Assembly: GCA_964405655.1 (NCBI GenBank)
Contig: CAYOOO010000005.1
Span: 6,335-70,334 of the forward strand
Origin: an uncultured Gammaproteobacteria bacterium
Lineage (GTDB): Bacteria > Patescibacteriota > Microgenomatia > Daviesbacterales > UBA10151
Direction of reading: 5' to 3'
Length of the DNA: 64,000 nucleotides
Shown: one piece after another, positions 1 to 64,000 of the stretch
How the letters are laid out: each line of letters starts with the position of its first letter
Numbering within the stretch: position 1 is the stretch's first letter
Notes under the pieces: generated by a model
Database searches by the model: none
What the model was told of the DNA's origin: nothing
The model's input: the letters and a program-made list of their open reading frames with translations, nothing else
Made by a program: the position numbers and the translations under genes

Positions 1-26
1 CGCTCTACCAACTGAGCTATGTGCCC
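1..26 (-). tRNA. Partial tRNA. The reverse complement of 1..26 is GGGCACATAGCTCAGTTGGTAGAGCG (acceptor 5' arm plus D-arm); the rest lies beyond the window edge and the anticodon is not visible.
   Basis: Canonical 7-nt acceptor, TA, then D-stem/loop GCTC-AGTTGGTA-GAGC. Confidence 0.5.
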
Positions 27-124
27 ATTAAACACAAGAATTCTATCTGAATTTTAATCATTGTGCAAGACTAACTCTCTTCTCCTATTTACAAATCTTT
101 TTTCTGACACTAACATTAAAATAT

Positions 125-364
125 ATGAGTAAGGATGCTAATTTGAACAGATTAGCTGGTAAGGGGTTGTTAAGCAAAAGAAGTATTATGTTTAAAAACT
201 TTTTGGGAGGCATCGCTTGGGGAGTAGGCTCTGTAATTGGAGCTACAGTCATTGTGGCACTGTTTATTTCTTTCCTAAAAACTTTTAACTTCATCCCAAT
301 AATCGGAGAGTTTATCACTCAAATTAGCCAGTATGTTGAGGCAAGTAAGTTTCCTATTAGATAA
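125..364 (+). CDS. Small hypothetical membrane protein, 79 aa.
   Basis: ORF with one hydrophobic helix (GGIAWGVGSVIGATVIVALFISF). No recognisable family. Confidence 0.35.
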   Translation: MSKDANLNRLAGKGLLSKRSIMFKNFLGGIAWGVGSVIGATVIVALFISFLKTFNFIPIIGEFITQISQYVEASKFPIR

Positions 365-384
365 TCTTGACTTAAAGATAGTAG

Positions 385-2178
385 GTGGGTAGAATTACTA
401 ACTTGGAAACGATGACCCGGAGGATTATGGCACAAGACACTAACTTAGAAAACATCAGACACTCCTGTGCCCATCTGCTGGCAGCGGCAGTTGTAAAGCT
501 TTGGCCTGATACTAAAAATACCATAGGTCCTGCAACTGATAATGGCTTCTATTACGATTTTGATTTTAAAAACCCTATCTCTGAAGAAGATTTTTCTAAA
601 ATCGAGGCTGAAATGGCCAAGATTTTAAGAACTTGGGATAAATTTGACAGAGTTGAGGTAACTTTTGAAGAAGCTAAAGAGAGATTTAAAGATAATCCTT
701 ATAAACTGGAGCTGATTGACGAGTTAGAGAAGGAAGGTCAACAAATTACTTTATACAAATCAGGGAACTTCATTGACCTTTGTAAAGGTGGACACTCAGA
801 AAATCCTCAGGAAGATATTGGTGCTATTAAGCTAATTGGTATTGCTGGAGCTTATTGGCGTGGAAATGAGAAAAATAAGATGTTAACCAGAATTTATGGA
901 GCCTGTTTTAGAACTAAGAACGAGCTTGAGGAACATCTTAAACTGCTTGAGGAAGCTAAAAAGAAAGATCATCGAATTTTGGGCGAAAGCTTGGAGCTTT
1001 TCACCACCTCGGTGGAGATTGGACCTGGACTAATTTTATGGTTGCCTAAAGGTACTCTTATTAAAGAAGAGCTAGAGAAACTTGGTAAAGAAACTGAGTT
1101 TAAGTATGGCTACCAGCGGGTTTCAACTCCTCACATTGCCAAAGAATCACTCTACAAACTCTCTGGACATCTGCCTTATTTTGCTACAGATATGTTTCCG
1201 CCAATGAAATCTGAGGAAGGTAATTATTATTTAAAACCAATGAATTGTCCTCATATGCATATGATCTATAAGTCAAAGTTACATTCCTATCGAGATTTTC
1301 CCATTAGGTATGCAGAGTTTGGAACAGTTTATCGGTTTGAGGATAGCGGCACACTGATGGGGCTTTTGAGGGTCCGTGGACATACTCAAAACGATGCCCA
1401 TATTTACTGTGGAAGTGAAGAACAGGCTTTAGAGGAGTTAGTCGCTGTTATGAAGCTTCATGAGTACTATTTTAAAATCTTTGGGATTAAAGACTTTTAT
1501 ATCGAGCTAGCGCTGCCTGATTTTGAAAAAAAGAAGGATAAGTATTTTGATAATCCCAAGGCTTGGGAAAAAGCAGTTAGTCTGTTAAGGAAAGCTGCTA
1601 AACAGTCTGGAGTTGAGGTGGTTGAGGATGTAGGGGGTGCAGCTTTTTATGGTCCAAAATTTGATTTCAATATCAAAAGCGCCACAGGCAGGAAATTTAG
1701 TATTACCACCAACCAGCTGGATTTTGGTTCGGGTGACAGATTCAAATTAAAATTCACTGACCAAGATGGTGCGGAAAAAATTGTCCCTTATATTATCCAC
1801 CGGGCACCTCTTGGGTCAGATGAGAGATTTATTGGTTATTTGATTGAGCTTTTTGGTGGTGCTTTTCCAACTTGGTTGTCACCCACTCAGGTAAAAATTA
1901 TCCCAATCTCAGATAAAAACCTTAGCTATGGACAAAAGCTTTTAGAACAATTTAAAGAGGCTGGGATCAGAGCAGAGCTTGATGACAAAAATTCGACAAT
2001 GCAATCAAAGATCAGAGACGGCCAGCTACAAAAGATACCTTATATGGTAGTTGTTGGCGAAAGAGAAGAAAAAGAGAAAAAGATTACTGTTAGAAGTAGG
2101 CGAGGGGAGAGTAAACCCAATCTGGATCTTAAGATGTTTCTAAAAGATCTTAACAAAGAGATTGCAGACAGAAGCTAA
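385..2178 (+). CDS. thrS: Threonyl-tRNA synthetase. It lacks the N-terminal TGS domain and begins at the N2/editing-like domain.
   Basis: HSCAHLL motif, class II core, and C-terminal anticodon-binding region (HRAPLGSDERFIGYLIE). Confidence 0.9.
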   Translation: MGRITNLETMTRRIMAQDTNLENIRHSCAHLLAAAVVKLWPDTKNTIGPATDNGFYYDFDFKNPISEEDFSKIEAEMAKILRTWDKFDRVEVTFEEAKERFKDNPYKLELIDELEKEGQQITLYKSGNFIDLCKGGHSENPQEDIGAIKLIGIAGAYWRGNEKNKMLTRIYGACFRTKNELEEHLKLLEEAKKKDHRILGESLELFTTSVEIGPGLILWLPKGTLIKEELEKLGKETEFKYGYQRVSTPHIAKESLYKLSGHLPYFATDMFPPMKSEEGNYYLKPMNCPHMHMIYKSKLHSYRDFPIRYAEFGTVYRFEDSGTLMGLLRVRGHTQNDAHIYCGSEEQALEELVAVMKLHEYYFKIFGIKDFYIELALPDFEKKKDKYFDNPKAWEKAVSLLRKAAKQSGVEVVEDVGGAAFYGPKFDFNIKSATGRKFSITTNQLDFGSGDRFKLKFTDQDGAEKIVPYIIHRAPLGSDERFIGYLIELFGGAFPTWLSPTQVKIIPISDKNLSYGQKLLEQFKEAGIRAELDDKNSTMQSKIRDGQLQKIPYMVVVGEREEKEKKITVRSRRGESKPNLDLKMFLKDLNKEIADRS

Positions 2179-2183
2179 ATTTG

Positions 2184-2192
2184 CTAGAATTT
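2184..2192 (+). promoter_or_regulatory. Extended -10-like element TGCTAGAAT upstream of infC, embedded in CTAGA palindromes.
   Basis: TGnTAGAAT ~50 nt upstream of the infC SD. The same 9-mer recurs at 3351. Confidence 0.3.
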
Positions 2193-2241
2193 CTAGGTCT
2201 ATCTAGACTTTTCTAGGTTTGTTTTAAGGAGGTTCTAAGAC

Positions 2242-2790
2242 ATCGGAAAATATTATCGCTTAAACCAAAATATTCATAACCCAAGACTTTTGGTAATTGG
2301 TCCAGATGGCGAGAAGCTTGGAGAGCTAAGCAGAGAAGAGGCAATTGAAAAAGCTAGAGGTTTAGAATTAGATTTGGTTGAAATAGCTCCCAATACTAAA
2401 CCACCAGTAGCAAAAATTTTGGATTTCCAGAAATTCCGCTACGAGGAGAGTAAAAAGGAGCAGGCTGCCAGAAAACATGCTAAGGAGGTTGAGCAAAAAG
2501 AGATTTGGTTAACACCTAGGATTGCTGATCATGACTTAGGAGTCAGACTTAACAGGGTTGAACAGTTTTTAAGCGAAGGTGATAAAATTATGTTTCGGGT
2601 CAAGTTTAAAGGCAGGGAGATGGCCCATTTGGAGTTTGGGTTCCAGCTTTTAAATAAGATCTTTGCTATTTTAGGAGATAAAATAACAATCGAGCGAGAA
2701 CCCAAGGTAGAAGGCAGAAGTATTACAGCTATAATTGGTAAAAGCAGAGGCGGAGGTAAAAATGAAAAAGTTGAAAAAAATAAAACATAA
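2242..2790 (+). CDS. infC: Translation initiation factor IF-3, probably starting at a non-AUG codon (ATC at 2242). The longest ATG/TTG ORF starts at 2290.
   Basis: IF3 N- and C-domain motifs. The in-frame upstream residues YRLNQNIHNPRL align to the IF3 N-terminus. AGGAGG at 2227-2232 sits 9 nt before ATC 2242. Confidence 0.8.
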   Translation: MGKYYRLNQNIHNPRLLVIGPDGEKLGELSREEAIEKARGLELDLVEIAPNTKPPVAKILDFQKFRYEESKKEQAARKHAKEVEQKEIWLTPRIADHDLGVRLNRVEQFLSEGDKIMFRVKFKGREMAHLEFGFQLLNKIFAILGDKITIEREPKVEGRSITAIIGKSRGGGKNEKVEKNKT

Positions 2791-2974
2791 AACTAAAAAG
2801 GCTTTAATCAAGCGTATCAAGATTACTGGGACTGGTAAGATTATGCGCTCTCACCAACTGCGCTCAGGTCACTTGAGAAGAAATAAAAGCAAACGGACCC
2901 TAAGACGTCATGCTAAAGCTACACCTGTCTCTAAAACAGCCTTAAAATCTATTAAAAGAATGTTAGGAATATAA
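2762..2974 (+). CDS. rpmI: 50S ribosomal protein L35.
   Basis: Basic 70-aa protein MKKLKKIKHKTKKALIKRIKITGTGKIMR...; classic infC-rpmI-rplT order. Confidence 0.8.
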   Translation: MKKLKKIKHKTKKALIKRIKITGTGKIMRSHQLRSGHLRRNKSKRTLRRHAKATPVSKTALKSIKRMLGI

Positions 2975-2975
2975 T

Positions 2976-3323
2976 ATGGCCCGAATTAAAAGAGGAGTTA
3001 CCTCACATAGAAAACATAAAAAAGTACTTAGGCTAACCAAAGGTCATGTTGGTGGTCGAAGCAAGCTAATCAGAAGAGCAAAAGAGTCTCTTCTTCATGC
3101 TGGCCAATATGCTTTTGCCGGTAGAAAACTTAGAAAAAGAGATATGAGAAGACTTTGGATAGTTCAATTGGGCAATGCTGTCAGAGCAGAAGGATTAAGT
3201 TACTCAAGGTTTATCTCTCAACTACGAACTCATAACATTAAACTAGATCGTAAGATCTTGGCTGATCTAGCTATTAATCACCCTGAAGACCTCAAGCAAA
3301 TCATCTCCCAAGTCACCAAATAA
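2976..3323 (+). CDS. rplT: 50S ribosomal protein L20.
   Basis: MARIKRGVTSHRKHKKVLRLTKGHVGGRSKLIRRAKESLLHAGQYAF is a typical L20. Confidence 0.9.
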   Translation: MARIKRGVTSHRKHKKVLRLTKGHVGGRSKLIRRAKESLLHAGQYAFAGRKLRKRDMRRLWIVQLGNAVRAEGLSYSRFISQLRTHNIKLDRKILADLAINHPEDLKQIISQVTK

Positions 3324-3350
3324 TCAAGCTATAGTAGCTTGGATTCCTTT

Positions 3351-3359
3351 GTGCTAGAA
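3351..3359 (+). promoter_or_regulatory. Extended -10-like TGCTAGAAT upstream of pheS.
   Basis: Identical 9-mer to 2184-2192, 11 nt before the pheS ATG region. Confidence 0.3.
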
Positions 3360-3369
3360 TTTTATCCAA

Positions 3370-4407
3370 ATGCAAGAAAAGCTTGTTAGTATTAAACAAA
3401 AATACCTAGATCAAATTAACAAGGCTAAAGATCTGAAAGAGCTTGACCAAATTTTTTTGGCGCTTTTTGGGAAATCTGGCCAACTCACTTTGCTACCCAA
3501 GCAGTTTCCAAAAATCAGCCAAGAAGAACGCAAGAGGGTCGGACCTTTATTTAATTCTGTTAAACAGGAACTAGAAAATGCTATTACTCAAAAAAGAGCA
3601 GAAGTTAGAGAAAGAAATTATGCCAAGTTAGCATCTGAAAGTCCCGAATTAGTTAAAACTGAAATAAAAAAACGGGAGGGCAACCTCCATCCCATTACTG
3701 AATTTGAAAATAAAATTGCAGATTTGTTTAAAAAAATTGGCTTTCAACAGTTTGATGGCCCCCATATTGATACTGATGAATATAATTTTGGCTTGTTAAA
3801 CATTCCTCCAGAGCATCCGGCCAGAGATATGTGGGATACCTTATATATAAAAGGCCATAATGAGCAGGCAGAAGGAGAATTACTTCTTAGAACCCATACT
3901 TCTGATGCCCAGGCTCATATTATGAAGCAATATAAACCACCAATCAGAATGATGATTATTGGACGTTGTTTCAGATATGAGAACCTAGACCCGAGGCACG
4001 AACACACCTTTGATCAATTTGAAATTGTTTATATTGATAAAGGTTTAAGTTTGGCTAATTTACAGTATCTTTCCGAGTATTTATTCAGGGGTATGCTGGG
4101 TGAGAATACTAAAGTTAGACTGTCTCCGGGTTACTATCCCTTTACCGAGCCTAGTGCCCATATCTTTGGCTCCTGCATTTTTTGTAAAGGTAAGGGGTGT
4201 CAGGTTTGTGGAGCAACAGGGGAGTTAGAGCTGGCTGGAGCCGGGATGATCCATCCTAATGTACTTAGAAACTGTGGGATAGATCCAGAAGTTTATTCAG
4301 GAATTGCTTGGGGTGTTGGACCAGGTAGAATGGCTATGCTTAAATATGATGTTGCAGACTTGAGGCTTTTTAACAGTGGGGACTTAAAGTTTTTACAGAA
4401 GCTCTAG
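3370..4407 (+). CDS. pheS: Phenylalanyl-tRNA synthetase alpha subunit.
   Basis: Class II motifs (FRYENLDPRHEHTFDQFE; GYYPFTEPS; GAGMIHPNVLRN). Contains a CxxC-x4-CxxC knuckle. Confidence 0.9.
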   Translation: MQEKLVSIKQKYLDQINKAKDLKELDQIFLALFGKSGQLTLLPKQFPKISQEERKRVGPLFNSVKQELENAITQKRAEVRERNYAKLASESPELVKTEIKKREGNLHPITEFENKIADLFKKIGFQQFDGPHIDTDEYNFGLLNIPPEHPARDMWDTLYIKGHNEQAEGELLLRTHTSDAQAHIMKQYKPPIRMMIIGRCFRYENLDPRHEHTFDQFEIVYIDKGLSLANLQYLSEYLFRGMLGENTKVRLSPGYYPFTEPSAHIFGSCIFCKGKGCQVCGATGELELAGAGMIHPNVLRNCGIDPEVYSGIAWGVGPGRMAMLKYDVADLRLFNSGDLKFLQKL

Positions 4408-4456
4408 AGTTGGGACAATAAGTCGCTACCGCGATTGAATGTTCCAATTAAATATT

Positions 4457-6172
4457 ATGAAAGTATCAATTGATTGGTTAAAAGATCTAGTTAATTTAAA
4501 AGTTTCTTTAGATGAGCTCATCCGTCTGATTCCTCTTCGAACAATTGGCTTAAAAGAGGTTACCCCTGATTTTTTAGAACTTGACATGAAAGGTTATAAC
4601 CGGGCAGATCTTTTATCCTTAAGAGGAGTGGCTTATGAGGTTGCAGCAATTACTGACTCTCAAGTTAAGTTTGAGGAACTAGGTGAGGATAAACTCCTTT
4701 GGATAGAACAAACTTTTCCATCCCTCAATGTCAAAGTTGAGGATGGGAAACTGGCTCCGGTTTATTGTTTGGTTAAAATATCCGGCTTAAAAGTTGCCCC
4801 TTCAGAAGATACTTGGGTTAAGAAACTGGCTGACTCAGGGATCAGATCCGTTAATAACTTAGCTGATATTACAAATTTAGTAATGATTGAGTATGGCCAA
4901 CCTCTTCATGCCTTTGATGCCAAAGCAGTCAAAGATGAAACCATTGTTGTCAGAACTGCCAAAAAAGGAGAGAGGCTTACCACATTGGATGGAAAAACCA
5001 GAGACTTAACAGAAGAGGATTTGTTAATTACTGATCCACAAAATGCTTTAGGAATAGCTGGAGTGATGGGAGGTAAAGATTCTGAAGTCTCAGAAACTAC
5101 AACCACAATTTTACTGGAGGCTGCAATTTTTAATCCTACAAGTATCAGAAGAACTGCTACCAGGCAAAAGCTGATCTCTGAGGCAAGTAAAAGATTTTAT
5201 CATGGGTTAACCCAAAAGAGATTGTTTCAAGCGCTAGATGCTGCCATTAAGATGTATCAAGATCTGGGTGGAAAGCTAGAAGGGTTAACAATTATTGGAG
5301 ATACCCAAGATCAAGTTAAAACAATTAAATTAACTCAGGAAAAGATTAACTCCCTTATTGGCGTAGATATCCCACCAGTGCAAGTGGAATCATTTTTGAA
5401 AAAATTAGGTTTCCACCTCGAAGGTGTAGGCTCAAACTCATGGCAAATCACTCTACCTTACTTTAGGCCAGATATTAACATTGAGGAGGATTTGATTGAG
5501 GAAGTTGCCAGGATGTATGGTTATGAGAAAATCCCATCAAAAGAGCTTAGGGGAAAGCTACCTAAAAAGATTGACCAGTCTCTTTTTGATTTAATTTATG
5601 ATCTTAAAAAAGCTTTAGTAGATATTGGTTTAACAGAAGTTCAAACTTACTCTTTTTACTCAACCCAGGTATTAAGCACATTAGGCTGGAATGAAGAAGA
5701 TAGAAAAAAACATCTGGTTAGAATTGCTAATCCCATTTCTTCTGAAACAGAGTTTATGCGTCAAAATATCTGGCCTAATTTAATTGAGGTGGTTGCTAAA
5801 AATTTAAAACAAGGTTTTGATGATATCGCTATATTTGAGCTTGGAAAAATGTATTGCTTAAATGAAAAGAATCACCCTGAAGAGGGGTATAGTTTGGCTA
5901 TAGCTTTAATGAACAATTCAGACTCGCCTGTTCTTGAACTGAATCAAATGCTCAAGAGCCTGAATGAGCAAATCAAGCTAAAATTGACTGTCGATAAAGA
6001 CACATCACCTCAAGTTTCATCCCATCTATTTCACCCAACCAGGTTTTACTCTCTAAAATTAGGGGAAAAAAGAGTTGGAGGCATGGCTGAAGTTCATCCT
6101 AAAGTGCTTTTTAACTTTGGGATAGATAAGCGAGTAGCTATACTCCAGCTTGATTTAAAGGAGCTAATATGA
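4457..6172 (+). CDS. pheT: Phenylalanyl-tRNA synthetase beta subunit, a short form (~570 aa).
   Basis: N-terminus MKVSIDWLKDLVNL, B3/B4 and B5 regions, C-terminal anticodon-binding-like domain. It immediately follows pheS. Confidence 0.85.
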   Translation: MKVSIDWLKDLVNLKVSLDELIRLIPLRTIGLKEVTPDFLELDMKGYNRADLLSLRGVAYEVAAITDSQVKFEELGEDKLLWIEQTFPSLNVKVEDGKLAPVYCLVKISGLKVAPSEDTWVKKLADSGIRSVNNLADITNLVMIEYGQPLHAFDAKAVKDETIVVRTAKKGERLTTLDGKTRDLTEEDLLITDPQNALGIAGVMGGKDSEVSETTTTILLEAAIFNPTSIRRTATRQKLISEASKRFYHGLTQKRLFQALDAAIKMYQDLGGKLEGLTIIGDTQDQVKTIKLTQEKINSLIGVDIPPVQVESFLKKLGFHLEGVGSNSWQITLPYFRPDINIEEDLIEEVARMYGYEKIPSKELRGKLPKKIDQSLFDLIYDLKKALVDIGLTEVQTYSFYSTQVLSTLGWNEEDRKKHLVRIANPISSETEFMRQNIWPNLIEVVAKNLKQGFDDIAIFELGKMYCLNEKNHPEEGYSLAIALMNNSDSPVLELNQMLKSLNEQIKLKLTVDKDTSPQVSSHLFHPTRFYSLKLGEKRVGGMAEVHPKVLFNFGIDKRVAILQLDLKELI

Positions 6173-6400
6173 AACTTGAGTCTTTGTTTAGGGGGTGTAA
6201 CCCATCTGATTGTGGATTGGACAGTCAAAACTGTGCTTTGGCAAGAATTGTAAAAAAGGTCAGTCCAGATGATACAGATGCTAGCAATTTCATTATTATG
6301 AGACTAGTCTCTTGTCAGAATTTACCTGCATCAGAAAAAGCAATCCAGGAGAATTATGGTTGTAGAGTACCAAGTTCGATGAGATCAACTTTAAGAAGGC

Positions 6401-8962
6401 TTAAAGAGCCACAGTTACCCCAACTGAAGTAGAAAAGGTTCCGCCGTTATTATCTTCAAGCGTGGCAGTGATAGTATGCGATCCCTTATCACCCACTGGA
6501 AATTCAACATGCAAAGCAAAAGGCTCTGTGGTTAAGGTTGATTTTAGCGCCCCATCTATTGTCCAGGTGACTTTTTTAACCCCAAAAGGAGAGTTGGTTT
6601 TAGCCAAAACATCAAAGACTCTAGGAACATTGGCCCCATTGGTAATATTAACAATCGAGATAACTCCTCCAGTTGACCCTCCTCCTAAGAATCCAGGGAT
6701 TCCACTACAACCCTTAGTTGCTCCAACTAATCTGGCATCAGAGGCTGTTAAGACCCACTGATCTATCCCAGTCTGCCACTTATTAGCACCTGTTGGGTCA
6801 TCTTCTTTTAGAACAACAACATCTTTCTCTTCTGCATCCTCACCATCACCTGCTAACCTATGAGGATTGCTCTTACAAACTTTTGCTCGTTGGTAAGCTG
6901 GTGAGCTATCTTTAGGTTCAGTTCCTTTAAGAAAATATTCTTTACGGGTAGGCGAACCATCTTTGGGTTTACCACCCATTAATCCATCAACATCAATATA
7001 GGAGACATCAGAAGGTGCATCAAACTTTTCATCAGGTAAGTCCTTAAGGGCGGCAATCATAATCTTTTGCCAGATGGGGGAGGCTCCTGTCACTCCTGAG
7101 GCAATCGCTGGATTCATTACCGAGTTATCATTATTTCCAACCCAAACACCAACTGCCCGGGATTTGGTGAAACCTACTGTCCAGTTATCTCTTTTTTCAT
7201 CTGTGGTTCCGGTTTTAACTGCGACTGTTTTTCCAGGTACATTTAAAACTGAATTAGAACCAAAAGCTGCGCTTCTTGCTCCATTATCCGACAGAATCGA
7301 AGATATTATATATGCCACACCTTCATCTAAAACTTTAACACCATCTGATTCCCGGTACTCATAAAGTGTTTTACCTTTTGAGTCTGTCACTTTAAGAATC
7401 GTGACTGGATCCTGCTTTCTTCCTTCGTTACCAAAAACTGCAAAAGCCGAAGTCAAATCAAGTAACCTAACTTCACGTCCACCTAAAGTTAGGGATAAAC
7501 CCACAGAATTAACATTTTCCTCAGTAGGTTCCCAACTAGTCAAACCCATTCTGTAACCTAAATCCATGACATTTTTAACTCCTGCTAAAGCTAGCATCTT
7601 AACAGCTGGGATATTATAGGAGTTACCAAGGGCGTATCTGACTTGAACCACACCATGATATTGACCATCATAGTTAACTGGAATATAGGTAGGTTTATTA
7701 CCTCCTGGAAACTCTGTTTTAACATCCACAATAGGGGAGGCAGCAGTATAGCCTTTTTGTAAACCAACTGAGTAGGTAATAGGCTTGGTAGCTGACCCTG
7801 GTTGCCTTTGACCAAGCGCGACATTAACATTTGGTTCAAAGACACAATTTTTACCTTCAGTGCAATCCGCTGGTTCAGATTTAGAGAAATAATCCTTTGA
7901 TCCAACCATCGCTAAAACCTGACCATTTTTGGGATTAATTACTACTGAGGCACCATTGCCAACTTTAAAATCCTTAAGTTTATCAATCTCATCTTTAACA
8001 ATCTTCTGAGCTTGCTCTTGAAGGTCATAGTCAAGTGTGGTGGTGACTCTTAAACCGCCTTTCTCAACTAGGGCATCGCCGAACTGATCAATCAATTTTT
8101 GTTTGACATACAATACAAAATGAGGAGCTTTAAAACCAATCTCATTTTGAGTAGTGCGATATTCAAGCGGTTGTTTTTTAGCCTCATCAGCCTGCTCTTT
8201 AGTAATGTATTGCTCTTCAATCATCCTTCTTAAAACCTCTGCCTGCCTTTCTTTAGCCAGTTCTGGATGGGTACCATAAGGAGAATAGACAGAAGGCCGT
8301 TGTGGTAACCCAGCTAAAAGCGAGGCCTCAGCAAGATTTAAATCCTTGACATGTTTACCAAAGTAAAGATTGGCAGCTGCCTCTATACCATAAGCAGTTC
8401 CACCATAAGGGATCTCATTTAAATACATCTCCAAGATTTGGTCTTTGCTATAAGTTCTCTCAGCCTGAATAGCCAATATCAACTCTTTGACCTTTCTGAT
8501 CAAACTTCTTTCTGAGGTTAAAAGAGCGTTTTTAACCAGCTGCTGAGTCAGCGTTGAACCTCCCTCAATCCTTCGGTGAACAACTAGTTCGTAGAAAGCC
8601 CTAAATATTCCTGAAATGGAAAAACCCTTATGTTTATAAAAATCTTTATCCTCAATTGAGATAGTTGCGAATTTAACAACATCTGGTACTTCTGAGAGCT
8701 TAATCGGGGTGCGGTTTTGATTTTGGAAGATATCATAGAGCAGCTGGCCATCCCGATCATAAATTTTAGTTGCCTGGGCAATAGTTCTACTCTGAAGCTG
8801 CTCAGGAGAGGGTACCTGGGTAAAAAAGAAGATCACCAACCCAATAAAGACTGCCAGCCCAATTAAAAAACCCTTAAGACCAATCGCACTAATAAAAGAG
8901 AGTAGTTTCAACTTAGCTGCTCCCGAATAGTCAGGATAACGACGTAATCTTCTAAAAGCCAT
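6401..8962 (-). CDS. mrcA: Bifunctional class A penicillin-binding protein (glycosyltransferase plus transpeptidase) with an extra C-terminal beta-rich domain.
   Basis: N-terminal TM helix; GT51 motifs (EDKDFYKHKGFS, RKVKELILA); SATK, SYN and KTGTT transpeptidase motifs. Confidence 0.85.
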   Translation of the reverse strand: MAFRRLRRYPDYSGAAKLKLLSFISAIGLKGFLIGLAVFIGLVIFFFTQVPSPEQLQSRTIAQATKIYDRDGQLLYDIFQNQNRTPIKLSEVPDVVKFATISIEDKDFYKHKGFSISGIFRAFYELVVHRRIEGGSTLTQQLVKNALLTSERSLIRKVKELILAIQAERTYSKDQILEMYLNEIPYGGTAYGIEAAANLYFGKHVKDLNLAEASLLAGLPQRPSVYSPYGTHPELAKERQAEVLRRMIEEQYITKEQADEAKKQPLEYRTTQNEIGFKAPHFVLYVKQKLIDQFGDALVEKGGLRVTTTLDYDLQEQAQKIVKDEIDKLKDFKVGNGASVVINPKNGQVLAMVGSKDYFSKSEPADCTEGKNCVFEPNVNVALGQRQPGSATKPITYSVGLQKGYTAASPIVDVKTEFPGGNKPTYIPVNYDGQYHGVVQVRYALGNSYNIPAVKMLALAGVKNVMDLGYRMGLTSWEPTEENVNSVGLSLTLGGREVRLLDLTSAFAVFGNEGRKQDPVTILKVTDSKGKTLYEYRESDGVKVLDEGVAYIISSILSDNGARSAAFGSNSVLNVPGKTVAVKTGTTDEKRDNWTVGFTKSRAVGVWVGNNDNSVMNPAIASGVTGASPIWQKIMIAALKDLPDEKFDAPSDVSYIDVDGLMGGKPKDGSPTRKEYFLKGTEPKDSSPAYQRAKVCKSNPHRLAGDGEDAEEKDVVVLKEDDPTGANKWQTGIDQWVLTASDARLVGATKGCSGIPGFLGGGSTGGVISIVNITNGANVPRVFDVLAKTNSPFGVKKVTWTIDGALKSTLTTEPFALHVEFPVGDKGSHTITATLEDNNGGTFSTSVGVTVAL

Positions 8963-9036
8963 AGCGTTAAGAAGATTATATCTTAAAAAGATACAAGAGC
9001 GTAGCGATTATATCAAAGTTATGCATAAATTGTAGG

Positions 9037-9585
9037 TTAGAATACTAGTTTATATAGTTTAGAACTCAGGCGGGTTTTAGCATACTTTTTAATCAGTTCA
9101 AAACCACCAATAAAGGTAGCAGTGTAAAAGATATCCCCAAGTAAGGTATTTTTGTAAAAGGGGATGGCGCTTATATAGCTTTGGAGTAAACCAGTTAAAT
9201 CTTTTGAATAAGTTGAGACTGGGTTTGACCAAACAGCTAAATTAGTCAGAAGATAAAAAAGTGTTGAGGAAAACAGGGTTGCTCCAAAAATAAGCAAGGG
9301 GTTTTTGTGAGGCTTCAACCACAAACCAATCAGACCAATTAGCAAAAAACTTCCATAAACACTAATCATGTCTAAGCCATAAAAGCCAATAGAGAGATCA
9401 CTGATAAAAAGAGCACTTATAGGCAAAACAAAAGCAAATTTTTTAGGCAGATAAACACCGGAAAATAAAGCTATAGCTGTAATTGGAGCAAAATTAGGTG
9501 GGTGAGGCAGGAGTCTTAAGACTACCCCAATCAATATCATCAAAACTGGTGCTAACTTTAAATCTTTAATCACTTTAAATCCCAT
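9037..9585 (-). CDS. Polytopic membrane protein, possibly an ECF-transporter S-component-like protein.
   Basis: 182 aa with ~5-6 hydrophobic helices and an HPPNFAPI motif. It overlaps the DUF4430-like gene upstream. Confidence 0.35.
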   Translation of the reverse strand: MGFKVIKDLKLAPVLMILIGVVLRLLPHPPNFAPITAIALFSGVYLPKKFAFVLPISALFISDLSIGFYGLDMISVYGSFLLIGLIGLWLKPHKNPLLIFGATLFSSTLFYLLTNLAVWSNPVSTYSKDLTGLLQSYISAIPFYKNTLLGDIFYTATFIGGFELIKKYAKTRLSSKLYKLVF

Positions 9586-9953
9586 TCTATTTTCTCATTA
9601 TCCTGGCATGTGTAGGCAGAGGCACCAATTGTGGCTTCTTGACCATCAATTGAATAAAGCCAGTATTTACCATCACCTTGGCTAACTCCATTTATTGCAG
9701 TCACCATCTTACCTAAAGCGCTGTCAGTATACTCAACACTTTTAGTACTTTTCTGCAAAGCTTCAAATGCAGTTTTGCCTTTTTGGCACTGATAGGAGAT
9801 TTTACTAGTTTGAGAAGCTGCTGACAAAGAGGCAGTAGGTTCTTCTTGAGAGAAGGGTTTAAGAGGTCTTGAGGAACTAATTAAATAGGTGGTAGCTGCA
9901 ATCAAAACCAAAACAACTATAAATCCCACCAGCAAGTTTAAGTTCTTATTCAT
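9570..9953 (-). CDS. DUF4430-like (transcobalamin-like fold) exported protein.
   Basis: Signal anchor, then ...NGVSQGDGKYWLYSIDGQEATIGASAYTCQDNEKIEW, which resembles the DUF4430 signature (W-Y-x-NG/DG ... D-I-EW). Confidence 0.4.
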   Translation of the reverse strand: MNKNLNLLVGFIVVLVLIAATTYLISSSRPLKPFSQEEPTASLSAASQTSKISYQCQKGKTAFEALQKSTKSVEYTDSALGKMVTAINGVSQGDGKYWLYSIDGQEATIGASAYTCQDNEKIEWDLK

Positions 9954-10045
9954 AAGTAGAAAAGAAGTGTCTGGTTAAAATACCAGTCTTAGACTAACTT
10001 TGTCAATTCACAAGATATTGGGGGGTAGACAGACCAGAACTCATG

Positions 10046-10118
10046 TCCAAGGCCCTGGAGTCGAACCAGGCTAAACAGGTTTTACAGACCTGCGCATCAA
10101 CCGCTCTGCCAGCCTTGG
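10046..10118 (-). tRNA. tRNA-Tyr (anticodon GUA). It is type I (short 5-nt variable loop) with a C1:G72 acceptor pair and A73; no encoded CCA.
   Basis: Reverse complement: CCAAGGC-TG-GCAGAGCGGTTGATGC-G-CAGGT-CTGTAAA-ACCTG-TTTAG-CCTGG-TTCGACT-CCAGG-GCCTTGG-A. This folds as a cloverleaf with GTA at positions 34-36. Confidence 0.8.
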
Positions 10119-10196
10119 GTTTAAAACCTAAATTAAACTCATAAATTATACCAAGATCTTGAGGGTGATGCCAGAGAATAAGGAGTAAAGCCTTAG

Positions 10197-12458
10197 TTAC
10201 TTATTAAATCCACCAACGAAGAAGTCCCAGATCATCTGAAGAAGACCTCTGCTTGTTTTAGCTCCTTGAACAGATGGAGCGGGCTGAGGTGCAGTCGTAC
10301 TCTCGGGTTGGGGCGCAGGAGCACTTGTTTGTGCAGGCTGAGGAGTGGACTGAGTACTAGTTGTAGTGGTTGATGAACCTCCACACTGACAGGAGCAGAA
10401 ATCACCATTCCAGTTACAAGTTCCTCCACAAGATCTGCATCCTGATTCCTGTGATTCTCTATTCATACCTGAAGGAGCTGTAGTTTGAGTGGTGGTAGTA
10501 CCTGTAGTGGTTGTTCCTGAAGTAGGTGAATTATAACCTCGGCAGTAACAGCTTCCACTACTCCAGTCACAAGTCCCACCACCAGATCTACAAGTAGCTT
10601 CTTGAGAGTCTCTAGTCATGGTGTTACCTGAGTAACTACCACTGCCACTATAAGAACTCGTTGTTCCGGAAGTAGATCCATAATTTGCATACTGACAATA
10701 TGATCCATTCCAAGTCCCACCACTATTCCTACATGCTTGTGCTGGATCATAATAGTTATTGGTGGTAGTAGCTGGTGCGCTGTAACCTTTACAATAACAG
10801 GAACCATTACTCCAATCGCAAGTTCCTCCACCCGCCTTGCAACCAGCCTCTTGTTGGTCCCTACTACTCATACCAGCATTATTGTTTCCTGAAATACCTT
10901 TCATACAATTACAGGTAGTGCCGTTGTTATCCCAACTACAATAACCACCTGATTGATTACAGGCTCTATTTTGATCTGCTGCAGGCGCATTGGTCTTAAC
11001 TTCTATCTGTGTGTAGTTGGGATTTCGATAATTTTGGCAACTACAAATTCCGCTGCTCCAATCGCAAGTACCACCGCCTGATTTACAGGTAGCCTCCTGG
11101 GAGTCTCTACTCATGGTACTACCACCATAGTAAACACCAGCACTGGTACACTGACAGGAGTTATTAGCCCAACTACAACCTGATTGGCTACACATCTTTG
11201 CAGGATCATAGTTATATGAAGCACATAGACAGCCGCCCCCAGCACCGCCAACCCAGGCACAACCTCCTCTGGCACAGGCAGCTGCAGGATCTGAGTAGTA
11301 TTTATCTGCCTGGTAATCTTTACAGGACGAACCATCCCAGTATTTACTGGCTTGTGTCGTACACTGATAAGCATCAGCGCTCTTATTTAAGGGTGTACAG
11401 ACTCCTCCCGGACCGATGTAGTAATCAGCTGGACAACGGACATAATAGTTGTAACTCTCAGTTTTTGGCCGGCATTGCTCAGGGTTGTCCCGACAGAACT
11501 CCATGTATTTTTGCTCAGCAGAACCTTTTTGGGGACTCATACATTTATCAGCGTTCTCTCGGCAGTGTCTGGCAAACTCTTCAGGGCTGGTGTAGTCACC
11601 AATTGGTCGAAAGTCTACTGCTCCACCAACAATACTTCTACAAGATTGGGGATTATTTTTACAATAATTTAAACAGCTCTCAGGTGAGTTACAACCTCCG
11701 GGTCCTCTAAATTCTCCAGGGCCACCACCAAAGTTTGAGCATTCCTGATAATTTTTGGGGTCCAGACAAAAAGTTTTACAGGTAGTTTCTGACGTGCAGC
11801 CTCCTGGGCCAACTCTCATCTCACCACCCCTTAACCCAACCTTTTGGGCAACTTCTGAACACTTTTGGCGATTCTCTTCTTTGTCGCAAAGACTCTTACA
11901 GGAGGTCGCATCATTGCAACCTAAAACCGCTTTTACCTTGTCTAAAACCCTCTCTGGTTCCTCAACATACCCGCCTGGTACTCCGATTTCTTTTGCCAGC
12001 TGATTACATTTATCATAGTTTTCCTCCTTATCACAAACATTTGCACAAGATTGAGGTGTGTTACACCCAAGAATCCTCTTGGCCGCAATTAAGAATTTCT
12101 GTTCAACTTCTGCTTTTAGACCTTCCCCCTGATAAAAACCTTTGGTCTTAGCATAGGCCACACAAGCATTTTCATTAACTGGATCTTCGCAAAAAGTTCT
12201 ACAGGATGAATAATTTGCACAATTACCCAGCTCGGCAATAGGAAAAACAATCCCGTATTTGCTGGTCTTTTTTACAACCTCTTCCTCAAGATCATCAACT
12301 CCATCATTATTTTCATCTAATACTGGATGCGAAGGGGAAATAAGAATTGGTACTTTATCAACTGTAACTAATATAAAAACAAAAACTACTAAAGGAAGAA
12401 GTAGCGATCTTAGTAATCTGCTTTTTAAAATGCTCAAAATTGAATTATTAAAAGTCAT
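10197..12458 (-). CDS. Giant secreted Cys-rich repeat protein (753 aa), copy 1 of a paralogous pair. It has a signal anchor, ~5 four-Cys repeats (LGCxxxxSCxxxCDxxxNxxKCxxxAK), four ~50-aa SRDSQEATC-SGGGTCDWSSGSC-C-GY repeats, a Thr/Ser/Pro/Gln-rich tail and a conserved hydrophobic C-terminus.
   Basis: Read from the translation. Strong collinearity with ORF 15445..17766 over the N-terminal 350 aa. Confidence 0.6.
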   Translation of the reverse strand: MTFNNSILSILKSRLLRSLLLPLVVFVFILVTVDKVPILISPSHPVLDENNDGVDDLEEEVVKKTSKYGIVFPIAELGNCANYSSCRTFCEDPVNENACVAYAKTKGFYQGEGLKAEVEQKFLIAAKRILGCNTPQSCANVCDKEENYDKCNQLAKEIGVPGGYVEEPERVLDKVKAVLGCNDATSCKSLCDKEENRQKCSEVAQKVGLRGGEMRVGPGGCTSETTCKTFCLDPKNYQECSNFGGGPGEFRGPGGCNSPESCLNYCKNNPQSCRSIVGGAVDFRPIGDYTSPEEFARHCRENADKCMSPQKGSAEQKYMEFCRDNPEQCRPKTESYNYYVRCPADYYIGPGGVCTPLNKSADAYQCTTQASKYWDGSSCKDYQADKYYSDPAAACARGGCAWVGGAGGGCLCASYNYDPAKMCSQSGCSWANNSCQCTSAGVYYGGSTMSRDSQEATCKSGGGTCDWSSGICSCQNYRNPNYTQIEVKTNAPAADQNRACNQSGGYCSWDNNGTTCNCMKGISGNNNAGMSSRDQQEAGCKAGGGTCDWSNGSCYCKGYSAPATTTNNYYDPAQACRNSGGTWNGSYCQYANYGSTSGTTSSYSGSGSYSGNTMTRDSQEATCRSGGGTCDWSSGSCYCRGYNSPTSGTTTTGTTTTQTTAPSGMNRESQESGCRSCGGTCNWNGDFCSCQCGGSSTTTTSTQSTPQPAQTSAPAPQPESTTAPQPAPSVQGAKTSRGLLQMIWDFFVGGFNK

Positions 12459-12463
12459 ATTTT

Positions 12464-12718
12464 TTACTTCACTGAGTCGAAGGGATTCTTATAAACTGCA
12501 AACGGGTTAACGTATTGAGACGATTTATCAAATGGATTACTATACTCAGATTTCAAGCCAATCTTTGCCTCTTTAGATTTTTCAGATTGAAAGGAAAAGG
12601 GCAATTTTTCAAGCGGGTTTTTGATTATTCCCTGAGAAACAAGAATTGCTAGTATAGCTACTAAAATAACTACTAGGAGTAAAGGAATTAAGGCGACTAT
12701 TCCTTTTTGATTGGGCAT
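12464..12718 (-). CDS. Small membrane-anchored protein (84 aa) with a PilX_N-like N-terminus (MPNQKGIVALIPLLLVVILV) and three NPF motifs; paralog of 17763..18008.
   Basis: Shared architecture: MxNQKGI + TM ... EYxNPF..QYVNPF..YKxPF. It sits 5 nt upstream of the giant gene. Confidence 0.5.
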   Translation of the reverse strand: MPNQKGIVALIPLLLVVILVAILAILVSQGIIKNPLEKLPFSFQSEKSKEAKIGLKSEYSNPFDKSSQYVNPFAVYKNPFDSVK

Positions 12719-12748
12719 TAATTAATTATTCACTGAAATTTTTTCTGA

Positions 12749-12776
12749 GAATGTGATTTAAATCACATTTTGTCAA
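12749..12776. promoter_or_regulatory. CRP/FNR-type palindrome AATGTGAtttaaaTCACATTT, abutting TTGACA on the sense (-) strand, upstream of the small gene and giant gene.
   Basis: Matches the 22-bp consensus AAATGTGAtctagaTCACATTT at 14 of 16 half-site positions. A second copy is at 18029-18056. Confidence 0.5.
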
Positions 12777-12794
12777 GAGATTGCGCTCAAGCAT

Positions 12795-13868
12795 TTAGTT
12801 CCTCTGGTAATCTTGGGCGATTCTATGAATATAACTCATGCAATCTATTTGTTCGTCCTGATTTTCTAAGCTCCGACAGATAACTTCTGATTTCTGCCTC
12901 CAATTCGGTAAATCTTGGAATACCATCTCGCCAGCTGCAAAGCGGAGACATCTTTTTTGGAAATTAACCAGCAGGGGTTGCATTTTACATAAGCTAATAA
13001 TTTTATCCGTATCTGCTTGAGAACTTAATACGCTATAAGATCCCAAAGAGTCAAAACATGCTTCTTTAAAAACCTCAGAAGTTGAGGTATTGCAAATTTC
13101 AGCTACCTGACCAACGACAAAACCAAATCTTCTAATCATCACCATTGGTTGATTTCTACCACAAGCGGTATCATAGATTTCAGGTAATTTATTACAAGGT
13201 GATAGTGGATCTTCCTGATTATAGAAGTTAGTGGAAGCAGATCTCTCAAATTCCATAAAGACTCCATCGTAACAAAACTGTTGGTTGTTAATTAACTTAT
13301 TACACTCTTTTAACGAAGCTTCTAAATCCTTAACTTTATGGAAACTTGCCAAACCGTGCCCAATTCCATGTACGCAGCTAGCAACTGGACCAGAGTTTTG
13401 CGGACCAAGTTTGTTACAAGCTTGCTCAGCCTCTGATAATTTCTCCGTTCCAAGGTAAAAGGCTTTATCTAAAAATCCGTGGAAGCAGCCGTAGGCAAAA
13501 GTAGGTGAACAAATAGACAAGCCTGAAAAGCCTGATTTGTCAAAAATGAGCCCTCCCATAAAGTGCGCTAAATCATGAGCAACATTACCACTCCCAGGAT
13601 TATTTTGATAAGTGTCAACGATAAAACTCCAAGTAGATTTTAAACCCTTTTGACCTGTTAACTTCTCAAGGTAACTATACTTTTCCTGTATATCTAGTTC
13701 CAAAAAGCCTTCTCTTGTTAAAGGAGTGAAATTTGAGTCTTGGGAAATTTCTGCATTTAGCGGTACTTGGTGATAAAACGGGTTTGTTAAAGCAAGTATA
13801 ATAAACCCTAATACCATAATCAAACCAATCAAAAAGTAGCGATCTTTTAAAACAGACAACTTAACCAT
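12795..13868 (-). CDS. Membrane-anchored Cys/His-rich repeat protein (357 aa) with ~7 repeats of C-x9-11-C-x-HG-x-GHG (e.g. CVHGIGHGL); paralog of 13869..15404 and 18070..19254.
   Basis: N-terminal TM; periodic Cys pairs; the HG-x-GHG motif degrades toward the C-terminus. Confidence 0.55.
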   Translation of the reverse strand: MVKLSVLKDRYFLIGLIMVLGFIILALTNPFYHQVPLNAEISQDSNFTPLTREGFLELDIQEKYSYLEKLTGQKGLKSTWSFIVDTYQNNPGSGNVAHDLAHFMGGLIFDKSGFSGLSICSPTFAYGCFHGFLDKAFYLGTEKLSEAEQACNKLGPQNSGPVASCVHGIGHGLASFHKVKDLEASLKECNKLINNQQFCYDGVFMEFERSASTNFYNQEDPLSPCNKLPEIYDTACGRNQPMVMIRRFGFVVGQVAEICNTSTSEVFKEACFDSLGSYSVLSSQADTDKIISLCKMQPLLVNFQKRCLRFAAGEMVFQDLPNWRQKSEVICRSLENQDEQIDCMSYIHRIAQDYQRN

Positions 13869-15404
13869 TTAATTTTTATATAACGAAGACTGGCAAGTTT
13901 GACTAAAGCCTGAATCCGCACTTTGACAAAGTTGTTCAATTTTTGTATTGTTGTTGCCGAATATATCTTTTAGTCTTTGACTCAATACCTGGAAACAGTG
14001 GGTTTTATCACGAGAGGAAGCCAACTTATTACAGAAAGTTTGTGGTTGATTAGTCATTGTTTCCCCCCAGAAGTCAACAATCACATTCAAACCACCGGTT
14101 ATACACTCTTGGAAATACCAAGGAGGCGAAACTTGGCAAAACTGAATAATCTTATCTGGATCTCTTAGGGTTTGACCAGCAATGTCCCTACCTAAACTTC
14201 TAAAACAAACACCCATCATATTCGCAGGGGTTCTCTGACATTCAGCAGCAATGGCTTGGAAGTTATAATTAAAAATACTTAGCATTCGGCTTGTTTGCAT
14301 TTGATAACACTCAAACTGGACTAACTCTGATTGATCAACACTGTTGCAAGGAAATTGAGGATCACTACTAACCCATTCAGTCTTATGACCTTTGACTGCT
14401 CCTCTCCCCTCGGCAACCATAATATTTTCCATGAACACTCCTCCAAAACACGATCTTTTAGCATAATCATTGGAAAGTTGATAACAGAGATTAATTGCTT
14501 TTGGTATATCATAGTTGATATAAGCAGTGAGACCATGACCAATGCCATGAAGGCACTCAAATTTAGAAAAATCTGTCTTGAATTTATTGCACAGGTTTTC
14601 AACTCTTTTCATTAAGGTTTTCTCCCTTTGAAGTCCCTTGGATAAGGCCTTTTGTTGGGCAATAAATGCTTCCATAGCACCATGGATAAAGCCGGAGTGA
14701 CAACTATAGTTTATTTTCTTAAAAACTGCTGATTTATAAGTTTTATAGGCAGTTCTTCCAATCAAATGCGCTTCTTGATGACAATCGACCTTGGATCCTC
14801 CGTCAGTATCTAAAACTAACTTATCCATTAATTGATTGCCTCCTAAAACAATTAACCAGTACTTTAGCTGTCTTTCGTCTTGAGCTAGTCGGTAAGCATC
14901 AGTGGTTTGCAGCTTCGCATAGAGTTTTTTAGGAAAAATTACATAATAAATTCTTGCTAAGTAAGCTTTAATATCATTTATCAATGAAGTTAAGTTAAAT
15001 TTTTTGGTGTTGTCTTTAGATGGTGTAAATTGTGTTGATCCAGATTCTGAAACTGTAATTTTCCCAATAAGATGAGGATTGAGGTGATCATGGAATTTAA
15101 ATATACCTGCTTTTTCAAACTTGAACTTCCAAACTTCGCCAGGTTGGATTGGCCTTTTTGGATCAAACTCTTTATAAATCAAATGAATGGGGTGAAAATC
15201 TGAAGCCGGCCAGCGTGCATCAGTATCCTCGTTTTTAAAAATTACCTCCTGACCTTTTTTAATTGTTATTTCATCTGGTTTGAATTCACCATCCTTAAGC
15301 AATATTGTTGCTTCCTCAGAGGACAAAACAGCTTTTGAGAAAAATATAGAATAACAAATTAATCCAAACAGGAAAACAAACCCAAACCTTCTCAGTCTAC
15401 CCAT
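13869..15404 (-). CDS. Membrane-anchored protein (511 aa) with an N-terminal cupredoxin-like beta-sandwich (no Cys ligand; HDHLNPH) followed by ~9 Cys/His repeats (CHSGFIHG, CLHGIGHGL).
   Basis: Translation read directly. The stop abuts the start of the next paralog. Confidence 0.55.
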   Translation of the reverse strand: MGRLRRFGFVFLFGLICYSIFFSKAVLSSEEATILLKDGEFKPDEITIKKGQEVIFKNEDTDARWPASDFHPIHLIYKEFDPKRPIQPGEVWKFKFEKAGIFKFHDHLNPHLIGKITVSESGSTQFTPSKDNTKKFNLTSLINDIKAYLARIYYVIFPKKLYAKLQTTDAYRLAQDERQLKYWLIVLGGNQLMDKLVLDTDGGSKVDCHQEAHLIGRTAYKTYKSAVFKKINYSCHSGFIHGAMEAFIAQQKALSKGLQREKTLMKRVENLCNKFKTDFSKFECLHGIGHGLTAYINYDIPKAINLCYQLSNDYAKRSCFGGVFMENIMVAEGRGAVKGHKTEWVSSDPQFPCNSVDQSELVQFECYQMQTSRMLSIFNYNFQAIAAECQRTPANMMGVCFRSLGRDIAGQTLRDPDKIIQFCQVSPPWYFQECITGGLNVIVDFWGETMTNQPQTFCNKLASSRDKTHCFQVLSQRLKDIFGNNNTKIEQLCQSADSGFSQTCQSSLYKN

Positions 15405-15444
15405 CTTTCCGTCTAATATACCATATTTTGAATTTCTTATGGGT

Positions 15445-17766
15445 CTAATTTTTTCCTAGCAAGAAGTTAATCACTCTCTGAAGCCAGCTGACTTGAGTGC
15501 TTGCTCCTGCTACACCGCCAGCGTCACTGCTAGGAGGTGGGGGCGGAGGGGGCTCTGGTGGAGGCGGGGGAGGGGTTTCATAGCTTGGAGTTCCATAAGA
15601 AGGGGTAGCATAACTCGGTGTACCGTAACTTGGGGTAGCATAACTTGGACTCGGATAAGAATAAGATGGTGATGGGTATGAGTAAGATCCAGGGGTGGGA
15701 TAACTATAGGTACCTGAGGGAGTGTAATAGCTAGGTGAAGGATAAGAATAGCTACCAGAAGGTGTTGGATAAGAATAACCAGGTGTTGGGTAGGAGTAGC
15801 CTGATGAAGGAGTTAAGTAGCTTTCTGGTGTGTAGTAAGTTGGGGTGGTATAACTACTACCTGGTGGAGGAGTGTAGTAGGATGGTGTTACATAATTTCC
15901 TCCAGAAGGAGTGTAGTAGGTCGGGGAGGTGTAGGTACTGCCAGGAGGAGGAGTGTAATAGCTAGGTGTATTATAAACCGCTGGTGTATAGTAGCTTGGG
16001 GTGGTGTAATTTGAACCAGGAGGTGGGGTATAGTAGGTCGGTGTGGTATATGAACCTGTTACATTGATTGGAGTATAGTAGGTTGGTGTGGTATAAGGCG
16101 GTGGCGTGGTGTAATTAGGTGTGGTATAACTCGATCCCGGAGGTGGAGTATAGTAATAGGGTGTAGTGTACCTTGGTGGGGTGTAGTAAGTCGGGGTGGT
16201 GTAATTTGAGCCAAGAGGAGGGGTATAGTAGGAAGGCGTGTTATATGAAGGTGTTGGGTAATTTCCTTGCGGAGTTGGATAGTAGGTTCCTGGTGTATAG
16301 TAAGTTGGGGTGGTATAACTACTACCTGGTGGAGGAGTGTAATAAGAAGGAGTCAAGTAGATACCTGGCGTATAGTAGCTTGGGGTGGTGTAATTTGATC
16401 CCGGAGGTGGAGTGTAGTAGACAGGCGTGACATAAAAACTTGTTGCGGGCGGGGTATAGTAAACAGAATCTTTAGGCGGAGTATAGTAAGTACCTGGGAC
16501 AAAATTATCTAGGGGTCTTGGAGATTTAGCATCAAATCCCTGACATTTGCCTGGATTGTCCTTACAAAAGTCATAACAAGCGCCTGGTGAGTCACAATTC
16601 CCCATCTCTTTAACTGGCTCCATTTTGACAGGAGTCCCGGGTGTGTAATATATAGAGGGTAAATATTTATCTGTTGGTCTCGGGCCACTTCCATCAAAGC
16701 CTCCACATTTACCTGGGTTTTCTTTACAATAGTCATAACAGGCTCCAGGGGTCTTACAATTTCCCATATCAGGTCTAGGTTGAAAGTATGCACCACCTGC
16801 TGTTGGGTTAATCCCTGGTGGCGGGCTGTCTTGACAGCTTGATCCACTCCAATATTTACCTCCTTGGGCACAGGATTGAGCTACTTGTGTCTTATCATTC
16901 GGTGTGCAAGCACCTCCAGGTCCAAAATTCTGTCCAGCCGGGCAAGCTACCGGAACATAGGCTCCATTGGAACCTGGTGCATAGCTCCTACAATCAGCTG
17001 GGTTTTGTTCACAATGCGATCGGCAGGATTCAGGGTTATTACATCCTCCTGGGCCTTGGAATTGTTGGCCTGGTGGAGCAAAAGCCTGACATTTACTAAA
17101 GTTATTTGGATCAGCGCAGAAGTTTTTACAAGTAGCATCTGAATTACATCCTCCTGGGCCCTCTTTAACCTCTCCCCCTAAAAGCCCAACTGACTTAGCA
17201 AACTGGTCACATTTTGCAGCATTGGCCTGGTTATCACAAAAGCTGCTACAGCTGGCAGCTGAATCACAACCTAAGATTTTCTTGGCTTGATCTAAAAACT
17301 GTGGTTTATCTGGTTCTTGGACATAACCTCCAATAATCTCTTCTTCTTTAGCAAAACCATCACATTTATCTTTATTTTCAGCTTTTGAGCAGAAGTCTAA
17401 ACACTCTTCCTTATCTTTACAACCTAAACCATCTTGAGTTTTCTTCCAAAATTCATCATCAGCAGCTAAAACTTTATCCTGTTTATAAAAACCCTTTTTC
17501 TTGGCATAGTCTGCACAGGAGGAAAAGTTGACTGGATCATCGCAATAAGCTAAACATTCTCCTTTGTTCTCGCAGTTGCCCAAATCTTTGATGGGAAAGA
17601 CTACAGCGTTATCTTGTCCACCTGGCGCAGGTGAGGCAGTTGGGCTTGGGGCAGGAGAAGGGGATGTTGTTTGAGCTTTTGCTTGAGTACTAAAAAAGAA
17701 GACTAGAATTGAAGCTGCCAGTAGTATTGCTAACTTATTTAGATTTCCTCTAATTAAATTGATCAT
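15445..17766 (-). CDS. Giant secreted Cys-rich repeat protein (773 aa), copy 2. Its N-terminal 4-Cys repeats are homologous to copy 1. The C-terminal ~300 aa are tandem Tyr/Thr/Pro-rich repeats (TPSYYTPPPGSNYTTPTYYTP), then poly-Pro and a conserved hydrophobic C-terminus.
   Basis: Signal peptide; PIKDLGNCENKGECLAYCDDPVNFSSCADYAKKKGFY aligns with the copy-1 PIAELGNC... block. The start overlaps the small gene stop (ATGA). Confidence 0.6.
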   Translation of the reverse strand: MINLIRGNLNKLAILLAASILVFFFSTQAKAQTTSPSPAPSPTASPAPGGQDNAVVFPIKDLGNCENKGECLAYCDDPVNFSSCADYAKKKGFYKQDKVLAADDEFWKKTQDGLGCKDKEECLDFCSKAENKDKCDGFAKEEEIIGGYVQEPDKPQFLDQAKKILGCDSAASCSSFCDNQANAAKCDQFAKSVGLLGGEVKEGPGGCNSDATCKNFCADPNNFSKCQAFAPPGQQFQGPGGCNNPESCRSHCEQNPADCRSYAPGSNGAYVPVACPAGQNFGPGGACTPNDKTQVAQSCAQGGKYWSGSSCQDSPPPGINPTAGGAYFQPRPDMGNCKTPGACYDYCKENPGKCGGFDGSGPRPTDKYLPSIYYTPGTPVKMEPVKEMGNCDSPGACYDFCKDNPGKCQGFDAKSPRPLDNFVPGTYYTPPKDSVYYTPPATSFYVTPVYYTPPPGSNYTTPSYYTPGIYLTPSYYTPPPGSSYTTPTYYTPGTYYPTPQGNYPTPSYNTPSYYTPPLGSNYTTPTYYTPPRYTTPYYYTPPPGSSYTTPNYTTPPPYTTPTYYTPINVTGSYTTPTYYTPPPGSNYTTPSYYTPAVYNTPSYYTPPPGSTYTSPTYYTPSGGNYVTPSYYTPPPGSSYTTPTYYTPESYLTPSSGYSYPTPGYSYPTPSGSYSYPSPSYYTPSGTYSYPTPGSYSYPSPSYSYPSPSYATPSYGTPSYATPSYGTPSYETPPPPPPEPPPPPPPSSDAGGVAGASTQVSWLQRVINFLLGKN
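15546..16500 (-). repeat. In-frame tandem DNA repeats of ~30-60 bp encoding the YYTPPPGS(N/S)YTTP(S/T)YYTP units inside the 773-aa gene.
   Basis: Visible periodicity of ggtggagg/agtgtagtag/ccaggtgg units on the + strand. Confidence 0.6.
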
Positions 17767-18008
17767 TTTTGTTCAAAAGTAAGAAACGGACTCTTATATT
17801 CATCAAAAGGATTAACATATTGGTTTTCCTTTTTGAAAGGATTTTTATACTCTGTTTTAACCGCTACTTTTGGCTCTTGCTTGACTAGGTTAGAGAAACC
17901 GGGGATTTTAAATGAACCTTTAGAGTAAAAGAGGAATAAACCGACGCCAAGGATAACAACAATTAACACAAGCAGTAAAAGGTGGGCGATTCCTTTTTGA
18001 TTAATCAT
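17763..18008 (-). CDS. Small PilX_N-like NPF protein (81 aa), copy 2.
   Basis: MINQKGIAHLLLLVLIVVILGVGLFLF ... EYKNPFKKENQYVNPFDEYKSPF; paralog of 12464..12718. Confidence 0.5.
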   Translation of the reverse strand: MINQKGIAHLLLLVLIVVILGVGLFLFYSKGSFKIPGFSNLVKQEPKVAVKTEYKNPFKKENQYVNPFDEYKSPFLTFEQK

Positions 18009-18028
18009 TTTTTTAGTACTTAACTAAA

Positions 18029-18056
18029 TAATGTGACGCAGATCACAATTTGTCAA
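18029..18056. promoter_or_regulatory. Second CRP/FNR-type palindrome AAATGTGAcgcagaTCACAATT with adjacent TTGACA, upstream of cassette copy 2.
   Basis: Same arrangement as 12749-12776 (TTGACAAAtTGTGA-N6-TCACA on the sense strand). Confidence 0.5.
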
Positions 18057-18069
18057 GTATTAAAATTTC

Positions 18070-19254
18070 CTATATTTGGGAGAGGCAGCCTGTTCTGAAG
18101 GGCTCTTCTAAAGAGGAACATAACTCAAGCTTTCTGACATTGCTTGAAGGCTCTGAAGTAATTTGCCCGATAATATTTTGGTAACAGCTTTGTTTGCCCT
18201 CAGCAGAGATCTTTTTGCAGATCTCTATGGCAGTCGTAGAGTCTCCCACTGAATAATAAGAACCTGCATTAACTGAAATACAACTATTTAGCCAATCACT
18301 ACCCATTTGCTGACAAAGGCTAAAGACCTTTGATATATCACCCTCAGTTAACGGATGAATTTGTCTTGCCAGGTTATCCATACACCAGTCAGTATATTGC
18401 TTATTACCAGTATTTAAACAAGCCTCCGCTGTCTTAGGGATACCTCCCAAATACATCTGATAAATCCTTGCAGCTTGATTTAACCAACAGCCCTTTTGGT
18501 ATTTTTCCCCAAAATAATTACATGGAAAATAAGGATCATCAGATAACCAATCTCTTTTTGGAGTTTTATCTTTTCCCCAATCATGAACTCCGAAGAGATT
18601 CTCCATAAACGCACCATTATGACAAGAAGAGAGTGCCTCTGGAAACTGGCTTTCTTTTTCAAAGACTTCGTCACAGGTATTTAAGGCCTTGGGAAGATCA
18701 TAATTCCAAATTGCCAAAATTGCATGGCCAGCAGCATGGGCACATTGAAAATATCTTAAGGGAGACTCTTTGCATTTATCTGCCATCCCAGCAACTACCT
18801 CAAATCCTTGATCGCTAGCAGCCTCAATAATTGCTCCGTGATAACAGGCATATAAAAAGTAGTCTTTGCACTTTAGAATTGAATCCAGTTTATATTTTTG
18901 ATAGGCATAAAAACCAATTTGATGGACAGCTAGGTGTCCTTCACCAGTATGAGGAAGGCTAGAGTGTTCTAAAATTTCTAGGGCTTGTTCCACATCTACT
19001 CTTTCGACTAATTTCCTTGTTGCTTTAAGCCGAATTTCTTGATTGTCTGACAAGATTTCTGTCAGTTCAGGAACATTTTCTGGCGTATATAATATCTTAC
19101 CTGCGGCTTGAGAGGTTGGTGTTAAGTTAATAACTGACTTAAATTTCATCAGTTCCTTTTTATCTAATTTAGGATAAGGTAATAGAGCAATAAGTAAAAG
19201 AACTAAAACTATTAGGCTTAAAAAGAAAATTAACTTGGTATTCCTAAAATACAT
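18070..19254 (-). CDS. Membrane-anchored Cys/His repeat protein (394 aa) with CAHAAGHAIL and CYHGAIIE motifs; paralog of 12795..13868 and 13869..15404.
   Basis: N-terminal TM; periodic C-x9-11-C repeats. Confidence 0.55.
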   Translation of the reverse strand: MYFRNTKLIFFLSLIVLVLLLIALLPYPKLDKKELMKFKSVINLTPTSQAAGKILYTPENVPELTEILSDNQEIRLKATRKLVERVDVEQALEILEHSSLPHTGEGHLAVHQIGFYAYQKYKLDSILKCKDYFLYACYHGAIIEAASDQGFEVVAGMADKCKESPLRYFQCAHAAGHAILAIWNYDLPKALNTCDEVFEKESQFPEALSSCHNGAFMENLFGVHDWGKDKTPKRDWLSDDPYFPCNYFGEKYQKGCWLNQAARIYQMYLGGIPKTAEACLNTGNKQYTDWCMDNLARQIHPLTEGDISKVFSLCQQMGSDWLNSCISVNAGSYYSVGDSTTAIEICKKISAEGKQSCYQNIIGQITSEPSSNVRKLELCSSLEEPFRTGCLSQI

Positions 19255-19268
19255 TCAAGGTTCTAAAA

Positions 19269-19679
19269 TCATCTTATTCGGTGTCTTCTTTTGACTCGCA
19301 GCCTGGCTAGAGATTTTTCCAAAATAGCCAAAGTTTCAGCATACTCCTCACCTGAAAGTTTTTGTTCTAAAGCTGCCTCAGCCCGTTTTTTGGCTTCCTC
19401 AGCAGCTCTTTCATCTATCTCCTCAGCTTTTTCTGCCAGATCAGCCATCACTGTTAAGATATTATTACTCACTTGCAAAAAGCCTTCACCCACTGCCAAA
19501 ACATCAACTTTTCCCCCCTTTTTAATTCGTAGCTCACCAGGCACTACTTTAGCCAATAAATTAGCGTGATGAGGCAGGATACCAATCTCTCCTTGTTCAG
19601 TTGAGATATTAACTTGATCAACTGTCTCATCAAAAATTTCTTTCTCAGGTGTCACTAACTTCAGATGCAAATCCGCCAT
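19269..19679 (-). CDS. atpC: F1 ATP synthase epsilon subunit, separated from the rest of the atp operon.
   Basis: MADLHLKLVTPEKEIF...GEIGILPHHANLLAKVVPGELRI... plus a C-terminal helical hairpin. The ORF can extend to 19703. Confidence 0.8.
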   Translation of the reverse strand: MADLHLKLVTPEKEIFDETVDQVNISTEQGEIGILPHHANLLAKVVPGELRIKKGGKVDVLAVGEGFLQVSNNILTVMADLAEKAEEIDERAAEEAKKRAEAALEQKLSGEEYAETLAILEKSLARLRVKRRHRIR

Positions 19680-19703
19680 AGCGGTATTATCGCAAATTTG
19701 CAT

Positions 19704-19709
19704 ATAATT
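19704..19709 (+). promoter_or_regulatory. TATAAT -10 box ~19 nt upstream of the 19729 ATG, in the divergent region with atpC.
   Basis: An exact TATAAT is present. Confidence 0.3.
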
Positions 19710-19728
19710 AGTAAGAGTTTAAAATCTT

Positions 19729-21234
19729 ATGAGTGGGGATCGATCGAATGAGTTACCAAGAGTCAGCCGAAGAGAATTGGTAAGTCCAACTAGAAGGACT
19801 AATACTCTAGCAACTCGACCAAATATTCTAACTCCATCTCCAGACAGAGTAAGACAAAGACAGGCAAGAAGAGAAAAGATTAAACAAGAACAAAGACGGG
19901 CTCTGCTGGGAATTGCAGGGGCAGCAACTCTAGCTGCAACATTTGCAGGAGCAAAACCTGCAATGGAGGCAGCCCAAAATATCGGAAGGGCAATAACTGG
20001 GGCAAAACCCATGGATCAGCAACCTGTTCAAGCTATCTTACATCCAGTTGATCCCACTGGTGAAAGGACAGCTCCAGCAACTGGAGTTCAAGCTGCAGAA
20101 AGACCCAGACTGCAATCACTTTTAGACAATATCCTAACTACCCCCTTAAATACCCCCCAAAGATTTGATGCAGAAAAAGCTTATGCAGATTCTGCCCAAA
20201 GCTTAAGTGAGATTAACCAAGGATTATGGACAATAACTGATTGGAACTTAAGAATTGGGCTCTTAGACAAAAGATATGCCTTAAGAGATGAGAATAACCC
20301 AAATCATCAACCTCTAACAAAAGAGCAAGCTGATTGGGCAGATAAAGAGTATATCCATCCTGAAACTTTAGCAATTACTATTCAAGCCAGAGAACTGGCT
20401 CAAAAAATTTTAGCTGAATATATTTCTAAAAGAGTTGGCGGATGGTCCAGTTTTAGGCCAGATTTGGCAGCTAAAGTTAAATCTGGTGAGCTTCCACCAG
20501 ATTTTTTTAATAAACTAAGCCCCGGAGATGTCCTAATTAATCCCGGCGGAATGGCTAGGATGGTGGTTTGGGAAACAGGCCAGGGACTACCTAAAGACAA
20601 ACCTCAGGGGGCAGTCTCCTCAATCTTGAGCAGAATCAAGAATAAAATTTCTCCGGAGAGATTTCTGATGTACGGCTTTGTGAACATTGGTTTTACCCCG
20701 GCAAGGTCTCAAATTGATGCAAATACTTTCCTGACTAAAAGATATGACAACAAGGATGCTCTATCATATTTGGCTGGTGAGCTTTCAAAAGAGACAGGTT
20801 TGAATTTCACAGAAAATAATTTACCAGGTTCCTCAAAGGTAGAAATTAAACCGGGCGATAATGACAATGCAATTGCTGAAAAACAACTTAGAAGTACTGT
20901 CTCAGGGGGAGCAGTTGGGCTACAGATGATGCCTGAGGTTATAGCAAATTATCAGTCTAACCCAATAATCCATGAAGCATTTAAAAGAAACGGCCTAACT
21001 ATTAATCCTTACGACCCAGTCTCAGCTACAACTCTAGGCTATCTATTCTTAGCCCAATCTGTTGCTACATCAGGAGGGAATTTCCAGTATGGCTTCCTAA
21101 ATAATACTCATCCTGATCTGAAAGGAAAAGAGACAATGGTTAAAGCTTTTAAGAAAGACTCACTTTTAACCTGGAATAGATTTGATAATCAAGTCAGAGA
21201 AGTCCTGGATTCAGAAGAAAGTTTTAGAATATGA
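19729..21234 (+). CDS. Membrane-anchored protein with a C-terminal lytic-transglycosylase (SLT)-like motif.
   Basis: TM helix (ALLGIAGAATLAATFAGA); EKQLRSTVSGGAVGLQMMPE resembles the SLT E-S...GA-GLMQ-MP signature. Confidence 0.45.
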   Translation: MSGDRSNELPRVSRRELVSPTRRTNTLATRPNILTPSPDRVRQRQARREKIKQEQRRALLGIAGAATLAATFAGAKPAMEAAQNIGRAITGAKPMDQQPVQAILHPVDPTGERTAPATGVQAAERPRLQSLLDNILTTPLNTPQRFDAEKAYADSAQSLSEINQGLWTITDWNLRIGLLDKRYALRDENNPNHQPLTKEQADWADKEYIHPETLAITIQARELAQKILAEYISKRVGGWSSFRPDLAAKVKSGELPPDFFNKLSPGDVLINPGGMARMVVWETGQGLPKDKPQGAVSSILSRIKNKISPERFLMYGFVNIGFTPARSQIDANTFLTKRYDNKDALSYLAGELSKETGLNFTENNLPGSSKVEIKPGDNDNAIAEKQLRSTVSGGAVGLQMMPEVIANYQSNPIIHEAFKRNGLTINPYDPVSATTLGYLFLAQSVATSGGNFQYGFLNNTHPDLKGKETMVKAFKKDSLLTWNRFDNQVREVLDSEESFRI

Positions 21235-21596
21235 ATACCCATAGTTGTGAAACACTAATTGCAACCTGTATAGACTTCAGGTTTCAGGAATATATTAATG
21301 ATTGGATAAAGGAAAATTTTAGTCCCAAAACTTATGATAGGGTGGCCTTTGCCGGGGGAGTAAAAGAATTTGAAACTATCTTTGGACAAATTGAAACTTC
21401 AAAAAGGCTCCATGATATTAAAAAAGTAGTTTTAATAAATCATGAGGATTGCGGGGCATATGGAGAGTCTGGTACTAAAAAGAAGCATATCCAAGATCTA
21501 AAACAGGCATCTTCCCGAATTAAAAAGCAGTACTCAGATTTAGAAGTAGCAACTTATTATCTTAAACTAAGCGGCACTTTTGAAAAAATTCAATGA
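21231..21596 (+). CDS. Small beta-carbonic-anhydrase-like protein (121 aa) carrying the CxDxR and HxxCG zinc-site motifs.
   Basis: CIDFRF and INHEDCGAYG. It overlaps the upstream gene by 4 nt. Confidence 0.4.
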   Translation: MNTHSCETLIATCIDFRFQEYINDWIKENFSPKTYDRVAFAGGVKEFETIFGQIETSKRLHDIKKVVLINHEDCGAYGESGTKKKHIQDLKQASSRIKKQYSDLEVATYYLKLSGTFEKIQ

Positions 21597-21973
21597 AAAC
21601 TATTAAGCAAAGTTATTTAATAAATGCTCAAGTTAGTAAAGTCTGGCAGGCTTTGGTGAATCCAAAAATTATTGATGAGTGGGGTGGGGGACCGGCAAAA
21701 ATGAGCGAGAGAGAAGGCAGCAGTTTCTCTCTTTGGGGAGGAGATATTCATGGCAGTAATCTTAAAGTGATAAAAAACAAACAACTTGTCCAGGATTGGT
21801 ATTCAGGTGACTGGGAGAATTCTTCCAAAGTTACTTTTACGTTAAAATCAGATGGTCAAAAAACAGAAGTAGATTTACTCCATGAAGAAGTGCCAGATGA
21901 TGAAGCAGATGAAATAGAAGATGGCTGGCAAAGATTTTATTTAGGACCGCTCAAAGATTACTTAGAAAAATAA
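21593..21973 (+). CDS. SRPBCC/AHSA1-like (START-fold) protein.
   Basis: SKVWQALVNPKIIDEW ... acidic C-terminus; 4-nt overlap with the upstream gene. Confidence 0.45.
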   Translation: MKTIKQSYLINAQVSKVWQALVNPKIIDEWGGGPAKMSEREGSSFSLWGGDIHGSNLKVIKNKQLVQDWYSGDWENSSKVTFTLKSDGQKTEVDLLHEEVPDDEADEIEDGWQRFYLGPLKDYLEK

Positions 21974-22162
21974 CTTCTCTCTTCCTTGATTTTTAGAATA
22001 TTTTGACGCACAATGCTAACCATGTCTTTAGTGGATCATCAACAGCAAAGAAGAGTTTGGGAAGAGGTCATATAAGAAGACTAATGATTGTTTGCATCAC
22101 ATAGTAATTTTTCAAAAAAAGTAACTCTTTAGATCCCATAGTTTGATTTTAAATAAGGTTGT

Positions 22163-22172
22163 GACTATAATC
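22163..22172 (+). promoter_or_regulatory. TGACTATAAT extended -10-like promoter upstream of the methyltransferase gene.
   Basis: TG-ac-TATAAT ~15 nt before the ATG at 22186. Confidence 0.3.
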
Positions 22173-22185
22173 TGAAAGATTAATT

Positions 22186-22836
22186 ATGGCTAAAGCTGAA
22201 GATATTGTAGCTCATACTGAAGGGTACTTCTCTCAAATCAGGACGAAGACCAAGCCTCAAACAGTGACAATTGCTGGGGTGGAGATTGTGGTTAACCCAG
22301 GGGTTTTTATGCCTGCAACTGATAGCAGATTGCTGGCAGATAACATTAGAGTAGGATTAGGTACTTCTTTCTTGGACATCTCAACTGGATGTGGTCTGCA
22401 TGCTGTTGTAGCAGGCCTCAGAGGAGGGTTTGGAATAGCTACAGATATTAATCCAGAGGCAGTTAGAAACGCACAAGAGAATTTCTGTAGATATAAGTTA
22501 AGAGTAATGGCCTTAGAGTCAGATATGTTTGACTCTATCCCAGCTTGGAACTTTGAGTTAATCATGGCTAATGGACCATTTCATGAAGGAGAAATAAAAG
22601 ACCGTCTAGATTATGCCCGTTTTGGAGCAGCCAGGTTTCATCAAGGGTTACTTGAAGGCGCCAGAACTCATTTAAGAAGGAATGGTAGGCTACTTATAGC
22701 TTTTGCCCAGTGGGCAGATACAGCTTGTCTTATGCATCAGATAGAAAATAATGGATTCCAAGCCCAAGTTATAGACAGACGCTCATCAGAAGATGGCCAA
22801 AGAACATATGATCTTTATGAGGTAAGATTTGCTTAA
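22186..22836 (+). CDS. SAM-dependent methyltransferase, HemK/PrmC/RsmC-like (NPPF-type motif NGPF).
   Basis: FLDISTGCGLHAVVA (motif I) and IMANGPF (motif IV). Confidence 0.6.
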   Translation: MAKAEDIVAHTEGYFSQIRTKTKPQTVTIAGVEIVVNPGVFMPATDSRLLADNIRVGLGTSFLDISTGCGLHAVVAGLRGGFGIATDINPEAVRNAQENFCRYKLRVMALESDMFDSIPAWNFELIMANGPFHEGEIKDRLDYARFGAARFHQGLLEGARTHLRRNGRLLIAFAQWADTACLMHQIENNGFQAQVIDRRSSEDGQRTYDLYEVRFA

Positions 22837-22841
22837 AATAT

Positions 22842-23324
22842 ATGTCACTAGAATCACAAACAAATAGAAACTATCCTGGATATGTTCAACTAATTCGGGA
22901 TTTGTTTATTACCCGAAAAGGGCTAATCTCAAACTTAACGCCTACTGAGTTGTTAGCTCCTGATAAAAAAGAGGCTTATTTACAACACGTTATAAAAAGT
23001 CCCCAAGAGCTAGGTATGTTGGCAGATGCTTTAGATGAGGCATTTAGAGAATCCAAACAAGCACAGCTCTTGTCTGATCGGGAAGAAGCAGTCCTAAGAA
23101 TGCGCTACAGTCTAGACGATCCTGCCCTAGAAGGCAGAACTTTAAGCGAAGTTGCTGCTCAGACCCCCAGATTAACCACTACCACCAAAAGATCAATAGG
23201 CCAACAAGGTTTATCAGTGGAAAGAACCAGGACTATTATTGAGGAAGCACTGGCTAAAATTAGACATTACAGCAGACAAAAACCAATCTTTGGGTTTACA
23301 GCCAACACTGATTTTTACTTATGA
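22842..23324 (+). CDS. Sigma-70 region-4-like HTH protein (160 aa).
   Basis: LSDREEAVLRMRY...TLSEVAAQ...GLSVERTRTIIEEALAKIR matches the sigma region 4 pattern. Confidence 0.45.
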   Translation: MSLESQTNRNYPGYVQLIRDLFITRKGLISNLTPTELLAPDKKEAYLQHVIKSPQELGMLADALDEAFRESKQAQLLSDREEAVLRMRYSLDDPALEGRTLSEVAAQTPRLTTTTKRSIGQQGLSVERTRTIIEEALAKIRHYSRQKPIFGFTANTDFYL

Positions 23325-24352
23325 GTTTAACCAGAGAAACAGAGGTTTACTTAAACCATACTCAAAGATTCTTATCCGAAAGAAAGGGAATACCCAGAGC
23401 GATAAGAAGATCCAGACAACGACCGGAAGTTTTAAACCAGGCATTGGAGGATTTAGAACTAGCTGTGCTTCACCTCAATGGCTTTATCAACTCATCCGAT
23501 AAACCCTTAGGTCTAAGACAAGCATTGTTACCGTTTTCTACAATAATCAAAACTGAGCTTGAAGAAGGAACAAGCTTCTACTTTCTCAGAGAGGGGAAAA
23601 ACTTACCATCTCCAAAAAATGAAGCCGGCAGAAAAACTCCTCAAGCTATCGAAGAGGCTAGAGCGATTTTCAAGCAAGCGGATAAGTTTATGTATTGGGG
23701 AGATTTAAATGTCAGTGGAGGCTGGAAATTTCACAGACAGCTTAAAGATCTGTCCCAGCTTGTTAATTCTTTTGCTATTGAAATGTATGGACTTTTGGCA
23801 GCATATAGATCTTTGCCTCTTTGGAATAAAAGCAGCACAGTAGTTTTAGCATTAGAGGAGATGCTAGCTGTCCATGGAACCAATACTAAAATGTATCAGG
23901 CAATCAAAGGCTGGTACAGTTTGGATGAAGGTTTTTCACCAATTCTAGTCGGGATGATTGAAGGTAGGGTAGATGTTCCTTTTAGGTTTGGTCAGGCAAT
24001 CAGAGTCACTCCTAGCTTTGTAGTATTTGACGGATATAAACCTGGTCTTGAGGGAAAAGCAGAAGGGCAAAGGTGGTATATCTCTCCAAGAACTGATGCA
24101 GCAGAACAGATGCTAATTGAGGCTGCTAAACTACATAGAATTGGTCAAGGTTTAACTCAACCTCATCAAGTTTTGGCTCCAATCAGTCAAACCAGAACTT
24201 TACTCAGAACAGATAGGACTTCAGATAATTTAAGAGTTTTAATTGGTGGTGCAGTGGATAAACCTAAAGAATGGGAAGATGCTGCTCCAACCCCAGATAG
24301 AATGGAACAGTGCTTAAGCTTACACCCAGATTTCTACAGCTTTTATGATTAA
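23321..24352 (+). CDS. Hypothetical protein (343 aa).
   Basis: ORF with a 4-nt overlap with the upstream gene; no recognisable motifs. Confidence 0.35.
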   Translation: MSLTRETEVYLNHTQRFLSERKGIPRAIRRSRQRPEVLNQALEDLELAVLHLNGFINSSDKPLGLRQALLPFSTIIKTELEEGTSFYFLREGKNLPSPKNEAGRKTPQAIEEARAIFKQADKFMYWGDLNVSGGWKFHRQLKDLSQLVNSFAIEMYGLLAAYRSLPLWNKSSTVVLALEEMLAVHGTNTKMYQAIKGWYSLDEGFSPILVGMIEGRVDVPFRFGQAIRVTPSFVVFDGYKPGLEGKAEGQRWYISPRTDAAEQMLIEAAKLHRIGQGLTQPHQVLAPISQTRTLLRTDRTSDNLRVLIGGAVDKPKEWEDAAPTPDRMEQCLSLHPDFYSFYD

Positions 24353-24509
24353 TATCAAAAATCAGCCAAATTTATTCAAGTTATAGGCAAAAGAGAGACA
24401 TATCACCAAATTGCCTATATTAAAAAACTAAGCTGCTTTTGATTTTTAGTCTTTAGAGTAGCAAACTAGCTTTGGTGTCAACGAATCAGCATTAATTACA
24501 AAATTTATT

Positions 24510-24785
24510 ATGTCCAACGGGAGAGAACCTGTAGAAAAACGTGGAAGTTCAAATCATTACATAGAATTAGCCAGGTTTATGTGGGCACTCTTGGCGGGAA
24601 AAAATGAAGATAAAATGTTAGTCTTGGCAGCTCGAGCATCTGTTGTAGGTGGTGTTTCGACCGGAGCAGCAATAGTAGGATTTGCCACAGGTAGACTTGA
24701 GATTGCTGCTCTGGGCGGAAGTCTGACATATCTCAGCGGTTATATTGGACTCAGGGCTGTAAATGCTTCTAAGAACCAGGGTTAG
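24510..24785 (+). CDS. Small hypothetical membrane protein (91 aa).
   Basis: Gly/Ala-rich hydrophobic stretch. Confidence 0.3.
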   Translation: MSNGREPVEKRGSSNHYIELARFMWALLAGKNEDKMLVLAARASVVGGVSTGAAIVGFATGRLEIAALGGSLTYLSGYIGLRAVNASKNQG

Positions 24786-24787
24786 GT

Positions 24788-27008
<2,221 letters not shown>

Positions 27009-27011
27009 AAT

Positions 27012-28517
27012 TTAATTTTTGCTTGTTTTCTGAAAGACCTTAACAAACTCTTTAGTAACCTTTTCTAATTCTTTGGTTAATTTCTCATCTAACTCTTTCT
27101 TCTCTGCTATCTTAGTCAAAAGCTTTTTAGTTCTTAATCTTAAATATTTGACATATTCTTCTTCTGCCTCTTTGACTTTATCAACTGATATTTCATCAAA
27201 ATGGCCATTAGTTACAGCCCAAAGGGAAGCTACTTGCTCCTCAACTGAAACAGGGGAGAAAGGAGGTTGTTTTAGAACCTCAGTAATTCTTCTGCCTCTT
27301 TCAATTTGCATCTTGGTATTTGGATCTAAATCAGAGGAGAATTGAGCAAACGCAGCCAGTTCTCTAAATTGGGCTAAGTCCAGCTTAAGCCTACCTGCTA
27401 CGCCTTTCATAGCTTTAGTCTGGGCTGCACCACCAACCCTTGAGACTGATAAACCCACATTTAAAGCCGGCCTGATTCCTGCAAAAAATAAGTCTGTCTC
27501 CAAATAAATCTGTCCATCAGTAATAGAGATAACATTTGTTGGAATATAGGCTGAGACATCTCCGGCTTGAGTCTCTATAATAGGTAGGGCTGTTAAAGAA
27601 CCTCCACCAAAATCCTCATTTAACCTAGCTGCCCGCTCTAAAAGCCTGGAGTGAAGATAAAAGACATCGCCTGGATAAGCTTCTCTTCCAGAAGGCCTTC
27701 TTAAAAGCAGGGACATCTGTCTGTAAGAGTTAGCATGTTTTGACAGATCATCATAAACGACCAAGGCATCCCTGCCTTGATCCATGAAATATTCTCCAAT
27801 TGCACAACCAGAGTAGGGAGCCAGGTATTGCATAGGAGCGGGATCAGAAGCTGTTGCTGATAGCACAATGGTGTGATCCATGGCACCAAACTCCTCTAGT
27901 CTAGCTACAATTTGAGCAACTTTAGAGGTCTTTTGACCAATTGCCACATAAATACAAATAACGTCTTTCTGATTAATGATTGTATCTACGGCAATGGTGG
28001 TCTTGCCTGTATTTCGATCGCCAATAATTAGCTCCCTTTGACCCCGACCAATCGGGATCAGGGCATCAATTGCCTTAATACCTGTTTGCAAAGGAGTGTT
28101 AACTGACTGTCTGGTAATAACTCCTGGAGCAATCTTTTCAACTGGGTAGGCCTTATCTGTTTTAATTGGACCCTTACCATCAATCGGTTGACCTAAGGCA
28201 TTAACAACCCGACCAATCATTGAGTCGCCAACTGGTACTTCCAAAACCTTACCAGTTGTTTTAACAGTATCACCTTCCTTAACCTTGGTAAAATCTCCCA
28301 AGATAACGCTCCCAACATTGTATTGCTCTAAATTCAAAGCTAAACCAAAAATCTCTTTACCAAAGTCCAAAAGCTCAGAAGATTGAACATCTGATAAACC
28401 ATCTATCCTGGCTATTCCATCTCCAGCCTCAGTTACAGTGCCGATATTTTCTTTGGTCGCCTTAAGCTTAAAACCCTTTATCTGTCTTTCAATCTGCGAA
28501 ACTAAATCACTAACCAT
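27012..28517 (-). CDS. atpA: F1 ATP synthase alpha subunit.
   Basis: GDRNTGKT P-loop; alpha-specific regions. Confidence 0.95.
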
Positions 28518-28905
28518 GAATTATTCCTCCAATTTGTAAAATTTTGTCTTGTAAGGAGTTATCAATCAATAAATCACCAACTCTTATTCTCAAACCAGCA
28601 ATAAGATTAGGATTTACTACCACTTTAGTTTGATTAACAGGAAAATCTTTTTTAACCTGCCTTTCAATCTTTGCTAGCTCGCTTTTTGATAAATCAACTG
28701 CTGCCTCTATCACCAAAGTAGTTTTATCAAGCTCTCTTTTTATTCCTTTACTGTACTCAGTTAAGGCAAAAATAGCCTCAGAAGTGGGAAGTTTTTCTAG
28801 ATCTTTGATAATTTTTTGGGCTTTATTCTCAGACAGTTTGCCCGCACTAAAACTTGCCTGGACCAACTTTTCAACTAACTTTTTTAACAGCTTATTTTTT
28901 TTCAT
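28510..28905 (-). CDS. atpH: ATP synthase delta (OSCP) subunit, short form (C-terminal domain only).
   Basis: Position between atpF and atpA; C-terminal delta-like ...[22 protein letters not shown]. Confidence 0.6.
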
Positions 28906-28907
28906 TT

Positions 28908-29402
28908 TTAAAGTCTTTTGACACTATCCTCAACCATCTTCTTTTGCTCAGGTCTTGTTAAGATCTTGCCAGTAACTTTCTCTAAAGCACTGACCACAAT
29001 TTCTGCCAGTTCTTCTCTTAACTCCTGATGCATTTTTTCCCGCTCAAGTTTAATAGAGTCTTGACCTTTTTTAAGCATCTCGTCAATATCTTTCTGAGTT
29101 TTAGTATGGGCCTGCTGAATAATTAGATCAGCAGATTTTGTTGCCTCTGCGACAATTTTTCTTGCCTCTAACGAAACTTTTTCTAAAGCTTTATCCCGAT
29201 CTTCCCCGGTTTGTTTAAGCTGCCTTTCTATTTCCTCAGCATCTTTAAGACTTTGGGCAATCCGTTCTTTCCTCTCCTCCAAAACTTTAAGCAGAGGTTT
29301 ATATAGCAGTCTTTTTAATATCCAAAGCAACACTAAAAAATTAACTACTTGCGCAGCCAAAAGCAACGGTTTAATTCCAAAATCTTTAAGTATTTGTTCC
29401 AT
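28908..29402 (-). CDS. atpF: Fo ATP synthase b subunit.
   Basis: Single N-terminal TM followed by a long charged coiled coil. Confidence 0.75.
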   Translation of the reverse strand: MEQILKDFGIKPLLLAAQVVNFLVLLWILKRLLYKPLLKVLEERKERIAQSLKDAEEIERQLKQTGEDRDKALEKVSLEARKIVAEATKSADLIIQQAHTKTQKDIDEMLKKGQDSIKLEREKMHQELREELAEIVVSALEKVTGKILTRPEQKKMVEDSVKRL

Positions 29403-29432
29403 TATAATAGCAGTTAGTAGTGGGTGACGACG

Positions 29433-29500
29433 AGCGGGGCGCCCCTGAATGGGGCCCCAGGCTTGTTAGCCTAGTGGTAAATTCCCCTGTCTCGAGTCGG
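29433..29500 (-). promoter_or_regulatory. GC-rich palindromic hairpins (GGGGCGCCCC, GGGGCCCC, GCCGACTCGAGACAGGGG) in the atpE-atpF intergenic region. Probably a partial terminator or processing element.
   Basis: A local GC island in an AT-rich genome, immediately 3' of atpE on the sense strand. Confidence 0.3.
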
Positions 29501-29522
29501 CAGGACCCACAGCACAAAAAAA

Positions 29523-29753
<231 letters not shown>

Positions 29754-30506
29754 TCAATGAGAGGTTTCATGTTTCTCAGTAAGTAGCACCATAAAAACAA
29801 GCGTCAGCATCATAAATACTGCCGCTTGGACAAACCCGACTATAATCTCCAGAAAATAAAATGGCAAAGGTACTAAAAAGGCAGTCCACTTTGCTAAAGA
29901 TGCGACAGTGGATAAAACCACTTCGCCCGCAAATATATTACCAAAAAGTCGGAAAGAAAGCGATACTACTTTTGTTGCCTCACCAACAAGCTCTAAAAGA
30001 CCAACAAATAAAAAAATTGGGCTTAGAGAAACCCACCTCTTTAGATAATCTTTCAATCCTAAATACTTAACAGCAAAAAAATGAGTAACAACTGCTGAAA
30101 CCAAAGCGAGGGATAAGGTCATGTTTAAATCAGAGTTGATTGAACGAAGTAAGGGAACAAAAATCTCTTTACCATCATGGCGCTCAAAAAAACCAATTGT
30201 GGCAAACCCCGGTAGTAAACCCAACCAATTAGCAGTAATGATAAAAAGAAAGAAGGTCATCACAAAGGGGAAGAAAACTTTGGCTTTTGAATGAGATAGA
30301 TCTTCTACCATGCTGTAGCCGCCTTCAACGATCATTTCAAAAAAATTTTGTAAGCCTCCTGGTACCAGCTGAACTTTGCGGGTAGCTAAATAACTAACAA
30401 CAATCAAAACAACCATCACCAGCCAGCTAACAAGCAAAGTATTAGTAATAGGAAAGTTATTAATAAACCCGATTACCTCGGGTGCCAAGACTATCTCATG
30501 TTCCAT
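29754..30506 (-). CDS. atpB: Fo ATP synthase a subunit.
   Basis: Polytopic; conserved Arg region (LSFRLFGNIFAGE). Confidence 0.85.
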   Translation of the reverse strand: MEHEIVLAPEVIGFINNFPITNTLLVSWLVMVVLIVVSYLATRKVQLVPGGLQNFFEMIVEGGYSMVEDLSHSKAKVFFPFVMTFFLFIITANWLGLLPGFATIGFFERHDGKEIFVPLLRSINSDLNMTLSLALVSAVVTHFFAVKYLGLKDYLKRWVSLSPIFLFVGLLELVGEATKVVSLSFRLFGNIFAGEVVLSTVASLAKWTAFLVPLPFYFLEIIVGFVQAAVFMMLTLVFMVLLTEKHETSH

Positions 30507-30569
30507 CAGTTAAAACACATTAATTTTATCTTGTTTAAATTAAAGACTCAAGGGGTAGAGAAGAAAATA

Positions 30570-30917
30570 TTAGACAGTTTTTTTGCGGCGGGGATAATTC
30601 TTAAAAAAAATCTTTCCTGCATCAGGATACATAAGTCCTTGAAAGATTCCCCCAACTAAAAATCCCTTGGTAAAAGTATAATCCAAAAAACCAACTGTTA
30701 GAGGAATTGAAACCACCAGCAGGATTAGAAGATTTAACCAGTGGTGCAACCAGATGGTTCTACCAAAAAGACTGAATCTAATGCTCGGGCTAATCTCTAT
30801 CGGCCCCTTTTTTAAAGATGGGAGTTTTCTCCTGACAGAAGACTTGGGATGGGTCAGGTAATGAAAAAGCACTATACTCAAAAAAAGTCCCGGTAGGAAC
30901 TTTATCACTTCATCCAT
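30570..30917 (-). CDS. Small membrane protein upstream of atpB, possibly AtpI/AtpZ-like.
   Basis: Position and two or three TM helices only. Confidence 0.3.
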   Translation of the reverse strand: MDEVIKFLPGLFLSIVLFHYLTHPKSSVRRKLPSLKKGPIEISPSIRFSLFGRTIWLHHWLNLLILLVVSIPLTVGFLDYTFTKGFLVGGIFQGLMYPDAGKIFFKNYPRRKKTV

Positions 30918-31036
30918 TATTTGTTACCTCTAATGTAATAAACTGTAATAAGGTTGTCAACAACAAAAATGAATCTACCCACGACCTAACGGTCGGAGTA
31001 TCTTCTTTCGATCGGACTTTGTCCGATGTTGGGAAA

Positions 31037-31063
31037 CCCTCGACTTTATAGTCGGGGTTTTAT
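31037..31063 (+). terminator. Intrinsic-terminator-like hairpin (CCCTCGAC-loop-GTCGGGG, then TTTTAT) in the tyrS 5' leader. Two further hairpins lie at 30979-31028.
   Basis: The stem plus U-run is in + orientation only. Confidence 0.35.
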
Positions 31064-31174
31064 CGAGATAAAGCTGACTTGACAACTATAGGATAGTATT
31101 ATACTTTAGACAACAGAAATATTCAAATTCTCAAGCTTTAAAAAAAAATAAGCTTTGAATATAATGATCCTACT

Positions 31175-32281
31175 ATGACAACTGAAGAAAAAATTAAATT
31201 AATTACCAGAAATTTAGAAGAGACTTTAACTGAGGAGGAGCTTAAGACTCTAATAGAGTCTGGTAAACCACTTATCCACTATATTGGTTATGAAGTTTCA
31301 GGAAAACTCCATATTGGCCAAGGTTTATATATCATGCTTAAGATTAAAGACCTCCAAGAAGCTGGAGTGAAAACCAAAATTTTAATTGCTGACTGGCATA
31401 CATGGCTTAATAAAAAGCTTGATGGAAAATTAGAAACTGCTAAAAAACTTGGCAAAGACTACCTAGAAGAAGTTTTAAGAGCGAGCGCAGTTTGTGTGGG
31501 AGCAGATCCAGACAAGATCGAATTTGTCTTGGGAAGTGAGCATTATCAGAAATTAGGCCTAGATTATTGGGCAACAGTCATAAGAGTAGCCAAGGCCACA
31601 ACTTTATCCCGAATGATCCGTTCTACTACTATTATGGGGCGTAAGGAATCTGAAGTGACTGATTCTGCTATGCTGATTTACCCTGCTATGCAATCAGCAG
31701 ATATCTTTATGCTAGGTGTTAATATCGCTCAAGCTGGCACAGATCAAAGAAATGTCCACATTGTAGCAAGAGACGCTGCAGAGGAACTTGGTTTTGAAAA
31801 ACCAATAACCATTCATGGTCACCTTTTACAAGGACTACTTCCTCCAATTTTGGTTGAAAATCCCAAGAGTGGCAAAAAAGAGATGGATATGGAGGCAGCT
31901 AAGATGAGTAAATCAAAACCTGATAGTGGGGTTTATATGACTGATACTCCTGAGGAGATTAAAAGAAAGATTATGGGAGCCTATGCACCAGAAGGGGTGG
32001 TAGAGTATAACCCTGTTTTAGACTGGACAAAGCATCTGATCTTTTACGAGGAAGGTTCAACTTTAACTATTAAAAGAGACCCAAGATGGGGAGGGGATCT
32101 AAGTTACAACTCTTATCAAGATTTAGAAAAAGACTATGAGCAAAAAAAACTTCACCCTCAGGACTTAAAGGTAGCTGTAGTAGAGTGGTTGATTCAAAAA
32201 CTCGAGCCTGCCAGAAAGCACTTTGAAGAGCCCAAAAGAAAAGCTGCGCTAGAAGAGATTGAGAAATTAACCCAGCGATAA
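31175..32281 (+). CDS. tyrS: Archaeal/eukaryal-type tyrosyl-tRNA synthetase.
   Basis: HIGQ and KMSKS motifs. It aligns along its length with archaeal TyrRS (YIGYEVSGKLHIGQ; YPAMQSADI; LTIKRDPRWGGDLSYNSYQDLEKDYEQKKLHPQDLK). Confidence 0.85.
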   Translation: MTTEEKIKLITRNLEETLTEEELKTLIESGKPLIHYIGYEVSGKLHIGQGLYIMLKIKDLQEAGVKTKILIADWHTWLNKKLDGKLETAKKLGKDYLEEVLRASAVCVGADPDKIEFVLGSEHYQKLGLDYWATVIRVAKATTLSRMIRSTTIMGRKESEVTDSAMLIYPAMQSADIFMLGVNIAQAGTDQRNVHIVARDAAEELGFEKPITIHGHLLQGLLPPILVENPKSGKKEMDMEAAKMSKSKPDSGVYMTDTPEEIKRKIMGAYAPEGVVEYNPVLDWTKHLIFYEEGSTLTIKRDPRWGGDLSYNSYQDLEKDYEQKKLHPQDLKVAVVEWLIQKLEPARKHFEEPKRKAALEEIEKLTQR

Positions 32282-32283
32282 TC

Positions 32284-32724
32284 TTAAGCCACTTTCTTAA
32301 ATGAGTTAGATCCTATTAAAGGCGGGATCGCAGGCTCTCCAGTCAAATTGATCCTAGGGATAATTCTACCAAGTGGAGAAACTGCCTTTCTAATTTGTCT
32401 TCCCATCCAAGTTCTAATAGGCTTAAATTCTCTCCAGATATCCTCTGCAACAGGCTCAATCATCCAGCCGATCGCCAGTCCACCTAAAGCCATACCAAAA
32501 GTAATGTATGTTTGAGTTGTTAAATCTTGAGAGTTGAGAAGTTTCTCTGCCTGTCTGATTGACAAAGTATTTGCACCCATAAAGGTCAAACCTCCTGTTA
32601 AAGCTGATAACAATCTTAAACCAATATTAGGAGGAATTTCAGCTTTTCCATCTGTTTTAGAGCTTAGCCACTCAACCTCTTGAGCAGTTGAGGTAAGAAT
32701 ATGTATTGGTGTTTCTGCTGCCAT
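32284..32724 (-). CDS. Hypothetical protein (146 aa), convergent with tyrS.
   Basis: ORF only. Confidence 0.3.
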   Translation of the reverse strand: MAAETPIHILTSTAQEVEWLSSKTDGKAEIPPNIGLRLLSALTGGLTFMGANTLSIRQAEKLLNSQDLTTQTYITFGMALGGLAIGWMIEPVAEDIWREFKPIRTWMGRQIRKAVSPLGRIIPRINLTGEPAIPPLIGSNSFKKVA

Positions 32725-32941
32725 ACCAGCAATTTATACCTTTTTTAGAAGCAAGCTGCAATAGTTTAATTTTGCACAAATCTGTTAAGATTAAGAGGAT
32801 GGACAGTTTTAGTAAAAAATACCGCTTAGTTTGGATAATCCTAACAGCGTTTGGAGTACTTGGAATTCTTGTTTACTCCCTCTGGCCACTGTTTTCTTAA
32901 GATTCATTTGCTGTTATCACTGTAAGAGATATAATTCGATC

Positions 32942-34999
32942 ATGGATCTCAAGACCCCATTATCAGCTTTAGCAGGGATTGGTTCTTCTTTTGCTTATAA
33001 ACTCAGAAGGCTCAATTTAGTAACTGTTGAGGATTTAATTACTCATTTTCCTTTCAGGTATGATGATTTCTCTCAAATCTCCTCAGCTAGACAAGCCCAA
33101 ATTGATGAAAAAGTTACTTTAATAGGAGAGATTTGGTCAATTAAAAATGTTTATACCAGAAGCCGAAAAGTCTTAACCCACGCTGTTTTTAATGATGGGA
33201 CAGTCCCAATTGAGTTAACCTGGTTTAATCAAAGCTGGCTGACAAAACAGATAGTAGTGGGGGATAAATTGCAAATCTCAGGCAAGTTAACCAAATATAA
33301 AAATAAGTTCACAGTTGTTGCACCAGTTTGGGAAAAACTCCAAAGTCTCCAAAATCCTCAGGTGTCAATCTATTCCACACCGGGTGTGGACACACTTCAC
33401 ACAGGCAGACTGGTTCCTGTTTATCCAGAGACATTGGGTATTAGCTCAAAATGGCTGCGCACCAAAATTAATCAAGTTCTCCCTCAAGCATTAATACAAA
33501 TTCAAGATCCTTTACCAGATAAAATTAAAGACAAGATGATTAAGCTTACTGAAGCATTAAACTTAATCCACTTTCCTCAAAATTTCCAGGATATAGAGAA
33601 AGCCAGAGAAAGACTTTCTTTTGATGAGCTTTTCTATATTCAGTTAGCTACTTTAAAAGCCAGACTTCAGTGGAAACAAAAACCTACAGTCAGGAAATTT
33701 GAAATTCAAGATTCAAAATTAAAAAATTTTATTGACAGATTGCCATTTAAATTAACAAGTGCTCAAAAAAGAGTGACAAATGAGATTATTAGTGATCTAA
33801 AAAGAGGGGTGCCTATGAATAGGTTAGTCCAAGGTGAAGTAGGTTCAGGTAAAACTGTGGTGGCAGCAATTATTATCTATTTAACTTATCTTAACAATTT
33901 AAGATCACTTTACATGGCACCAACCGAGATCTTAGCTTTCCAGCACTTTTCTACTATCTCAAATTTATTAGAACCTTTATATATAAAGGTAGGAATCTAT
34001 ACCGGTTCGAGAAAATTCACTAAGGAGCTGAACTTTCTCCCAGATGTTATCATAGGTACCCACGCCTTATTATCAAGCTCATTAGAAGCAGAAGATGTAG
34101 GAGTTGTGATAGTTGATGAGCAACAAAGATTTGGGGTTGAACAAAGATCCCTCTTAAGATCCAAGGCCAGGGTGCCACACTTTTTAACTATGACTGCCAC
34201 CCCAATCCCCAGAACTGTGGCTTTAACTTTGTATGGGGATTTAGACCTGTCTATTATTGATGAGCTACCCAAAGGGAGAAAAGAGGTTAAGACTTATTTG
34301 GTACCAAGTTTTAAACGCTCTGATGCTTATAAATTTATTGAGTCTCATATAAAAAAGGGTGAGCAAACCTACATAATTACTCCACTTATAGAAGAATCAG
34401 AGACTCTAGTTTCTGCTAAAGCTGCCAAAAAAGAGTTTGAAAGATTAAAGAAGGAGGTCTTTCCTCACTTAAGGCTAGGACTTTTACATGGCAGATTAAA
34501 ATCTAAAGAAAAAGAGGAGGTATTAAACAAGTTCAAAGATAAGGAAGTAGACATTTTAGTTTCTACCTCTGTGGTTGAGGTAGGAGTTGATGTGACAAAT
34601 GCCACCATTATGGTAATAGAGGGTGCAGAAAGATTTGGTTTGTCTCAACTTCACCAGCTAAGAGGAAGGGTAGGCAGGGGAGAAAAAGAATCTTTTTGTT
34701 TACTTTTTATGGGCGAAGAAGACTCACAAACTAAGCAGAGACTTAAGCATTTAGAAAAAACTTTTGACGGGCTTAAACTAGCTGAGTTAGATTTAAAAAT
34801 TAGAGGAGCAGGAGAGATCTTTGGTACTAAACAATCTGGCAGATTTGATCTTAAAATTGCCTCCCTCTCTGATATAAGCTTAATAGAAAAAACCAGAGAA
34901 GCTGCTCGGGAAATTCTACATCAAGATCCCACACTTGCAAAATATCCTGAGCTTAAGCTAAAATTGGAAAGTTTAGGAACTGGAGTAATGCCAGACTAA
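32942..34999 (+). CDS. recG: ATP-dependent DNA helicase RecG. The likely start is MDLKTPLSAL; the ORF extends to 32831.
   Basis: RLVPVYPETLGI wedge-region motif; GSGKT Walker A; DEQQRFG; QLRGRVGRG. Confidence 0.85.
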   Translation: MDLKTPLSALAGIGSSFAYKLRRLNLVTVEDLITHFPFRYDDFSQISSARQAQIDEKVTLIGEIWSIKNVYTRSRKVLTHAVFNDGTVPIELTWFNQSWLTKQIVVGDKLQISGKLTKYKNKFTVVAPVWEKLQSLQNPQVSIYSTPGVDTLHTGRLVPVYPETLGISSKWLRTKINQVLPQALIQIQDPLPDKIKDKMIKLTEALNLIHFPQNFQDIEKARERLSFDELFYIQLATLKARLQWKQKPTVRKFEIQDSKLKNFIDRLPFKLTSAQKRVTNEIISDLKRGVPMNRLVQGEVGSGKTVVAAIIIYLTYLNNLRSLYMAPTEILAFQHFSTISNLLEPLYIKVGIYTGSRKFTKELNFLPDVIIGTHALLSSSLEAEDVGVVIVDEQQRFGVEQRSLLRSKARVPHFLTMTATPIPRTVALTLYGDLDLSIIDELPKGRKEVKTYLVPSFKRSDAYKFIESHIKKGEQTYIITPLIEESETLVSAKAAKKEFERLKKEVFPHLRLGLLHGRLKSKEKEEVLNKFKDKEVDILVSTSVVEVGVDVTNATIMVIEGAERFGLSQLHQLRGRVGRGEKESFCLLFMGEEDSQTKQRLKHLEKTFDGLKLAELDLKIRGAGEIFGTKQSGRFDLKIASLSDISLIEKTREAAREILHQDPTLAKYPELKLKLESLGTGVMPD
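33362..33392. repeat. REP-like palindromic element copy (AGGTGTCAATCTATTCCACACCGGGTGTGG) lying in-frame inside recG.
   Basis: ~30/33 nt identical to the hairpin at 56057-56088 that flanks the IS200-like tnpA. Confidence 0.55.
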
Positions 35000-35090
35000 T
35001 TTGCCCTTGTCTCCGACTTCGTCGGAGCAAGCGATCTCGCAAACTTTTATGACAGCTTCGCTGTCTATTAAGAAAGGAGGTTTGCTCCGA

Positions 35091-35288
35091 TTGCCACAAG
35101 AACCAAAGAAAAAACATAGTAAAGCTGTTAAAAGAACCAGACGAGCTGCTATTAAATTAGCAGCAGTAAGACTGGTGATTTGCCAAAACTGCAACTATAA
35201 AACTTTAGCTCATATGGCTTGTAGAAACTGTGGCTTTTACTCCGGAAAACAGGTTGGCAAACAAAAAGCAGTGGTTACCAGAGCTTAA
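35091..35288 (+). CDS. rpmF: 50S ribosomal protein L32 (TTG start; AAGGAGG 10 nt upstream).
   Basis: PKKKHSKAVKRTRRA... C-x2-C...C-x2-C zinc ribbon (CQNC...CRNCG). Confidence 0.7.
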   Translation: MPQEPKKKHSKAVKRTRRAAIKLAAVRLVICQNCNYKTLAHMACRNCGFYSGKQVGKQKAVVTRA

Positions 35289-35297
35289 TCCCCTTCT

Positions 35298-35945
35298 TCA
35301 TTGATTATCACCTGTTTTATCTTTTTCCAGGATTTCTCGAAGAACTTCTCGATAAGGTTCTGGTAATTCGTCTACAGGATCCTTTCTTCCCATAGGCTTT
35401 AATCTATTAAAAGGCCAGAGCCACATCAGTTTTTTCCGGTAAGGGGTCCTCTGTCTTGGTTCTTCATCCACACTCCTGGGTTCTATTCGCCTAAATCTAT
35501 TACTGTGTGTACGATTAACAACATTTCTCCTTTTGTTTAATCTATATAGAAGTACCGCAGTAAATAAAATTTCTGCTCCATGTAATTTTTGGGCTGTATC
35601 AATTACAGATAACTTATCTTTGCTTTCATCTCTGGCGATTTGCTCAACTACGCCCATTGTTTCCCACATCTCCCGGATCATTGCATTACTTTCCCTAAAT
35701 GTCTGTTTATCCGAAGGCTTACTACCAGTAGGAGGGATATGGGACATAAAAGCTCTTTTGACATCATTTCTTCGACCCCAAATTTCTTTCTCTATTACCG
35801 CCTTTTCATCGTTTACTTGTGCTACTCGCGTTACTCCATGAATGGCTACACCAAGTAAAGTTGCGTTAACAGCTAGTTTACCAAAAGCTAAAAAAGACCT
35901 CCTTGGAACTTTTGGTGGCTGAGATCTGGCTTCATTTTCCCTCAT
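35298..35945 (-). CDS. Hypothetical basic protein (215 aa).
   Basis: ORF only; one hydrophobic segment. Confidence 0.35.
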   Translation of the reverse strand: MRENEARSQPPKVPRRSFLAFGKLAVNATLLGVAIHGVTRVAQVNDEKAVIEKEIWGRRNDVKRAFMSHIPPTGSKPSDKQTFRESNAMIREMWETMGVVEQIARDESKDKLSVIDTAQKLHGAEILFTAVLLYRLNKRRNVVNRTHSNRFRRIEPRSVDEEPRQRTPYRKKLMWLWPFNRLKPMGRKDPVDELPEPYREVLREILEKDKTGDNQ

Positions 35946-36057
35946 AGGTTAAATAATTTAACACAATTGTTAACTTTGAACAAATAGTAACCAATTCAAC
36001 AAGTCTAAAGTTAACGAGATTTCTATTCCAAGATATGATATAAACTCAATTAATAAA

Positions 36058-36426
36058 ATGAAAACATCAAGAGATCCCAGACATATCGAAAGAATCAGGG
36101 TGATGAAGGAGTTGTTTGCCTGGGAATTTAATGATTATGAGGATATAGAAAACGATAAAACTAAAGCAGTAATTAAAAATTTGAAGGAGATAGATCAATC
36201 AATCAATATCTCTGCTCCAGCTTGGCCAATTGAAAAAATAAACAAAGTTGATTTGGCAATTTTAAGGATCGCGGTTTTCGAACTATTAATAGAAAAGAAA
36301 ACACCACCCAAAGTTATAACTGACGAGGCAGTTGAAATTGCTAAGGAATATGGCTCTGAATCCAGCCCATCTTTTGTCAACGGTGCCTTAGGAAAATTAA
36401 TTAGCGATAATAATATTCCTGTCTGA
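36058..36426 (+). CDS. nusB: Transcription antitermination factor NusB-like.
   Basis: All-helical 122 aa; C-terminal FVNGALGKLI, as in NusB. Confidence 0.65.
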   Translation: MKTSRDPRHIERIRVMKELFAWEFNDYEDIENDKTKAVIKNLKEIDQSINISAPAWPIEKINKVDLAILRIAVFELLIEKKTPPKVITDEAVEIAKEYGSESSPSFVNGALGKLISDNNIPV

Positions 36427-36474
36427 AAATCCCCCTTGACTAATTAGTCCTAATTAATTTAAGTTAAGTTTACT

Positions 36475-36705
36475 ATGCAAAGTGAAGTTATCGAAGAGAT
36501 TGCTAAACACTTGGGGGTAACCCCTCAGGATATTGATCCTCTTGCCTCTTTAACTGATGATTTGGGTTTAGGACCGGTTGAAATAGCAGACCTACTTTCT
36601 GCTCTATCAAAAAGATTTAGTGTTACTTTTGACCCAGCAGAGGTTGAAAACTTAAGGACTGTTAATGATATGGTGGTGACAATTGAAGATTTGAGCCTTG
36701 AGTGA
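36475..36705 (+). CDS. Acyl-carrier-protein-like protein lacking the phosphopantetheine-attachment Ser (DLGLGPVE in place of DLGADSLD).
   Basis: 76-aa acidic four-helix pattern; the acp-rnc synteny is preserved. Confidence 0.55.
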   Translation: MQSEVIEEIAKHLGVTPQDIDPLASLTDDLGLGPVEIADLLSALSKRFSVTFDPAEVENLRTVNDMVVTIEDLSLE

Positions 36706-37373
36706 TGGTTATTAATCCCAATCTATTTAAAAAAGAAGTCTATCAGATTGCTTTTACTCACAGGTCTTATCTAAATGAATCTCAAGGAGTAAGGCAATCT
36801 AACGAGAGACTGGAGTTTTTGGGTGACTCTGTCTTGTCTTTTATCATCTCTTCGCTTCTTTTTGAAAAAAGACGTCAGGATGCTGAAGGGGATCTCACCA
36901 ACTTGCGTTCATATATAGTTAAAACTCCATCCTTGGCTAAGGCTGCCAAGAAACTCAACCTGGGCAAATTCTTAAAACTTTCTAAAGGGGAGGAGATGAC
37001 AGGAGGCAGACAGAACCCGCAAATACTGGCTAATACTTATGAGGCTGTTTTAGGGGCTATTTATTTGGATAAAGGGATAGATTTTGCCAAAGAGTTCGTC
37101 CAAGCAACCTTACTAGTTCTCTTTGAGAACGAGTTAAAGGAAGGACCGCCTAAGGACTCTAAGTCTTTACTTCAAGAGTTGACTCAAAACCAAACCAAGC
37201 AATCTCCTAAATATAAGATTTTAGAAACCTCTGGACCTGATCATGCTAAAAAATTTAAAGTCGGAGTATTTTTGCAGGGAAAGATAGTTGGTCAGGGAGA
37301 AGGGTTGAGCAAACAGATTGCTGAGGAAGCTGCTGCCTCTGAGGCCCTAGAATTCCTTTCAGAAAACAGTTGA
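36702..37373 (+). CDS. rnc: Ribonuclease III.
   Basis: ERLEFLGDSVL catalytic signature; C-terminal dsRBD. Confidence 0.9.
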   Translation: MMVINPNLFKKEVYQIAFTHRSYLNESQGVRQSNERLEFLGDSVLSFIISSLLFEKRRQDAEGDLTNLRSYIVKTPSLAKAAKKLNLGKFLKLSKGEEMTGGRQNPQILANTYEAVLGAIYLDKGIDFAKEFVQATLLVLFENELKEGPPKDSKSLLQELTQNQTKQSPKYKILETSGPDHAKKFKVGVFLQGKIVGQGEGLSKQIAEEAAASEALEFLSENS

Positions 37374-37439
37374 CTCATCTACTACTTGTAAATTATACTT
37401 AGCACGCTTAAAAAATTTCTTTAACTGTTTAAGCAAGAA

Positions 37440-37478
37440 CACGTTACGTAATGGACAATTCAGTAACGTGATTTTTTA
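37440..37478 (+). terminator. Rho-independent terminator after rnc (CACGTTAC...GTAACGTG, then ATTTTTT).
   Basis: 8-bp stem plus T6. Confidence 0.5.
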
Positions 37479-37515
37479 AGTACGTTAAGGTAGGCAGAAT
37501 TGTCCAAAAAGTAAT

Positions 37516-38061
37516 ATGCCAGTAAAGATACGTCTGATGCGAATAGGTGCTAAGAAACGCCCTTTCTACAGGGTGGTGGCTGTTGATGAGAGACGCAAGA
37601 GAACAGGTGGGTATTTAGAGCTGCTGGGGACTTATAATCCTTTAACAGAGCCAAAAGAGATAAAACTTAACCAGGAAAGAATTGATGATTGGGTTAAAAA
37701 GGGTGCAGTCTACTCCACAGGTTTCTTAAGAATAATTGGTAAAGCACCACAAAAACCTCCCCGAAAACCCAAAAAAGAAAAAGCCCCTGTAGAGCAACCT
37801 CAATCAGAACAACCCCAAGAACAAGCAGCAGCTGAACAACCTGTTCAACCATTAGAAGAGTCAGAAAGTGCGAAGTCTGAACCAGACAAAGCAATTAGCG
37901 AAGCTGAAGAGCCCACAGAAGCTGTTCCAGAACCTACTCCCGCAGAATCAGCTGATGAAGAGACTCCAGCACATCAGACCCAAAGTCAAGAAGAACAGCC
38001 ACTGCAGGAAAATGTTACTGATAAAGAAGATGGTGCAGAAGTTGTTGAAGAGAAAAAATGA
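37516..38061 (+). CDS. rpsP: 30S ribosomal protein S16 with a ~100-aa acidic, Pro/Glu/Gln-rich C-terminal extension.
   Basis: MPVKIRLMRIGAKKRPFYRVVAVD... The tail is low-complexity. Confidence 0.85.
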   Translation: MPVKIRLMRIGAKKRPFYRVVAVDERRKRTGGYLELLGTYNPLTEPKEIKLNQERIDDWVKKGAVYSTGFLRIIGKAPQKPPRKPKKEKAPVEQPQSEQPQEQAAAEQPVQPLEESESAKSEPDKAISEAEEPTEAVPEPTPAESADEETPAHQTQSQEEQPLQENVTDKEDGAEVVEEKK

Positions 38062-38115
38062 AGCTCCCTCGACTTTATAGACAACCAAGGTTGGAAAGAA
38101 TCATCCAAATTAAAA

Positions 38116-38448
38116 ATGAAAGATTTAGTTGAATACATTGTTAAACAAATAGTTAACAATCCTGATGCAGTGGTAGTTGAGCAGTCTCAAAATAATGGTG
38201 ATGTGAACCTACTTTTAACAGTTGCACCAGAGGATATGGGGATTGTTATTGGCAAAGGCGGTCAGACTATCAAGGCTGTCAGAAAACTTCTAGTCATTAG
38301 AGCTATGGCTGAGAACGCCCGGGTTAATCTTCAAATTGCTGAACCAGAAAAAGATGGGGAACCAACTGAGCAATCTTCACCAGCAGAACCCGCCCAACCT
38401 CAAAATGAGCAAGCTCTTTTGGGTAAAGACACTCAAAATGAAAATTAG
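38116..38448 (+). CDS. KH-domain RNA-binding protein (UPF0109/YlqC-like).
   Basis: GIVIGKGGQTIKAVRKLL motif; the rpsP-KH-trmD context. Confidence 0.7.
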   Translation: MKDLVEYIVKQIVNNPDAVVVEQSQNNGDVNLLLTVAPEDMGIVIGKGGQTIKAVRKLLVIRAMAENARVNLQIAEPEKDGEPTEQSSPAEPAQPQNEQALLGKDTQNEN

Positions 38449-39118
38449 CATAGTCACCCTCTTTCCCGAAGTCTTTACTCCCATACTAAATACCAGCATA
38501 TTAAGAAGGGCTCAAAAAAAAGGATTGGTGGAGTTTGAAGTTGTAAACTTGCGTGACTTTGCGCCCGGACCTCATCAAATAGTTGATGATCGGCCTTATG
38601 GCGGGGGAGTAGGAATGGTCTTAAAGGCAGATGTTTTAGCTAAAGCTGTCCAAAGTTTACTCAAAAAAGATTCAAAAGCTAAGGTCATCCTCACATCAGC
38701 TTCTGGTAAATCCTTTAATCAAACTCAGGCCAAGTCTTTGGCCAAACTTAAAACCATAATTATCATAGCTGGCCACTATGAGGGAGTTGATCAAAGATTT
38801 ATTGATAAGTACATCTGGAAGGAAATTTCAATTGGGGACTATATTTTAACTGGAGGAGAGATACCAGCCATGGTTTTAGTTGATGCAACTGTTAGGCTCA
38901 TCCCAGGAGTCCTAGAGAAAGAAGAAGCTACTCAAAAAGAAAGCTTTGAACAAGGTTTACTGGAACATCCCCAATACACTAGACCAGAAGAATTTGAAGG
39001 AAGTAAGGTCCCAAAGATTTTACTCTCAGGAAACCATCAAGTAATTGAAAAGTGGCGAGCCAAACAATCTCTAGAAAAAACCAAAAAAATTAGACCAGAT
39101 TTACTAAAAAAGAATTAA
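38438..39118 (+). CDS. trmD: tRNA (guanine37-N1)-methyltransferase.
   Basis: MKISIVTLFPE... DDRPYGGGVGMVLK SPOUT signature. Confidence 0.9.
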   Translation: MKISIVTLFPEVFTPILNTSILRRAQKKGLVEFEVVNLRDFAPGPHQIVDDRPYGGGVGMVLKADVLAKAVQSLLKKDSKAKVILTSASGKSFNQTQAKSLAKLKTIIIIAGHYEGVDQRFIDKYIWKEISIGDYILTGGEIPAMVLVDATVRLIPGVLEKEEATQKESFEQGLLEHPQYTRPEEFEGSKVPKILLSGNHQVIEKWRAKQSLEKTKKIRPDLLKKN

Positions 39119-39151
39119 TATAATTTTCGTGACAAAAAGTCGCGACCGCGA

Positions 39152-39709
39152 TTAGTTGTTCCAATTATAGTATCTTTTAAATATTAGCTTTTCGCCCCGC
39201 TCAATCTCATTAACAGAAGCAATGGTCACAAAATCAGAGATTTCTAAAAAATGGCAAAGGAAATCTATCTCTTTCTTACAGGGATAGGCTGAGGCAAATA
39301 CACTATCTTGTAATCTGACAAATCCTAATTGCAAAAGTTTTCTCCTAAAGACATCTCTAGCATTCTTCTTGATTTCAGGTATATCAAAAATAACAAGTCT
39401 CCATTTACCATCGCGTCTTTTAGTCTTTAGCGTAATATTTTCAAAATCATATTCTAAGAGTCTTCTTTTTCCTTTCTCAGTAATTTCAATTACAGTTTCA
39501 TTACTATTTGATGTTACTGATATCATTTCTTGCTTTTCTAGTCTTTTAATAACTCTTCCTAAATCTCTTTTATTAACATTTTTCCATGCTTTTATAGCTA
39601 CTCCTAAAGCGATTGGTAGGTTAGGAAATAATAGAGACCCAATAACCACACTACCTATTCCAATCATCTGAAGAACCTCTTTTGTAGAAATCTTTGCTGA
39701 TGCCACCAT
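39152..39709 (-). CDS. PaaX-family-like transcriptional regulator.
   Basis: N-terminal wHTH-like segment and GKWRLVIFDIPE...RRKLLQLGFVRLQDSVF, which matches the PaaX C-domain pattern. Confidence 0.4.
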   Translation of the reverse strand: MVASAKISTKEVLQMIGIGSVVIGSLLFPNLPIALGVAIKAWKNVNKRDLGRVIKRLEKQEMISVTSNSNETVIEITEKGKRRLLEYDFENITLKTKRRDGKWRLVIFDIPEIKKNARDVFRRKLLQLGFVRLQDSVFASAYPCKKEIDFLCHFLEISDFVTIASVNEIERGEKLIFKRYYNWNN

Positions 39710-39838
39710 ATAACTAGGATATAGCTAAACTAAGGTAGATACAACTAGTCGCTATAGCGATTTATTGTACAAAAATTAATATTAATCCATTTAATCAAAC
39801 TGAGAATTAGTTAGATATGAAGACTATTTATACTAAAC

Positions 39839-40546
39839 TTACTCAAACGGATCTTTTTTACCTTTTGGTCCACTAGCTACTGTCACAGTAGTAATGGGCG
39901 TAGACCTTTGGGCACTCTTGATTTTAGTTAGGAGATTAACATCTTTCTCATCAAAGGCTGGTAGAGGTTGTTCAACTTCACCAATACTTTTAGGTAGCTC
40001 CTCAAAATAAGCAAGCATTGACATTGATGCTTGGACATCATTAGATTTTCTCAAACCTATAACTTCGATCTTATCCAGTTTTAGAATTCTGGGAATTTTA
40101 GCTAGTTGGGAAATAAAATTTTTAACAGTATCTGTATTACCAGCTATTTCCATTTTGATTTGGAAGCTTTGGATTTTACCAGTATTTGCCGTCACATTTG
40201 AAAAAGAAAGGGCGTTGAGTTTTAAGCGGTTGTTAGAAACCAAAAAGAGTAGTTGCCCAACAGCCCCAGTCACATCTTGGTTATCTGGAAGTGCAGCTAA
40301 AGCGACATCAATATTTTCTTTGTAAACATTTTGGTCAATTTGCTGGAGGCTATTTAATTTATCTGACAGGATAGTTTGCTTTTGTTTTGTCTCCTCTAAA
40401 GTTTTATTGACAGTTAAATATCTTATGAATTGAGGAATAACTACAAAGATTAATAAAATCAAACAAACAAGAACTGATCCAACAGGCAGAATAAATATTC
40501 TATATTTCTCAGGGACTATATTTTTAAAAGGTAGCTTCTCTAGCAT
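39839..40546 (-). CDS. pilO: Type IV pilus assembly protein PilO-like.
   Basis: Single N-terminal TM plus coiled coil; position after pilM-pilN. Confidence 0.55.
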   Translation of the reverse strand: MLEKLPFKNIVPEKYRIFILPVGSVLVCLILLIFVVIPQFIRYLTVNKTLEETKQKQTILSDKLNSLQQIDQNVYKENIDVALAALPDNQDVTGAVGQLLFLVSNNRLKLNALSFSNVTANTGKIQSFQIKMEIAGNTDTVKNFISQLAKIPRILKLDKIEVIGLRKSNDVQASMSMLAYFEELPKSIGEVEQPLPAFDEKDVNLLTKIKSAQRSTPITTVTVASGPKGKKDPFE

Positions 40547-40553
40547 AATATCT

Positions 40554-41117
40554 TTACTGAGTAAAACTGGCTTTTGATAAGACTACTGTTAACTCAAATC
40601 TGATTACACTAGTAGGGCTTCTATTAAGATTCTCTACCTTAGTAGAAACTATTTTACCCTGATGCTCAGATGGGTTTGTTAACTTGTTAAAAAAAGTCTG
40701 GAGCGATTTGGTGCTAGTAGTTTCACCTGTCAGACTGATAATATCTTTTTTACTGTTATTGAAACTAATTAGAATCATATCTTTGGGCATAAGTTCAGTT
40801 ACCAAGTTAAATGACTGAGATTGCAAAATTCCTGCTGAGGTTAGAGATTTAATCCCATCAAGTCTATCTTTTAAGACAAAGGTTAAACCTTCATGCCTTT
40901 TATAAGTAGCAATCTTTTCCTTAATCTGAGAAATCTGACTTTCAGTATTTCTGATCGAAAAGTTATCACTTAAACTCAAAAACAACACAATTGCAGCAAC
41001 TGCAACAGTAAATACTAAAAGTCCAATACTGATTTGCAAAACCAGTGATTTTTTGGCTTCTTCTCTTTTGGCCAGTGTTAAATCTATCGGTAGTAAATTA
41101 ATATTTATCTGGTTCAT
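40554..41117 (-). CDS. pilN: Type IV pilus assembly protein PilN-like.
   Basis: Single TM after a short N-terminus; overlaps pilM. Confidence 0.6.
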   Translation of the reverse strand: MNQININLLPIDLTLAKREEAKKSLVLQISIGLLVFTVAVAAIVLFLSLSDNFSIRNTESQISQIKEKIATYKRHEGLTFVLKDRLDGIKSLTSAGILQSQSFNLVTELMPKDMILISFNNSKKDIISLTGETTSTKSLQTFFNKLTNPSEHQGKIVSTKVENLNRSPTSVIRFELTVVLSKASFTQ

Positions 41118-42151
41118 TCTTCTTTCATCCCCAGGCCTACGGCCACTGCATAAAAAGGTCCTTCAGTCGCAAGCTTATTTTTAACACTTTGGTCAACGTT
41201 AACTGCCGTCCAAGGATCTGCCTCTTGAACCTCCAAGCCTAAAGAATCAGCAAAATATTTAACCATCCCAGGCAATTGGGCTCCACCTCCTGTTAAAATT
41301 ATTCTTTTAACAGAAAGTTGTCTGTTTTGAGTTTCATGAGCTTGAATAACTCTTTTAGTTTCAGCGATTATCACATCTACTATTGGTTTGAGAGACTGAA
41401 AGAGCTTACCTTCAAGCTGATCTTCCAAAAGTCCGTAAACCTTTTTATATTCCTCTGCCTGGATCAGCTCAAAATTAAAACTTTGAGCTATGGCCCGGGT
41501 CAGCGCAACACCGCCAGTAGAAATTGATCTTGTCAAAAGAATTAAATTTTCTGAGATAACTGCAAAGTCCGTGGTGGTTGCACCAAGTTGGACAATTAAA
41601 GAAGTAGGGGAGTAAGGATTAGTACCTACCAGAGATCTCGTCACTGCAATTAGTTCAGTCTCAATTGAAATAGGTTTTAACTCAGCCATTTGCATCAATT
41701 TAAGGTATTTGTTAATCAATATTTTGGGAGTAGCTACTACAAAAACTACGGTCCTACTCTTTGGTCCTTTTTCGCTCGAGCGGTAGATGACTTGATAATT
41801 TAAGTTAACATCTTGAACAGGCATTGGTACAAATTCCTCAGCTGCGTAAGGGATGGCTTGGGCCAACTCTTCATTTGTTAAATAAGGTAGGTCATAAACA
41901 ACCCTTGTAAAGATCTTTGATTCTGGAAGGGCGATATAAACCTCTCGGGTTGGAGCGCTAATTTCGTTCATTAAATTTTTAATTGAAATAGCAACTGCTT
42001 CTAAATCCAAATCTGCGTCTGAAGCAATGCCCGGTTGGGGAGAAGCAATATGACCCAAAGATAAAAGCTTGGGTGGTTTTTGTTTGTGAGATAAAACTAC
42101 TACTTTGATTGATGAAAAACCTATATCAAGACCAACTTTTTCTTGGGGCAT
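41114..42151 (-). CDS. pilM: Type IV pilus assembly ATPase-like PilM (actin fold).
   Basis: GLDIGFSSIKVVVL N-terminus; ILTGGGAQLPGM. Confidence 0.8.
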   Translation of the reverse strand: MPQEKVGLDIGFSSIKVVVLSHKQKPPKLLSLGHIASPQPGIASDADLDLEAVAISIKNLMNEISAPTREVYIALPESKIFTRVVYDLPYLTNEELAQAIPYAAEEFVPMPVQDVNLNYQVIYRSSEKGPKSRTVVFVVATPKILINKYLKLMQMAELKPISIETELIAVTRSLVGTNPYSPTSLIVQLGATTTDFAVISENLILLTRSISTGGVALTRAIAQSFNFELIQAEEYKKVYGLLEDQLEGKLFQSLKPIVDVIIAETKRVIQAHETQNRQLSVKRIILTGGGAQLPGMVKYFADSLGLEVQEADPWTAVNVDQSVKNKLATEGPFYAVAVGLGMKEE

Positions 42152-42236
42152 GTTTACAGTATAAAATATGTGCCGGCTTTTTTGGTAGTAGAAACTTCAT
42201 CAGCAAATAAAAGGATGACCATAAAAAGCCGAAAAT

Positions 42237-44051
42237 CTACTTACTTTGATAAGAACCCTTGATAACAGAATAGGAGCCTGAAGGTCCTGAGGTGAAAAAC
42301 GATGAAGCTAGTCCTTGATCATAATTAACCGTGACACTGTTCTCCAGTTCTAACTCCCAACCTGTTATCTCAGTCAAGGTATTGCTGTTTGAGATATGAA
42401 TACTGCCTAAATTTGAATAAAGTACGCCCTGGTTACCACTATTTGAAACAGTAATAGCTTTTCTATCTAGAGGATCATCCCTTGAGTTAAACTCAGAAAT
42501 TGCCACCAAGTAGCTGCCAGGAGTACCACTGCCCAGTAATTTATTACTATTTTGCAAATTTATAAAATTATCAACAATAATTGAGCCACTAGCAGAGCCA
42601 TATGAAGAATCAAGTTTAAACTCAGTTGAATTGGTCATTGTCAAATCTCCGGTAATCCAAATTGGAGTTTTAACAGTTTCTTTACAGGTATTAGCTAAAG
42701 ATATGCTACCTGTATATTTCCCAGGACCCCAGACAGTTTGATTATTGCAATCTGGAGTAGGCAAGGATCCAGCATCTTGGGCTTGTTGTTTCCACTCATC
42801 AATATTAGCCTGGGATATGGGCATAGTAAGGACAACAGGGTCAGTACTGCCAGGATGACAATGAGTGTTATTTGTACAATTTTGACCAGAGACAGTATTT
42901 GAGGATTCGACTTGATAATAAGCATCTTTGCCAATTGTTAACCCAGTCAGTGTATTAGCATGAGCATCTCCGGTAATTTGGGGGCTGTTTGTACCAGTTA
43001 TAGAAGTTGCCACTCCTCCCATAAAGGTTTTAAAACCCAAATCCCCATTGATAGTATTCCAAACAGGTGAGGAGGCCTGCCAATTTGGCGACCATTTAGC
43101 CAGACATGGTGGGGTAGAGGAGCAAGTATATCCTTGGGTTGTATCAGAAGACCAAGACCAATAATTGCTTGAATTAGCTGTTGTATCTAACATTATCCAA
43201 TAATAGGTATTGGCAGACAGCTGAGGAGAGGTGGTAAAACCTACCTCGACAAAAGAATACTGGGAAGTCACTAAATTAGCAGAAAGTGTCCCTGAGGCTT
43301 TGACATCATTTTTGTTTGGTTTACCAGAGCTGTCCCCTAAAATTCTAACAGTTATGTTTGAGGGAGAACCAAATTTCTTTAATTTCAAAGCAACTTTATT
43401 GATGACTGCTGTCTGGGTTGGTTTAAAGCTTTGGGCTATATCCAACTCAGCACCGGAGTTTTTACCAAATACAAAATCCCCACAATTTGGATCTGTACAT
43501 TCCCACATCTGATCAGGGGTAGGTTGAACTCCACCTGCAACATAAGCATCACCATTTATTTTGGCGCTATTAGACATAGTTATACTTCCATTTGAATAGA
43601 CCGAACCATTAACAGTGGCGCTATTTTCCATCTCCAGTCCACCATCACCAACCTGCACTCCATAATTAAAGGAAACACCAACTCCTTTGGAAACTGTCAA
43701 CTCAATTGTTTTTTTGTTTTTGGCATTAGCTTTATTAGGATAGTAACCAGTGGCTTGGATTTTTTTTGTTCCTGCATCAACACTGGTGATATTTAAGGTG
43801 AATGTCCCCCCTCCAATTGCTACTTCGGTATCAGGATTGGGATTAAAACTACCTCCTGAGGCATTGAGTGCTGCAACTGCTTTATCAACCCCTGCTTCTG
43901 CCAAATTAATTGCCTGCAGCGTTCCTGTTGAGTATTTAGAACTCTGAAAGACTGTCAGAGAGCCTGAAAGCAGGGCAACTGTTAGCACTAAAACTAGTGT
44001 TAAAATTATAAAAGCTATAATCACCAGCTGACCTCTTTGTCTGTTAATCAT
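42237..44051 (-). CDS. Large PilX_N-domain pilus-associated protein (604 aa), a candidate tip or adhesin component.
   Basis: MINRQRGQLVIIAFIILTLVLVL N-terminus; a long Ser/Thr/Asn/Gly-rich beta domain. Confidence 0.5.
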   Translation of the reverse strand: MINRQRGQLVIIAFIILTLVLVLTVALLSGSLTVFQSSKYSTGTLQAINLAEAGVDKAVAALNASGGSFNPNPDTEVAIGGGTFTLNITSVDAGTKKIQATGYYPNKANAKNKKTIELTVSKGVGVSFNYGVQVGDGGLEMENSATVNGSVYSNGSITMSNSAKINGDAYVAGGVQPTPDQMWECTDPNCGDFVFGKNSGAELDIAQSFKPTQTAVINKVALKLKKFGSPSNITVRILGDSSGKPNKNDVKASGTLSANLVTSQYSFVEVGFTTSPQLSANTYYWIMLDTTANSSNYWSWSSDTTQGYTCSSTPPCLAKWSPNWQASSPVWNTINGDLGFKTFMGGVATSITGTNSPQITGDAHANTLTGLTIGKDAYYQVESSNTVSGQNCTNNTHCHPGSTDPVVLTMPISQANIDEWKQQAQDAGSLPTPDCNNQTVWGPGKYTGSISLANTCKETVKTPIWITGDLTMTNSTEFKLDSSYGSASGSIIVDNFINLQNSNKLLGSGTPGSYLVAISEFNSRDDPLDRKAITVSNSGNQGVLYSNLGSIHISNSNTLTEITGWELELENSVTVNYDQGLASSFFTSGPSGSYSVIKGSYQSK

Positions 44052-44613
44052 TACGCAAATTTACTTGACCACTGACGCTACTTTCTTGGGTTTCTTGGTT
44101 GACTGTCCGGGCAACTTTGGCAATAAAGTTAACTGAGCTTGCAGCTTGTGGGCTGACAATATTGGAATTTTGATCATAGTAGCTGAAGGTCAGTGAAGAA
44201 AGCTGGGTTGTCAGCAGCCTATTTTCACTCTGCCTGCTACTTAATGCATCAGGGAAAATTTTTTTCCTTAAAAGTTTAGCATTTTGGCTATCTTGAGTGA
44301 TCACTAAGTAGTCATAGGTATTAGCTATGACTGAGCCTGAGGCATTTACAGAAGGCAGGGTTAAAACTAGCGTCTGGGGACCACTAGTATAAGTAGTTAC
44401 ACCACCTACAAAACTTACTGCAACAGACGAAGCATTTCTGATAGAGTCATAGATCTGGGAAGAAATTTGGTTGGTATCCAATCCTTGCTCAACCTGAGCA
44501 CTTTCTCTTAAAAAAAATGCATTGTTTTGGACAAAAATTCTAACCAGTATTATTCCTACTAGCGAGGCAACCCCAATATAAATAAGTACCTCAAGTAAAC
44601 TGATCCCTTTCAC
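44044..44613 (-). CDS. Minor pilin-like protein (class III signal MKG|ISLLEV).
   Basis: G-1/E+5 prepilin motif plus a hydrophobic helix. Confidence 0.6.
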   Translation of the reverse strand: MKGISLLEVLIYIGVASLVGIILVRIFVQNNAFFLRESAQVEQGLDTNQISSQIYDSIRNASSVAVSFVGGVTTYTSGPQTLVLTLPSVNASGSVIANTYDYLVITQDSQNAKLLRKKIFPDALSSRQSENRLLTTQLSSLTFSYYDQNSNIVSPQAASSVNFIAKVARTVNQETQESSVSGQVNLRND

Positions 44614-45032
44614 TTAAGACCTCCATCTGCTATTAAGGTAGTTATCTCCACCTTTTTGGTTTCGCTTTTTTCCTGCCAGGTAACCTTGGCAGTAACTTTT
44701 TTAGCAGCTTCAGAAAGGCTACAAACATCAACTGGACAGTCAGTAATAATATAAACAGCCTGACCTTGCGGAAGAGAACTTATTCTTAAGTCATTGATTT
44801 GAGGTGGGGGGTCGGAGGTATTCGCTAGGTTTGTATAGGTCTGCCTTCTTAAATCCTCAATCTTTTTAACTGCAATATCCTTGGCAACAGATTCTTTTCG
44901 GCTGTTTCCGATCCAATTAAAAGCTGAAGGCAGGTTAGACAACACGACAATAGCAGCCCCGGCAATCAGAGTTACTATCAAAATCTCAACTAAAGAGAAG
45001 CCTTTTTGGTTATCGGGCAGTACTGGACTCAT
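44610..45032 (-). CDS. Minor pilin-like protein (QKG|FSLVEILIV).
   Basis: Prepilin cleavage motif with E+5. Confidence 0.65.
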   Translation of the reverse strand: MSPVLPDNQKGFSLVEILIVTLIAGAAIVVLSNLPSAFNWIGNSRKESVAKDIAVKKIEDLRRQTYTNLANTSDPPPQINDLRISSLPQGQAVYIITDCPVDVCSLSEAAKKVTAKVTWQEKSETKKVEITTLIADGGLK

Positions 45033-45943
45033 TTCTCAATATTGACAGTGGAGAAGATGGCAAAATCGAATATCTGGGGAACAACATTTTCTTGTCTGAA
45101 TACTTTAACAGTTCTTTGGCTTTGTCCAGACTTACCAGTCGAGGTAAATACTTTTGCCTGTACTGGCAATGTGCAAAGCAATGCACCACAGCTTCCCACA
45201 GGCTTGATTGCAATTGGGTGATCCTCACCAGAATTAGCATAAAATAACCTGGTTCTAATTAAGACAGGAGTACCGTATGTATTGATATTGTTAATTGTTG
45301 CCATACATCTAAATAAACGATCAGTCACAGTAGTATTAGGGGAATCTGAGGTATTAATCTGATCAGGTAAGGGCGCATTACAAGCCGGGTCTGAAAAGCC
45401 ATTATTGATTCTTCTGGTAGAAATTGGATCAAAATAAAACTTGTTGGAAACAAACGCAGAGCCTGATAGGGAAATTAGGTTAACCTCTATGGCCGGTGTA
45501 TTAATGGCATTTATATCTGATCTTAAATCTTTATCTCCCCAATACACTCTTAAACTGGTGCCACCGTATAAATTAGCATCAACTGCACCTGGAGAAGAAG
45601 GATTGGATAACCAAAAATGACCAACTTCTTCTCTGGTCAATTCAGGCAACTCTAAAGCCTGACCAGTACCTGGTAGGTTAAAGGTAATCTTAACGTTAAA
45701 GGCAGAGTTATTATCAAGTTGATAATTGTTAATATCTGAAAGTGAACCTTGACTTTCCAAAGAGATCGCTCTTTCAATGCCTGCTTCCGCTGCAGAGAAG
45801 GCCCGGGTTGATTGGTCTGTTTGAGTTGAGGTGGTTACATCTGTCAAAGACCGCTGGATAACTGCCAAACCAATTGCCAAAATAACTAACATTGCTAGTA
45901 GTAAAACAATCACCGCTTGTCCAACCTCTTTATTTGTTCTCAT
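45029..45943 (-). CDS. PilX-like minor pilin/assembly protein.
   Basis: VGQAVIVLLLAMLVILAIGLAV, a PilX_N-type N-terminus. Confidence 0.55.
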   Translation of the reverse strand: MRTNKEVGQAVIVLLLAMLVILAIGLAVIQRSLTDVTTSTQTDQSTRAFSAAEAGIERAISLESQGSLSDINNYQLDNNSAFNVKITFNLPGTGQALELPELTREEVGHFWLSNPSSPGAVDANLYGGTSLRVYWGDKDLRSDINAINTPAIEVNLISLSGSAFVSNKFYFDPISTRRINNGFSDPACNAPLPDQINTSDSPNTTVTDRLFRCMATINNINTYGTPVLIRTRLFYANSGEDHPIAIKPVGSCGALLCTLPVQAKVFTSTGKSGQSQRTVKVFRQENVVPQIFDFAIFSTVNIEK

Positions 45944-45983
45944 ATACTTAATTATTGATTCTTTTCCAACTAATATTCAACAT

Positions 45984-46733
45984 TTATCTTAGTTCGATAG
46001 TAGTTTGAAACTCAATGGTGTTATCAGACCCGACTTTATCTTCAAAACTGCTACCAGCATTTATAGCAGGTGATAATCTGAAATTTATTACCACAATATC
46101 CTTAAATCCTTGCTGTTTATAGACTTTGAAGTATGGATCTGAAATACCAGGATTAGACGTACTATTGGGTACAGAGACACCTCTGCCTGTGTCGCGATCA
46201 GTCAAGTAAGTAGGCGTCTCATAACTACCTACTGAAGGAGAACATAAGATTAGCAAAGATGCTTCATCACTAGGGTTTGATACAACTGGTTCTTCTTCAA
46301 CTATAAAACCATTTGAGGAGGCTGTTGGATCAACAAACCTGAATCTTATGTATTTACTCCCCTGGACACCCACGCTAGAGGAAGGAGAGGCTTTTGTTCT
46401 AATTGTTATGATCTTAGCTGGAGTTGAATCTGTCGGGCAGATTACCCCGTCAGCCTGTCTGATTGCCCGGTCAATCACATTTAAAGCTGATTGACCATTT
46501 TGTTTGATAGTTCCTATAAGCTGACTCTTGTCACTACCTCGGAAAGTTCGGGATAAAATACCGCTTAGAATTACTCCAATAGTGGCAAAGATAATCACAA
46601 CCAGTAGCGTCTCAATTAATGTAAATCCATTTTTAACTTGGACAGATTTCGACAAAGCTTGATCTGTTACAAAAGTCTTTCTACGAAATCGTCCATTCAT
46701 AACTCTTATGCTCCCATTATTAATAGTTGGCAA
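45984..46733 (-). CDS. Minor pilin-like protein (KNG|FTLIETLLVV).
   Basis: Prepilin motif. Confidence 0.6.
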   Translation of the reverse strand: MPTINNGSIRVMNGRFRRKTFVTDQALSKSVQVKNGFTLIETLLVVIIFATIGVILSGILSRTFRGSDKSQLIGTIKQNGQSALNVIDRAIRQADGVICPTDSTPAKIITIRTKASPSSSVGVQGSKYIRFRFVDPTASSNGFIVEEEPVVSNPSDEASLLILCSPSVGSYETPTYLTDRDTGRGVSVPNSTSNPGISDPYFKVYKQQGFKDIVVINFRLSPAINAGSSFEDKVGSDNTIEFQTTIELR

Positions 46734-47253
46734 GTATTGTTACTAGTTCTGAGCTGTGTTTGCCTGAAACATCTGACCAAAAAACCCTTGAGAAAACTTG
46801 CTTTTGTTTGGTGCCGTCATCTATATCTTTAATAACTATCTCCCTAGTGAACCCATCACTAATTTGTTCAAGAGAACTACTTTCTAACAGCCAAAACGGG
46901 CTATCAGGAGCTAGCGCTACCGGACAAGAGCCGATGCTTGCTTGGGTCAAAACAAATTTACAGCCTACCGGACAGATATTGGAAGTCGACCAAAGCTCGC
47001 TAAATTTAGCCACTGAGGTCACACTAGGCTTACAAACTGCATAGTCACGACCTTTGATCGCCCTGACTCTTTCCAAGCCTTCCTGAGCATATTTGGTGGC
47101 CTTAACTTGATCTTTAGAAAAGCGGCTATTTTTAAGGCTTAAAATCGTAGTTAAAGTTAGGGCTGTAACTACTATCACTATCAAACCAATAGTTACAGTA
47201 ATCTCAAGCAGGGACTGACCCTTTTGGCTAAATCTATCTTTAGTTTTCTGCAT
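46720..47253 (-). CDS. Pseudopilin-like protein (KG|QSLLEITV).
   Basis: G-1, E+5, hydrophobic helix. Confidence 0.55.
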   Translation of the reverse strand: MQKTKDRFSQKGQSLLEITVTIGLIVIVVTALTLTTILSLKNSRFSKDQVKATKYAQEGLERVRAIKGRDYAVCKPSVTSVAKFSELWSTSNICPVGCKFVLTQASIGSCPVALAPDSPFWLLESSSLEQISDGFTREIVIKDIDDGTKQKQVFSRVFWSDVSGKHSSELVTILANY

Positions 47254-47827
47254 TAATTACCCCTCCTTTATTTATTGTAATGGTTTTTGTTTGAGAAAGA
47301 GCATTGGTATTTTGCAAAGTTATGGTACAGTTTTGAGTTGAGCCGGATCTTTCGAAAACAACTTCAGTACCGCAATCAAAAGTTTGGACTGTTATCTTAT
47401 TATCCAGCTGATATTGCTGTTTTAAAATATCTGCGTCAGAATTGTCATTATTAACACAGGTTGCCCTTAACTGGTAAACACCTGTGGAAATACTTAAAGA
47501 GACTTTCCAGTTTTTGGTATGAGTATCTTTCCTAGCTGTTGTATCAGGGTCAGTATCAGACGGACAGGAAATTGAGGTTTGGGCATTTGATTGGGCTTGT
47601 TTTAAAACTTGAGCCAGTTTAGAAGTCTCGTTTTGAAGCAAAATATCTTCATTGAATTTCTTAATGTTGGGAATAGCAACAACAGTTACTATAGCTAAAA
47701 TTGCAATAGCTACCAAAATCTCCACCAGTGTAAAACCACTTTGGCCTGGACCAATTTGGTCATCATTCAAGTTGTTACAGTAGTTCCTACTACCAAATTG
47801 TCCGCTATATAACTTAAGTTTTCCCAT
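47240..47827 (-). CDS. Minor pilin-like protein (QSG|FTLVEILVAIAI).
   Basis: Prepilin motif. Confidence 0.6.
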   Translation of the reverse strand: MGKLKLYSGQFGSRNYCNNLNDDQIGPGQSGFTLVEILVAIAILAIVTVVAIPNIKKFNEDILLQNETSKLAQVLKQAQSNAQTSISCPSDTDPDTTARKDTHTKNWKVSLSISTGVYQLRATCVNNDNSDADILKQQYQLDNKITVQTFDCGTEVVFERSGSTQNCTITLQNTNALSQTKTITINKGGVINAEN

Positions 47828-47829
47828 AT

Positions 47830-47996
47830 TTTTATAAGCTTCCGCGTAATGAAAGTACGCGGTTTTCTATGATTTTAAGCTTAAACCGCTTCGTGACCCA
47901 TTAGCCGCGGAAGCTTGAAACCTTACTTCGCCTACATCCCCGGTCTAATAGACCGGGGTTTTGGCGAAGCGGTTATAATAATCAACTCTTCATTGA
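47830..47996. ncRNA. Structured GC-rich intergenic element between two pilin genes. It has nested long-range pairings (AAGCTTCCGCG/CGCGGAAGCTT; AACCGCTTCG/CGAAGCGGTT), a competing local hairpin (CCGCGTA-ATGAAAG-TACGCGG) and a terminator-like hairpin (CCCCGGTCTaatAGACCGGGG, then TTTT) oriented on the + strand. Candidate sRNA or cis-regulatory RNA.
   Basis: Pairings read directly from the sequence. The GC content is far above the surroundings. Confidence 0.3.
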
Positions 47997-48506
47997 CTAG
48001 AGCGGACTAAGCTTTAAATTGAAACTGCTATTTCCACAGACGTTGTTGCAGTCAGAATCCTGGGAATACTGGCCCTCTAATTTGGCACAAAGAACATAGT
48101 ACTGGCACCTACCAACCCCAGATAAGTTATTGTCACATGCTGTAACTAAATCATTTTTAGTAAAAGCTTTATAACAGTAAGCAGGGTTAGTAGAAACTGG
48201 ATCAGAAGGAATTTTAGAGATGTAAGTTCGATCAGCAGTGCAACTGGGTACAGTCGGATCGATACCGTCACAGTTGGTAAAAGTTCCACTGGCAGGAAAG
48301 GTATAAACTGGGGAAGGGAAATAACCCAGATCTGCATAATAGTACTGCAAGGCTGCTTGAATTGTTTTTAAGTCAGACTGCCTTTGGGTGTCTCTGGCGC
48401 TTCGCTGTATCCCAACAGAGGAGGTAATTATTACTCCAAAAACAATCCCAATTATGGCAATTGACACCAGCAGTTCAATCAGGGTGAAACCTAAGTTTTT
48501 GGGCAT
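47997..48506 (-). CDS. Type IV pilin (MPKNLG|FTLIELLVSIAI).
   Basis: Short leader, G-1, F+1, E+5. Confidence 0.75.
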   Translation of the reverse strand: MPKNLGFTLIELLVSIAIIGIVFGVIITSSVGIQRSARDTQRQSDLKTIQAALQYYYADLGYFPSPVYTFPASGTFTNCDGIDPTVPSCTADRTYISKIPSDPVSTNPAYCYKAFTKNDLVTACDNNLSGVGRCQYYVLCAKLEGQYSQDSDCNNVCGNSSFNLKLSPL

Positions 48507-48558
48507 TAAAACTATTTTGTCACTAATTTGGGTTCAAAACAAGAGAGTCAAGAAAGAA

Positions 48559-49068
48559 TTATCGCAAGCTTCTTTTGCAATGAATCTTGGTATTACTATT
48601 TTCCAAAAGAGCACAGGCTTTAAAGTAAGTCGAACCATCTGTAGGAGTTGTGCTAGAAACCTTCTCATAACCAGTAGGACAAGCGGTCTTACTCCATTCA
48701 CTAACATCAGGATCTCCTACATTAGAGTCTGTTGTTATGCAATAAGGATAACCTACTGGATCTATAGCATTAGTACTACTATCTCCAGGGAAAAGATTTT
48801 TTTCAAAATCAGAGGTTACTAAAGGCTGATAACCTGAGTTTGTCCTCTTAATCTCCAGTGCCTTAACAATTGAATTAACCTCAAGCATCCTTTTAGAATC
48901 CCTACCATTTCTTTGGGTTGTTGAATAGACAGAGTAAGCTGTTACAGAAAGAATAGCTATAATAGAAATAGCTATCATTAATTCTACTAGTGTGAATCCC
49001 TGGTCAGGTATATTAGTCCTTAAAGTAGACATATAATCATTATTTAGCTTTTTTGAATAACATTTCAA
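48559..49068 (-). CDS. Type IV pilin (..DQG|FTLVELMIAI). The start is probably the internal MSTL.
   Basis: Prepilin motif. Confidence 0.7.
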   Translation of the reverse strand: MKCYSKKLNNDYMSTLRTNIPDQGFTLVELMIAISIIAILSVTAYSVYSTTQRNGRDSKRMLEVNSIVKALEIKRTNSGYQPLVTSDFEKNLFPGDSSTNAIDPVGYPYCITTDSNVGDPDVSEWSKTACPTGYEKVSSTTPTDGSTYFKACALLENSNTKIHCKRSLR

Positions 49069-49126
49069 CAGTTAAACTTAAAGCTAGATTATTTACTTAA
49101 ACAGTGAAAGTAAAAAAGTGGTGAGA

Positions 49127-49645
49127 CTATTTAGTTAAACTAGTAACGCAAAAGAAGGCTGAAGCTCTTTCCATAGAGGCACAAAGCTTCCAAGCTTTGA
49201 TACCGCTATCACTTATATCGGTTGTACCTGCAGTACCTTGTATTGAGGAATCAATTTCAGTATACCCTGCTGGGCATGTGGAAGATCGCCAATTTGTCGC
49301 CGGATCTGCCGGTGGAGCTGTCGATGTAGAACCCTGAATGCAATATGCATATGTACCAGGATCTTGTGGAGCTTTAGATGCAGAAGTGCCTCTTGGATAG
49401 TCATCTGCTGATTCAGTTGTAGTGTATTTATAAGTTCCTGCTGAAGGGTCTTTAGTTGACTCGATATTTTTTGCAAGACTGCCAACTTCCTGCCTTCTTC
49501 TTGCATCTCTTGACGACCCTTGTGCGCCAGTGAAGATACCTAAAGCTACGACTGCTAAAACAGCAATAATAGCAACCACCACCATTAATTCAATTAGGGT
49601 AAAACCTCGGGAAGAGTTTTTATCTTTGGGCAGAAGATTTTTCAT
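49127..49645 (-). CDS. Type IV pilin (..SSRG|FTLIELMVVVAI).
   Basis: Prepilin motif. Confidence 0.75.
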   Translation of the reverse strand: MKNLLPKDKNSSRGFTLIELMVVVAIIAVLAVVALGIFTGAQGSSRDARRRQEVGSLAKNIESTKDPSAGTYKYTTTESADDYPRGTSASKAPQDPGTYAYCIQGSTSTAPPADPATNWRSSTCPAGYTEIDSSIQGTAGTTDISDSGIKAWKLCASMERASAFFCVTSLTK

Positions 49646-49700
49646 TTATATATTTACTATTCCATGTTGAAAAACAGTTGTCAATAGTCAATTTAGAGGA

Positions 49701-50603
49701 TTAAAAACGCAAGCTTAAGTACCAGTCAAGAATTTGCTGTCCCCAGAAGATTGTTAATAACCCTCCGATTGATAAAAATGGCCCAAAAGGGATAGTCTGA
49801 CCGAATTTTTTCTTACCCAAAATTAAAACTATGATTCCAACCAAAGCCCCAATTAGAAAAGCTAGTAGCAAAACTAAAACCGAGTTTGGAAAACCAAAGG
49901 CCAAACCTAAAAATATCCCATATTTTAGATCCCCGCCGCCCATACCTTTTCCCTTAGTAATAAATATTAGTAGTCCAAAAAATATTCCGATTATTACAGC
50001 TGCTACTAGTCCAGTCCAAAGTGGATAAATTGCTAAAATAGCGTGCCGGTAAAAATAATCTGAGTAGGGGGGAAGCAGATATCTACCAATTGCACTATGA
50101 ACAATTGAATTATAAATCAGATAAACCTTATAGGCAGATACCAAGACCAAATAAATTGCTGTAATAATCACTGCCGGCAAAACTACCCGATCAAAGATAA
50201 AACCTTCTTTTATATCTGTTATAAAGACAACCATCAAAATACAAATAATAAAAATATTGAAGGCAAGTTCTATCCAAATTAAAGAAGCACTGATAAAATT
50301 AAGGTCTAATATATTTGCTGGCAGTTTAATTAAAAACAGTAGAGCTATTAAAAAACCCATTAAAACTTCAACTTGCAAATACTCCAATGGGATGGGTTTT
50401 TGGCAATAACGGCATTTACCCCTAAGTAAGATATAAGAGAAAACTGGAAAAAGGTCATACCATCTCAAGTTTTTTTTACACCTTGGACAATATGACCTTC
50501 CCCAGAAAGATTGACCTTTTAGGCTCCTATCCGCTAGTGCTTTAACTAGACTTCCCAGTACCGTGCCTATTGTAAAGCCTAAAATCACAAGCCAAACAAT
50601 CAT
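49701..50603 (-). CDS. pilD: Prepilin peptidase / N-methyltransferase (A24 family).
   Basis: N-terminal CPRC...CRYC zinc site; polytopic membrane protein; GGGDLKYG active-site region. Confidence 0.85.
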   Translation of the reverse strand: MIVWLVILGFTIGTVLGSLVKALADRSLKGQSFWGRSYCPRCKKNLRWYDLFPVFSYILLRGKCRYCQKPIPLEYLQVEVLMGFLIALLFLIKLPANILDLNFISASLIWIELAFNIFIICILMVVFITDIKEGFIFDRVVLPAVIITAIYLVLVSAYKVYLIYNSIVHSAIGRYLLPPYSDYFYRHAILAIYPLWTGLVAAVIIGIFFGLLIFITKGKGMGGGDLKYGIFLGLAFGFPNSVLVLLLAFLIGALVGIIVLILGKKKFGQTIPFGPFLSIGGLLTIFWGQQILDWYLSLRF

Positions 50604-50610
50604 TTCCTAA

Positions 50611-51159
50611 TTAGTACGTACAACTACCTCCAGATGCTGCAATCAATGTTAGATCTGAACCAAACTCAAATCGACCAGTTGTATCTGTAGCGTTCTCGTT
50701 TCCACCATCATTGGCCATCCTAGTCTTTTGTTGATCAGACTCAAGGACTGCATTAAGCTCCCAACCTGTACCATTTGAACAATAGGTATAGTGGTTGGTG
50801 GCATTGTTGTTTGGATCAACTGGCAAGACTGGTACCTGGAATGGCTTGGAGCCTGTTAAGTCAACCTTAGCCCAACCTGTTCCATCTTTATTTCTGGCAT
50901 TTGCATCCGTTGATTTACCAGTACAAGGTGTTGAGGTATTAACACATAAGACATTAGCAGCTGAATTAGTTGCATCAGTTACTAAAGCGTTAATAGCGGT
51001 ATTTAGTTGCTGGAGGTCAGCTATCCTTGTAGAATCTTTACCCCTTCTTTGAAGCTCCAAAGGATTAATGATCAACATGACAACTGCAGCCAAAATAGCA
51101 ATAATTGCGATAACTATCAAGAGTTCAACGAGCGTGAACCCGCGGGCAGATTTTCTCAA
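50611..51159 (-). CDS. Type IV pilin, a candidate major pilin. TTG start (MRKSARG|FTLVELLIVIAI) with AGGAGGTG 8 nt upstream.
   Basis: Prepilin motif; position next to pilC and pilD. Confidence 0.7.
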   Translation of the reverse strand: MRKSARGFTLVELLIVIAIIAILAAVVMLIINPLELQRRGKDSTRIADLQQLNTAINALVTDATNSAANVLCVNTSTPCTGKSTDANARNKDGTGWAKVDLTGSKPFQVPVLPVDPNNNATNHYTYCSNGTGWELNAVLESDQQKTRMANDGGNENATDTTGRFEFGSDLTLIAASGGSCTY

Positions 51160-51243
51160 GTTTTTATCACCTCCTCTAAAAGCTAAACTAATAATTAATT
51201 GTAGACACAACTAATCTACAACAGTCAAGTACCACTTAAAGAC

Positions 51244-52455
51244 CTACGAGATAGATGTGGTTAATTTGTAGATAGGCAGGATTATCGATAATACTAAAAA
51301 TGCAACACCTAGGCCCAAAATAACCAAGATAATTGGTTCTATCACTACTGTTAGGTTTTTAACCAGATGATCCGATTCTGCCTCAAAGTAATCTGCCAGT
51401 TTAAATGAGACCTTATCGACCTTACCTGTCTCCTCTCCAACTCTAAACATTTGAGGAACAATTGGCGGAAAGACTTTAACTGCTTGAAGTTGAGCTGAAA
51501 AAGTTAGGCCCCGCTCAACTCCCTTGATTGTCTCTTGAAGAGCCTTTTTATAAACCATATTGCCAATAACATCAGCCACTATAGTCAGGGCATCAAGAAT
51601 AGGAATCCCAGCTGCTGTCAAAAGCCCGAATGTCCTGGTAAAGTTTGTTAGCGATGTTCCTTGAATAATCTTCCCAACGATTGGAACTCTTAGAAGGTAA
51701 CCATCAAAGGCCAGTTTTCCCTGGGGTCTTGATACCCAACTGCGAAAGACAACGATTCCAAGAATCAAAAAGAGTAAGAGCATCCACCAGAAATTGGTAA
51801 AGAAACCTGAGGTGGCTATTAAAATCTTAGTTGGTACTGGCAGATCAATATCTGACTGACTATAAAGACTTAGCAGTCTAGGTACCACAAAAAACATCAT
51901 TACTCCGACTACCAAAACCATCATGATGATTATGATAACTGGGTAGATCATAGCTCCTCTAATTCGGCTGCGAAACTCCCGATCACGCTCCAAACTTGTG
52001 GCCATCTGAGTGAGCACTATATCCAACTTACCTGACTGTTCGCCACTTTTAACTAAGCTAGCATATAGTTGCGGGAAAACATCAGGATGTTTCCTGATAG
52101 AGGAGGCAAGATCCATCCCTCCTTTGATATCTCTTGAGATCTCCTCTAGAACTGATTTAAATCTTTTATTTGACTGTTGTTCTGATAGAATATCAATTGA
52201 TTCAGACAGTACCAAACCTGATTCAACCATAGTAGCCAACTGCCTGGTGGCTACTACCAAATCACTGAAGGAAACTTTATTAAAAACCCGATCAAAAAAC
52301 TTCTTCCCACCACTCTCATCGCCTTTTTTAACTAAAATAACAATCAGACCCCGTTTACCTAAGATCCTGGCTACTTGTTTATCATCAGTTGTTTCGATTG
52401 TTCCTTTGTGATCAACACCTTGCAAGTCTCTAGCAATATAGTTGAATGTAGGCAT
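51244..52455 (-). CDS. pilC: Type IV pilus platform protein PilC (GspF family).
   Basis: Two GspF-like repeats; three TM segments. Confidence 0.85.
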   Translation of the reverse strand: MPTFNYIARDLQGVDHKGTIETTDDKQVARILGKRGLIVILVKKGDESGGKKFFDRVFNKVSFSDLVVATRQLATMVESGLVLSESIDILSEQQSNKRFKSVLEEISRDIKGGMDLASSIRKHPDVFPQLYASLVKSGEQSGKLDIVLTQMATSLERDREFRSRIRGAMIYPVIIIIMMVLVVGVMMFFVVPRLLSLYSQSDIDLPVPTKILIATSGFFTNFWWMLLLFLILGIVVFRSWVSRPQGKLAFDGYLLRVPIVGKIIQGTSLTNFTRTFGLLTAAGIPILDALTIVADVIGNMVYKKALQETIKGVERGLTFSAQLQAVKVFPPIVPQMFRVGEETGKVDKVSFKLADYFEAESDHLVKNLTVVIEPIILVILGLGVAFLVLSIILPIYKLTTSIS

Positions 52456-52462
52456 CTTTTAA

Positions 52463-53524
52463 TTAAGTACTTACGCCCAGTAGCTTGTTAAGCAAAGCCG
52501 GACGGAGGGCGTAATTTTGAGCAGTTATAGAGGTAATCTTTCCTTCTCGGACTAAAATAGATAGGGAAGTCTCCAAATTCATCATCCCTAACTCACCTGA
52601 GGTTTGAATTAGATTATCAATTAGATGGGTTTTGCCTTCTCTAATCAAATTCCTTAAAGCCGGCGAGCCAAACAATAGCTCTGTTGCCAAAACCCGGCCA
52701 GGAGTATAGGTAGGCACCAGTCTTTGGGCAATAATCGCTTCAATCACTGCAGCCAGTTGGGTTCTGATTTGATACTGCTGTTTTTCCGGAAAAACGTCAA
52801 TAATACGATCTACTGTCTGGGCTGCTGAGTTGGTATGTAAAGTTGCAAAAACTAGATGGCCAGTTTCAGCAATAGTCATAGCTGAGGAGATAGTCTCCAA
52901 ATCTCTCATCTCGCCAATTAGTACAACATCTGGATCTTCTCTTAAAGCAGCCTTAAGAGCGTTTGACCAGGATTTAGTATCGGAGTTAAGTTCCCGCTGA
53001 GAAATTAGCGACCTGCCCGGGGGATAAACATACTCAATCGGATCCTCAATAGTGATTACATGGGTATTTCGAGTATTGTTAATTTGATTTATAAAAGCAG
53101 CCAGAGTAGTTGACTTACCGTGTCCAGTTGGACCAGTCACTAAGACCAAACCTTGTTTTAAGTCGCTAATTCTTGAGACGGTAGTTGGCAACCCCAAGCT
53201 TTCAATCGATCTAATTACCATTGGTATCAATCTGAATGCTGCCGCTAAACTATTTTTTTGACGATAAATATTAATCCTAAATCTGGCTTTATTCTCAAAA
53301 TCTACACCAAAATCCAACTCCCAGTTTGATCTTAAGACCTCTCTTTGAAACTGCGAGATCAAAGGAAAAACTAACTGTTCAACATCTTGAGCGGTTAACT
53401 TATCAGTCCCAGGGATAGGTATTAGTTCACCGTTAACTCTTAAGATTGGGTTGTTTCCAACTACTAAATGCAGATCAGAAGCGTTTTTTGAGATTGTGAT
53501 ATCCAAAAGCTGATGGATTGTCAT
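52463..53524 (-). CDS. pilT: Twitching-motility retraction ATPase PilT.
   Basis: GPTGHGKSTT Walker A; 353 aa; Asp box; AIRNLIREGK-like C-terminus. Confidence 0.85.
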   Translation of the reverse strand: MTIHQLLDITISKNASDLHLVVGNNPILRVNGELIPIPGTDKLTAQDVEQLVFPLISQFQREVLRSNWELDFGVDFENKARFRINIYRQKNSLAAAFRLIPMVIRSIESLGLPTTVSRISDLKQGLVLVTGPTGHGKSTTLAAFINQINNTRNTHVITIEDPIEYVYPPGRSLISQRELNSDTKSWSNALKAALREDPDVVLIGEMRDLETISSAMTIAETGHLVFATLHTNSAAQTVDRIIDVFPEKQQYQIRTQLAAVIEAIIAQRLVPTYTPGRVLATELLFGSPALRNLIREGKTHLIDNLIQTSGELGMMNLETSLSILVREGKITSITAQNYALRPALLNKLLGVST

Positions 53525-53531
53525 ACATTAG

Positions 53532-55235
53532 TTAGTCTTGGGCGACCCTTAGTACCTCCTCTAAAGTAGTAATTCCCTCTATTGCTTTGAGATAACCATC
53601 CTGTTTTAAAGTTATCATGCCTTCTTCAATGGCTTGTTTTTCAATCTCTGCTGCTGAAGATCTTGTTAGAATCATTCGCATGATCTTGTCTGAAATAATC
53701 AATACCTCATAAATTCCAGTTCTGCCTAAGTAGCCTAAATTGCCACACTGCTTACAACCTTTACCCTTGTAGAGTTGAATAGATTTCTCTGGTGCTAAGT
53801 TGCCCAAGGCAAACTTTATATTACTGACAACCTCAGGTGGGGGATTATAAGCATATTTACAGTGTGGACAAATTTTACGCAAGATTCTCTGTCCCTCAAC
53901 AGCATTGATTGAGGAAGCCAGGAGAAATGGTTCGGCACCCATATCCATCAGTCTTGGCAGGGCACCAGAGGCAGAGTTAGTGTGCAAGGTTGAGAAAACC
54001 TGGTGACCAGTTAGAGCTGCCTGGATTGCTAAATCGGTAGTCTCACTATCTCTAATCTCTCCCACCAAAATAATATTTGGGTCTTGTCTTAGGAAAGACC
54101 TTAAAGCTGAAGCAAAGGTTAAACCAATCGTTGTGTTAACTTGAACCTGATTAGTCCCAACAATTTGATATTCTACTGGATCCTCAATTGTCAAAATATT
54201 AACTCTAGTAGTAGATAGTTTAGATAGAATTGAATAAAGCGTGGTCGTTTTACCTGAACCCGTTGGTCCACAAATCAAAATAATTCCATGAGTTCGCAGC
54301 AGCTGATTCTCTAAGTTTTTTAAAGCATTACTTCTTAAACCAAGCTCAGAAAGTGTTGGGGGTTTGTCTGATTTTGACAGCAGCCTCATGACAACCTTTT
54401 CACCAAAAACAGTTGGTAAAGTTGAAATTCTTAGGTCAATCTCTTTACCTAGGAATTCAAAATCAAACCTGCCGTCTTGAGGTAATCTTCTTTCATCAAT
54501 TTTTAAATTTGACAAGATCTTAACCCTGGAAACAAGGGCATCATGAACTTTCTTAGGTAAAATTACTTTTTCATGCAAAATTCCGTCAATTCTATAACGG
54601 ACTCTAGTTTGATCCTCTTCTGGCTCGATATGAACATCTGAAGCCCGAGTTTTAACTGCGTACTCTAAAAGCTGGGTTATAATATTGGCAACTGGTGCTT
54701 CTCTGATTACCTCAGTCTTATCAAAATCAGACTTTTCCTCTTGGGGAGCTATAGCACTAACCTCCTTTAGGGCTGAAGCTACCTCAGTAGTTAAATTCTG
54801 ACGGTATTGCTCAGTTATAGACTTAACAATATCTTCCTCTAAACCCAAATACCGTATGATCTTACGATTGGATTTTTTCTCAATAAACTGAATAACCTGA
54901 AGATCTAAAGGGTCTACCATTGCCACAGAGATACCATCAGCCGAGGAATCAAAAGGTATAAGTTTATAGCGCCTGGCTACAGGCTCGGGTATCAGGTTCA
55001 AAACCTCCGAGGAGATGGCTATACCCTCAAGTTTGACGAAAGGTACACCAAGCTGCTTGGCGTGTGCCTGAGCAATCTGATCGTTGGTAGCAAAGTTATG
55101 CTCACGGATGATCTTTTCTGAAGATTGACCAGAGTTAATACTTTCAAGCTTGATAGCTGAAACTTGTTCAGGTCTAAGTATTCCTTCCTGTGCCAGGATG
55201 TCTTCAAGTGCTTGTTGTTGGGCAGTCTGCTGCAT
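53532..55235 (-). CDS. pilB: Type IV pilus extension ATPase PilB (GspE family).
   Basis: T2SSE_N domain; CGPTGSGKTTT Walker A; tetracysteine CPHCK...CKQCG. Confidence 0.9.
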   Translation of the reverse strand: MQQTAQQQALEDILAQEGILRPEQVSAIKLESINSGQSSEKIIREHNFATNDQIAQAHAKQLGVPFVKLEGIAISSEVLNLIPEPVARRYKLIPFDSSADGISVAMVDPLDLQVIQFIEKKSNRKIIRYLGLEEDIVKSITEQYRQNLTTEVASALKEVSAIAPQEEKSDFDKTEVIREAPVANIITQLLEYAVKTRASDVHIEPEEDQTRVRYRIDGILHEKVILPKKVHDALVSRVKILSNLKIDERRLPQDGRFDFEFLGKEIDLRISTLPTVFGEKVVMRLLSKSDKPPTLSELGLRSNALKNLENQLLRTHGIILICGPTGSGKTTTLYSILSKLSTTRVNILTIEDPVEYQIVGTNQVQVNTTIGLTFASALRSFLRQDPNIILVGEIRDSETTDLAIQAALTGHQVFSTLHTNSASGALPRLMDMGAEPFLLASSINAVEGQRILRKICPHCKYAYNPPPEVVSNIKFALGNLAPEKSIQLYKGKGCKQCGNLGYLGRTGIYEVLIISDKIMRMILTRSSAAEIEKQAIEEGMITLKQDGYLKAIEGITTLEEVLRVAQD

Positions 55236-55289
55236 ACTAAAATTTCCCCAAAACTAATTTGGGTTTAAACTCATTATCAACAATTTCCA

Positions 55290-56100
55290 AGATGACTGTC
55301 AATCCTCTCTGTAAACCCACACCGGGTGTGTGCTAGGTAGACACATCAGGATTATCTATTATTCTAAAGCCAGGTGCTTAATTTCTTCTAATCTCCTTTG
55401 ATAATCAATTTGATTTAGATGAAAGTCCGTAAATTGTTGCAGAGAAGAAAATAAACTCAAGATTAAACCTGTTGTAACCGTCCTGTTTCTGGCTTTTTCC
55501 AGATAAAAAGGATAAGAAGACCAAAAATAACTTTCTAACTCTTTGGAATCCTTTAAAATAAATGAGGTAAGGGGATTGAGGTGAATGTAGCGGCAGACAT
55601 GGACAAGTTGTTCATCTGTTTCTATCCTCACAGCCTTAAACATTGACTGAAAAACTGCTCCAGTCCTTTCGGACTTGAGATTAAAATATTTAGCATAGCT
55701 ATTTTGAAAATTCCTCATAAAGGTAGAGATCCCTCCAAGCTGAATTTCTTTCATTAATAAATGGAAATGATTTGGCATTAAGCAAAACGCCAATATGTCA
55801 ACTTGTCTCTTACCCTTATTTTTTAAATTGATTAAGAATTCTGATTTTTGTTTAGCCTGTAAACGATTATAGTGAGAAAAACGTAAAATAGGTCTCTCAT
55901 AACTATAAAATTCCAAAATATCTAGAGCCCTATGATAATCTTTTTCAGTAAGGAAAATAGGCTGTCTAGCAATACTACGGTTTAAAACATGGTATATTTC
56001 ACCAGTAATTAGAGGAATTCTACGGTATGGCATACTTCCACTCTATCAATCTATCCTTAGGTGTCAAGCTGTTCCACACCCGGTGTGGGAAATTGTCTGT
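55290..56100 (-). mobile_element. IS200/IS605-family element: the Y1 (HuH) transposase gene flanked by subterminal hairpins CCACACCGGGTGTG (55317-55330) and CCACACCCGGTGTGG (56074-56088).
   Basis: Palindromes on both sides of tnpA; a third copy is in recG. Confidence 0.6.
55359..56033 (-). CDS. tnpA: IS200/IS605-family (RAYT-like) tyrosine transposase.
   Basis: HVLNR...; HuH motif CLMPNHFHLL; catalytic Tyr region (VCRYIHLNP). Confidence 0.8.
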   Translation of the reverse strand: MPYRRIPLITGEIYHVLNRSIARQPIFLTEKDYHRALDILEFYSYERPILRFSHYNRLQAKQKSEFLINLKNKGKRQVDILAFCLMPNHFHLLMKEIQLGGISTFMRNFQNSYAKYFNLKSERTGAVFQSMFKAVRIETDEQLVHVCRYIHLNPLTSFILKDSKELESYFWSSYPFYLEKARNRTVTTGLILSLFSSLQQFTDFHLNQIDYQRRLEEIKHLALE

Positions 56101-56774
56101 CAATTACACCTAATCTGTTATTATATGGTCTTGAGATGATGGCCAGATTAATTATTGCAAAAGCTTTAGAAGACAGACAAGCTTTGTTTGAAGAAATTTT
56201 GAAAAACAAAAGTCTTAAGATTTACCACCCTGACGTTTTATATATTAAGGATGAGGAAAAATTAGGCATCCAACAAGCTAAAAAAATTATTGAGCATTTA
56301 AGCTTCAAACCGCTTAAGGCAGAAGGCAAAGCAGTGGTGGTGGAAAGCGCTCAAAATCTCACAGTTGAGGCGCAAAATGCTCTTTTAAAAACACTTGAGG
56401 AACCACCAGAACAAGCCTTAATTATTTTAGCAGCAGAGGATGAGAACAATCTTCTTCCAACCATTCTCTCCAGATGCCAGCTGATAAATATAAACCAAGC
56501 TCGGGGAACTGATAATTTATCTGAAGACGAAGACCAAGTTGAACAATTTATCAAAATGGATGTAACTGGCCGGTTTGACTTTATAGAAAAACTTGAAGAT
56601 AAAGAGGCTTTTTTACAAGCTTTGACAGTTTACTTTAGACAACAAGCTCTAGATTTTAATCAATCTGCTCTTGAGTCTAGCAAATTACTTTTAGAGGCTC
56701 ATGAGTGGGCTCAAGCGAGTATCAATTTAAGAGCTATTTTGGAATATTTAGCTTTAAAGTTAAAAGTGGTGTAG
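56061..56774 (+). CDS. holB: DNA polymerase III delta-prime subunit. The start is ambiguous (GTG 56061 or ATG 56136); the 5' end overlaps the IS-element hairpin.
   Basis: NLLLYG (degenerate P-loop position), NALLKTLEEPP and TILSRCQ motifs. Confidence 0.6.
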   Translation: MSSCSTPGVGNCLSITPNLLLYGLEMMARLIIAKALEDRQALFEEILKNKSLKIYHPDVLYIKDEEKLGIQQAKKIIEHLSFKPLKAEGKAVVVESAQNLTVEAQNALLKTLEEPPEQALIILAAEDENNLLPTILSRCQLININQARGTDNLSEDEDQVEQFIKMDVTGRFDFIEKLEDKEAFLQALTVYFRQQALDFNQSALESSKLLLEAHEWAQASINLRAILEYLALKLKVV

Positions 56775-56879
56775 AATTGGCACAGTAGTAAAAGATACTC
56801 GGGTTTAGCTCACTATATCAAGCTAATCCCATTAGTATAGTTTGCATAACGGCAGCCCTTTATGTTAAACTTAGTTTAG

Positions 56880-58967
<2,088 letters not shown>

Positions 58968-58994
58968 GCCACAAATAGATAAAATTCTCCTATC

Positions 58995-59774
58995 ATGATG
59001 AATTTTAGGTCTGTGTCAGCAGTAGTGCTGGCTGGTGGAAAAGGGAAAAGACTAAACAGCAAAACTCCCAAGGTCTTAAATGAAATTGGCGGTAGGCCAA
59101 TGGTTTTTTATAGCTTAGAAAAACTCATTAATTTGGGAATCAAAGATATTATTGTGGTAATTGGATACAAAGCCTCTGAAGTCCAAAAAGCTACTAGTTT
59201 TCTAGGATTTAATTTCAAATATGCCTTACAAAAAAAGCCTTTAGGTACAGGAGATGCAACCAAAGCAGCTTTGAAAAAAGTAGATAAAAAAACTAAAACC
59301 CTGCTTGTTGTTAACGGAGATGATTCAGCTTTCTACAAAGTCTCTTCATTAAAATCTTTTTTAAATTCACATTTTAAAACCAAAGCGACTATCAGCCTGC
59401 TGACCCTTTTACCAAAAAAAGAAAAGCCTATTGCCAGGGTAATCAGAAATTTATCTGGTGAGTTTATGAGGATTTTAGAGTATAACGAATATGTTAAATC
59501 GTCAGCTAAAAGTAAAGAGATTAACTGTGGGGCCTACATTTTTGATGCTAAGTGGTTAAAAGAAAACATCAACAATATTAAAAAGAATAGTTTAACTGGC
59601 GAGTATTACATCACTCAACTTCTGGAAATTGCCAAAGATCAACACCAAAGAATTAATCTGCATCAGCTTAAAAACGAAGCAGAGTGGGTTGGGGTCAATA
59701 CACAAGCAGAGCTGCACTATGCCAACAACATGTTCATAAAAAGTAAAGGAAGGAATTCAACTAATAGAAAGTAG
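58995..59774 (+). CDS. Sugar-1-phosphate nucleotidyltransferase (GlmU N-terminal-domain-like; no acetyltransferase domain).
   Basis: VLAGGKGKRL, LGTGDA, VVNGDD motifs. Confidence 0.6.
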   Translation: MMNFRSVSAVVLAGGKGKRLNSKTPKVLNEIGGRPMVFYSLEKLINLGIKDIIVVIGYKASEVQKATSFLGFNFKYALQKKPLGTGDATKAALKKVDKKTKTLLVVNGDDSAFYKVSSLKSFLNSHFKTKATISLLTLLPKKEKPIARVIRNLSGEFMRILEYNEYVKSSAKSKEINCGAYIFDAKWLKENINNIKKNSLTGEYYITQLLEIAKDQHQRINLHQLKNEAEWVGVNTQAELHYANNMFIKSKGRNSTNRK

Positions 59775-59816
59775 TCGACGATTTGGCAGAAAAAAGCTAA
59801 TCGAAGACTAAAAATT

Positions 59817-61166
59817 ATGACCAATTCCGTCGAGAAAATACATTTTCTAGGCATAGGAGGTAGTGGAACTTCAGCTGCAGCTGGGATTGCCCAAGCTCAA
59901 GGATATACTGTAACAGGTTGCGATAAAGATGAAGTTGCTTTATCAAATGAGTTTGCTTCAATCTTTGATAAATCAATACTTTCTCTAGGGCATTCTCCCG
60001 ATCATCTGCACAATGTTGACCTTCTGGTAATCACTCCGGCGATTTTATCTTTAGACCCCAATAATGAAGAGCTAAAAGCTGCTAAAGAAAAAAAGATTAA
60101 GATTATGACCTGGCAACAGTTTATGGGTAGATTCTTAATGAAAAATAAATATGTCATTGCAGTTTGTGGCAGCCATGGAAAATCGACAACTACTGCCATG
60201 ATCGGACTTATGCTTGAAGATAGCGGGCTAGACCCAACTGTTGAACTTGGAGCAATAATCCCAGAATGGGGAACTAATTTTAGGGTAGGCAAGGGTAAAT
60301 ATTTTGTAACAGAAGCTGATGAATTTAATGATAACTTTCTATCAATAACTCCCAACATTGCAGTTGTCATAAATATTGATTTTGATCACCCAGAGTACTT
60401 TAAAAATCCTACTGCTTATAAAAGATCTTTCCAAAACTTTTTACATAAAACTAAAGACTTAATAATTGCTAATTTAGAAGATCCTGTAGTAGCAGAAGTT
60501 CTAGCTTTCCACCTCGGAGGTGGACAGTCAAATTATGGATTATTCTTTAAACCTGTAGTAGATTACTCAAAGGTCTTAATTGACTTTCCTCTAAAGGTCA
60601 TTGGTCATCACAACAGATCTAACGCCACAGCTGCTTTTATGGTTGGAAAAACTTTAGGTTTGAATCAAAAAAGGATTGAGCAAAACTTAGCAAATTACAC
60701 AGGAATTGGCAGAAGAATGGAATTTTTAGGCAAGTTTAAAGGAGCTGATGTTTATTTGGATTTTGGTCACCATCCAACAGAAATTAAAACTACTATCGAG
60801 GCTGTCAAAGAAAAATTTCCTGATAAGGATATCATTTTAGTTTACCAACCCCATATGTTTTCTCGAACAAAGGCTTTATTTAAAGATTTTATCAAAGTCT
60901 TTAGTCAACTGGAAATCTTTAGAATTTATATTATGGATATTTATCCATCTAGAGAAATCGATACTGGACTGGTGGATAGTGAAGAGTTAGTAGATGCTAT
61001 AGATCAAAAAAGACCTCCTCTGAAACACACAAATACTAGTTATGCTCCTTACAGAGAAGAACTCATTCAAAACTTGAAGCATGATATAAAAGAGGAGGAC
61101 ATTATGATCTTTATGGGTGCAGGAGATATTGATAAATTAGCCAAGGAGATTGTCAAAAATGGATGA
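59817..61166 (+). CDS. murC: UDP-N-acetylmuramate--L-alanine ligase.
   Basis: IHFLGIGGSGTSAAA N-terminus; VCGSHGKSTTTAMI P-loop; Mur ligase C-terminus. Confidence 0.8.
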   Translation: MTNSVEKIHFLGIGGSGTSAAAGIAQAQGYTVTGCDKDEVALSNEFASIFDKSILSLGHSPDHLHNVDLLVITPAILSLDPNNEELKAAKEKKIKIMTWQQFMGRFLMKNKYVIAVCGSHGKSTTTAMIGLMLEDSGLDPTVELGAIIPEWGTNFRVGKGKYFVTEADEFNDNFLSITPNIAVVINIDFDHPEYFKNPTAYKRSFQNFLHKTKDLIIANLEDPVVAEVLAFHLGGGQSNYGLFFKPVVDYSKVLIDFPLKVIGHHNRSNATAAFMVGKTLGLNQKRIEQNLANYTGIGRRMEFLGKFKGADVYLDFGHHPTEIKTTIEAVKEKFPDKDIILVYQPHMFSRTKALFKDFIKVFSQLEIFRIYIMDIYPSREIDTGLVDSEELVDAIDQKRPPLKHTNTSYAPYREELIQNLKHDIKEEDIMIFMGAGDIDKLAKEIVKNG

Positions 61167-62496
61167 ATTCAAAAATCAGCAAGCTGTCTCTTTCAGAGAT
61201 AAAAAAGTATTAATACTAGGTCTTGGTTTAAACCAAGGTGGGGTAGGGGCTGCTAAGTTTTTTGCCAAACATGGTGCTCAGGTTTTAGTGACTGATCTTA
61301 AATCTGAAAAGGAGCTGGAGCCTTCCTTAAAGCAGCTTAAAGGGTTTGAAAATATTGAGTATCACTTGGGTGGGCATAACTATGATGATATTGACTGGGC
61401 TGACTTAATTATCAGAAACCCAGCCCTAAGACCCGATAATCCATACCGTCTGGCAGCCCAAGCCTCACTCAAGAGGGTTGAGCTTGATATGGGAGTATTT
61501 CTGGATCATGTTGACAAAAAACAAGTTATTGCAGTAACAGGCACCAAAGGTAAATCAACAACCTCCTCACTTATCTTTGAGGCTTTGAAAGCAAATGGTA
61601 AAAAAGTTATTCATGCTGGCAATATTGGCAAAAGCGTCCTGGATTTTATTGATGAAATAGACAGAGATACTTTTGTAGTTTTAGAAGTTTCTTCGTTCCA
61701 GCTTGAGGCTTTTGATAAGCATAGCTTTGCCCCCAAGTGGGCAGTGATTACCAATATCTTCCCAGATCATCTTAATTACTACAAATCTCTCGAAGAATAT
61801 GTCGCTTCAAAAAAATTGATTGCCAAATATCAAACTAAAGAAGATAAGCTCTTTTTGCTAAAAGATGATCCTGTCACCAATCATCCCAGTTTCTTGGATA
61901 GAATAACTTCACAAATTATTCTTTTTTCTAAGACCAATTTACCAAAAGATTTTCATCCTTTATTAATTGGTGAACACAACTTAAATAATATTGCTGCTGC
62001 TTTTTCTATAGCCCAAGATTTAGGCTTAGATCTAGATAAATCTTTACACGCTTTTAAAAACTTTAAAGGTGTTGAGTTTAGAATCCAGCTTATTAAAACC
62101 TGGCAAGGAGTGAAAATTTATAATGATACAACTGCTACTATGCCTGAGGCTGCGATCGAGTCTTTGAAAAGTCTGCCAAACTGCATTTTAATTTGTGGGG
62201 GAATGAACAAAGGTTTGGATTATAAAAATTTCGCTAAAGCTATCGAAAAATATGCCAAACTTGTCTATTTTATTGAGGGAGATGCGACTGATGAAATTAT
62301 CAAGCATGTTAAAAATAAATCCAAAATATTAGGTATCGGTAACAATTTAAAACAGGTGGTTCATTTTGTTACAAAACACGCTACGACTGGGGATGTCATT
62401 TTATTTTCTCCTGGAGCAACGTCTTTCAATTTCTGGCAAAATGAATTTGATAGGGGCAGAAAATTTAATCTGGCTGTGGAAGAGGTATTTAAATAA
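61150..62496 (+). CDS. murD: UDP-N-acetylmuramoylalanine--D-glutamate ligase.
   Basis: KKVLILGLGLNQGGVGAAKFF N-terminus; GTKGKSTT; GEHNLNN. Confidence 0.85.
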   Translation: MSKMDEFKNQQAVSFRDKKVLILGLGLNQGGVGAAKFFAKHGAQVLVTDLKSEKELEPSLKQLKGFENIEYHLGGHNYDDIDWADLIIRNPALRPDNPYRLAAQASLKRVELDMGVFLDHVDKKQVIAVTGTKGKSTTSSLIFEALKANGKKVIHAGNIGKSVLDFIDEIDRDTFVVLEVSSFQLEAFDKHSFAPKWAVITNIFPDHLNYYKSLEEYVASKKLIAKYQTKEDKLFLLKDDPVTNHPSFLDRITSQIILFSKTNLPKDFHPLLIGEHNLNNIAAAFSIAQDLGLDLDKSLHAFKNFKGVEFRIQLIKTWQGVKIYNDTTATMPEAAIESLKSLPNCILICGGMNKGLDYKNFAKAIEKYAKLVYFIEGDATDEIIKHVKNKSKILGIGNNLKQVVHFVTKHATTGDVILFSPGATSFNFWQNEFDRGRKFNLAVEEVFK

Positions 62497-62498
62497 CG

Positions 62499-62927
62499 AT
62501 GGATGATTTTTATATGAGACTGGCTATTAATCAGGCTCTAAAATCTCGTGAACCGTTAAAGTGCGGAACTGTTATTGTAAAAAATAAAAAAGTAATTGCT
62601 AAAGCCTACAACTCCCAGCGAACCAGCCATGATCCTTCTGCCCATGCTGAGATTAAAGCCTTAAGGAGGGCTGGTAGAAGAATGGGTAGTAAATATATGC
62701 GAGGTTGTGTAGTTTATTCTACTCATGAACCTTGTTTAATGTGTCTATCAGCTCTGGTTTTTTCCGAAATTAAAAAATTGGTTTTTGGAATACCAACCCT
62801 AGAACACTCTCCAAAGGGCAAAACTATCAAGCTGTATATAGATGATTTTTTATCCTATATTCCTGCCACAAATAAATTTGAAGTTGTTAAAAACTTCTTG
62901 AAAGAAGAGGTCAGGAGAAAACTTTAG
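62499..62927 (+). CDS. CDA-fold nucleoside/tRNA adenosine deaminase (TadA-like).
   Basis: HAE and PCxMC zinc motifs. Confidence 0.65.
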   Translation: MDDFYMRLAINQALKSREPLKCGTVIVKNKKVIAKAYNSQRTSHDPSAHAEIKALRRAGRRMGSKYMRGCVVYSTHEPCLMCLSALVFSEIKKLVFGIPTLEHSPKGKTIKLYIDDFLSYIPATNKFEVVKNFLKEEVRRKL

Positions 62928-63677
62928 GTGTATTCTAAAATAAACTCTTTAAACATCTATTACCAAAAGCTGGGCAAAGGTCAAGACTTGATCTTGTTAC
63001 ATGGTTGGAAACAGGATGTCTCAACCTGGTGGCCAATATTAGATCATCTTAAAGAATTTTATACTCTTTGGTTAATAGACTTGCCAGGTTTTGGCAGAAG
63101 CGATCTGCCTAAAAAACCATTTAATATCTTAGACTATGCAGACGTTGTGGGAGAATTTATTAAGAAAAATAAAATTAATAGGCCAGTTTTACTAGGGCAT
63201 TCCTTGGGTGGTAGGGTAGCCATTAAATTAGCTTGCCACCTCCGAGGTGTCAAGCTAGATAAGCTAATTTTAGAATCATCAGCTGGAATAAAACCTAAGA
63301 GAGATTATTTAAAACCTTTAATCTTTTCCTTAGCTAAATTTTCTCATCTTATTCCTAATTTATTTAACTTAAAAGAAAAGTTAACAGTCGCCTTTTATAA
63401 ATCTCTTAAGTCAGATTATCTTAATGCTGGACCATTAAAGCAGACTTTAAAAAACATTTTAGAGGAAGACCTAACAGATGATTTAGGCAAAATAGAAACA
63501 GAAACCTTACTTATTTGGGGAGAAAAAGATCCCACTAAAGAAACCTCGCCAAAATTTGCTAAAAAGATGTACCAACTAATTAAAAATTCCAGATTAGAAG
63601 TATTAGAAGATGTTGGACATTTCCCACACCTGGAAGCTCCAGAAAAGTTTATCTATTATGTTAAAGATTTTATCTGA
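62928..63677 (+). CDS. Alpha/beta-fold hydrolase.
   Basis: GHSLGG nucleophile elbow; C-terminal GHFPHLE. Confidence 0.7.
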   Translation: MYSKINSLNIYYQKLGKGQDLILLHGWKQDVSTWWPILDHLKEFYTLWLIDLPGFGRSDLPKKPFNILDYADVVGEFIKKNKINRPVLLGHSLGGRVAIKLACHLRGVKLDKLILESSAGIKPKRDYLKPLIFSLAKFSHLIPNLFNLKEKLTVAFYKSLKSDYLNAGPLKQTLKNILEEDLTDDLGKIETETLLIWGEKDPTKETSPKFAKKMYQLIKNSRLEVLEDVGHFPHLEAPEKFIYYVKDFI

Positions 63678-64000
63678 AATTTTCCCACTTTTTGATCACT
63701 TATATATCTACCAAAATTTGGAGTATTCCACCAAAGATTTTTTTGAGTGGTTTATGCACCATGCTTTTGCCAGGAACCTGCAAAGAAAACATAAATTGGA
63801 TCTGACTAGTAAAGCTTTACTTTTATCCACCCTAGCTGTTGTTTTAATAATTAAAGTATCTATACTTTCTGCTTGGCTGCTTTTCTTACCTCAATATTTA
63901 AAACCAGGCTGTGGCAACATTTTTATTTTAGCTACTCAAAGTAAGTTATTTTTACTGGCTGTACTGGCCTTTTTCGTCTTTTATTCTTTTTTCTCTCCTT

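Follow-up and report, generated by a model that had tools for sequence, protein, structure and literature searches.

The analysed stretch of DNA (64 kb, hereafter the window) contains two paralogous gene cassettes, which, like all genes relevant here, are encoded on the minus strand, and each of which consists of one small and one large gene preceded by a short inverted repeat (dyad). According to the list of open reading frames and their translations, the first gene of cassette copy 2 (17763-18008) encodes an 81-amino-acid protein with one transmembrane (TM) helix and a triple NPF motif, while the second (15445-17766) encodes a 773-amino-acid secreted or anchored cysteine-rich protein with a disordered tail rich in proline, threonine and tyrosine. 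Cassette copy 1 (10197-12718) correspondingly encodes an 84-amino-acid TM/NPF protein (12464-12718) and a 753-amino-acid cysteine-rich protein (10197-12458). Between the two copies, the small proteins are 43% identical and the large ones 37% identical over their N-terminal 380 residues. A gene for a cupredoxin-like protein of 511 amino acids (13869-15404; Pfam Cupredoxin_1, E 7e-10) is located between the two cassettes, 40 nt downstream of cassette 2, with which it is possibly co-transcribed; a terminator scan yielded few matches, all within coding regions and none intergenic. A cupredoxin gene likewise follows the cassette in six loci from relatives (L056, L057, L095, L097, L098 and L099). 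The upstream neighbour of cassette 2 (18070-19254) encodes a membrane-anchored protein of 394 amino acids that is rich in cysteine and histidine, and it is paralogous to the 357-amino-acid protein encoded upstream of cassette 1 (12795-13868; 24% identity, E 4e-17). No Pfam or NCBIfam match was obtained for either protein. Both are membrane-anchored, rich in cysteine and histidine and marked by recurrent C..HG/GH motifs, and this upstream neighbour of the cassette is also found in relatives.

The small proteins, which did not match any family, belong to a group of 70-130 amino acids in which an N-terminus of the M-x-NQKG type and a single TM helix are combined with a triple NPF motif (EYxNPFDKxxQYVNPFxxYKNPF) that is strongly conserved at the C-terminus, and their gene lies just upstream of the cysteine-rich gene in about 50 Microgenomates loci (L001-L055). 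An N-terminus of the kind QKG followed by hydrophobic residues is present on another protein from the Candidate Phyla Radiation (CPR) as well (L078, 2877-3710); it may represent a signal of the prepilin type. The large cysteine-rich proteins, similarly without Pfam or NCBIfam match, are built of repeated four-cysteine helical modules up to approximately residue 420, followed by approximately 340 residues of disordered proline-, threonine- and tyrosine-rich repeats and a C-terminal helix. DNA repeats at 15572-16442 fall within the part of the 773-amino-acid gene that encodes this disordered region. An AlphaFold2 model of the 773-amino-acid protein was of low confidence (pLDDT 48.5) and too poor for a fold search. 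In the protein collection, 99 homologues of this protein were found, the best of them 60% identical and all from Microgenomates-type metagenome-assembled genomes (MAGs) where named; the names were those of Microgenomates (Daviesbacteria, Levybacteria and related CPR groups), among which the organism of the window is accordingly placed.

Further along the window, the ATP synthase epsilon gene (19269-19703, minus strand) is separated by approximately 5 kb from the remaining atp operon (24788-30917, minus strand), the gap being occupied by plus-strand genes for carbonic-anhydrase-like, AHSA1-like, methyltransferase and sigma70-region-4 proteins. The epsilon gene adjoins the cassette in L095 as well. 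A type IV pilus gene cluster (scanned at 39839-55235; PilO and proteins with an N-terminal methylation motif) precedes a gene for an IS200-type Y1 transposase (55359-56033).

A motif search of the window revealed the perfect dyad TGTGA-N6-TCACA at 18032-18047, upstream of cassette copy 2, and a twin at 12752-12767, upstream of cassette copy 1. No other perfect match occurs in the 64 kb, in which 0.04 are expected from the mean of 100 shuffled sequences, none of which reached two. Both dyads thus have the inverted 5-bp TGTGA/TCACA half-sites, 6 bp apart, of a CRP-type site; the copy-2 dyad fits a matrix derived from 18 sites (see below), and in its twin the perfect arm is 7 bp long (AATGTGA...TCACATT). 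Along the minus (coding) strand, the copy-2 region reads cTTGACAAATTGTGATCTGCGTCACATTAT, followed by 17 nt and the ATG, while the copy-1 region reads cTTGACAAAATGTGATTTAAATCACATTCT, followed by 27 nt and the ATG; the string TTGACAAANTGTGA occurs exactly twice in the window, once per cassette. In both cases a -35 hexamer TTGACA (minus strand, 18051-18056 and 12771-12776) precedes the dyad by 3 nt. A sequence-only reading of the locus had proposed a CRP/FNR-type palindrome upstream of cassette copy 2 with the same adjacent TTGACA as in copy 1, and both elements are present as described, the palindrome being perfect. The letters it quoted for the dyad and its flank were correct in the motif and wrong in the first base: the plus strand at 18029-18036 reads TAATGTGA (first base T), not AAATGTGA, and the full plus-strand stretch 18029-18056 reads TAATGTGACGCAGATCACAATTTGTCAA. 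Looser dyads with up to two mismatches were not enriched in the window (22 found vs 27.6 expected), and a wider regulon is not readable from the window. A one-mismatch dyad, TGTCACTAGAATCACA, is located at 22843-22858 on the start codon of a 160-amino-acid protein consisting of sigma-70 region 4 only (22842-23324), and chance could account for the frequency of such a site.

The dyad coincides with a predicted promoter. A simple promoter scan assigned TTGACA-17-CATTAT (10 of 12 consensus matches) to 18056-18028 of the minus strand, nearly the same interval as in the sequence-only reading, and no minus-strand site between 9.9 and 19.8 kb was more promoter-like. The putative -10 hexamer CATTAT (minus strand, 18028-18033), a consensus match only, overlaps the promoter-proximal half-site, so that the dyad fills the spacer between the -35 and -10 hexamers and extends into the latter, with its centre at about -18.5 relative to the predicted promoter.

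When the two upstream regions were aligned, a single non-coding block, CTTGACAAAnTGTGATnTnnnTCACATT, was found to be shared. Over the 29 nt from CTTGACAA to TCACATT, 23 positions are identical between the copies, whereas the 60 nt immediately upstream agree at 14 positions, which is the chance level, and the leaders between dyad and ATG differ by 10 nt in length and cannot be aligned. Since the duplication is old, as judged from proteins that are 37-43% identical, and the flanks have been randomised, a neutral block of 29 nt would not have survived. Gene conversion was considered as a source of the shared block and rejected: a recent conversion tract should also have covered the leader, which lies between the block and the conserved gene start.

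An orthologue scan, in which one genome per species was used, returned 55 loci with the cysteine-rich gene, among which L001-L011 represent the copy-2-type clade. In nearly all 55 loci the small TM/NPF gene stands in front, and an nAtAAT box lies 17-19 nt after a CTTGACAA box. In L002, L004-L008, L056, L057, L061, L062 and L099, the small gene is closely preceded by a dyad with at most one mismatch; the dyads of L002 (9-bp arms) and L099 are perfect. The background density of such dyads, determined over 428 kb of loci, was 3e-5 per nt, corresponding to about 0.2 expected in all target regions. In an alignment of eight intergenic regions, only CTTGACAA and ATTGTGA..A.ATTACAATA were invariant, meaning that within the clade that carries a regulator gene (see below) the half-sites are conserved while neighbouring bases vary. 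The matrix of 18 sites, aATTGTGAyyNaaATYACAATa, displays the CRP-type pattern with a T after TGTGA and an A before TCACA, and many of the orthologous sites have one TGTAA/TTACA half.

The position of the dyad differs by lineage, its distance from TTGACA being 3, 12 or 42 nt downstream, or 8 nt upstream, while its internal geometry is constant. In 11 of the 13 dyad-bearing cassette loci, the dyad is placed between the -35 hexamer and the start codon, 3 to 42 nt after TTGACA. In L004-type loci it covers the -10 region, and the invariant A and T in its spacer match a -10 hexamer spaced 19 nt from TTGACA. The dyads of L002 and L005 are found approximately 42 nt after TTGACA, directly before the start codon. 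The perfect dyad of L099 (2684-2699), where the cassette is 60% identical and no regulator gene is present, lies 8 nt upstream of the -35 hexamer with its centre near -53, and the one-mismatch dyads of L024 and L022 lie 6 nt upstream of a -35 hexamer. In these three loci the core promoter would not be occluded, and the sign of regulation may therefore differ or be mixed. Such repeated shifts of an otherwise constant dyad in front of one gene resemble turnover of a binding site, and this argues for function. No dyad was found at either cassette of L095, the closest syntenic relative (sharing the ATP synthase epsilon gene, a 384-amino-acid gene and both cassettes), nor at the cassette of L096, L097 or L098; the site is therefore dispensable for the cassette.

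The presence of the dyad follows that of a regulator gene. In L004, L006, L007 and L008, an extra gene encoding 211-238 amino acids is inserted between the cysteine/histidine-rich gene and the dyad, and its product matches the Pfam families HTH_Crp_2, cNMP_binding and Crp. Relatives of this regulator numbered 108, and those named by NCBI were Crp/Fnr family transcriptional regulators from Levybacteria and Daviesbacteria. The same gene order was encountered four more times (L056, L057, L061 and L062): the cysteine/histidine-rich gene, the crp-like gene, CTTGACAA, 11-12 nt, ATTGTGAyyNAaATTACAAT, the small gene, the large gene and the cupredoxin gene. The dyad is present in all eight copy-2-type loci with an adjacent regulator gene, compared to four of 13 without one (Fisher p = 0.005, which is not a strict probability, the loci being phylogenetically related).

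More distant crp-like genes were found beside similar dyads in other gene contexts. In L059/L060 (3501-7443) and L063 (1943-6075), where the crp-like gene product is 45-47% identical, TGTGATTsCAATCACC occurs less than 30 nt after the stop codon and is followed by a csoR-like gene, a DUF1573 gene and a gene for a multicopper oxidase or a copper-type (heavy-metal) P-type ATPase. In L064 (44% identity), a perfect dyad precedes an operon of FAD oxidase and crp genes, and a one-mismatch dyad adjoins a DoxX gene. The one-mismatch dyad of L024 is located at the 3' end of a crp-like gene. Metagenome contigs were also scanned blind for the DNA pattern TTGACAAANTGTGANNNNNNTCACA; of the 30 loci obtained, most came from unrelated high-GC bacteria, and the informative ones were four low-GC loci. 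In these (L073/L081, L078 and L088), a divergent Crp/Fnr-family gene lies beside the motif (HMM E about 1e-27) and a secreted FN3-like gene lies downstream; the layout in L073, L078 and L088, TTGACAAA-N-TGTGA, places the dyad 3 nt after TTGACA, as in the window. In L078 (1700-2710), L073, L081 and L088, one dyad is common to the divergent pair of Crp/Fnr-family and FN3-like genes and is situated in the spacer of the FN3 promoter. Such a dyad could be used by both genes of the pair.

The sequence-only reading had further held that the palindrome is a CRP/FNR-type operator whose half-sites are under selection rather than a relic of the duplication, and that orthologous loci lacking the half-sites would speak against this. 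The outcome on the latter point is mixed, as many orthologous loci do lack the dyad, L095 at both cassettes, while all eight with the regulator gene have kept it. Selection on the half-sites is nevertheless supported by the age of the paralogues, the randomised flanks, the regulator gene adjoining the dyad in orthologues and the similar dyads elsewhere, and the assignment to the CRP/FNR type is strengthened by the adjacent Crp/Fnr genes of the relatives, their CRP-like recognition helix and the three other gene contexts.

The consensus of E. coli CRP sites is AAATGTGATCTAGATCACATTT, and the sites described here share with it the core TGTGA-N6-TCACA, the T after TGTGA, the A before TCACA and the A/T flanks. 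The regulators of the relatives likewise share with E. coli CRP the cNMP_binding plus HTH_Crp_2 architecture and the R-E-x-x-x-R/K contact residues. A recognition helix of the form R-E-[ST]-V-[TS]-[RK] was present in 82 of the 89 full-length family members and in all homologues from the independent contexts (RESVTR, RETVTR and similar), and it aligns with RETVGR of E. coli CRP, in which Arg180, Glu181 and Arg185 make base-specific contacts (PMC12531629). At the level of the whole protein, the regulators are approximately 24% identical to E. coli CRP, and in the BLAST alignment other residues stand in place of the cAMP-contacting E72, R82 and S83. The best PDB match was NtcA (8h3v, 3la2; E 2.5e-16), followed by mycobacterial and corynebacterial CRP-type proteins, CooA and CAP, and the NCBIfam equivalog cut-offs were not reached for either NtcA (57 vs 245 bits) or CRP (39.6 vs 266 bits). 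Cysteine is absent from P0100, one of the orthologous regulators, and from 50 of the 89 family members. As no NCBIfam equivalog cut-off was reached, the cAMP contacts are not conserved and most members have no cysteine, the regulators are assigned to a separate subfamily, and by the sequence criteria checked the signal is predicted not to be cAMP.

The site was compared with known systems. A classical cAMP-CRP activation site was rejected: the window dyad sits in the promoter spacer and -10 hexamer instead of at -41.5 or -61.5, and the regulator is neither a CRP equivalog nor equipped with the cAMP contacts. Cyanobacterial NtcA, which recognises GTA-N8-TAC, shares the dimer-site geometry and is the best PDB and NCBIfam match, but its helix reads R-V-T-V-T-R, with V in place of the E found here, and there is no nitrogen-assimilation context in the present loci; together with the TGTGA rather than TGTA-type half-sites of the window and the low equivalog score, this led to rejection of an NtcA box. 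FNR (TTGAT-N4-ATCAA) belongs to the same superfamily and has the same two-fold site plan, but the half-site differs, and an FNR-type iron-sulphur cluster is excluded by the lack of any cysteine in P0100 and in 50 of 89 members, so that an FNR box was rejected too. The solved-structure matches after NtcA included GlxR and M. tuberculosis CRP, which are CRP-type regulators of actinobacteria (PDB 4cyd, 3d0s and others). They recognise TGTGA-N6-TCACA, bind cAMP and often act as repressors when this site overlaps the core promoter, as is proposed for the window dyad. The regulators described here differ from them in their CPR lineage and in their unrelated targets.

We consider it rather probable that 18032-18047 is the operator of a homodimeric CRP/FNR-family factor, of the repressor type, in the promoter of cassette copy 2. 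A repressor operator is proposed because the dyad overlaps the core promoter and because the distances between its centre and the ATG, 31.5 nt in copy 2 and 11.5-25.5 nt in the orthologues, are unsuited to class I or class II activation. A dimer of the factor would bind the dyad within the sigma-70-type promoter (TTGACA, 17 nt, CATTAT) and thereby exclude RNA polymerase, which would repress the genes for the small TM/NPF protein, the large cysteine-rich protein and probably the cupredoxin-like protein. The twin at 12752-12767 would place both paralogous cassettes under the same control, and they are probably co-regulated from the promoters at 18028-18056 and 12749-12776. We infer that the regulator is present in this organism, binds the dyad and represses; its gene would be located in the same genome, outside the 64-kb window. 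As to the sensed signal, the gene neighbourhoods hint at copper or redox, since cupredoxin, csoR-like, multicopper oxidase, copper ATPase, DoxX and FAD oxidase genes recur among the neighbours.

A different explanation, which we regard as unlikely, is that the dyads were inherited from a regulator-bearing ancestor and became inert when the regulator was lost. No Crp/Fnr gene was found in the 64-kb window (best tblastn E 0.19, best family HMM E 1.6), not even between the 394-amino-acid gene and the promoter, the spot where relatives carry the crp-like gene, and the nearest syntenic relative, L095, possesses neither the regulator gene nor the dyad. Inert sites would be expected to decay, as they appear to have done in L097, where a decayed-looking left half, TTGACAAAGTGTGg, is left; in the window, two perfect 5+5 dyads persist though the other non-coding bases have been randomised. 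Moreover, L002, L005 and L099 keep good dyads without an adjacent regulator gene, which makes regulators encoded elsewhere in the genome plausible, and Daviesbacteria MAGs do encode members of the regulator family.

There is also a slim chance that the dyad is an activator site, from which the regulator would draw RNA polymerase to a weak -10 hexamer further downstream in a class-II-like arrangement, possibly with a leaderless mRNA. Such an arrangement is suggested by copy 1 (12718-12767), where exactly 41.5 nt separate the centre of the dyad from the A of the downstream ATG and where AATAAT (12730-12725) occupies -12 to -7 of a hypothetical leaderless transcript, a class-II-like geometry that is not common to copy 2. 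The dyads upstream of a -35 hexamer in L099, L024 and L022 point in the same direction, as does the L078-type dyad, which precedes the inferred start of the divergent crp gene by approximately 44.5 nt. The copy-2 dyad, however, is not centred near -41.5 or -61.5, or at further helical repeats upstream, and the distances to the ATG given above for copy 2 and the orthologues are too short for class I or class II activation. In addition, the dyad directly follows a consensus TTGACA and takes up both the spacer and the -10 hexamer.

That the block is conserved for RNA polymerase alone, its symmetry being incidental and no dedicated factor being involved, we hold to be improbable. The block does coincide with the predicted promoter, the right half TTACAAT of L004-type loci doubles as a -10-like TACAAT, and L098 has kept TTGACA-19-TACAAT without the left half. 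Yet most orthologous promoters retain CTTGACAA and the -10 hexamer without a dyad, so that polymerase does not need it, and the dyad shifts relative to the -35 hexamer with its internal geometry fixed and co-occurs with the Crp/Fnr gene. A nucleic-acid hairpin in an RNA leader or terminator, for which the copy-2 fold (-13.2 kcal/mol, z = -3.7) of a longer imperfect palindrome at 18016-18058, which includes the -35 box and is not shared by copy 1, and the presumed 5' leader position of the dyad in L002 and L005 might speak, or an operator of another family such as LacI, suggested by the resemblance of AATTGTGA...ACAAT to lacO1, is highly improbable, given that the copy-1 fold is unremarkable (z = -1.15), that the window dyad overlaps the -10 hexamer and would be mostly untranscribed, that no U-tract and, over 12400-18400, no Rfam match were found, that the gene repeatedly adjoining the dyad is Crp/Fnr and not LacI, and that the TGTGA/TCACA spacing is 6, the lac operator half-sites being spaced by N4 or N5 and those of CRP by N6.

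Returning to a CRP/FNR-family repressor as the preferred reading, the site is of a kind already known, namely a CRP-type operator overlapping the core promoter, and its extra interest lies in the lineage. The CPR/Patescibacteria have tiny genomes with few regulators, and how they control transcription is almost unstudied; a 2025 survey described full-length CRP/FNR proteins as notably absent from CPR. The Microgenomates loci described here hold full-length members of the CRP/FNR family together with a recognisable cognate operator and target. A tentative extension, for which we claim only a limited likelihood, is that a branch of the CRP/FNR family specific to CPR, lacking both cAMP-binding residues and cysteines, acts as a promoter-occluding repressor of copper- or redox-related envelope genes, with a movable regulator gene that is gained and lost among the cassette genes and an operator that is re-created at differing promoter positions. 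Its targets would comprise the cysteine-rich cassette and the cupredoxin gene of the window and, in relatives, csoR with the multicopper oxidase or copper ATPase operon. The loci offer a testable triad of regulator, operator and target in organisms not yet grown, the target being a lineage-specific cysteine-rich surface cassette beside a cupredoxin gene, and if the proposal of a copper/redox repressor is true, this would be the first pair of regulator and operator that is tractable in the Candidate Phyla Radiation.

Follow-up and report, generated by a model that had tools for sequence, protein, structure and literature searches.

The window, a stretch of 64,000 nucleotides of DNA, carries all eight subunit genes of the F1Fo ATP synthase, each of them intact as judged by Pfam, NCBIfam, and alignment (Table 1). 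Seven of these, atpBEFHAGD, occupy positions 30506–24788 on the minus strand, in the same order as in all of the relatives. The eighth, atpC, lies on the same strand but is not contiguous downstream of atpD. The gap between atpD and atpC measures 5108 bp (~5.1 kb), of which positions 19729–24785 are occupied by seven plus-strand ORFs (I1–I7). This layout, already described in the first-pass annotation, was confirmed by the ORF listing, Pfam, and NCBIfam, and all seven ORFs are annotated at NCBI as HYS93_02400 to HYS93_02430 (GCA_016176395.1, contig JACOXF010000009.1).

The atpC gene retains the beta-sandwich as well as the C-terminal helical domain and is 68–74% identical to its clade homologues, with a mean column identity of 83% (alignment A1). 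Alignment with the relatives favours the ATG at 19679 over the upstream ATG as its start codon. The conserved hypothetical gene that follows atpC is probably co-transcribed with it; in the relatives, homologues of this gene are found 0.1–6.6 kb downstream of atpC.

Table 1. Features of the atp locus and of the block of plus-strand genes between atpD and atpC (positions counted from the first nucleotide of the window).
Feature	Position	Strand	Evidence and remarks
Conserved hypothetical gene, 394 aa	18070–19254	-	begins 14 nt after atpC
atpC	19269–19679 (19703 with upstream ATG)	-	TIGR01216, 114 bits; 136 aa from the conserved ATG
Putative atpC promoter, extended -10 box TGCGATAAT	19686–19694	-	hexamer GATAAT at 19691–19686; ends 6 nt before ATG
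TATAAT -10 box of I1-I2-I3 transcription unit	19703–19708	+	sequence; back-to-back with the atpC box, 11 nt apart
I1, 501 aa	19729–21234	+	no Pfam match
I2, 121 aa, minimal beta-carbonic-anhydrase-like	21231–21596	+	Pro_CA_2 PF20393, 1.5e-18
I3, 126 aa	21593–21973	+	AHSA1/SRPBCC PF08327, 8e-21; last gene of I1-I2-I3 unit (4-nt overlaps)
Promoter-like TTGATT-17-TATAAT	22143–22171	+	upstream of I4; 10/12 positions match
I4, 216 aa, small class-I methyltransferase	22186–22836	+	MTS PF05175, 1e-12; HemK2/MTQ2- or RsmC-like; cargo
I5, 160 aa	22842–23324	+	Sigma70_r4 PF04545, 2e-8; sigma-70 region-4-type helix-turn-helix only; cargo
I6, 343 aa, near-orphan	23321–24352	+	no Pfam match; cargo
I7, 91 aa, glycine-rich putative membrane peptide	24510–24785	+	no Pfam match; annotated HYS93_02400
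atpD	24788–26155	-	TIGR01039, 811 bits; last gene of atpBEFHAGD
atpG	26160–27008	-	ORF listing, Pfam, NCBIfam
atpA	27012–28517	-	ORF listing, Pfam, NCBIfam
atpH	28510–28905	-	ORF listing, Pfam, NCBIfam
atpF	28908–29402	-	ORF listing, Pfam, NCBIfam
atpE	29523–29726	-	ORF listing, Pfam, NCBIfam
atpB	29754–30506	-	ORF listing, Pfam, NCBIfam

The island block comprises at least three transcription units. The 4-nt overlaps previously reported were verified for I1/I2 (21231–21234), I2/I3 (21593–21596), and I5/I6 (23321–23324). The sequence motifs of both promoters proposed earlier are also present on the plus strand, although the TATAAT box placed at 19704 spans 19703–19708. Likewise, the domain calls were matched by Pfam for I2 (Pro_CA_2), I3 (AHSA1/SRPBCC), I4 (MTS), and I5 (Sigma70_r4). 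The description of I1 as SLT-like fared less well: only 1 of 58 family members matches SLT_2 (2e-5), and the fold search returned no significant match (Foldseek placed Slt70 at E ~3). In I1, residues 56–75 (RRALLGIAGAATLAATFAGA) form a Tat-like signal or anchor, and TAT signals were detected in 6/58 family members; the protein contains zero cysteines and an all-alpha globular domain. The family shares the pattern E-T-G ... SGGAIGxQFMP ... KWN, with an invariant E282 and a motif of the IGxQFMP type, and I1 may be an SLT_2/lysozyme-like cell-wall enzyme. The last ORF, I7, whose stop codon lies 2 nt from that of atpD, stands apart in codon usage (z = -3.0); its status as a gene is doubtful, and it may not be real. 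The synonymous-codon z values of I1–I6, on the other hand, range from -0.3 to +1.6 relative to the window's genes.

Could I4, I5, and I6 form a small, horizontally acquired module, for instance a defence- or restriction-modification-like one, in a permissive slot? The three genes are tightly packed (a 5-nt gap and a 4-nt overlap) behind their own promoter, and I4 matches PADLOC mad2 (1e-15), although the match covers the methyltransferase domain only. Furthermore, a search of 5.8 billion proteins yielded only one homologue of I6 (37% identity), a scarcity often seen in fast-evolving effector proteins. However, I4, which carries NGPFH where NPPY/NPPFH is the usual motif, is best matched by protein or rRNA methyltransferases of the HemK2/MTQ2 and RsmC types and is only 216 aa long. 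Neither I5 nor I6 matches a defence model, and searches for viral relatives of I5 and phage relatives of I6 found none. The genomic context of the sole I6 homologue is unrelated, with no methyltransferase or helix-turn-helix neighbour, and the codon usage of the three genes is native. Such a module is, in our judgement, unlikely.

The age of the split was addressed by synteny with relatives of the window, whose clade is Candidatus Daviesbacteria (Patescibacteria/CPR). Clade members were picked by sequence similarity, and related contigs were counted when both atpD and atpC were present and atpC was at least 57% identical. In all 19 of these contigs, atpD and atpC are separated, by 391–9455 bp. 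The split was found in none of 114 outgroup loci, where the atpD-atpC gap ranges from -19 to +149 bp; these include the next-nearest locus, from Woykebacteria (L008). The split is therefore older than the sampled clade members. The smallest gaps are 391 bp (L101), with the carbonic-anhydrase-like (CA) gene as the sole content, and 641 bp (L104).

Among the island genes, only I2 is conserved at this locus across the clade. Homologues of I1 adjoin atpC in two relatives (L166 and L167) and, in L168, lie within the same PBP1A...tyrS backbone, while I3–I7 are absent from all relatives. Where the 3' ends of atpD and the CA gene face each other, the intervening slot holds cargo that is unrelated from genome to genome and includes a ParE toxin pair, a glyoxalase, a retropepsin-like protease, an EamA transporter, an aminotransferase, and NuoL-like genes. 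The same backbone has further variable junctions, with the order recG-tyrS-[variable]-atp...atpC-[variable]-PBP1A.

As the first-pass annotation had deduced, atpC appears to be expressed separately from the other subunit genes. The putative -10 box directly upstream of its start codon is not accompanied by a Shine–Dalgarno sequence upstream of atpC in the window. A box of the TATAAT/TACAAT/TAGAAT type, likewise without a Shine–Dalgarno sequence, is located 6–10 nt upstream of atpC in 26 of the 31 clade loci, compared with an equivalent box in 8 of 65 window genes (Fisher p = 8e-12). The box is kept whichever gene is upstream and is also found in L171–L173. Five of the 31 loci have no box 4–11 nt from the atpC ATG, and in three of those a box lies 12–23 nt upstream. 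Judging from these sequence features, the atpC promoter is probably autonomous, and, because the box ends 6–10 nt before the ATG with no ribosome-binding site, the mRNA is probably leaderless or nearly so.

Alternatively, atpC might be co-transcribed with atpBEFHAGD by read-through of the intervening antisense gene or genes, in which case the antisense overlap would subject the CA gene and atpC to reciprocal regulation. A noncontiguous operon of this kind (the menE-menC...ytkD type) is known in Staphylococcus aureus (PMC11034616). The two cases are alike in that related same-strand genes are parted by an opposite gene, most clearly in the minimal atpD/CA(antisense)/atpC relatives. In L101, only ~390 bp with one antisense gene lie between atpD and atpC, and the sole terminator-like hairpin acts on the CA strand and not on the atp strand. 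A terminator could be detected neither after atpD in the window nor on the atpD strand in L101. However, atpC differs from the S. aureus case in having a conserved promoter of its own, and a consensus -10 box that is kept whatever lies upstream makes read-through unnecessary. In the window, moreover, a read-through transcript would have to run for 5.1 kb antisense to three plus-strand units, which renders co-transcription implausible for this 5-kb version, and the gaps in relatives reach 9.5 kb. We regard read-through as quite unlikely.

In most relatives (~18 distinct loci), Pro_CA_2 is directly head-to-head with atpC. In the compact ones, the two start codons are 16–39 nt apart around a near-palindromic TATTATACAATA-type sequence with a TATAAT/ATTATA core, and this intergenic sequence fits a symmetric bidirectional promoter for both genes. 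Bidirectional promoters are an established class, in which the divergent start sites that result from -10 symmetry are 7–25 bp, mostly 18 bp, apart (Warman et al. 2021, as summarised in PMC10268837). If both mRNAs were leaderless, the relatives with 16–17 nt between the start codons would have start sites ~17–18 bp apart, equal to the optimum given in that summary. In the window, on the other hand, atpC is paired with I1, and each has a -10 box of its own. Because these boxes do not overlap, the symmetric-promoter model would apply to the relatives rather than to the window genome.

Could the whole 5-kb block be one mobile element or prophage remnant that recently entered the atpD-atpC junction and has since decayed, in line with the insertion proposed in the first-pass annotation? 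As in a genomic island, an opposite-strand block interrupts a conserved operon, and its content varies between related genomes. The lack of I3–I7 in all relatives agrees with this reading, and the near-orphan status of I6, with one homologue worldwide, is compatible with horizontal acquisition. In addition, the ParE toxin–antitoxin pair or the retropepsin-like genes found in the same slot elsewhere indicate that mobile-type cargo does land there. However, a search of the seven island proteins and the flanking genes with Pfam, NCBIfam, PHROGs, and PADLOC revealed no integrase, transposase, or other recombinase. No att-like pair of direct repeats brackets 19.7–24.8 kb, and there is no tRNA or tmRNA target or Rfam match at the island, the only tRNA being at 10045–10118. 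Phage, plasmid, or viral-contig homologues of the island were found at neither the DNA nor the protein level, and the only PHROG match is to a generic sigma factor. The GC content of the island (0.36–0.41) is the same as that of its flanks, and, as noted above, only I7 deviates in codon usage.

The block, with its several transcription units, is also placed in a junction that is interrupted throughout the clade: an empty site with contiguous atpDC was found at 0 of 19 loci in close relatives. I2 is ancestral at the site, and I1, which recurs beside atpC in other genomes, is probably vertically conserved as well. An ancestral split with conserved island genes, which the first-pass annotation had named as the finding that would speak against an insertion, is thus largely what the relatives display, except that I3–I7 differ between them. 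For this reason, the term locally acquired cargo holds for I3–I7 only, and a single recent insertion of the block is very improbable. A chimeric metagenome assembly that wrongly joins atpD to unrelated DNA is scarcely credible. Per-run contigs do end within atpD and within the CA gene, indicating assembly-graph ambiguity there. However, both island borders (the I6-I7-atpD and CA-I1-atpC-394 aa junctions) recur identically in the NCBI genome and in independent assemblies of at least four sequencing runs, which rules out an assembly artefact, and 19 further contigs, obtained in different studies, have the same split topology.

The observed gene order, the distribution of the split among loci, the conserved -10 box, and the absent mobile-element marks are best explained by an old detachment of atpC, with its own promoter and a CA partner, and we hold this explanation with good, though not full, confidence. 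Here, atpC would have left the atp operon long ago in the Daviesbacteria lineage. The conserved state would consist of atpBEFHAGD, a tail-to-tail junction, and an opposite-strand Pro_CA_2 gene head-to-head with atpC, the latter presumably driven by its own TATAAT-type box, often with TGn, 6–10 nt before the ATG. Between atpD and the CA gene, which meet at their 3' ends, an insertion would find no promoter to disrupt; as such a neutral slot, this junction may have gathered 0 to ~6 kb of unrelated genes that differ from species to species. The window island would be a mosaic, because I2 is the likely ancestral CA partner of atpC, I1 a recurrent neighbourhood gene, and I3–I7 species-specific cargo in the permissive slot, with codon usage that is called native for I1–I6. 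In the window, I1 lies between the CA gene and atpC and would have taken over the head-to-head position.

Compared with the canonical F1Fo operon, atp(I)BEFHAGDC, the clade retains the same eight subunit genes and the order atpBEFHAGD. The difference is that atpC is not the last cistron but lies 0.4–9.5 kb off, behind opposite genes and with its own promoter, whereas in the outgroup it is within 149 bp of atpD in 114/114 loci examined. In the split atp operons described elsewhere (atp1/atp2 of cyanobacteria and chloroplasts, F0/F1 of alphaproteobacteria), the beta and epsilon genes are not known to be parted.

The partner gene I2 scores 67.6 bits against Pro_CA_2 PF20393 (cut-off 30) and 17.3 against the classical Pro_CA PF00484, below the threshold of 25.7. 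Like the beta-carbonic anhydrases, it retains the zinc-ligand/dyad motifs CxDxR (C13, D15, R17) and HxxC (H71, C74), which are invariant in 15 sequences, but at ~120 aa it is about half the normal beta-CA length. Profile and motifs thus assign it to the beta-carbonic-anhydrase superfamily, with CO2 hydration as the predicted activity. The family is conserved in Daviesbacteria: among the top 120 of its 2350 homologues, every match with an organism name is from that group.

Where Pro_CA_2 is missing, at some loci, other CA-type genes flank atpC. One of these, a CsoSCA-like family of ~500 aa that adjoins atpC in sister genomes, has an invariant CIDGR...H...C pattern and a predicted fold that matches CsoSCA (2fgy, E = 5e-11, TM 0.51–0.56). 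The others are a CDCA-like protein of ~220 aa (Pfam match) and, as a candidate at the motif level only, a family of ~390 aa with CGDAR...NHF...GCGG motifs. Unlike carboxysomal CsoSCA, the CA-like genes adjoin atpC, their consistent neighbour, and no carboxysome genes were found among the called genes around them. A literature search found no report of an association between a CA-like gene and atpC.

Was atpC, once uncoupled from the ATP-synthase operon, recoupled to carbonic anhydrase in Candidatus Daviesbacteria, where a gene from the beta/zeta-CA superfamily nearly always adjoins it? We put this forward tentatively, as a possibility that we do not favour over its converse; a functional link between the CA and the epsilon subunit is plausible as a hypothesis. 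The occurrence of different CA types in the same position would indicate selection to co-express an enzyme that interconverts CO2 and bicarbonate with the inhibitory subunit of the ATPase. If true, this might serve, for example, to adjust ATP hydrolysis to bicarbonate or pH in a fermentative organism whose F-ATPase works in reverse. Coupling of the CA gene to atpC would then be achieved by the leaderless bidirectional promoter that the two share, and CsoSCA-type enzymes would be placed outside carboxysomes.

The genes for the beta and epsilon subunits (atpD and atpC) are normally the most tightly linked of the atp genes. In the window, they are separated by seven opposite-strand ORFs (I1–I7, at 19729–24785), a layout that the first-pass annotation had described and that the ORF map, Pfam and NCBIfam matched almost to the base. 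Inspection of the sequence also located its 4-nt overlaps (I1/I2, I2/I3 and I5/I6) and the two TATAAT boxes of the block, at 19703–19708 and 22166–22171, the latter with TTGATT 17 nt upstream. In NCBI record JACOXF010000009.1 (GCA_016176395.1, Candidatus Daviesbacteria bacterium), the block is annotated as HYS93_02400 to HYS93_02430, one number for each ORF. Both borders of the block recur in per-run assemblies made independently from at least four sequencing runs, so the atpD–island–atpC arrangement is real. An alternative atpC start at the upstream ATG (19703) was without support in the alignment with relatives.

Features of the atpD–atpC region in the window and of related genes on other contigs (L handles); window positions unless a contig is named
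Feature	Location	Strand	Description
atpB-E-F-H-A-G-D	30506 to 24788	minus	ORF map, Pfam, NCBIfam
atpC	19269–19679	minus	strand as atpB-D; ORF map, Pfam, NCBIfam
atpC −10 element	19694–19686	minus	TGCGATAAT, 6 nt from ATG
I1		plus	501 aa; no family match
I2	21231–21596	plus	121 aa; Pro_CA_2
I3		plus	126 aa; AHSA1/SRPBCC
I4		plus	216 aa; MTS-type methyltransferase, HemK2/MTQ2 and RsmC models closest
I5		plus	160 aa; sigma-70 region 4 only
I6		plus	343 aa; no family match
I7		plus	91 aa; no family match
Inverted repeat	24655–24720		19 nt, 84% complementary, 28-nt loop
HYS93_02360	30570–30917	minus	115-aa ORF just upstream of atpB; no family match; codon z = −2.6
Two paralogous cassettes	10197–19254	minus	downstream of atpC
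394-aa gene of cassette one	18070–19254	minus	14 nt after atpC
I1-like gene, L166			followed by opposite-strand atpC, then Pro_CA_2
I1-like gene, L167			head-to-head with atpC, window-like, 51-nt spacing
I1-like gene, L168 (GCA_023485375.1, JAMCZV010000030.1)	backbone 3295–14620		between PBP1A and tyrS-recG; no atp operon at that site
~500-aa family	L106:8373–9965; L007:14971–16491 and 16562–18193; L171:4119–5633; L172:2691–4148; L173:1361–3088		directly upstream of atpC
~220-aa CDCA-like family	L108:9328–9963; L112:9272–9955		directly upstream of atpC
Weak ~220-aa relatives	L111:2–490; L094:3–236		CDCA-like
~390-aa family	L102:8373–9515; L171:5688–6881; L172:4250–5416; L091:1–558		always adjoins atpC
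Pro_CA_2 homologue, L014	12009–12434		directly after atpC, same strand
atpD-like fragment, L090	5154–5234		27 aa, 70% identical to atpD

Related loci were gathered by an atpD scan of species-representative genomes and an atpC-alignment scan of metagenome contigs, followed by tblastn with the window proteins. The clade set comprised the 19 loci that carry both genes and reach at least 57% identity to the window in atpC; their atpD is 77–88% identical to the window's, and the organism name, where given, is Daviesbacteria. The atpD–atpC gap was 391–9455 bp in all 19, compared with −19 to +149 bp in all 114 other loci, which include Woykebacteria (L008), Falkowbacteria, Saccharibacteria and many non-CPR phyla. 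A split in 19/19 clade loci versus 0/114 outgroup loci indicates that it is older than the sampled clade members; the contiguous atpDC that the first-pass annotation had asked about in relatives occurs in none of the 19.

Only I2, among the island proteins, has homologues in the clade atpD–atpC gaps by tblastn. It belongs to Pro_CA_2 (PF20393), a small beta-carbonic-anhydrase-like (CA) family, and in ~18 distinct loci a gene 50–72% identical to it sits just upstream of atpC, on the opposite strand. The minimal forms are contig L101, which reads atpD, 27 nt, antisense CA, 30 nt, atpC, and contig L104. A profile search returned 2350 family members, the best 120 of which are 58–72% identical and, wherever an organism is named, all from Daviesbacteria; C13, D15, R17, H71 and C74 are invariant in the alignment. 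One outgroup contig with contiguous atpDC, the Falkowbacteria L014, also has a homologue beside atpC, which is an independent CA–atpC adjacency outside Daviesbacteria.

What adjoins atpC in the clade loci that lack an adjacent Pro_CA_2? There, the gene directly upstream, on the same strand, comes from one of several other families, all with a Cys-x-Asp-x-Arg motif followed further on by a His...Cys pair. One of them, of ~500 aa and 12 clusters, always adjoins atpC (L007, L106, L171–L173), and its CIDGR, H170 and C180 are invariant. Its AlphaFold model (pLDDT 78.5, pTM 0.82) resembles the carboxysomal carbonic anhydrase CsoSCA over the full length (2fgy, E = 5e-11, probability 1.0, TM 0.51/0.56; also 8thm and 9g4t). 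Sequence searches were empty or non-significant, and only structure prediction settled this likeness. Unlike CsoSCA, however, the family stands outside any carboxysome context, with no carboxysome genes near its members. In the ~220-aa family, the L108 member exceeds the Pfam threshold for the zeta-type (cadmium) carbonic anhydrase (CDCA) repeat (PF18484, 4.7e-8). A ~390-aa family may also be related to carbonic anhydrases, judging by its motifs WxC(G/A)DAR and NHFxG...GCGG. Even at E up to 10, Pfam gave nothing for the 500-aa and 390-aa families, and the PDB sequence search was empty for the other atpC-neighbour families. Profile comparisons by hhalign were non-significant between the ~390-aa and CsoSCA-like families, with the motifs aligned in register, and between Pro_CA_2 and the 500-aa and CDCA-like families, although the motifs aligned.

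A truncated CIDGR protein stands head-to-head with atpC in contig L085, and no CA-like neighbour was detected in L130, L098 and L110. In the window and in L167, I1 adjoins atpC instead, and in the window the CA gene comes next. The repeated replacement at the same position suggests, short of proof, that epsilon is functionally linked to the chemistry of CO2/bicarbonate. Our literature search returned no publication on an atpC–carbonic anhydrase association, and none of relevance on Daviesbacteria ATP synthase, PF20393, or atpC or CsoSCA in Patescibacteria.

Could the detached atpC be transcribed from a promoter of its own? For 31 clade loci, we aligned the 70 nt that precede atpC. In 26 of the 31, a TATAAT, TACAAT or TAGAAT box, frequently after TGn, ends 6–10 nt before the ATG, and in 3 more it lies 12–23 nt from it; no Shine–Dalgarno sequence was present in these aligned regions. 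The box is kept irrespective of the upstream gene, and L171–L173 have it too, whereas only 8 of 65 window genes have one (Fisher p = 8e-12 against the 26/31). This promoter-like conservation supports the separate transcription of atpC proposed in the first-pass annotation, and the geometry would be the signature of a leaderless or near-leaderless transcript. Across the window, a Shine–Dalgarno sequence is not recognisable at most gene starts and ~12% of genes have a TATAAT-like box 6–11 nt upstream of the start codon (e.g., tyrS at 31175), which suggests that leaderless transcripts may be regular in this organism.

Read-through from atpD would be another way of reaching atpC, and no atp-strand terminator was found after atpD in the window or in L101; as the main route across a 5-kb antisense stretch, it is unlikely. 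The inverted repeat inside I7, which on the atp strand lies 68 nt past the stop codon of atpD, has no T-run and is thus not a canonical terminator. I7 itself is an outlier in synonymous-codon likelihood (z = −3.0 versus the window's 63 genes), which casts doubt on it as an ORF rather than marking foreign origin.

Transcription from its own promoter would probably extend from atpC into the 394-aa gene, homologues of which lie at variable distances downstream of atpC in relatives. This gene belongs to cassette one, which also has an 81-aa gene and a 773-aa protein; cassette two holds paralogues of 511 aa (with a cupredoxin-like domain) and 357 aa, together with a protein of 753 aa. Pro, Thr and Tyr abound in the large proteins, which carry 'YYTPP' repeats and raise local GC to 0.45–0.47; this arrangement is presumably what the first-pass annotation called 'cassette copy 2'.

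Compact relatives have the start codons of CA and atpC 16–39 nt apart, around near-palindromic cores (e.g., TGTATAATA and TATTATACAATA) that can be read as −10 hexamers on either strand. In the 16–17-nt cases, two leaderless starts would sit ~17–18 bp apart, and the reported optimum spacing of symmetric bidirectional promoters is ~17–18 bp (PMC10268837). In the window, on the other hand, I1 occupies the head-to-head position and the −10 boxes are separate (19686–19691 minus; 19703–19708 plus).

The other side of the CA gene is variable. Between its 3' end and that of atpD lie 0 to ~6 kb of DNA with unrelated genes in each genome: a ParE toxin–antitoxin pair, glyoxalase, retropepsin-like proteases, an EamA transporter, a coiled-coil protein, an aminotransferase and NuoL-type membrane subunits. 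No counterparts of I3–I7 were found in the relatives' slots, and a search of 5.8 billion proteins gave I6 a single homologue, whose context is unrelated. Other junctions vary too (recG-tyrS-(0.7–3.7 kb)-atpB...atpD-(variable)-CA><atpC-(0.5–10 kb)-PBP1A), and the region behaves as conserved anchors with permissive slots between them. Short per-run contigs of the window organism (L001–L004, L175–L178) all end ~183 nt inside the atpD 3' end or mid-CA gene, as expected if co-occurring strains keep the anchors and differ in cargo. The atpD fragment in the atpD–CA gap of contig L090 is the scar of a local duplication or rearrangement. Upstream of atpB, HYS93_02360 may encode an AtpI/AtpZ-like peptide or may be spurious.

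That the block is an insertion, possibly a degraded mobile element or prophage remnant, as the first-pass annotation read it, is not supported: the split is clade-wide; Pfam, NCBIfam, PHROGs and PADLOC gave no recombinase, phage or defence families beyond generic sigma and methyltransferase-domain matches; the block is bracketed by no repeats other than short chance matches; Rfam and tRNA scans gave no tRNA or structured RNA nearby; BLAST and viral-contig searches, which covered both DNA and protein, turned up no relatives among phage genomes, plasmids or viral contigs; the flanks are housekeeping or cell-envelope genes; and GC equals that of the flanks, with I1–I6 (synonymous-codon z −0.3 to +1.6) inside the distribution of the window's 63 genes. 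A restriction–modification or defence module in I4-I5-I6 was dropped as unsupported. The best description of the locus combines two elements: a detachment of atpC that is old and lineage-defining, with a beta-CA-like gene as its partner, and a permissive slot that species-specific genes have filled. Split operon, divergent promoter pair and variable slot are known as kinds, and the combination is a variant of these.

More than simple cargo, I1 belongs to a small family of 105 cluster representatives (exhaustive HMMER search), three members of which map to the atpC/PBP1A–tyrS neighbourhood (L166–L168); in the related genome of L168, the atp operon is either elsewhere in the genome or lost. The protein has a Tat-like signal, zero cysteines and a confident all-alpha predicted structure (pLDDT 82). 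Its first-pass label, 'SLT-like', is backed by an invariant Glu and by a motif, 'SGGAIGxQFMP', that recalls SLT_2 lytic transglycosylases; however, Pfam SLT_2 is matched by just 1 of 58 members and Foldseek searches against the PDB and BFVD gave no significant match, so the label is a lead and not a finding. An HMM search against PDB sequences returned nothing. A miscalled start codon (long N-terminal extension) was considered, and the annotated ATG was retained since L167 has the identical spacing to atpC.

For annotation, these results mean that operon-based inference would wrongly call atpC missing, or the block foreign, in Daviesbacteria; the split is a lineage signature, usable as a synteny marker. 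In evolutionary terms, the locus is a clean example of a tail-to-tail junction, within a former operon, that turns into a sink for gained genes and leaves the head-to-head promoter pair locked. Most worth pursuing are the atpC–carbonic-anhydrase association and the CsoSCA-like family, which, outside carboxysomes, is of independent interest for carbonic anhydrase evolution. A lineage with epsilon expressed independently, beside CA-type genes from three or four different families, suggests that this ATPase inhibitor is under stoichiometric or condition-dependent control, with a possible tie to CO2, bicarbonate or pH.

Follow-up and report, generated by a model that had tools for sequence, protein, structure and literature searches.

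The identity of tRNA-Tyr is among the clearest divides between Archaea/Eukarya and Bacteria: a C1:G72 acceptor pair and no long variable arm on one side, a G1:C72 pair and a long variable arm read by an S4 domain on the other. The orthogonal M. jannaschii pair with which the genetic code is expanded in E. coli is built on this divide. The 64-kb stretch of DNA analysed here, hereafter the window, carries a tyrosyl-tRNA synthetase (TyrRS) gene of archaeal appearance together with a tRNA-Tyr gene. The question raised by this locus is whether a bacterium charges tRNA-Tyr by the archaeal rule and, if so, how the enzyme and the tRNA were brought together. The features on which the analysis turns are as follows.

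10046..10118, minus strand: tRNA-Tyr(GUA), 73 nt (ARAGORN; Rfam RF00005, 52.1 bits)
31137..31165, plus strand: promoter-like consensus match (TTTAAA, 17 nt, TATAAT) with 9 nt between its end and the tyrS ATG
31175..32281, plus strand: tyrS, archaeal/eukaryal-type tyrosyl-tRNA synthetase, 368 aa, ATG start (ORF plus profile and structure matches)

The window encodes an archaeal/eukaryal-type TyrRS

The product of the ORF at 31175..32281 is a class I synthetase with HIGQ at residues 46-49 (H46-I-G-Q49) and KMSKS at residues 243-247 (K243-M-S-K-S247). The C-terminal motif that had also been picked out by a sequence-only reading of this DNA, LTIKRDPRWGGDLSYNSYQDLE, is present at residues 297-318, in the C-terminal part of the protein. 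The fourth HIGH position is variable in the Daviesbacteria clade, where it is occupied by Q, W or T. The NCBIfam model of archaeal-type TyrRS (NF006330, PRK08560) scored 403.7 bits against a cutoff of 220, and the best solved structure was that of Pyrococcus horikoshii TyrRS (2cyc, 1.6e-100), in which residues 2-359 of the query aligned with residues 2-367 of a 375-residue chain. The end-to-end alignment with archaeal TyrRS proposed by that reading is thus confirmed. Identity to the P. horikoshii enzyme, a long form, is about 50%, with the same layout, the same insertion before KMSKS and no S4 domain in either protein; the window enzyme differs in its bacterial host, in the fourth HIGH residue (Q rather than the T of Pyrococcus) and in having DQRN in place of DQRK.

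PF00579 was the sole Pfam match (residues 30-341). The S4 and SYY_C-terminal domains were absent from the window TyrRS in this search, whereas the same tool identified both in the positive control, a bacterial-type TyrRS on locus L067. A Rossmann catalytic domain is followed in the protein by an anticodon-binding domain of archaeal type at the C terminus, and the lack of a bacterial S4-like C-terminal domain, also claimed from the sequence, was borne out.

Two other identities were rejected. The bacterial tyrS model TIGR00234 reached 107.4 bits, below its cutoff of 113.8, and bacterial TyrRS 1h3e matched at 3e-12 over the N-terminal 217 residues only. Together with the missing S4 domain and an identity of 22% to bacterial-type TyrRS (E. 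coli), compared with about 50% to the DPANN, Asgard and Thermococci enzymes, these results argue against a bacterial-type TyrRS. The best TrpRS model, TIGR00233 (trpS), gave 98.4 bits against a cutoff of 176.75, all TrpRS models fell far under their cutoffs, and TrpRS structures matched at 1e-10 or weaker compared with 1e-100 for TyrRS. A database protein, MBI2021708.1 ‘tyrosine--tRNA ligase [Candidatus Daviesbacteria bacterium]’, is 100% identical to the window TyrRS. From these data we conclude that the window enzyme is an archaeal/eukaryal-type TyrRS.

Predicted tyrosine- and tRNA-contacting residues

Roles for the residues that contact tyrosine, C1, G72 and G34 were taken from M. jannaschii TyrRS, in which K175 is the G72 contact (PMC1934993). 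Residues are numbered below as M. jannaschii TyrRS/window TyrRS; the M. jannaschii reference was 100% identical to 1j1u. This enzyme is a 306-aa short form that is about 45% identical to the window protein, and the two have the same tyrosine pocket. The tyrosine-binding residues Y32/Y36, Y151/Y169, Q155/Q173, D158/D176 and Q173/Q191 are all kept, and their window equivalents are invariant in 120/120 Daviesbacteria-clade homologues. The C1 readers R132/R149 and R174/R192 and the G34 readers H283/H327 and D286/D330 are likewise retained and conserved throughout the same 120 proteins.

The exception is K175, the equivalent of which is N193. This position is Asn in all 120 Daviesbacteria-clade proteins, whereas Lys is found in 30/30 sequences from other bacteria and in 43/44 from archaea. 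With the G72-contacting Lys replaced by Asn clade-wide, the details of how the acceptor end is recognised may be different. Yeast TyrRS uses the equivalent of R132 to read G72, and recognition of C1:G72 may therefore still be intact despite N193.

Genomic context and host

The contig that carries tyrS also encodes PBP1, F-type ATP synthase, RecG, RNase III, type IV pilus proteins, GyrB, Mur ligases and a bacterial PheRS (alpha and beta). The host is a CPR bacterium, Candidatus Daviesbacteria (Microgenomates), and not an archaeal contaminant. Nine independent Daviesbacteria assemblies share the gene order atp operon, tyrS, recG, orf122, rnc, and the GC content, GC3 and codon usage of tyrS lie at most 0.3 sd from those of the other window genes. 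With its synteny conserved and its composition ordinary, we consider tyrS a stable resident of Daviesbacteria.

Scanning around tyrS for promoters and terminators yielded consensus matches only. The promoter-like match at 31137..31165 is not evidence of function, because the region holds 10 such sites compared with 5.8 ± 1.9 in shuffled sequences, and no obvious Shine-Dalgarno sequence was seen between this match and the tyrS ATG. No T-box or other RNA was found near tyrS in an Rfam search, in which the tRNA was the only match.

The tRNA-Tyr combines archaeal identity elements with a bacterial D-arm

The tRNA-Tyr is the sole tRNA in the window. ARAGORN reported its span as 10045..10118, which includes one base beyond A73. 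The acceptor end has C1:G72, in agreement with what had been read from the sequence, and A73, and CCA is not encoded. The variable loop is 4-5 nt and there is no long variable arm. M. jannaschii tRNA-Tyr shares C1:G72, A73 and the short variable loop. The D-arm of the window tRNA comprises U8 and G9, a 3-bp stem, G13.A22 and a GAGCGG loop, whereas M. jannaschii tRNA-Tyr has the 4-bp D-stem of archaea.

The tRNA bears every archaeal identity feature, as would be expected if the TyrRS and tRNA-Tyr genes had both come from an archaeon and the tRNA were archaeal by descent. Cassette-like arrangements of a C1:G72 tRNA-Tyr and TyrRS elsewhere, with an archaeal-looking D-arm in a group labelled Chloroflexota/Dormibacterota, favour the same reading. 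However, 21 kb separates the two window genes, which are on opposite strands, and none of the nine Daviesbacteria loci has a tRNA within 10 kb of tyrS. Moreover, the D-arm is canonically bacterial. When metagenome loci were selected by the D-arm motif TGGCAGAGYGG..TGC, 114 of the 121 tRNA-Tyr genes that ARAGORN identified among the matches listed had G1:C72 and a long arm. Some tRNA-Tyr genes have C1:G72 and still carry the long arm (L089, L132, L137 and L076), and these intermediates join the two states. Joint import of the enzyme and its tRNA is thus an unlikely origin for the window pair.

Pairwise identity over the whole tRNA was 0.65-0.78 throughout (0.71 to M. jannaschii tRNA-Tyr and 0.75 to the Chloroflexota type), a range that does not separate bacterial from archaeal ancestry and leaves the D-arm signature as the one informative feature. 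Because whole-tRNA identity does not discriminate, the argument for bacterial descent is drawn from the D-arm only. On that signature, the window tRNA-Tyr is probably a remodelled resident bacterial tRNA and not an import.

Phylogeny and distribution of archaeal-type TyrRS in bacteria

Neighbour-joining (NJ) trees were constructed with 300 bootstraps and a bacterial-type TyrRS outgroup (E. coli and the L067 ORF). The locus scan used a 9-sequence alignment, the 30-sequence alignment being too diverse for this purpose. In 300/300 bootstraps the archaeal/eukaryal-type clade was split from the bacterial-type outgroup; with TrpRS excluded by the profile and structure scores above, the phylogenetic placement agrees with the assignment of the enzyme. 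Bacterial carriers were not monophyletic in any of the 300 bootstraps, but formed at least six separate groups interleaved with archaeal sequences. As these carriers are scattered and never monophyletic, lateral transfer is favoured. Support for deep nodes was below 35% in the NJ trees and below 10% when they were rooted by bacterial-type TyrRS, which gave the root no supported position, and for this reason we name the donor no further than a ‘long-form archaeal group’.

One could argue instead that archaeal-type TyrRS and C1:G72 were ancestral, inherited from LUCA or from the last common ancestor of Bacteria, and were kept by vertical descent in some CPR lineages and replaced elsewhere in Bacteria. 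The gene is old in Daviesbacteria, as judged from its ordinary composition and conserved synteny, and with such low support at the deep nodes a basal position is compatible with the trees. Nevertheless, the interleaving of the bacterial carriers with archaea speaks against common retention, as does the fact that the Daviesbacteria TyrRS shares 48% identity with the enzymes of other CPR carriers, no more than the 50% it shares with those of archaea. The genomic position of archaeal-type tyrS also differs among CPR lineages, and the window tRNA-Tyr resembles the derived bacterial class II tRNA-Tyr. Taken together, these results make ancient retention very improbable. The two origins offered in the sequence-only reading, retention or acquisition of an entire pair, thus fared unequally: the first is disfavoured, and of the second the lateral origin of the enzyme is probable, whereas the tRNA is more likely a remodelled resident. 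That reading had also called for a survey of CPR lineages. Within CPR, carriers were found beyond Daviesbacteria.

MAGs with labels such as Chloroflexota and Dormibacterota also encode related enzymes. The archaeal-type TyrRS genes at many other bacterial loci have a C1:G72 tRNA-Tyr immediately upstream, in a cassette-like arrangement. Such tRNA-Tyr/TyrRS cassettes were seen in genomes labelled Chloroflexota and Dormibacterota, and in this group the cassette tRNA-Tyr has an archaeal-looking D-arm (TAGCCAAGCTGGTCAAGGC). On L067, one short contig, a bacterial-type and an archaeal-type TyrRS are adjacent. We found no account of archaeal-type TyrRS in non-CPR bacteria in the literature searched.

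Has the bacterial enzyme been replaced?

The claim that the archaeal-type TyrRS replaces the bacterial enzyme was examined within the 64-kb window. Neither a bacterial-type tyrS (tblastn) nor a G1:C72 tRNA-Tyr (ARAGORN) was found there, which is compatible with the claim. As the window is only 64 kb of the genome, the archaeal-type genes might constitute a second, orthogonal tyrosine pair beside a canonical bacterial TyrRS and tRNA-Tyr encoded elsewhere. There are parallels for such an arrangement, in that L067 has both types of TyrRS side by side and coexistence has been described for the TrpRS-A of Beckwithbacteria (PMC5370408). An auxiliary role is nonetheless hard to reconcile with the conserved housekeeping neighbourhood of tyrS and with catalytic residues that show no variation among 120/120 homologues. 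The genomes of CPR bacteria, at about 1 Mb, generally have single aaRS copies, which also counts against a second pair. Mukai et al. describe such bacteria as having archaeal Tyr identity (PMC5370408). Overall, we regard an auxiliary copy as highly improbable.

The notion that tyrS is an archaeal fragment placed in a bacterial contig by faulty assembly or binning is effectively refuted: although cross-contamination of CPR and DPANN bins is known (PMC5370408) and some MAG labels in our collection are clearly unreliable, the bacterial atp operon and recG flank tyrS on the same contig, the arrangement recurs in nine independent assemblies, and the composition of the gene is like that of its neighbours.

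Discussion

The most likely explanation for these results, in which we have considerable confidence, is that the archaeal-type enzyme is the working TyrRS of Daviesbacteria, that it was laterally acquired, and that the resident tRNA-Tyr was remodelled to suit it, leaving the bacterial TyrRS dispensable. With a D-arm that is bacterial and with long-arm C1:G72 forms in existence, lateral acquisition of the enzyme and remodelling of the tRNA are the probable combination. A Daviesbacteria ancestor would have gained tyrS from an archaeon with a ‘long-form’ TyrRS of about 375 aa, of a DPANN/Asgard/Thermococci-like group. The gene would then have become established between the atp operon and recG, and its inheritance from that point on would have been vertical. 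Archaeal identity would have come to the host's own bacterial tRNA-Tyr as G1:C72 was flipped to C1:G72 and the long arm was lost, after which the bacterial TyrRS could have been dispensed with.

As predicted from its residues, the enzyme would activate tyrosine with ATP in the Rossmann-fold site by means of HIGQ and KMSKS, with Tyr36 and Asp176 on the phenol OH, and would then move it onto the tRNA-Tyr(GUA) encoded 21 kb away. The tRNA would be read via C1:G72 (Arg192 and Arg149), A73 and G34 (Asp330 and His327), a mode of recognition that would operate without an S4 domain and would not require a long variable arm. The bacterial-type TyrRSs (E. coli 6HB5, T. thermophilus 1H3E), which are about 22% identical to the window enzyme, have the same class Ic Rossmann fold, catalyse the same reaction and share A73 and G34 as identity elements. 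They differ in reading G1:C72 and in binding the long variable arm through an S4-like domain, whereas the window pair has neither the domain nor the arm.

The phenomenon itself is not new. Archaea/eukarya-type TyrRS together with C1-G72 tRNA-Tyr was published for CPR by Mukai, Reynolds, Crnkovic and Soll in 2017 (Life 7:8; PMC5370408), with Daviesbacteria as one major bacterial group of their TyrRS tree. These authors report that the C1-G72 tRNA-Tyr occurs both with the long variable arm and without it; they infer that many of these tRNAs originated in bacteria and that DPANN archaea took part in several lateral transfers. Phenomenon and lineage are the same here, without essential difference, and the window adds one more well-preserved case rather than a discovery. 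What goes beyond that study is a Daviesbacteria tRNA-Tyr that lacks the long arm but has a bacterial D-arm, the synteny across Daviesbacteria, the clade-fixed Lys-to-Asn change at the G72-contacting position, and the related enzymes in MAGs labelled Chloroflexota, Dormibacterota and other phyla. Possibly useful for further work are the apparent series of canonical tRNA-Tyr, C1:G72 forms with a long arm and C1:G72 forms lacking one, together with the fixed Lys-to-Asn change and the similar cassettes in MAGs labelled as non-CPR phyla.

As a more speculative reading, the Daviesbacteria system may be a hybrid that recognises its tRNA in a distinct way, the archaeal enzyme having the clade-fixed Lys-to-Asn change at its G72 contact and the tRNA-Tyr being a bacterial one without the long arm. 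Bacteria that use the archaeal rule show, as was pointed out for CPR including Daviesbacteria in 2017, that tRNA identity is not tied to one domain of life, and that one domain can take over an aaRS from another provided that the tRNA co-adapts.

Enzyme identity

31175-32281, + strand: tyrS, an ATG-initiated ORF encoding a 368-aa TyrRS
10046-10118, - strand: tRNA-Tyr(GTA), the only tRNA gene in the window (Rfam tRNA, 52.1 bits)

The sequence-only reading had placed tyrS at the same coordinates and described its product as aligning end to end with archaeal TyrRS, lacking the bacterial S4-like C-terminal domain, and accompanied by a C1:G72 tRNA-Tyr. The expected motifs were present as H46-I-G-Q49, K243-M-S-K-S247 and, at residues 297-318, LTIKRDPRWGGDLSYNSYQDLE. 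A Pfam search of the whole protein yielded PF00579 (class I W/Y synthetase; residues 30-341) as the sole match, with no S4 or SYY_C-terminal domain; in the same kind of search, the bacterial-type TyrRS of L067, a contig labelled Woesearchaeota, served as positive control and matched S4 and SYY_C-terminal as well as PF00579. The protein scored 403.7 bits against NF006330 (PRK08560, archaeal-type TyrRS; cutoff 220), and Pyrococcus horikoshii TyrRS (2cyc) matched at 1.6e-100, residues 2-359 aligning with 2-367 of 375. Bacterial-type TyrRS identity was ruled out by a TIGR00234 (bacterial tyrS) score of 107.4 bits, below the cutoff of 113.8, by the lack of S4, and by a Thermus thermophilus TyrRS (1h3e) match of only 3e-12 over the first ~217 residues. 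TrpRS identity was likewise ruled out, as all TrpRS models fell far under cutoff and TrpRS structures matched at 1e-10 or weaker. The C1:G72 tRNA-Tyr was present at 10046-10118, and the observation was thus confirmed in every detail.

Genomic context

The window protein matches MBI2021708.1 (Candidatus Daviesbacteria bacterium, 'tyrosine--tRNA ligase') at 100% identity, and its best 120 database matches are 68-80% identical and, where named, are named as Daviesbacteria only. An F-type ATP synthase operon lies directly upstream of tyrS and recG directly downstream. The window also encodes bifunctional PBP1, RNase III, a type IV pilus cluster, GyrB, Mur ligases, ThrRS and bacterial PheRS alpha/beta, and is unmistakably bacterial DNA. 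The GC content (0.389), GC3 (0.317) and codon usage of tyrS deviate by at most 0.3 sd from 26 other window genes. As the order atp operon, tyrS, recG, orf122, rnc is the same across nine independent assemblies of Daviesbacteria (L001-L008 and L031), contamination or chimerism is excluded. We conclude that tyrS is a long-standing, vertically inherited resident of the Daviesbacteria lineage. A tblastn search with Escherichia coli TyrRS (checked against PDB 6hb5) found no bacterial-type tyrS within the 64-kb window, whose single tRNA-Tyr has C1:G72; judged on these 64 kb, the archaeal-type TyrRS may well replace the bacterial enzyme.

Several MAGs from binchicken/SRP co-assemblies (L001, L003, L006, L007, L045 and L059) bear the title 'uncultured Gammaproteobacteria bacterium' and carry a Daviesbacteria-like or CPR-like TyrRS and Daviesbacteria synteny; their record names are unreliable for taxonomy. 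Three further features of the window were recorded.

4439-6172, + strand: PheRS beta, 577 aa, first Pfam domain B3_4 from residue 106
10197-12458, - strand: ORF of 753 aa, directly upstream of the tRNA-Tyr gene
15445-17766, - strand: large ORF of 773 aa

In PheRS beta, the N-terminal B1/B2 (OB-fold) region found in typical bacterial forms appears to be absent; Mukai, Reynolds, Crnkovic and Soll (Life 2017, 7:8; PMC5370408) note the same for many CPR bacteria. The 753- and 773-aa ORFs gave no match in a Pfam search; their GC content is 0.44-0.45 versus ~0.39 in neighbours, and no other window genes deviate as far in codon usage (distances 0.24 and 0.34 versus a mean of 0.19).

Phylogeny and distribution

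One genome per GTDB species was scanned for archaeal-type TyrRS, yielding 80 loci. Neighbour-joining trees (Kimura distances, 300 bootstraps) were built from 371 and 369 trimmed columns, one tree without and one with a bacterial-type outgroup. The window protein fell inside a Daviesbacteria core clade (99%; 297/300), to which a second Daviesbacteria cluster was sister with weak support (61% and 44%). Both clusters lay within archaeal/eukaryal-type TyrRS, which every replicate (300/300) kept apart from the bacterial-type outgroup. The window TyrRS clearly belongs neither to TrpRS nor to a bacterial-type clade, the placements that would have spoken against the sequence-only reading. In the tree without outgroup, Daviesbacteria joined the long-form enzymes (~375 aa) of DPANN, Asgard and Thermococci (65-88%), with Saccharolobus, short-form and plant/algal sequences outside; once the outgroup was added, only 73/300 replicates retained this split. 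Mean identity to the window protein was 0.50 for each of Thermococci, DPANN archaea and Asgard archaea, 0.48 for other CPR bacteria and for a Chloroflexota/Dormibacterota-type group, 0.37 for eukaryotes (plant/alga) and 0.22 for bacterial-type TyrRS. Ranked by bit score, the second of the 50%-cluster representatives is P0121 (Brassica napus XP_013677029.1, 753 aa; identity ~37%), a plant cytoplasmic 'tyrosine--tRNA ligase 2' of double length that aligned in two stretches; its high score reflects duplication, not nearer kinship.

Bacterial carriers are interleaved with archaeal sequences and split into at least six separate groups, found among Daviesbacteria; Shapirobacteria and relatives; Parcubacteria; WWE3; Dojkabacteria; Peribacteria with Saccharibacteria-labelled MAGs; a Patescibacteria trio; and the large Chloroflexota/Dormibacterota-type group. 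Monophyly of the carriers was recovered in 0/300 replicates. Because the carriers are scattered and interleaved, lateral transfer of the enzyme is favoured, with deep nodes of these trees at <35% support and no supported root from the bacterial-type outgroup.

Origin of the tRNA

The sequence-only reading had proposed either ancient retention or lateral acquisition of an entire synthetase-tRNA pair. The window tRNA-Tyr has C1:G72, A73, a variable loop of 4-5 nt and no encoded CCA, and its D-arm contains U8-G9, a 3-bp D-stem with G13.A22 and a GAGCGG D-loop (TGGCAGAGCGGTTGATGC). C1:G72 and A73 were found in 23/23 tRNA-Tyr genes near archaeal-type TyrRS at the genome-scan loci (22 bacterial-labelled, plus that of L078, labelled 'Methanoperedens'); seven of the 23 genes have a 13-15 nt long arm and the rest a variable region of 4-5 nt.

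We scanned metagenome contigs for the window D-arm inside a tRNA-Tyr frame whose variable region could be short or long. On the loci listed, ARAGORN called 121 tRNA-Tyr genes, a few of them second copies without the motif. Canonical bacterial G1:C72, A73 and a long arm characterized 114 of the 121; three had C1:G72 with a long arm, three were odd calls with a first pair of T:A or T:C, and one, in L166, had C1:G72 with a short loop and lay 9 nt upstream of an archaeal-type TyrRS. As 114 of these 121 genes on the listed loci were canonical bacterial, the window D-arm is a bacterial tRNA-Tyr D-arm. The bacterial D-arm and long arm were combined with the flipped C1:G72 pair in L089, L132 and L137 (metagenome) and in L076, L077, L051, L028, L045 and L066; such tRNAs look like intermediates between the canonical bacterial and the armless window form. 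Because whole-tRNA identity did not discriminate bacterial from archaeal ancestry, one structural signature, the D-arm, carries the conclusion of bacterial descent. This agrees with Mukai et al. (PMC5370408), who derive many CPR C1-G72 tRNA-Tyr from bacterial tRNA-Tyr.

The bacterial D-arm argues against import of the entire pair. The best reading for the Daviesbacteria lineage appears to be that an archaeal-type TyrRS was imported laterally and that the resident bacterial tRNA-Tyr was converted in place to C1:G72. The earlier interpretation is thus partly supported.

Predicted tRNA recognition

Residue roles from the Methanocaldococcus jannaschii and yeast TyrRS-tRNA complexes (PMC1934993) were mapped onto the window protein, using an M. 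jannaschii reference identical to PDB 1j1u (306/306).

Mapped residues (M. jannaschii to window)
Tyrosine pocket: Y32 to Y36; Y151 to Y169; Q155 to Q173; D158 to D176; Q173 to Q191
C1 reader: R174 to R192; via water, R132 to R149
G34 reader: D286 to D330; H283 to H327
G72 contact: K175 to N193 (replaced)

The tyrosine-pocket, C1- and G34-reading residues are kept and are invariant in 120/120 clade homologues. Asn occupies the Lys175 position throughout the Daviesbacteria clade (120/120 proteins); Lys is found there in the other bacterial carriers (30/30), in archaeal sequences (43/44) and in the divergent second cluster of Daviesbacteria. In this alignment-based mapping, Lys175-to-Asn is the single clade-specific departure. 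As the Arg132 equivalent reads G72 in yeast TyrRS (PMC1934993), C1:G72 recognition is probably retained, although its detail may differ. The window tRNA-Tyr carries every archaeal/eukaryal identity element (C1:G72, A73, G34-U35-A36). The window enzyme would accordingly be predicted to tyrosylate tRNA as a standard archaeal-type TyrRS partnered with a converted bacterial tRNA-Tyr.

Arrangements at other loci

A C1:G72/A73 tRNA-Tyr(GTA) lies directly upstream of archaeal-type TyrRS on the same strand in 18/41 bacterial-labelled loci (L024, L028, L030, L034, L038, L039, L040, L044, L045, L047, L049, L057, L059, L061, L066, L069, L070 and L076), the tRNA ending 10-260 nt before the TyrRS match, and also in metagenome L166:662-1799. 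Among the genome-scan loci, this cassette-like arrangement was in none of the Daviesbacteria loci and in no archaeal-labelled one. The accessible text of Mukai et al. (PMC5370408) describes a TrpRS-A and tRNA operon and contains none of this kind for TyrRS. At CPR loci L028:5512-7191, L051:9276-11690, L059:65-2089 and L066:9900-12574, TyrRS lies inside a tRNA cluster (tRNA-Tyr, TyrRS, tRNA-Thr or tRNA-Ala, tRNA-Trp), as if inserted beside the resident tRNA-Tyr. The Daviesbacteria site, between atp and recG, differs, consistent with independent insertions.

Archaeal-type TyrRS was also found in MAGs whose labels, partly unreliable, name taxa outside CPR: Chloroflexota, Dormibacterota, Binatia, Actinomycetes and Omnitrophota (L024, L029, L030, L034, L037, L038, L039, L040, L044, L054, L061, L062, L065, L069, L075 and L079); no report of this was found in the literature searched. 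A well-supported Chloroflexia/Dormibacterota/Binatia/Actinomycetes-labelled subgroup has enzymes 71-96% identical; its tRNA-Tyr (CCCAGGGTAGCCAAGCTGGTCAAGGCAACGGTCTGTAAAACCGTGTATCGCTGGTTCGAGTCCAGCCCCTGGGA) hardly varies and has a D-arm that resembles archaeal rather than bacterial ones. More distant members are found on a 4.2-Mb chromosome labelled Chloroflexota (L037, OZ243944.1).

The 5.3-kb contig L067 carries, at 2259-5233, a same-strand tandem of three class Ic synthetase genes, and may represent a genome with both Tyr systems side by side.

2259-3449: bacterial-type TyrRS with S4 domain
3482-4612: archaeal-type TyrRS
4862-5233: third PF00579 fragment, cut by the contig end

At L078:1537-5066, labelled Candidatus Methanoperedens, TyrRS and the Shapirobacteria enzyme are sisters (100% bootstrap), and a C1:G72 tRNA-Tyr lies 2.3 kb upstream; either the contig belongs to CPR and was mis-binned, or a transfer took place recently.

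Relation to previous work

Mukai et al. (PMC5370408) report archaea/eukarya-type TyrRS and C1-G72 tRNA-Tyr, both with and without a long arm, in Parcubacteria, Microgenomates, Dojkabacteria and Katanobacteria, and propose several lateral transfers involving DPANN archaea. As Daviesbacteria are among the major bacterial groups in their TyrRS tree, the archaeal-type TyrRS of Daviesbacteria is already known and was correctly rediscovered here. Our additions are the conserved atp/tyrS/recG synteny, the ordinary gene composition, the clade-fixed K-to-N substitution and the D-arm test. Minor as a discovery, the biology of an archaeal-type TyrRS in a bacterium is remarkable in itself.
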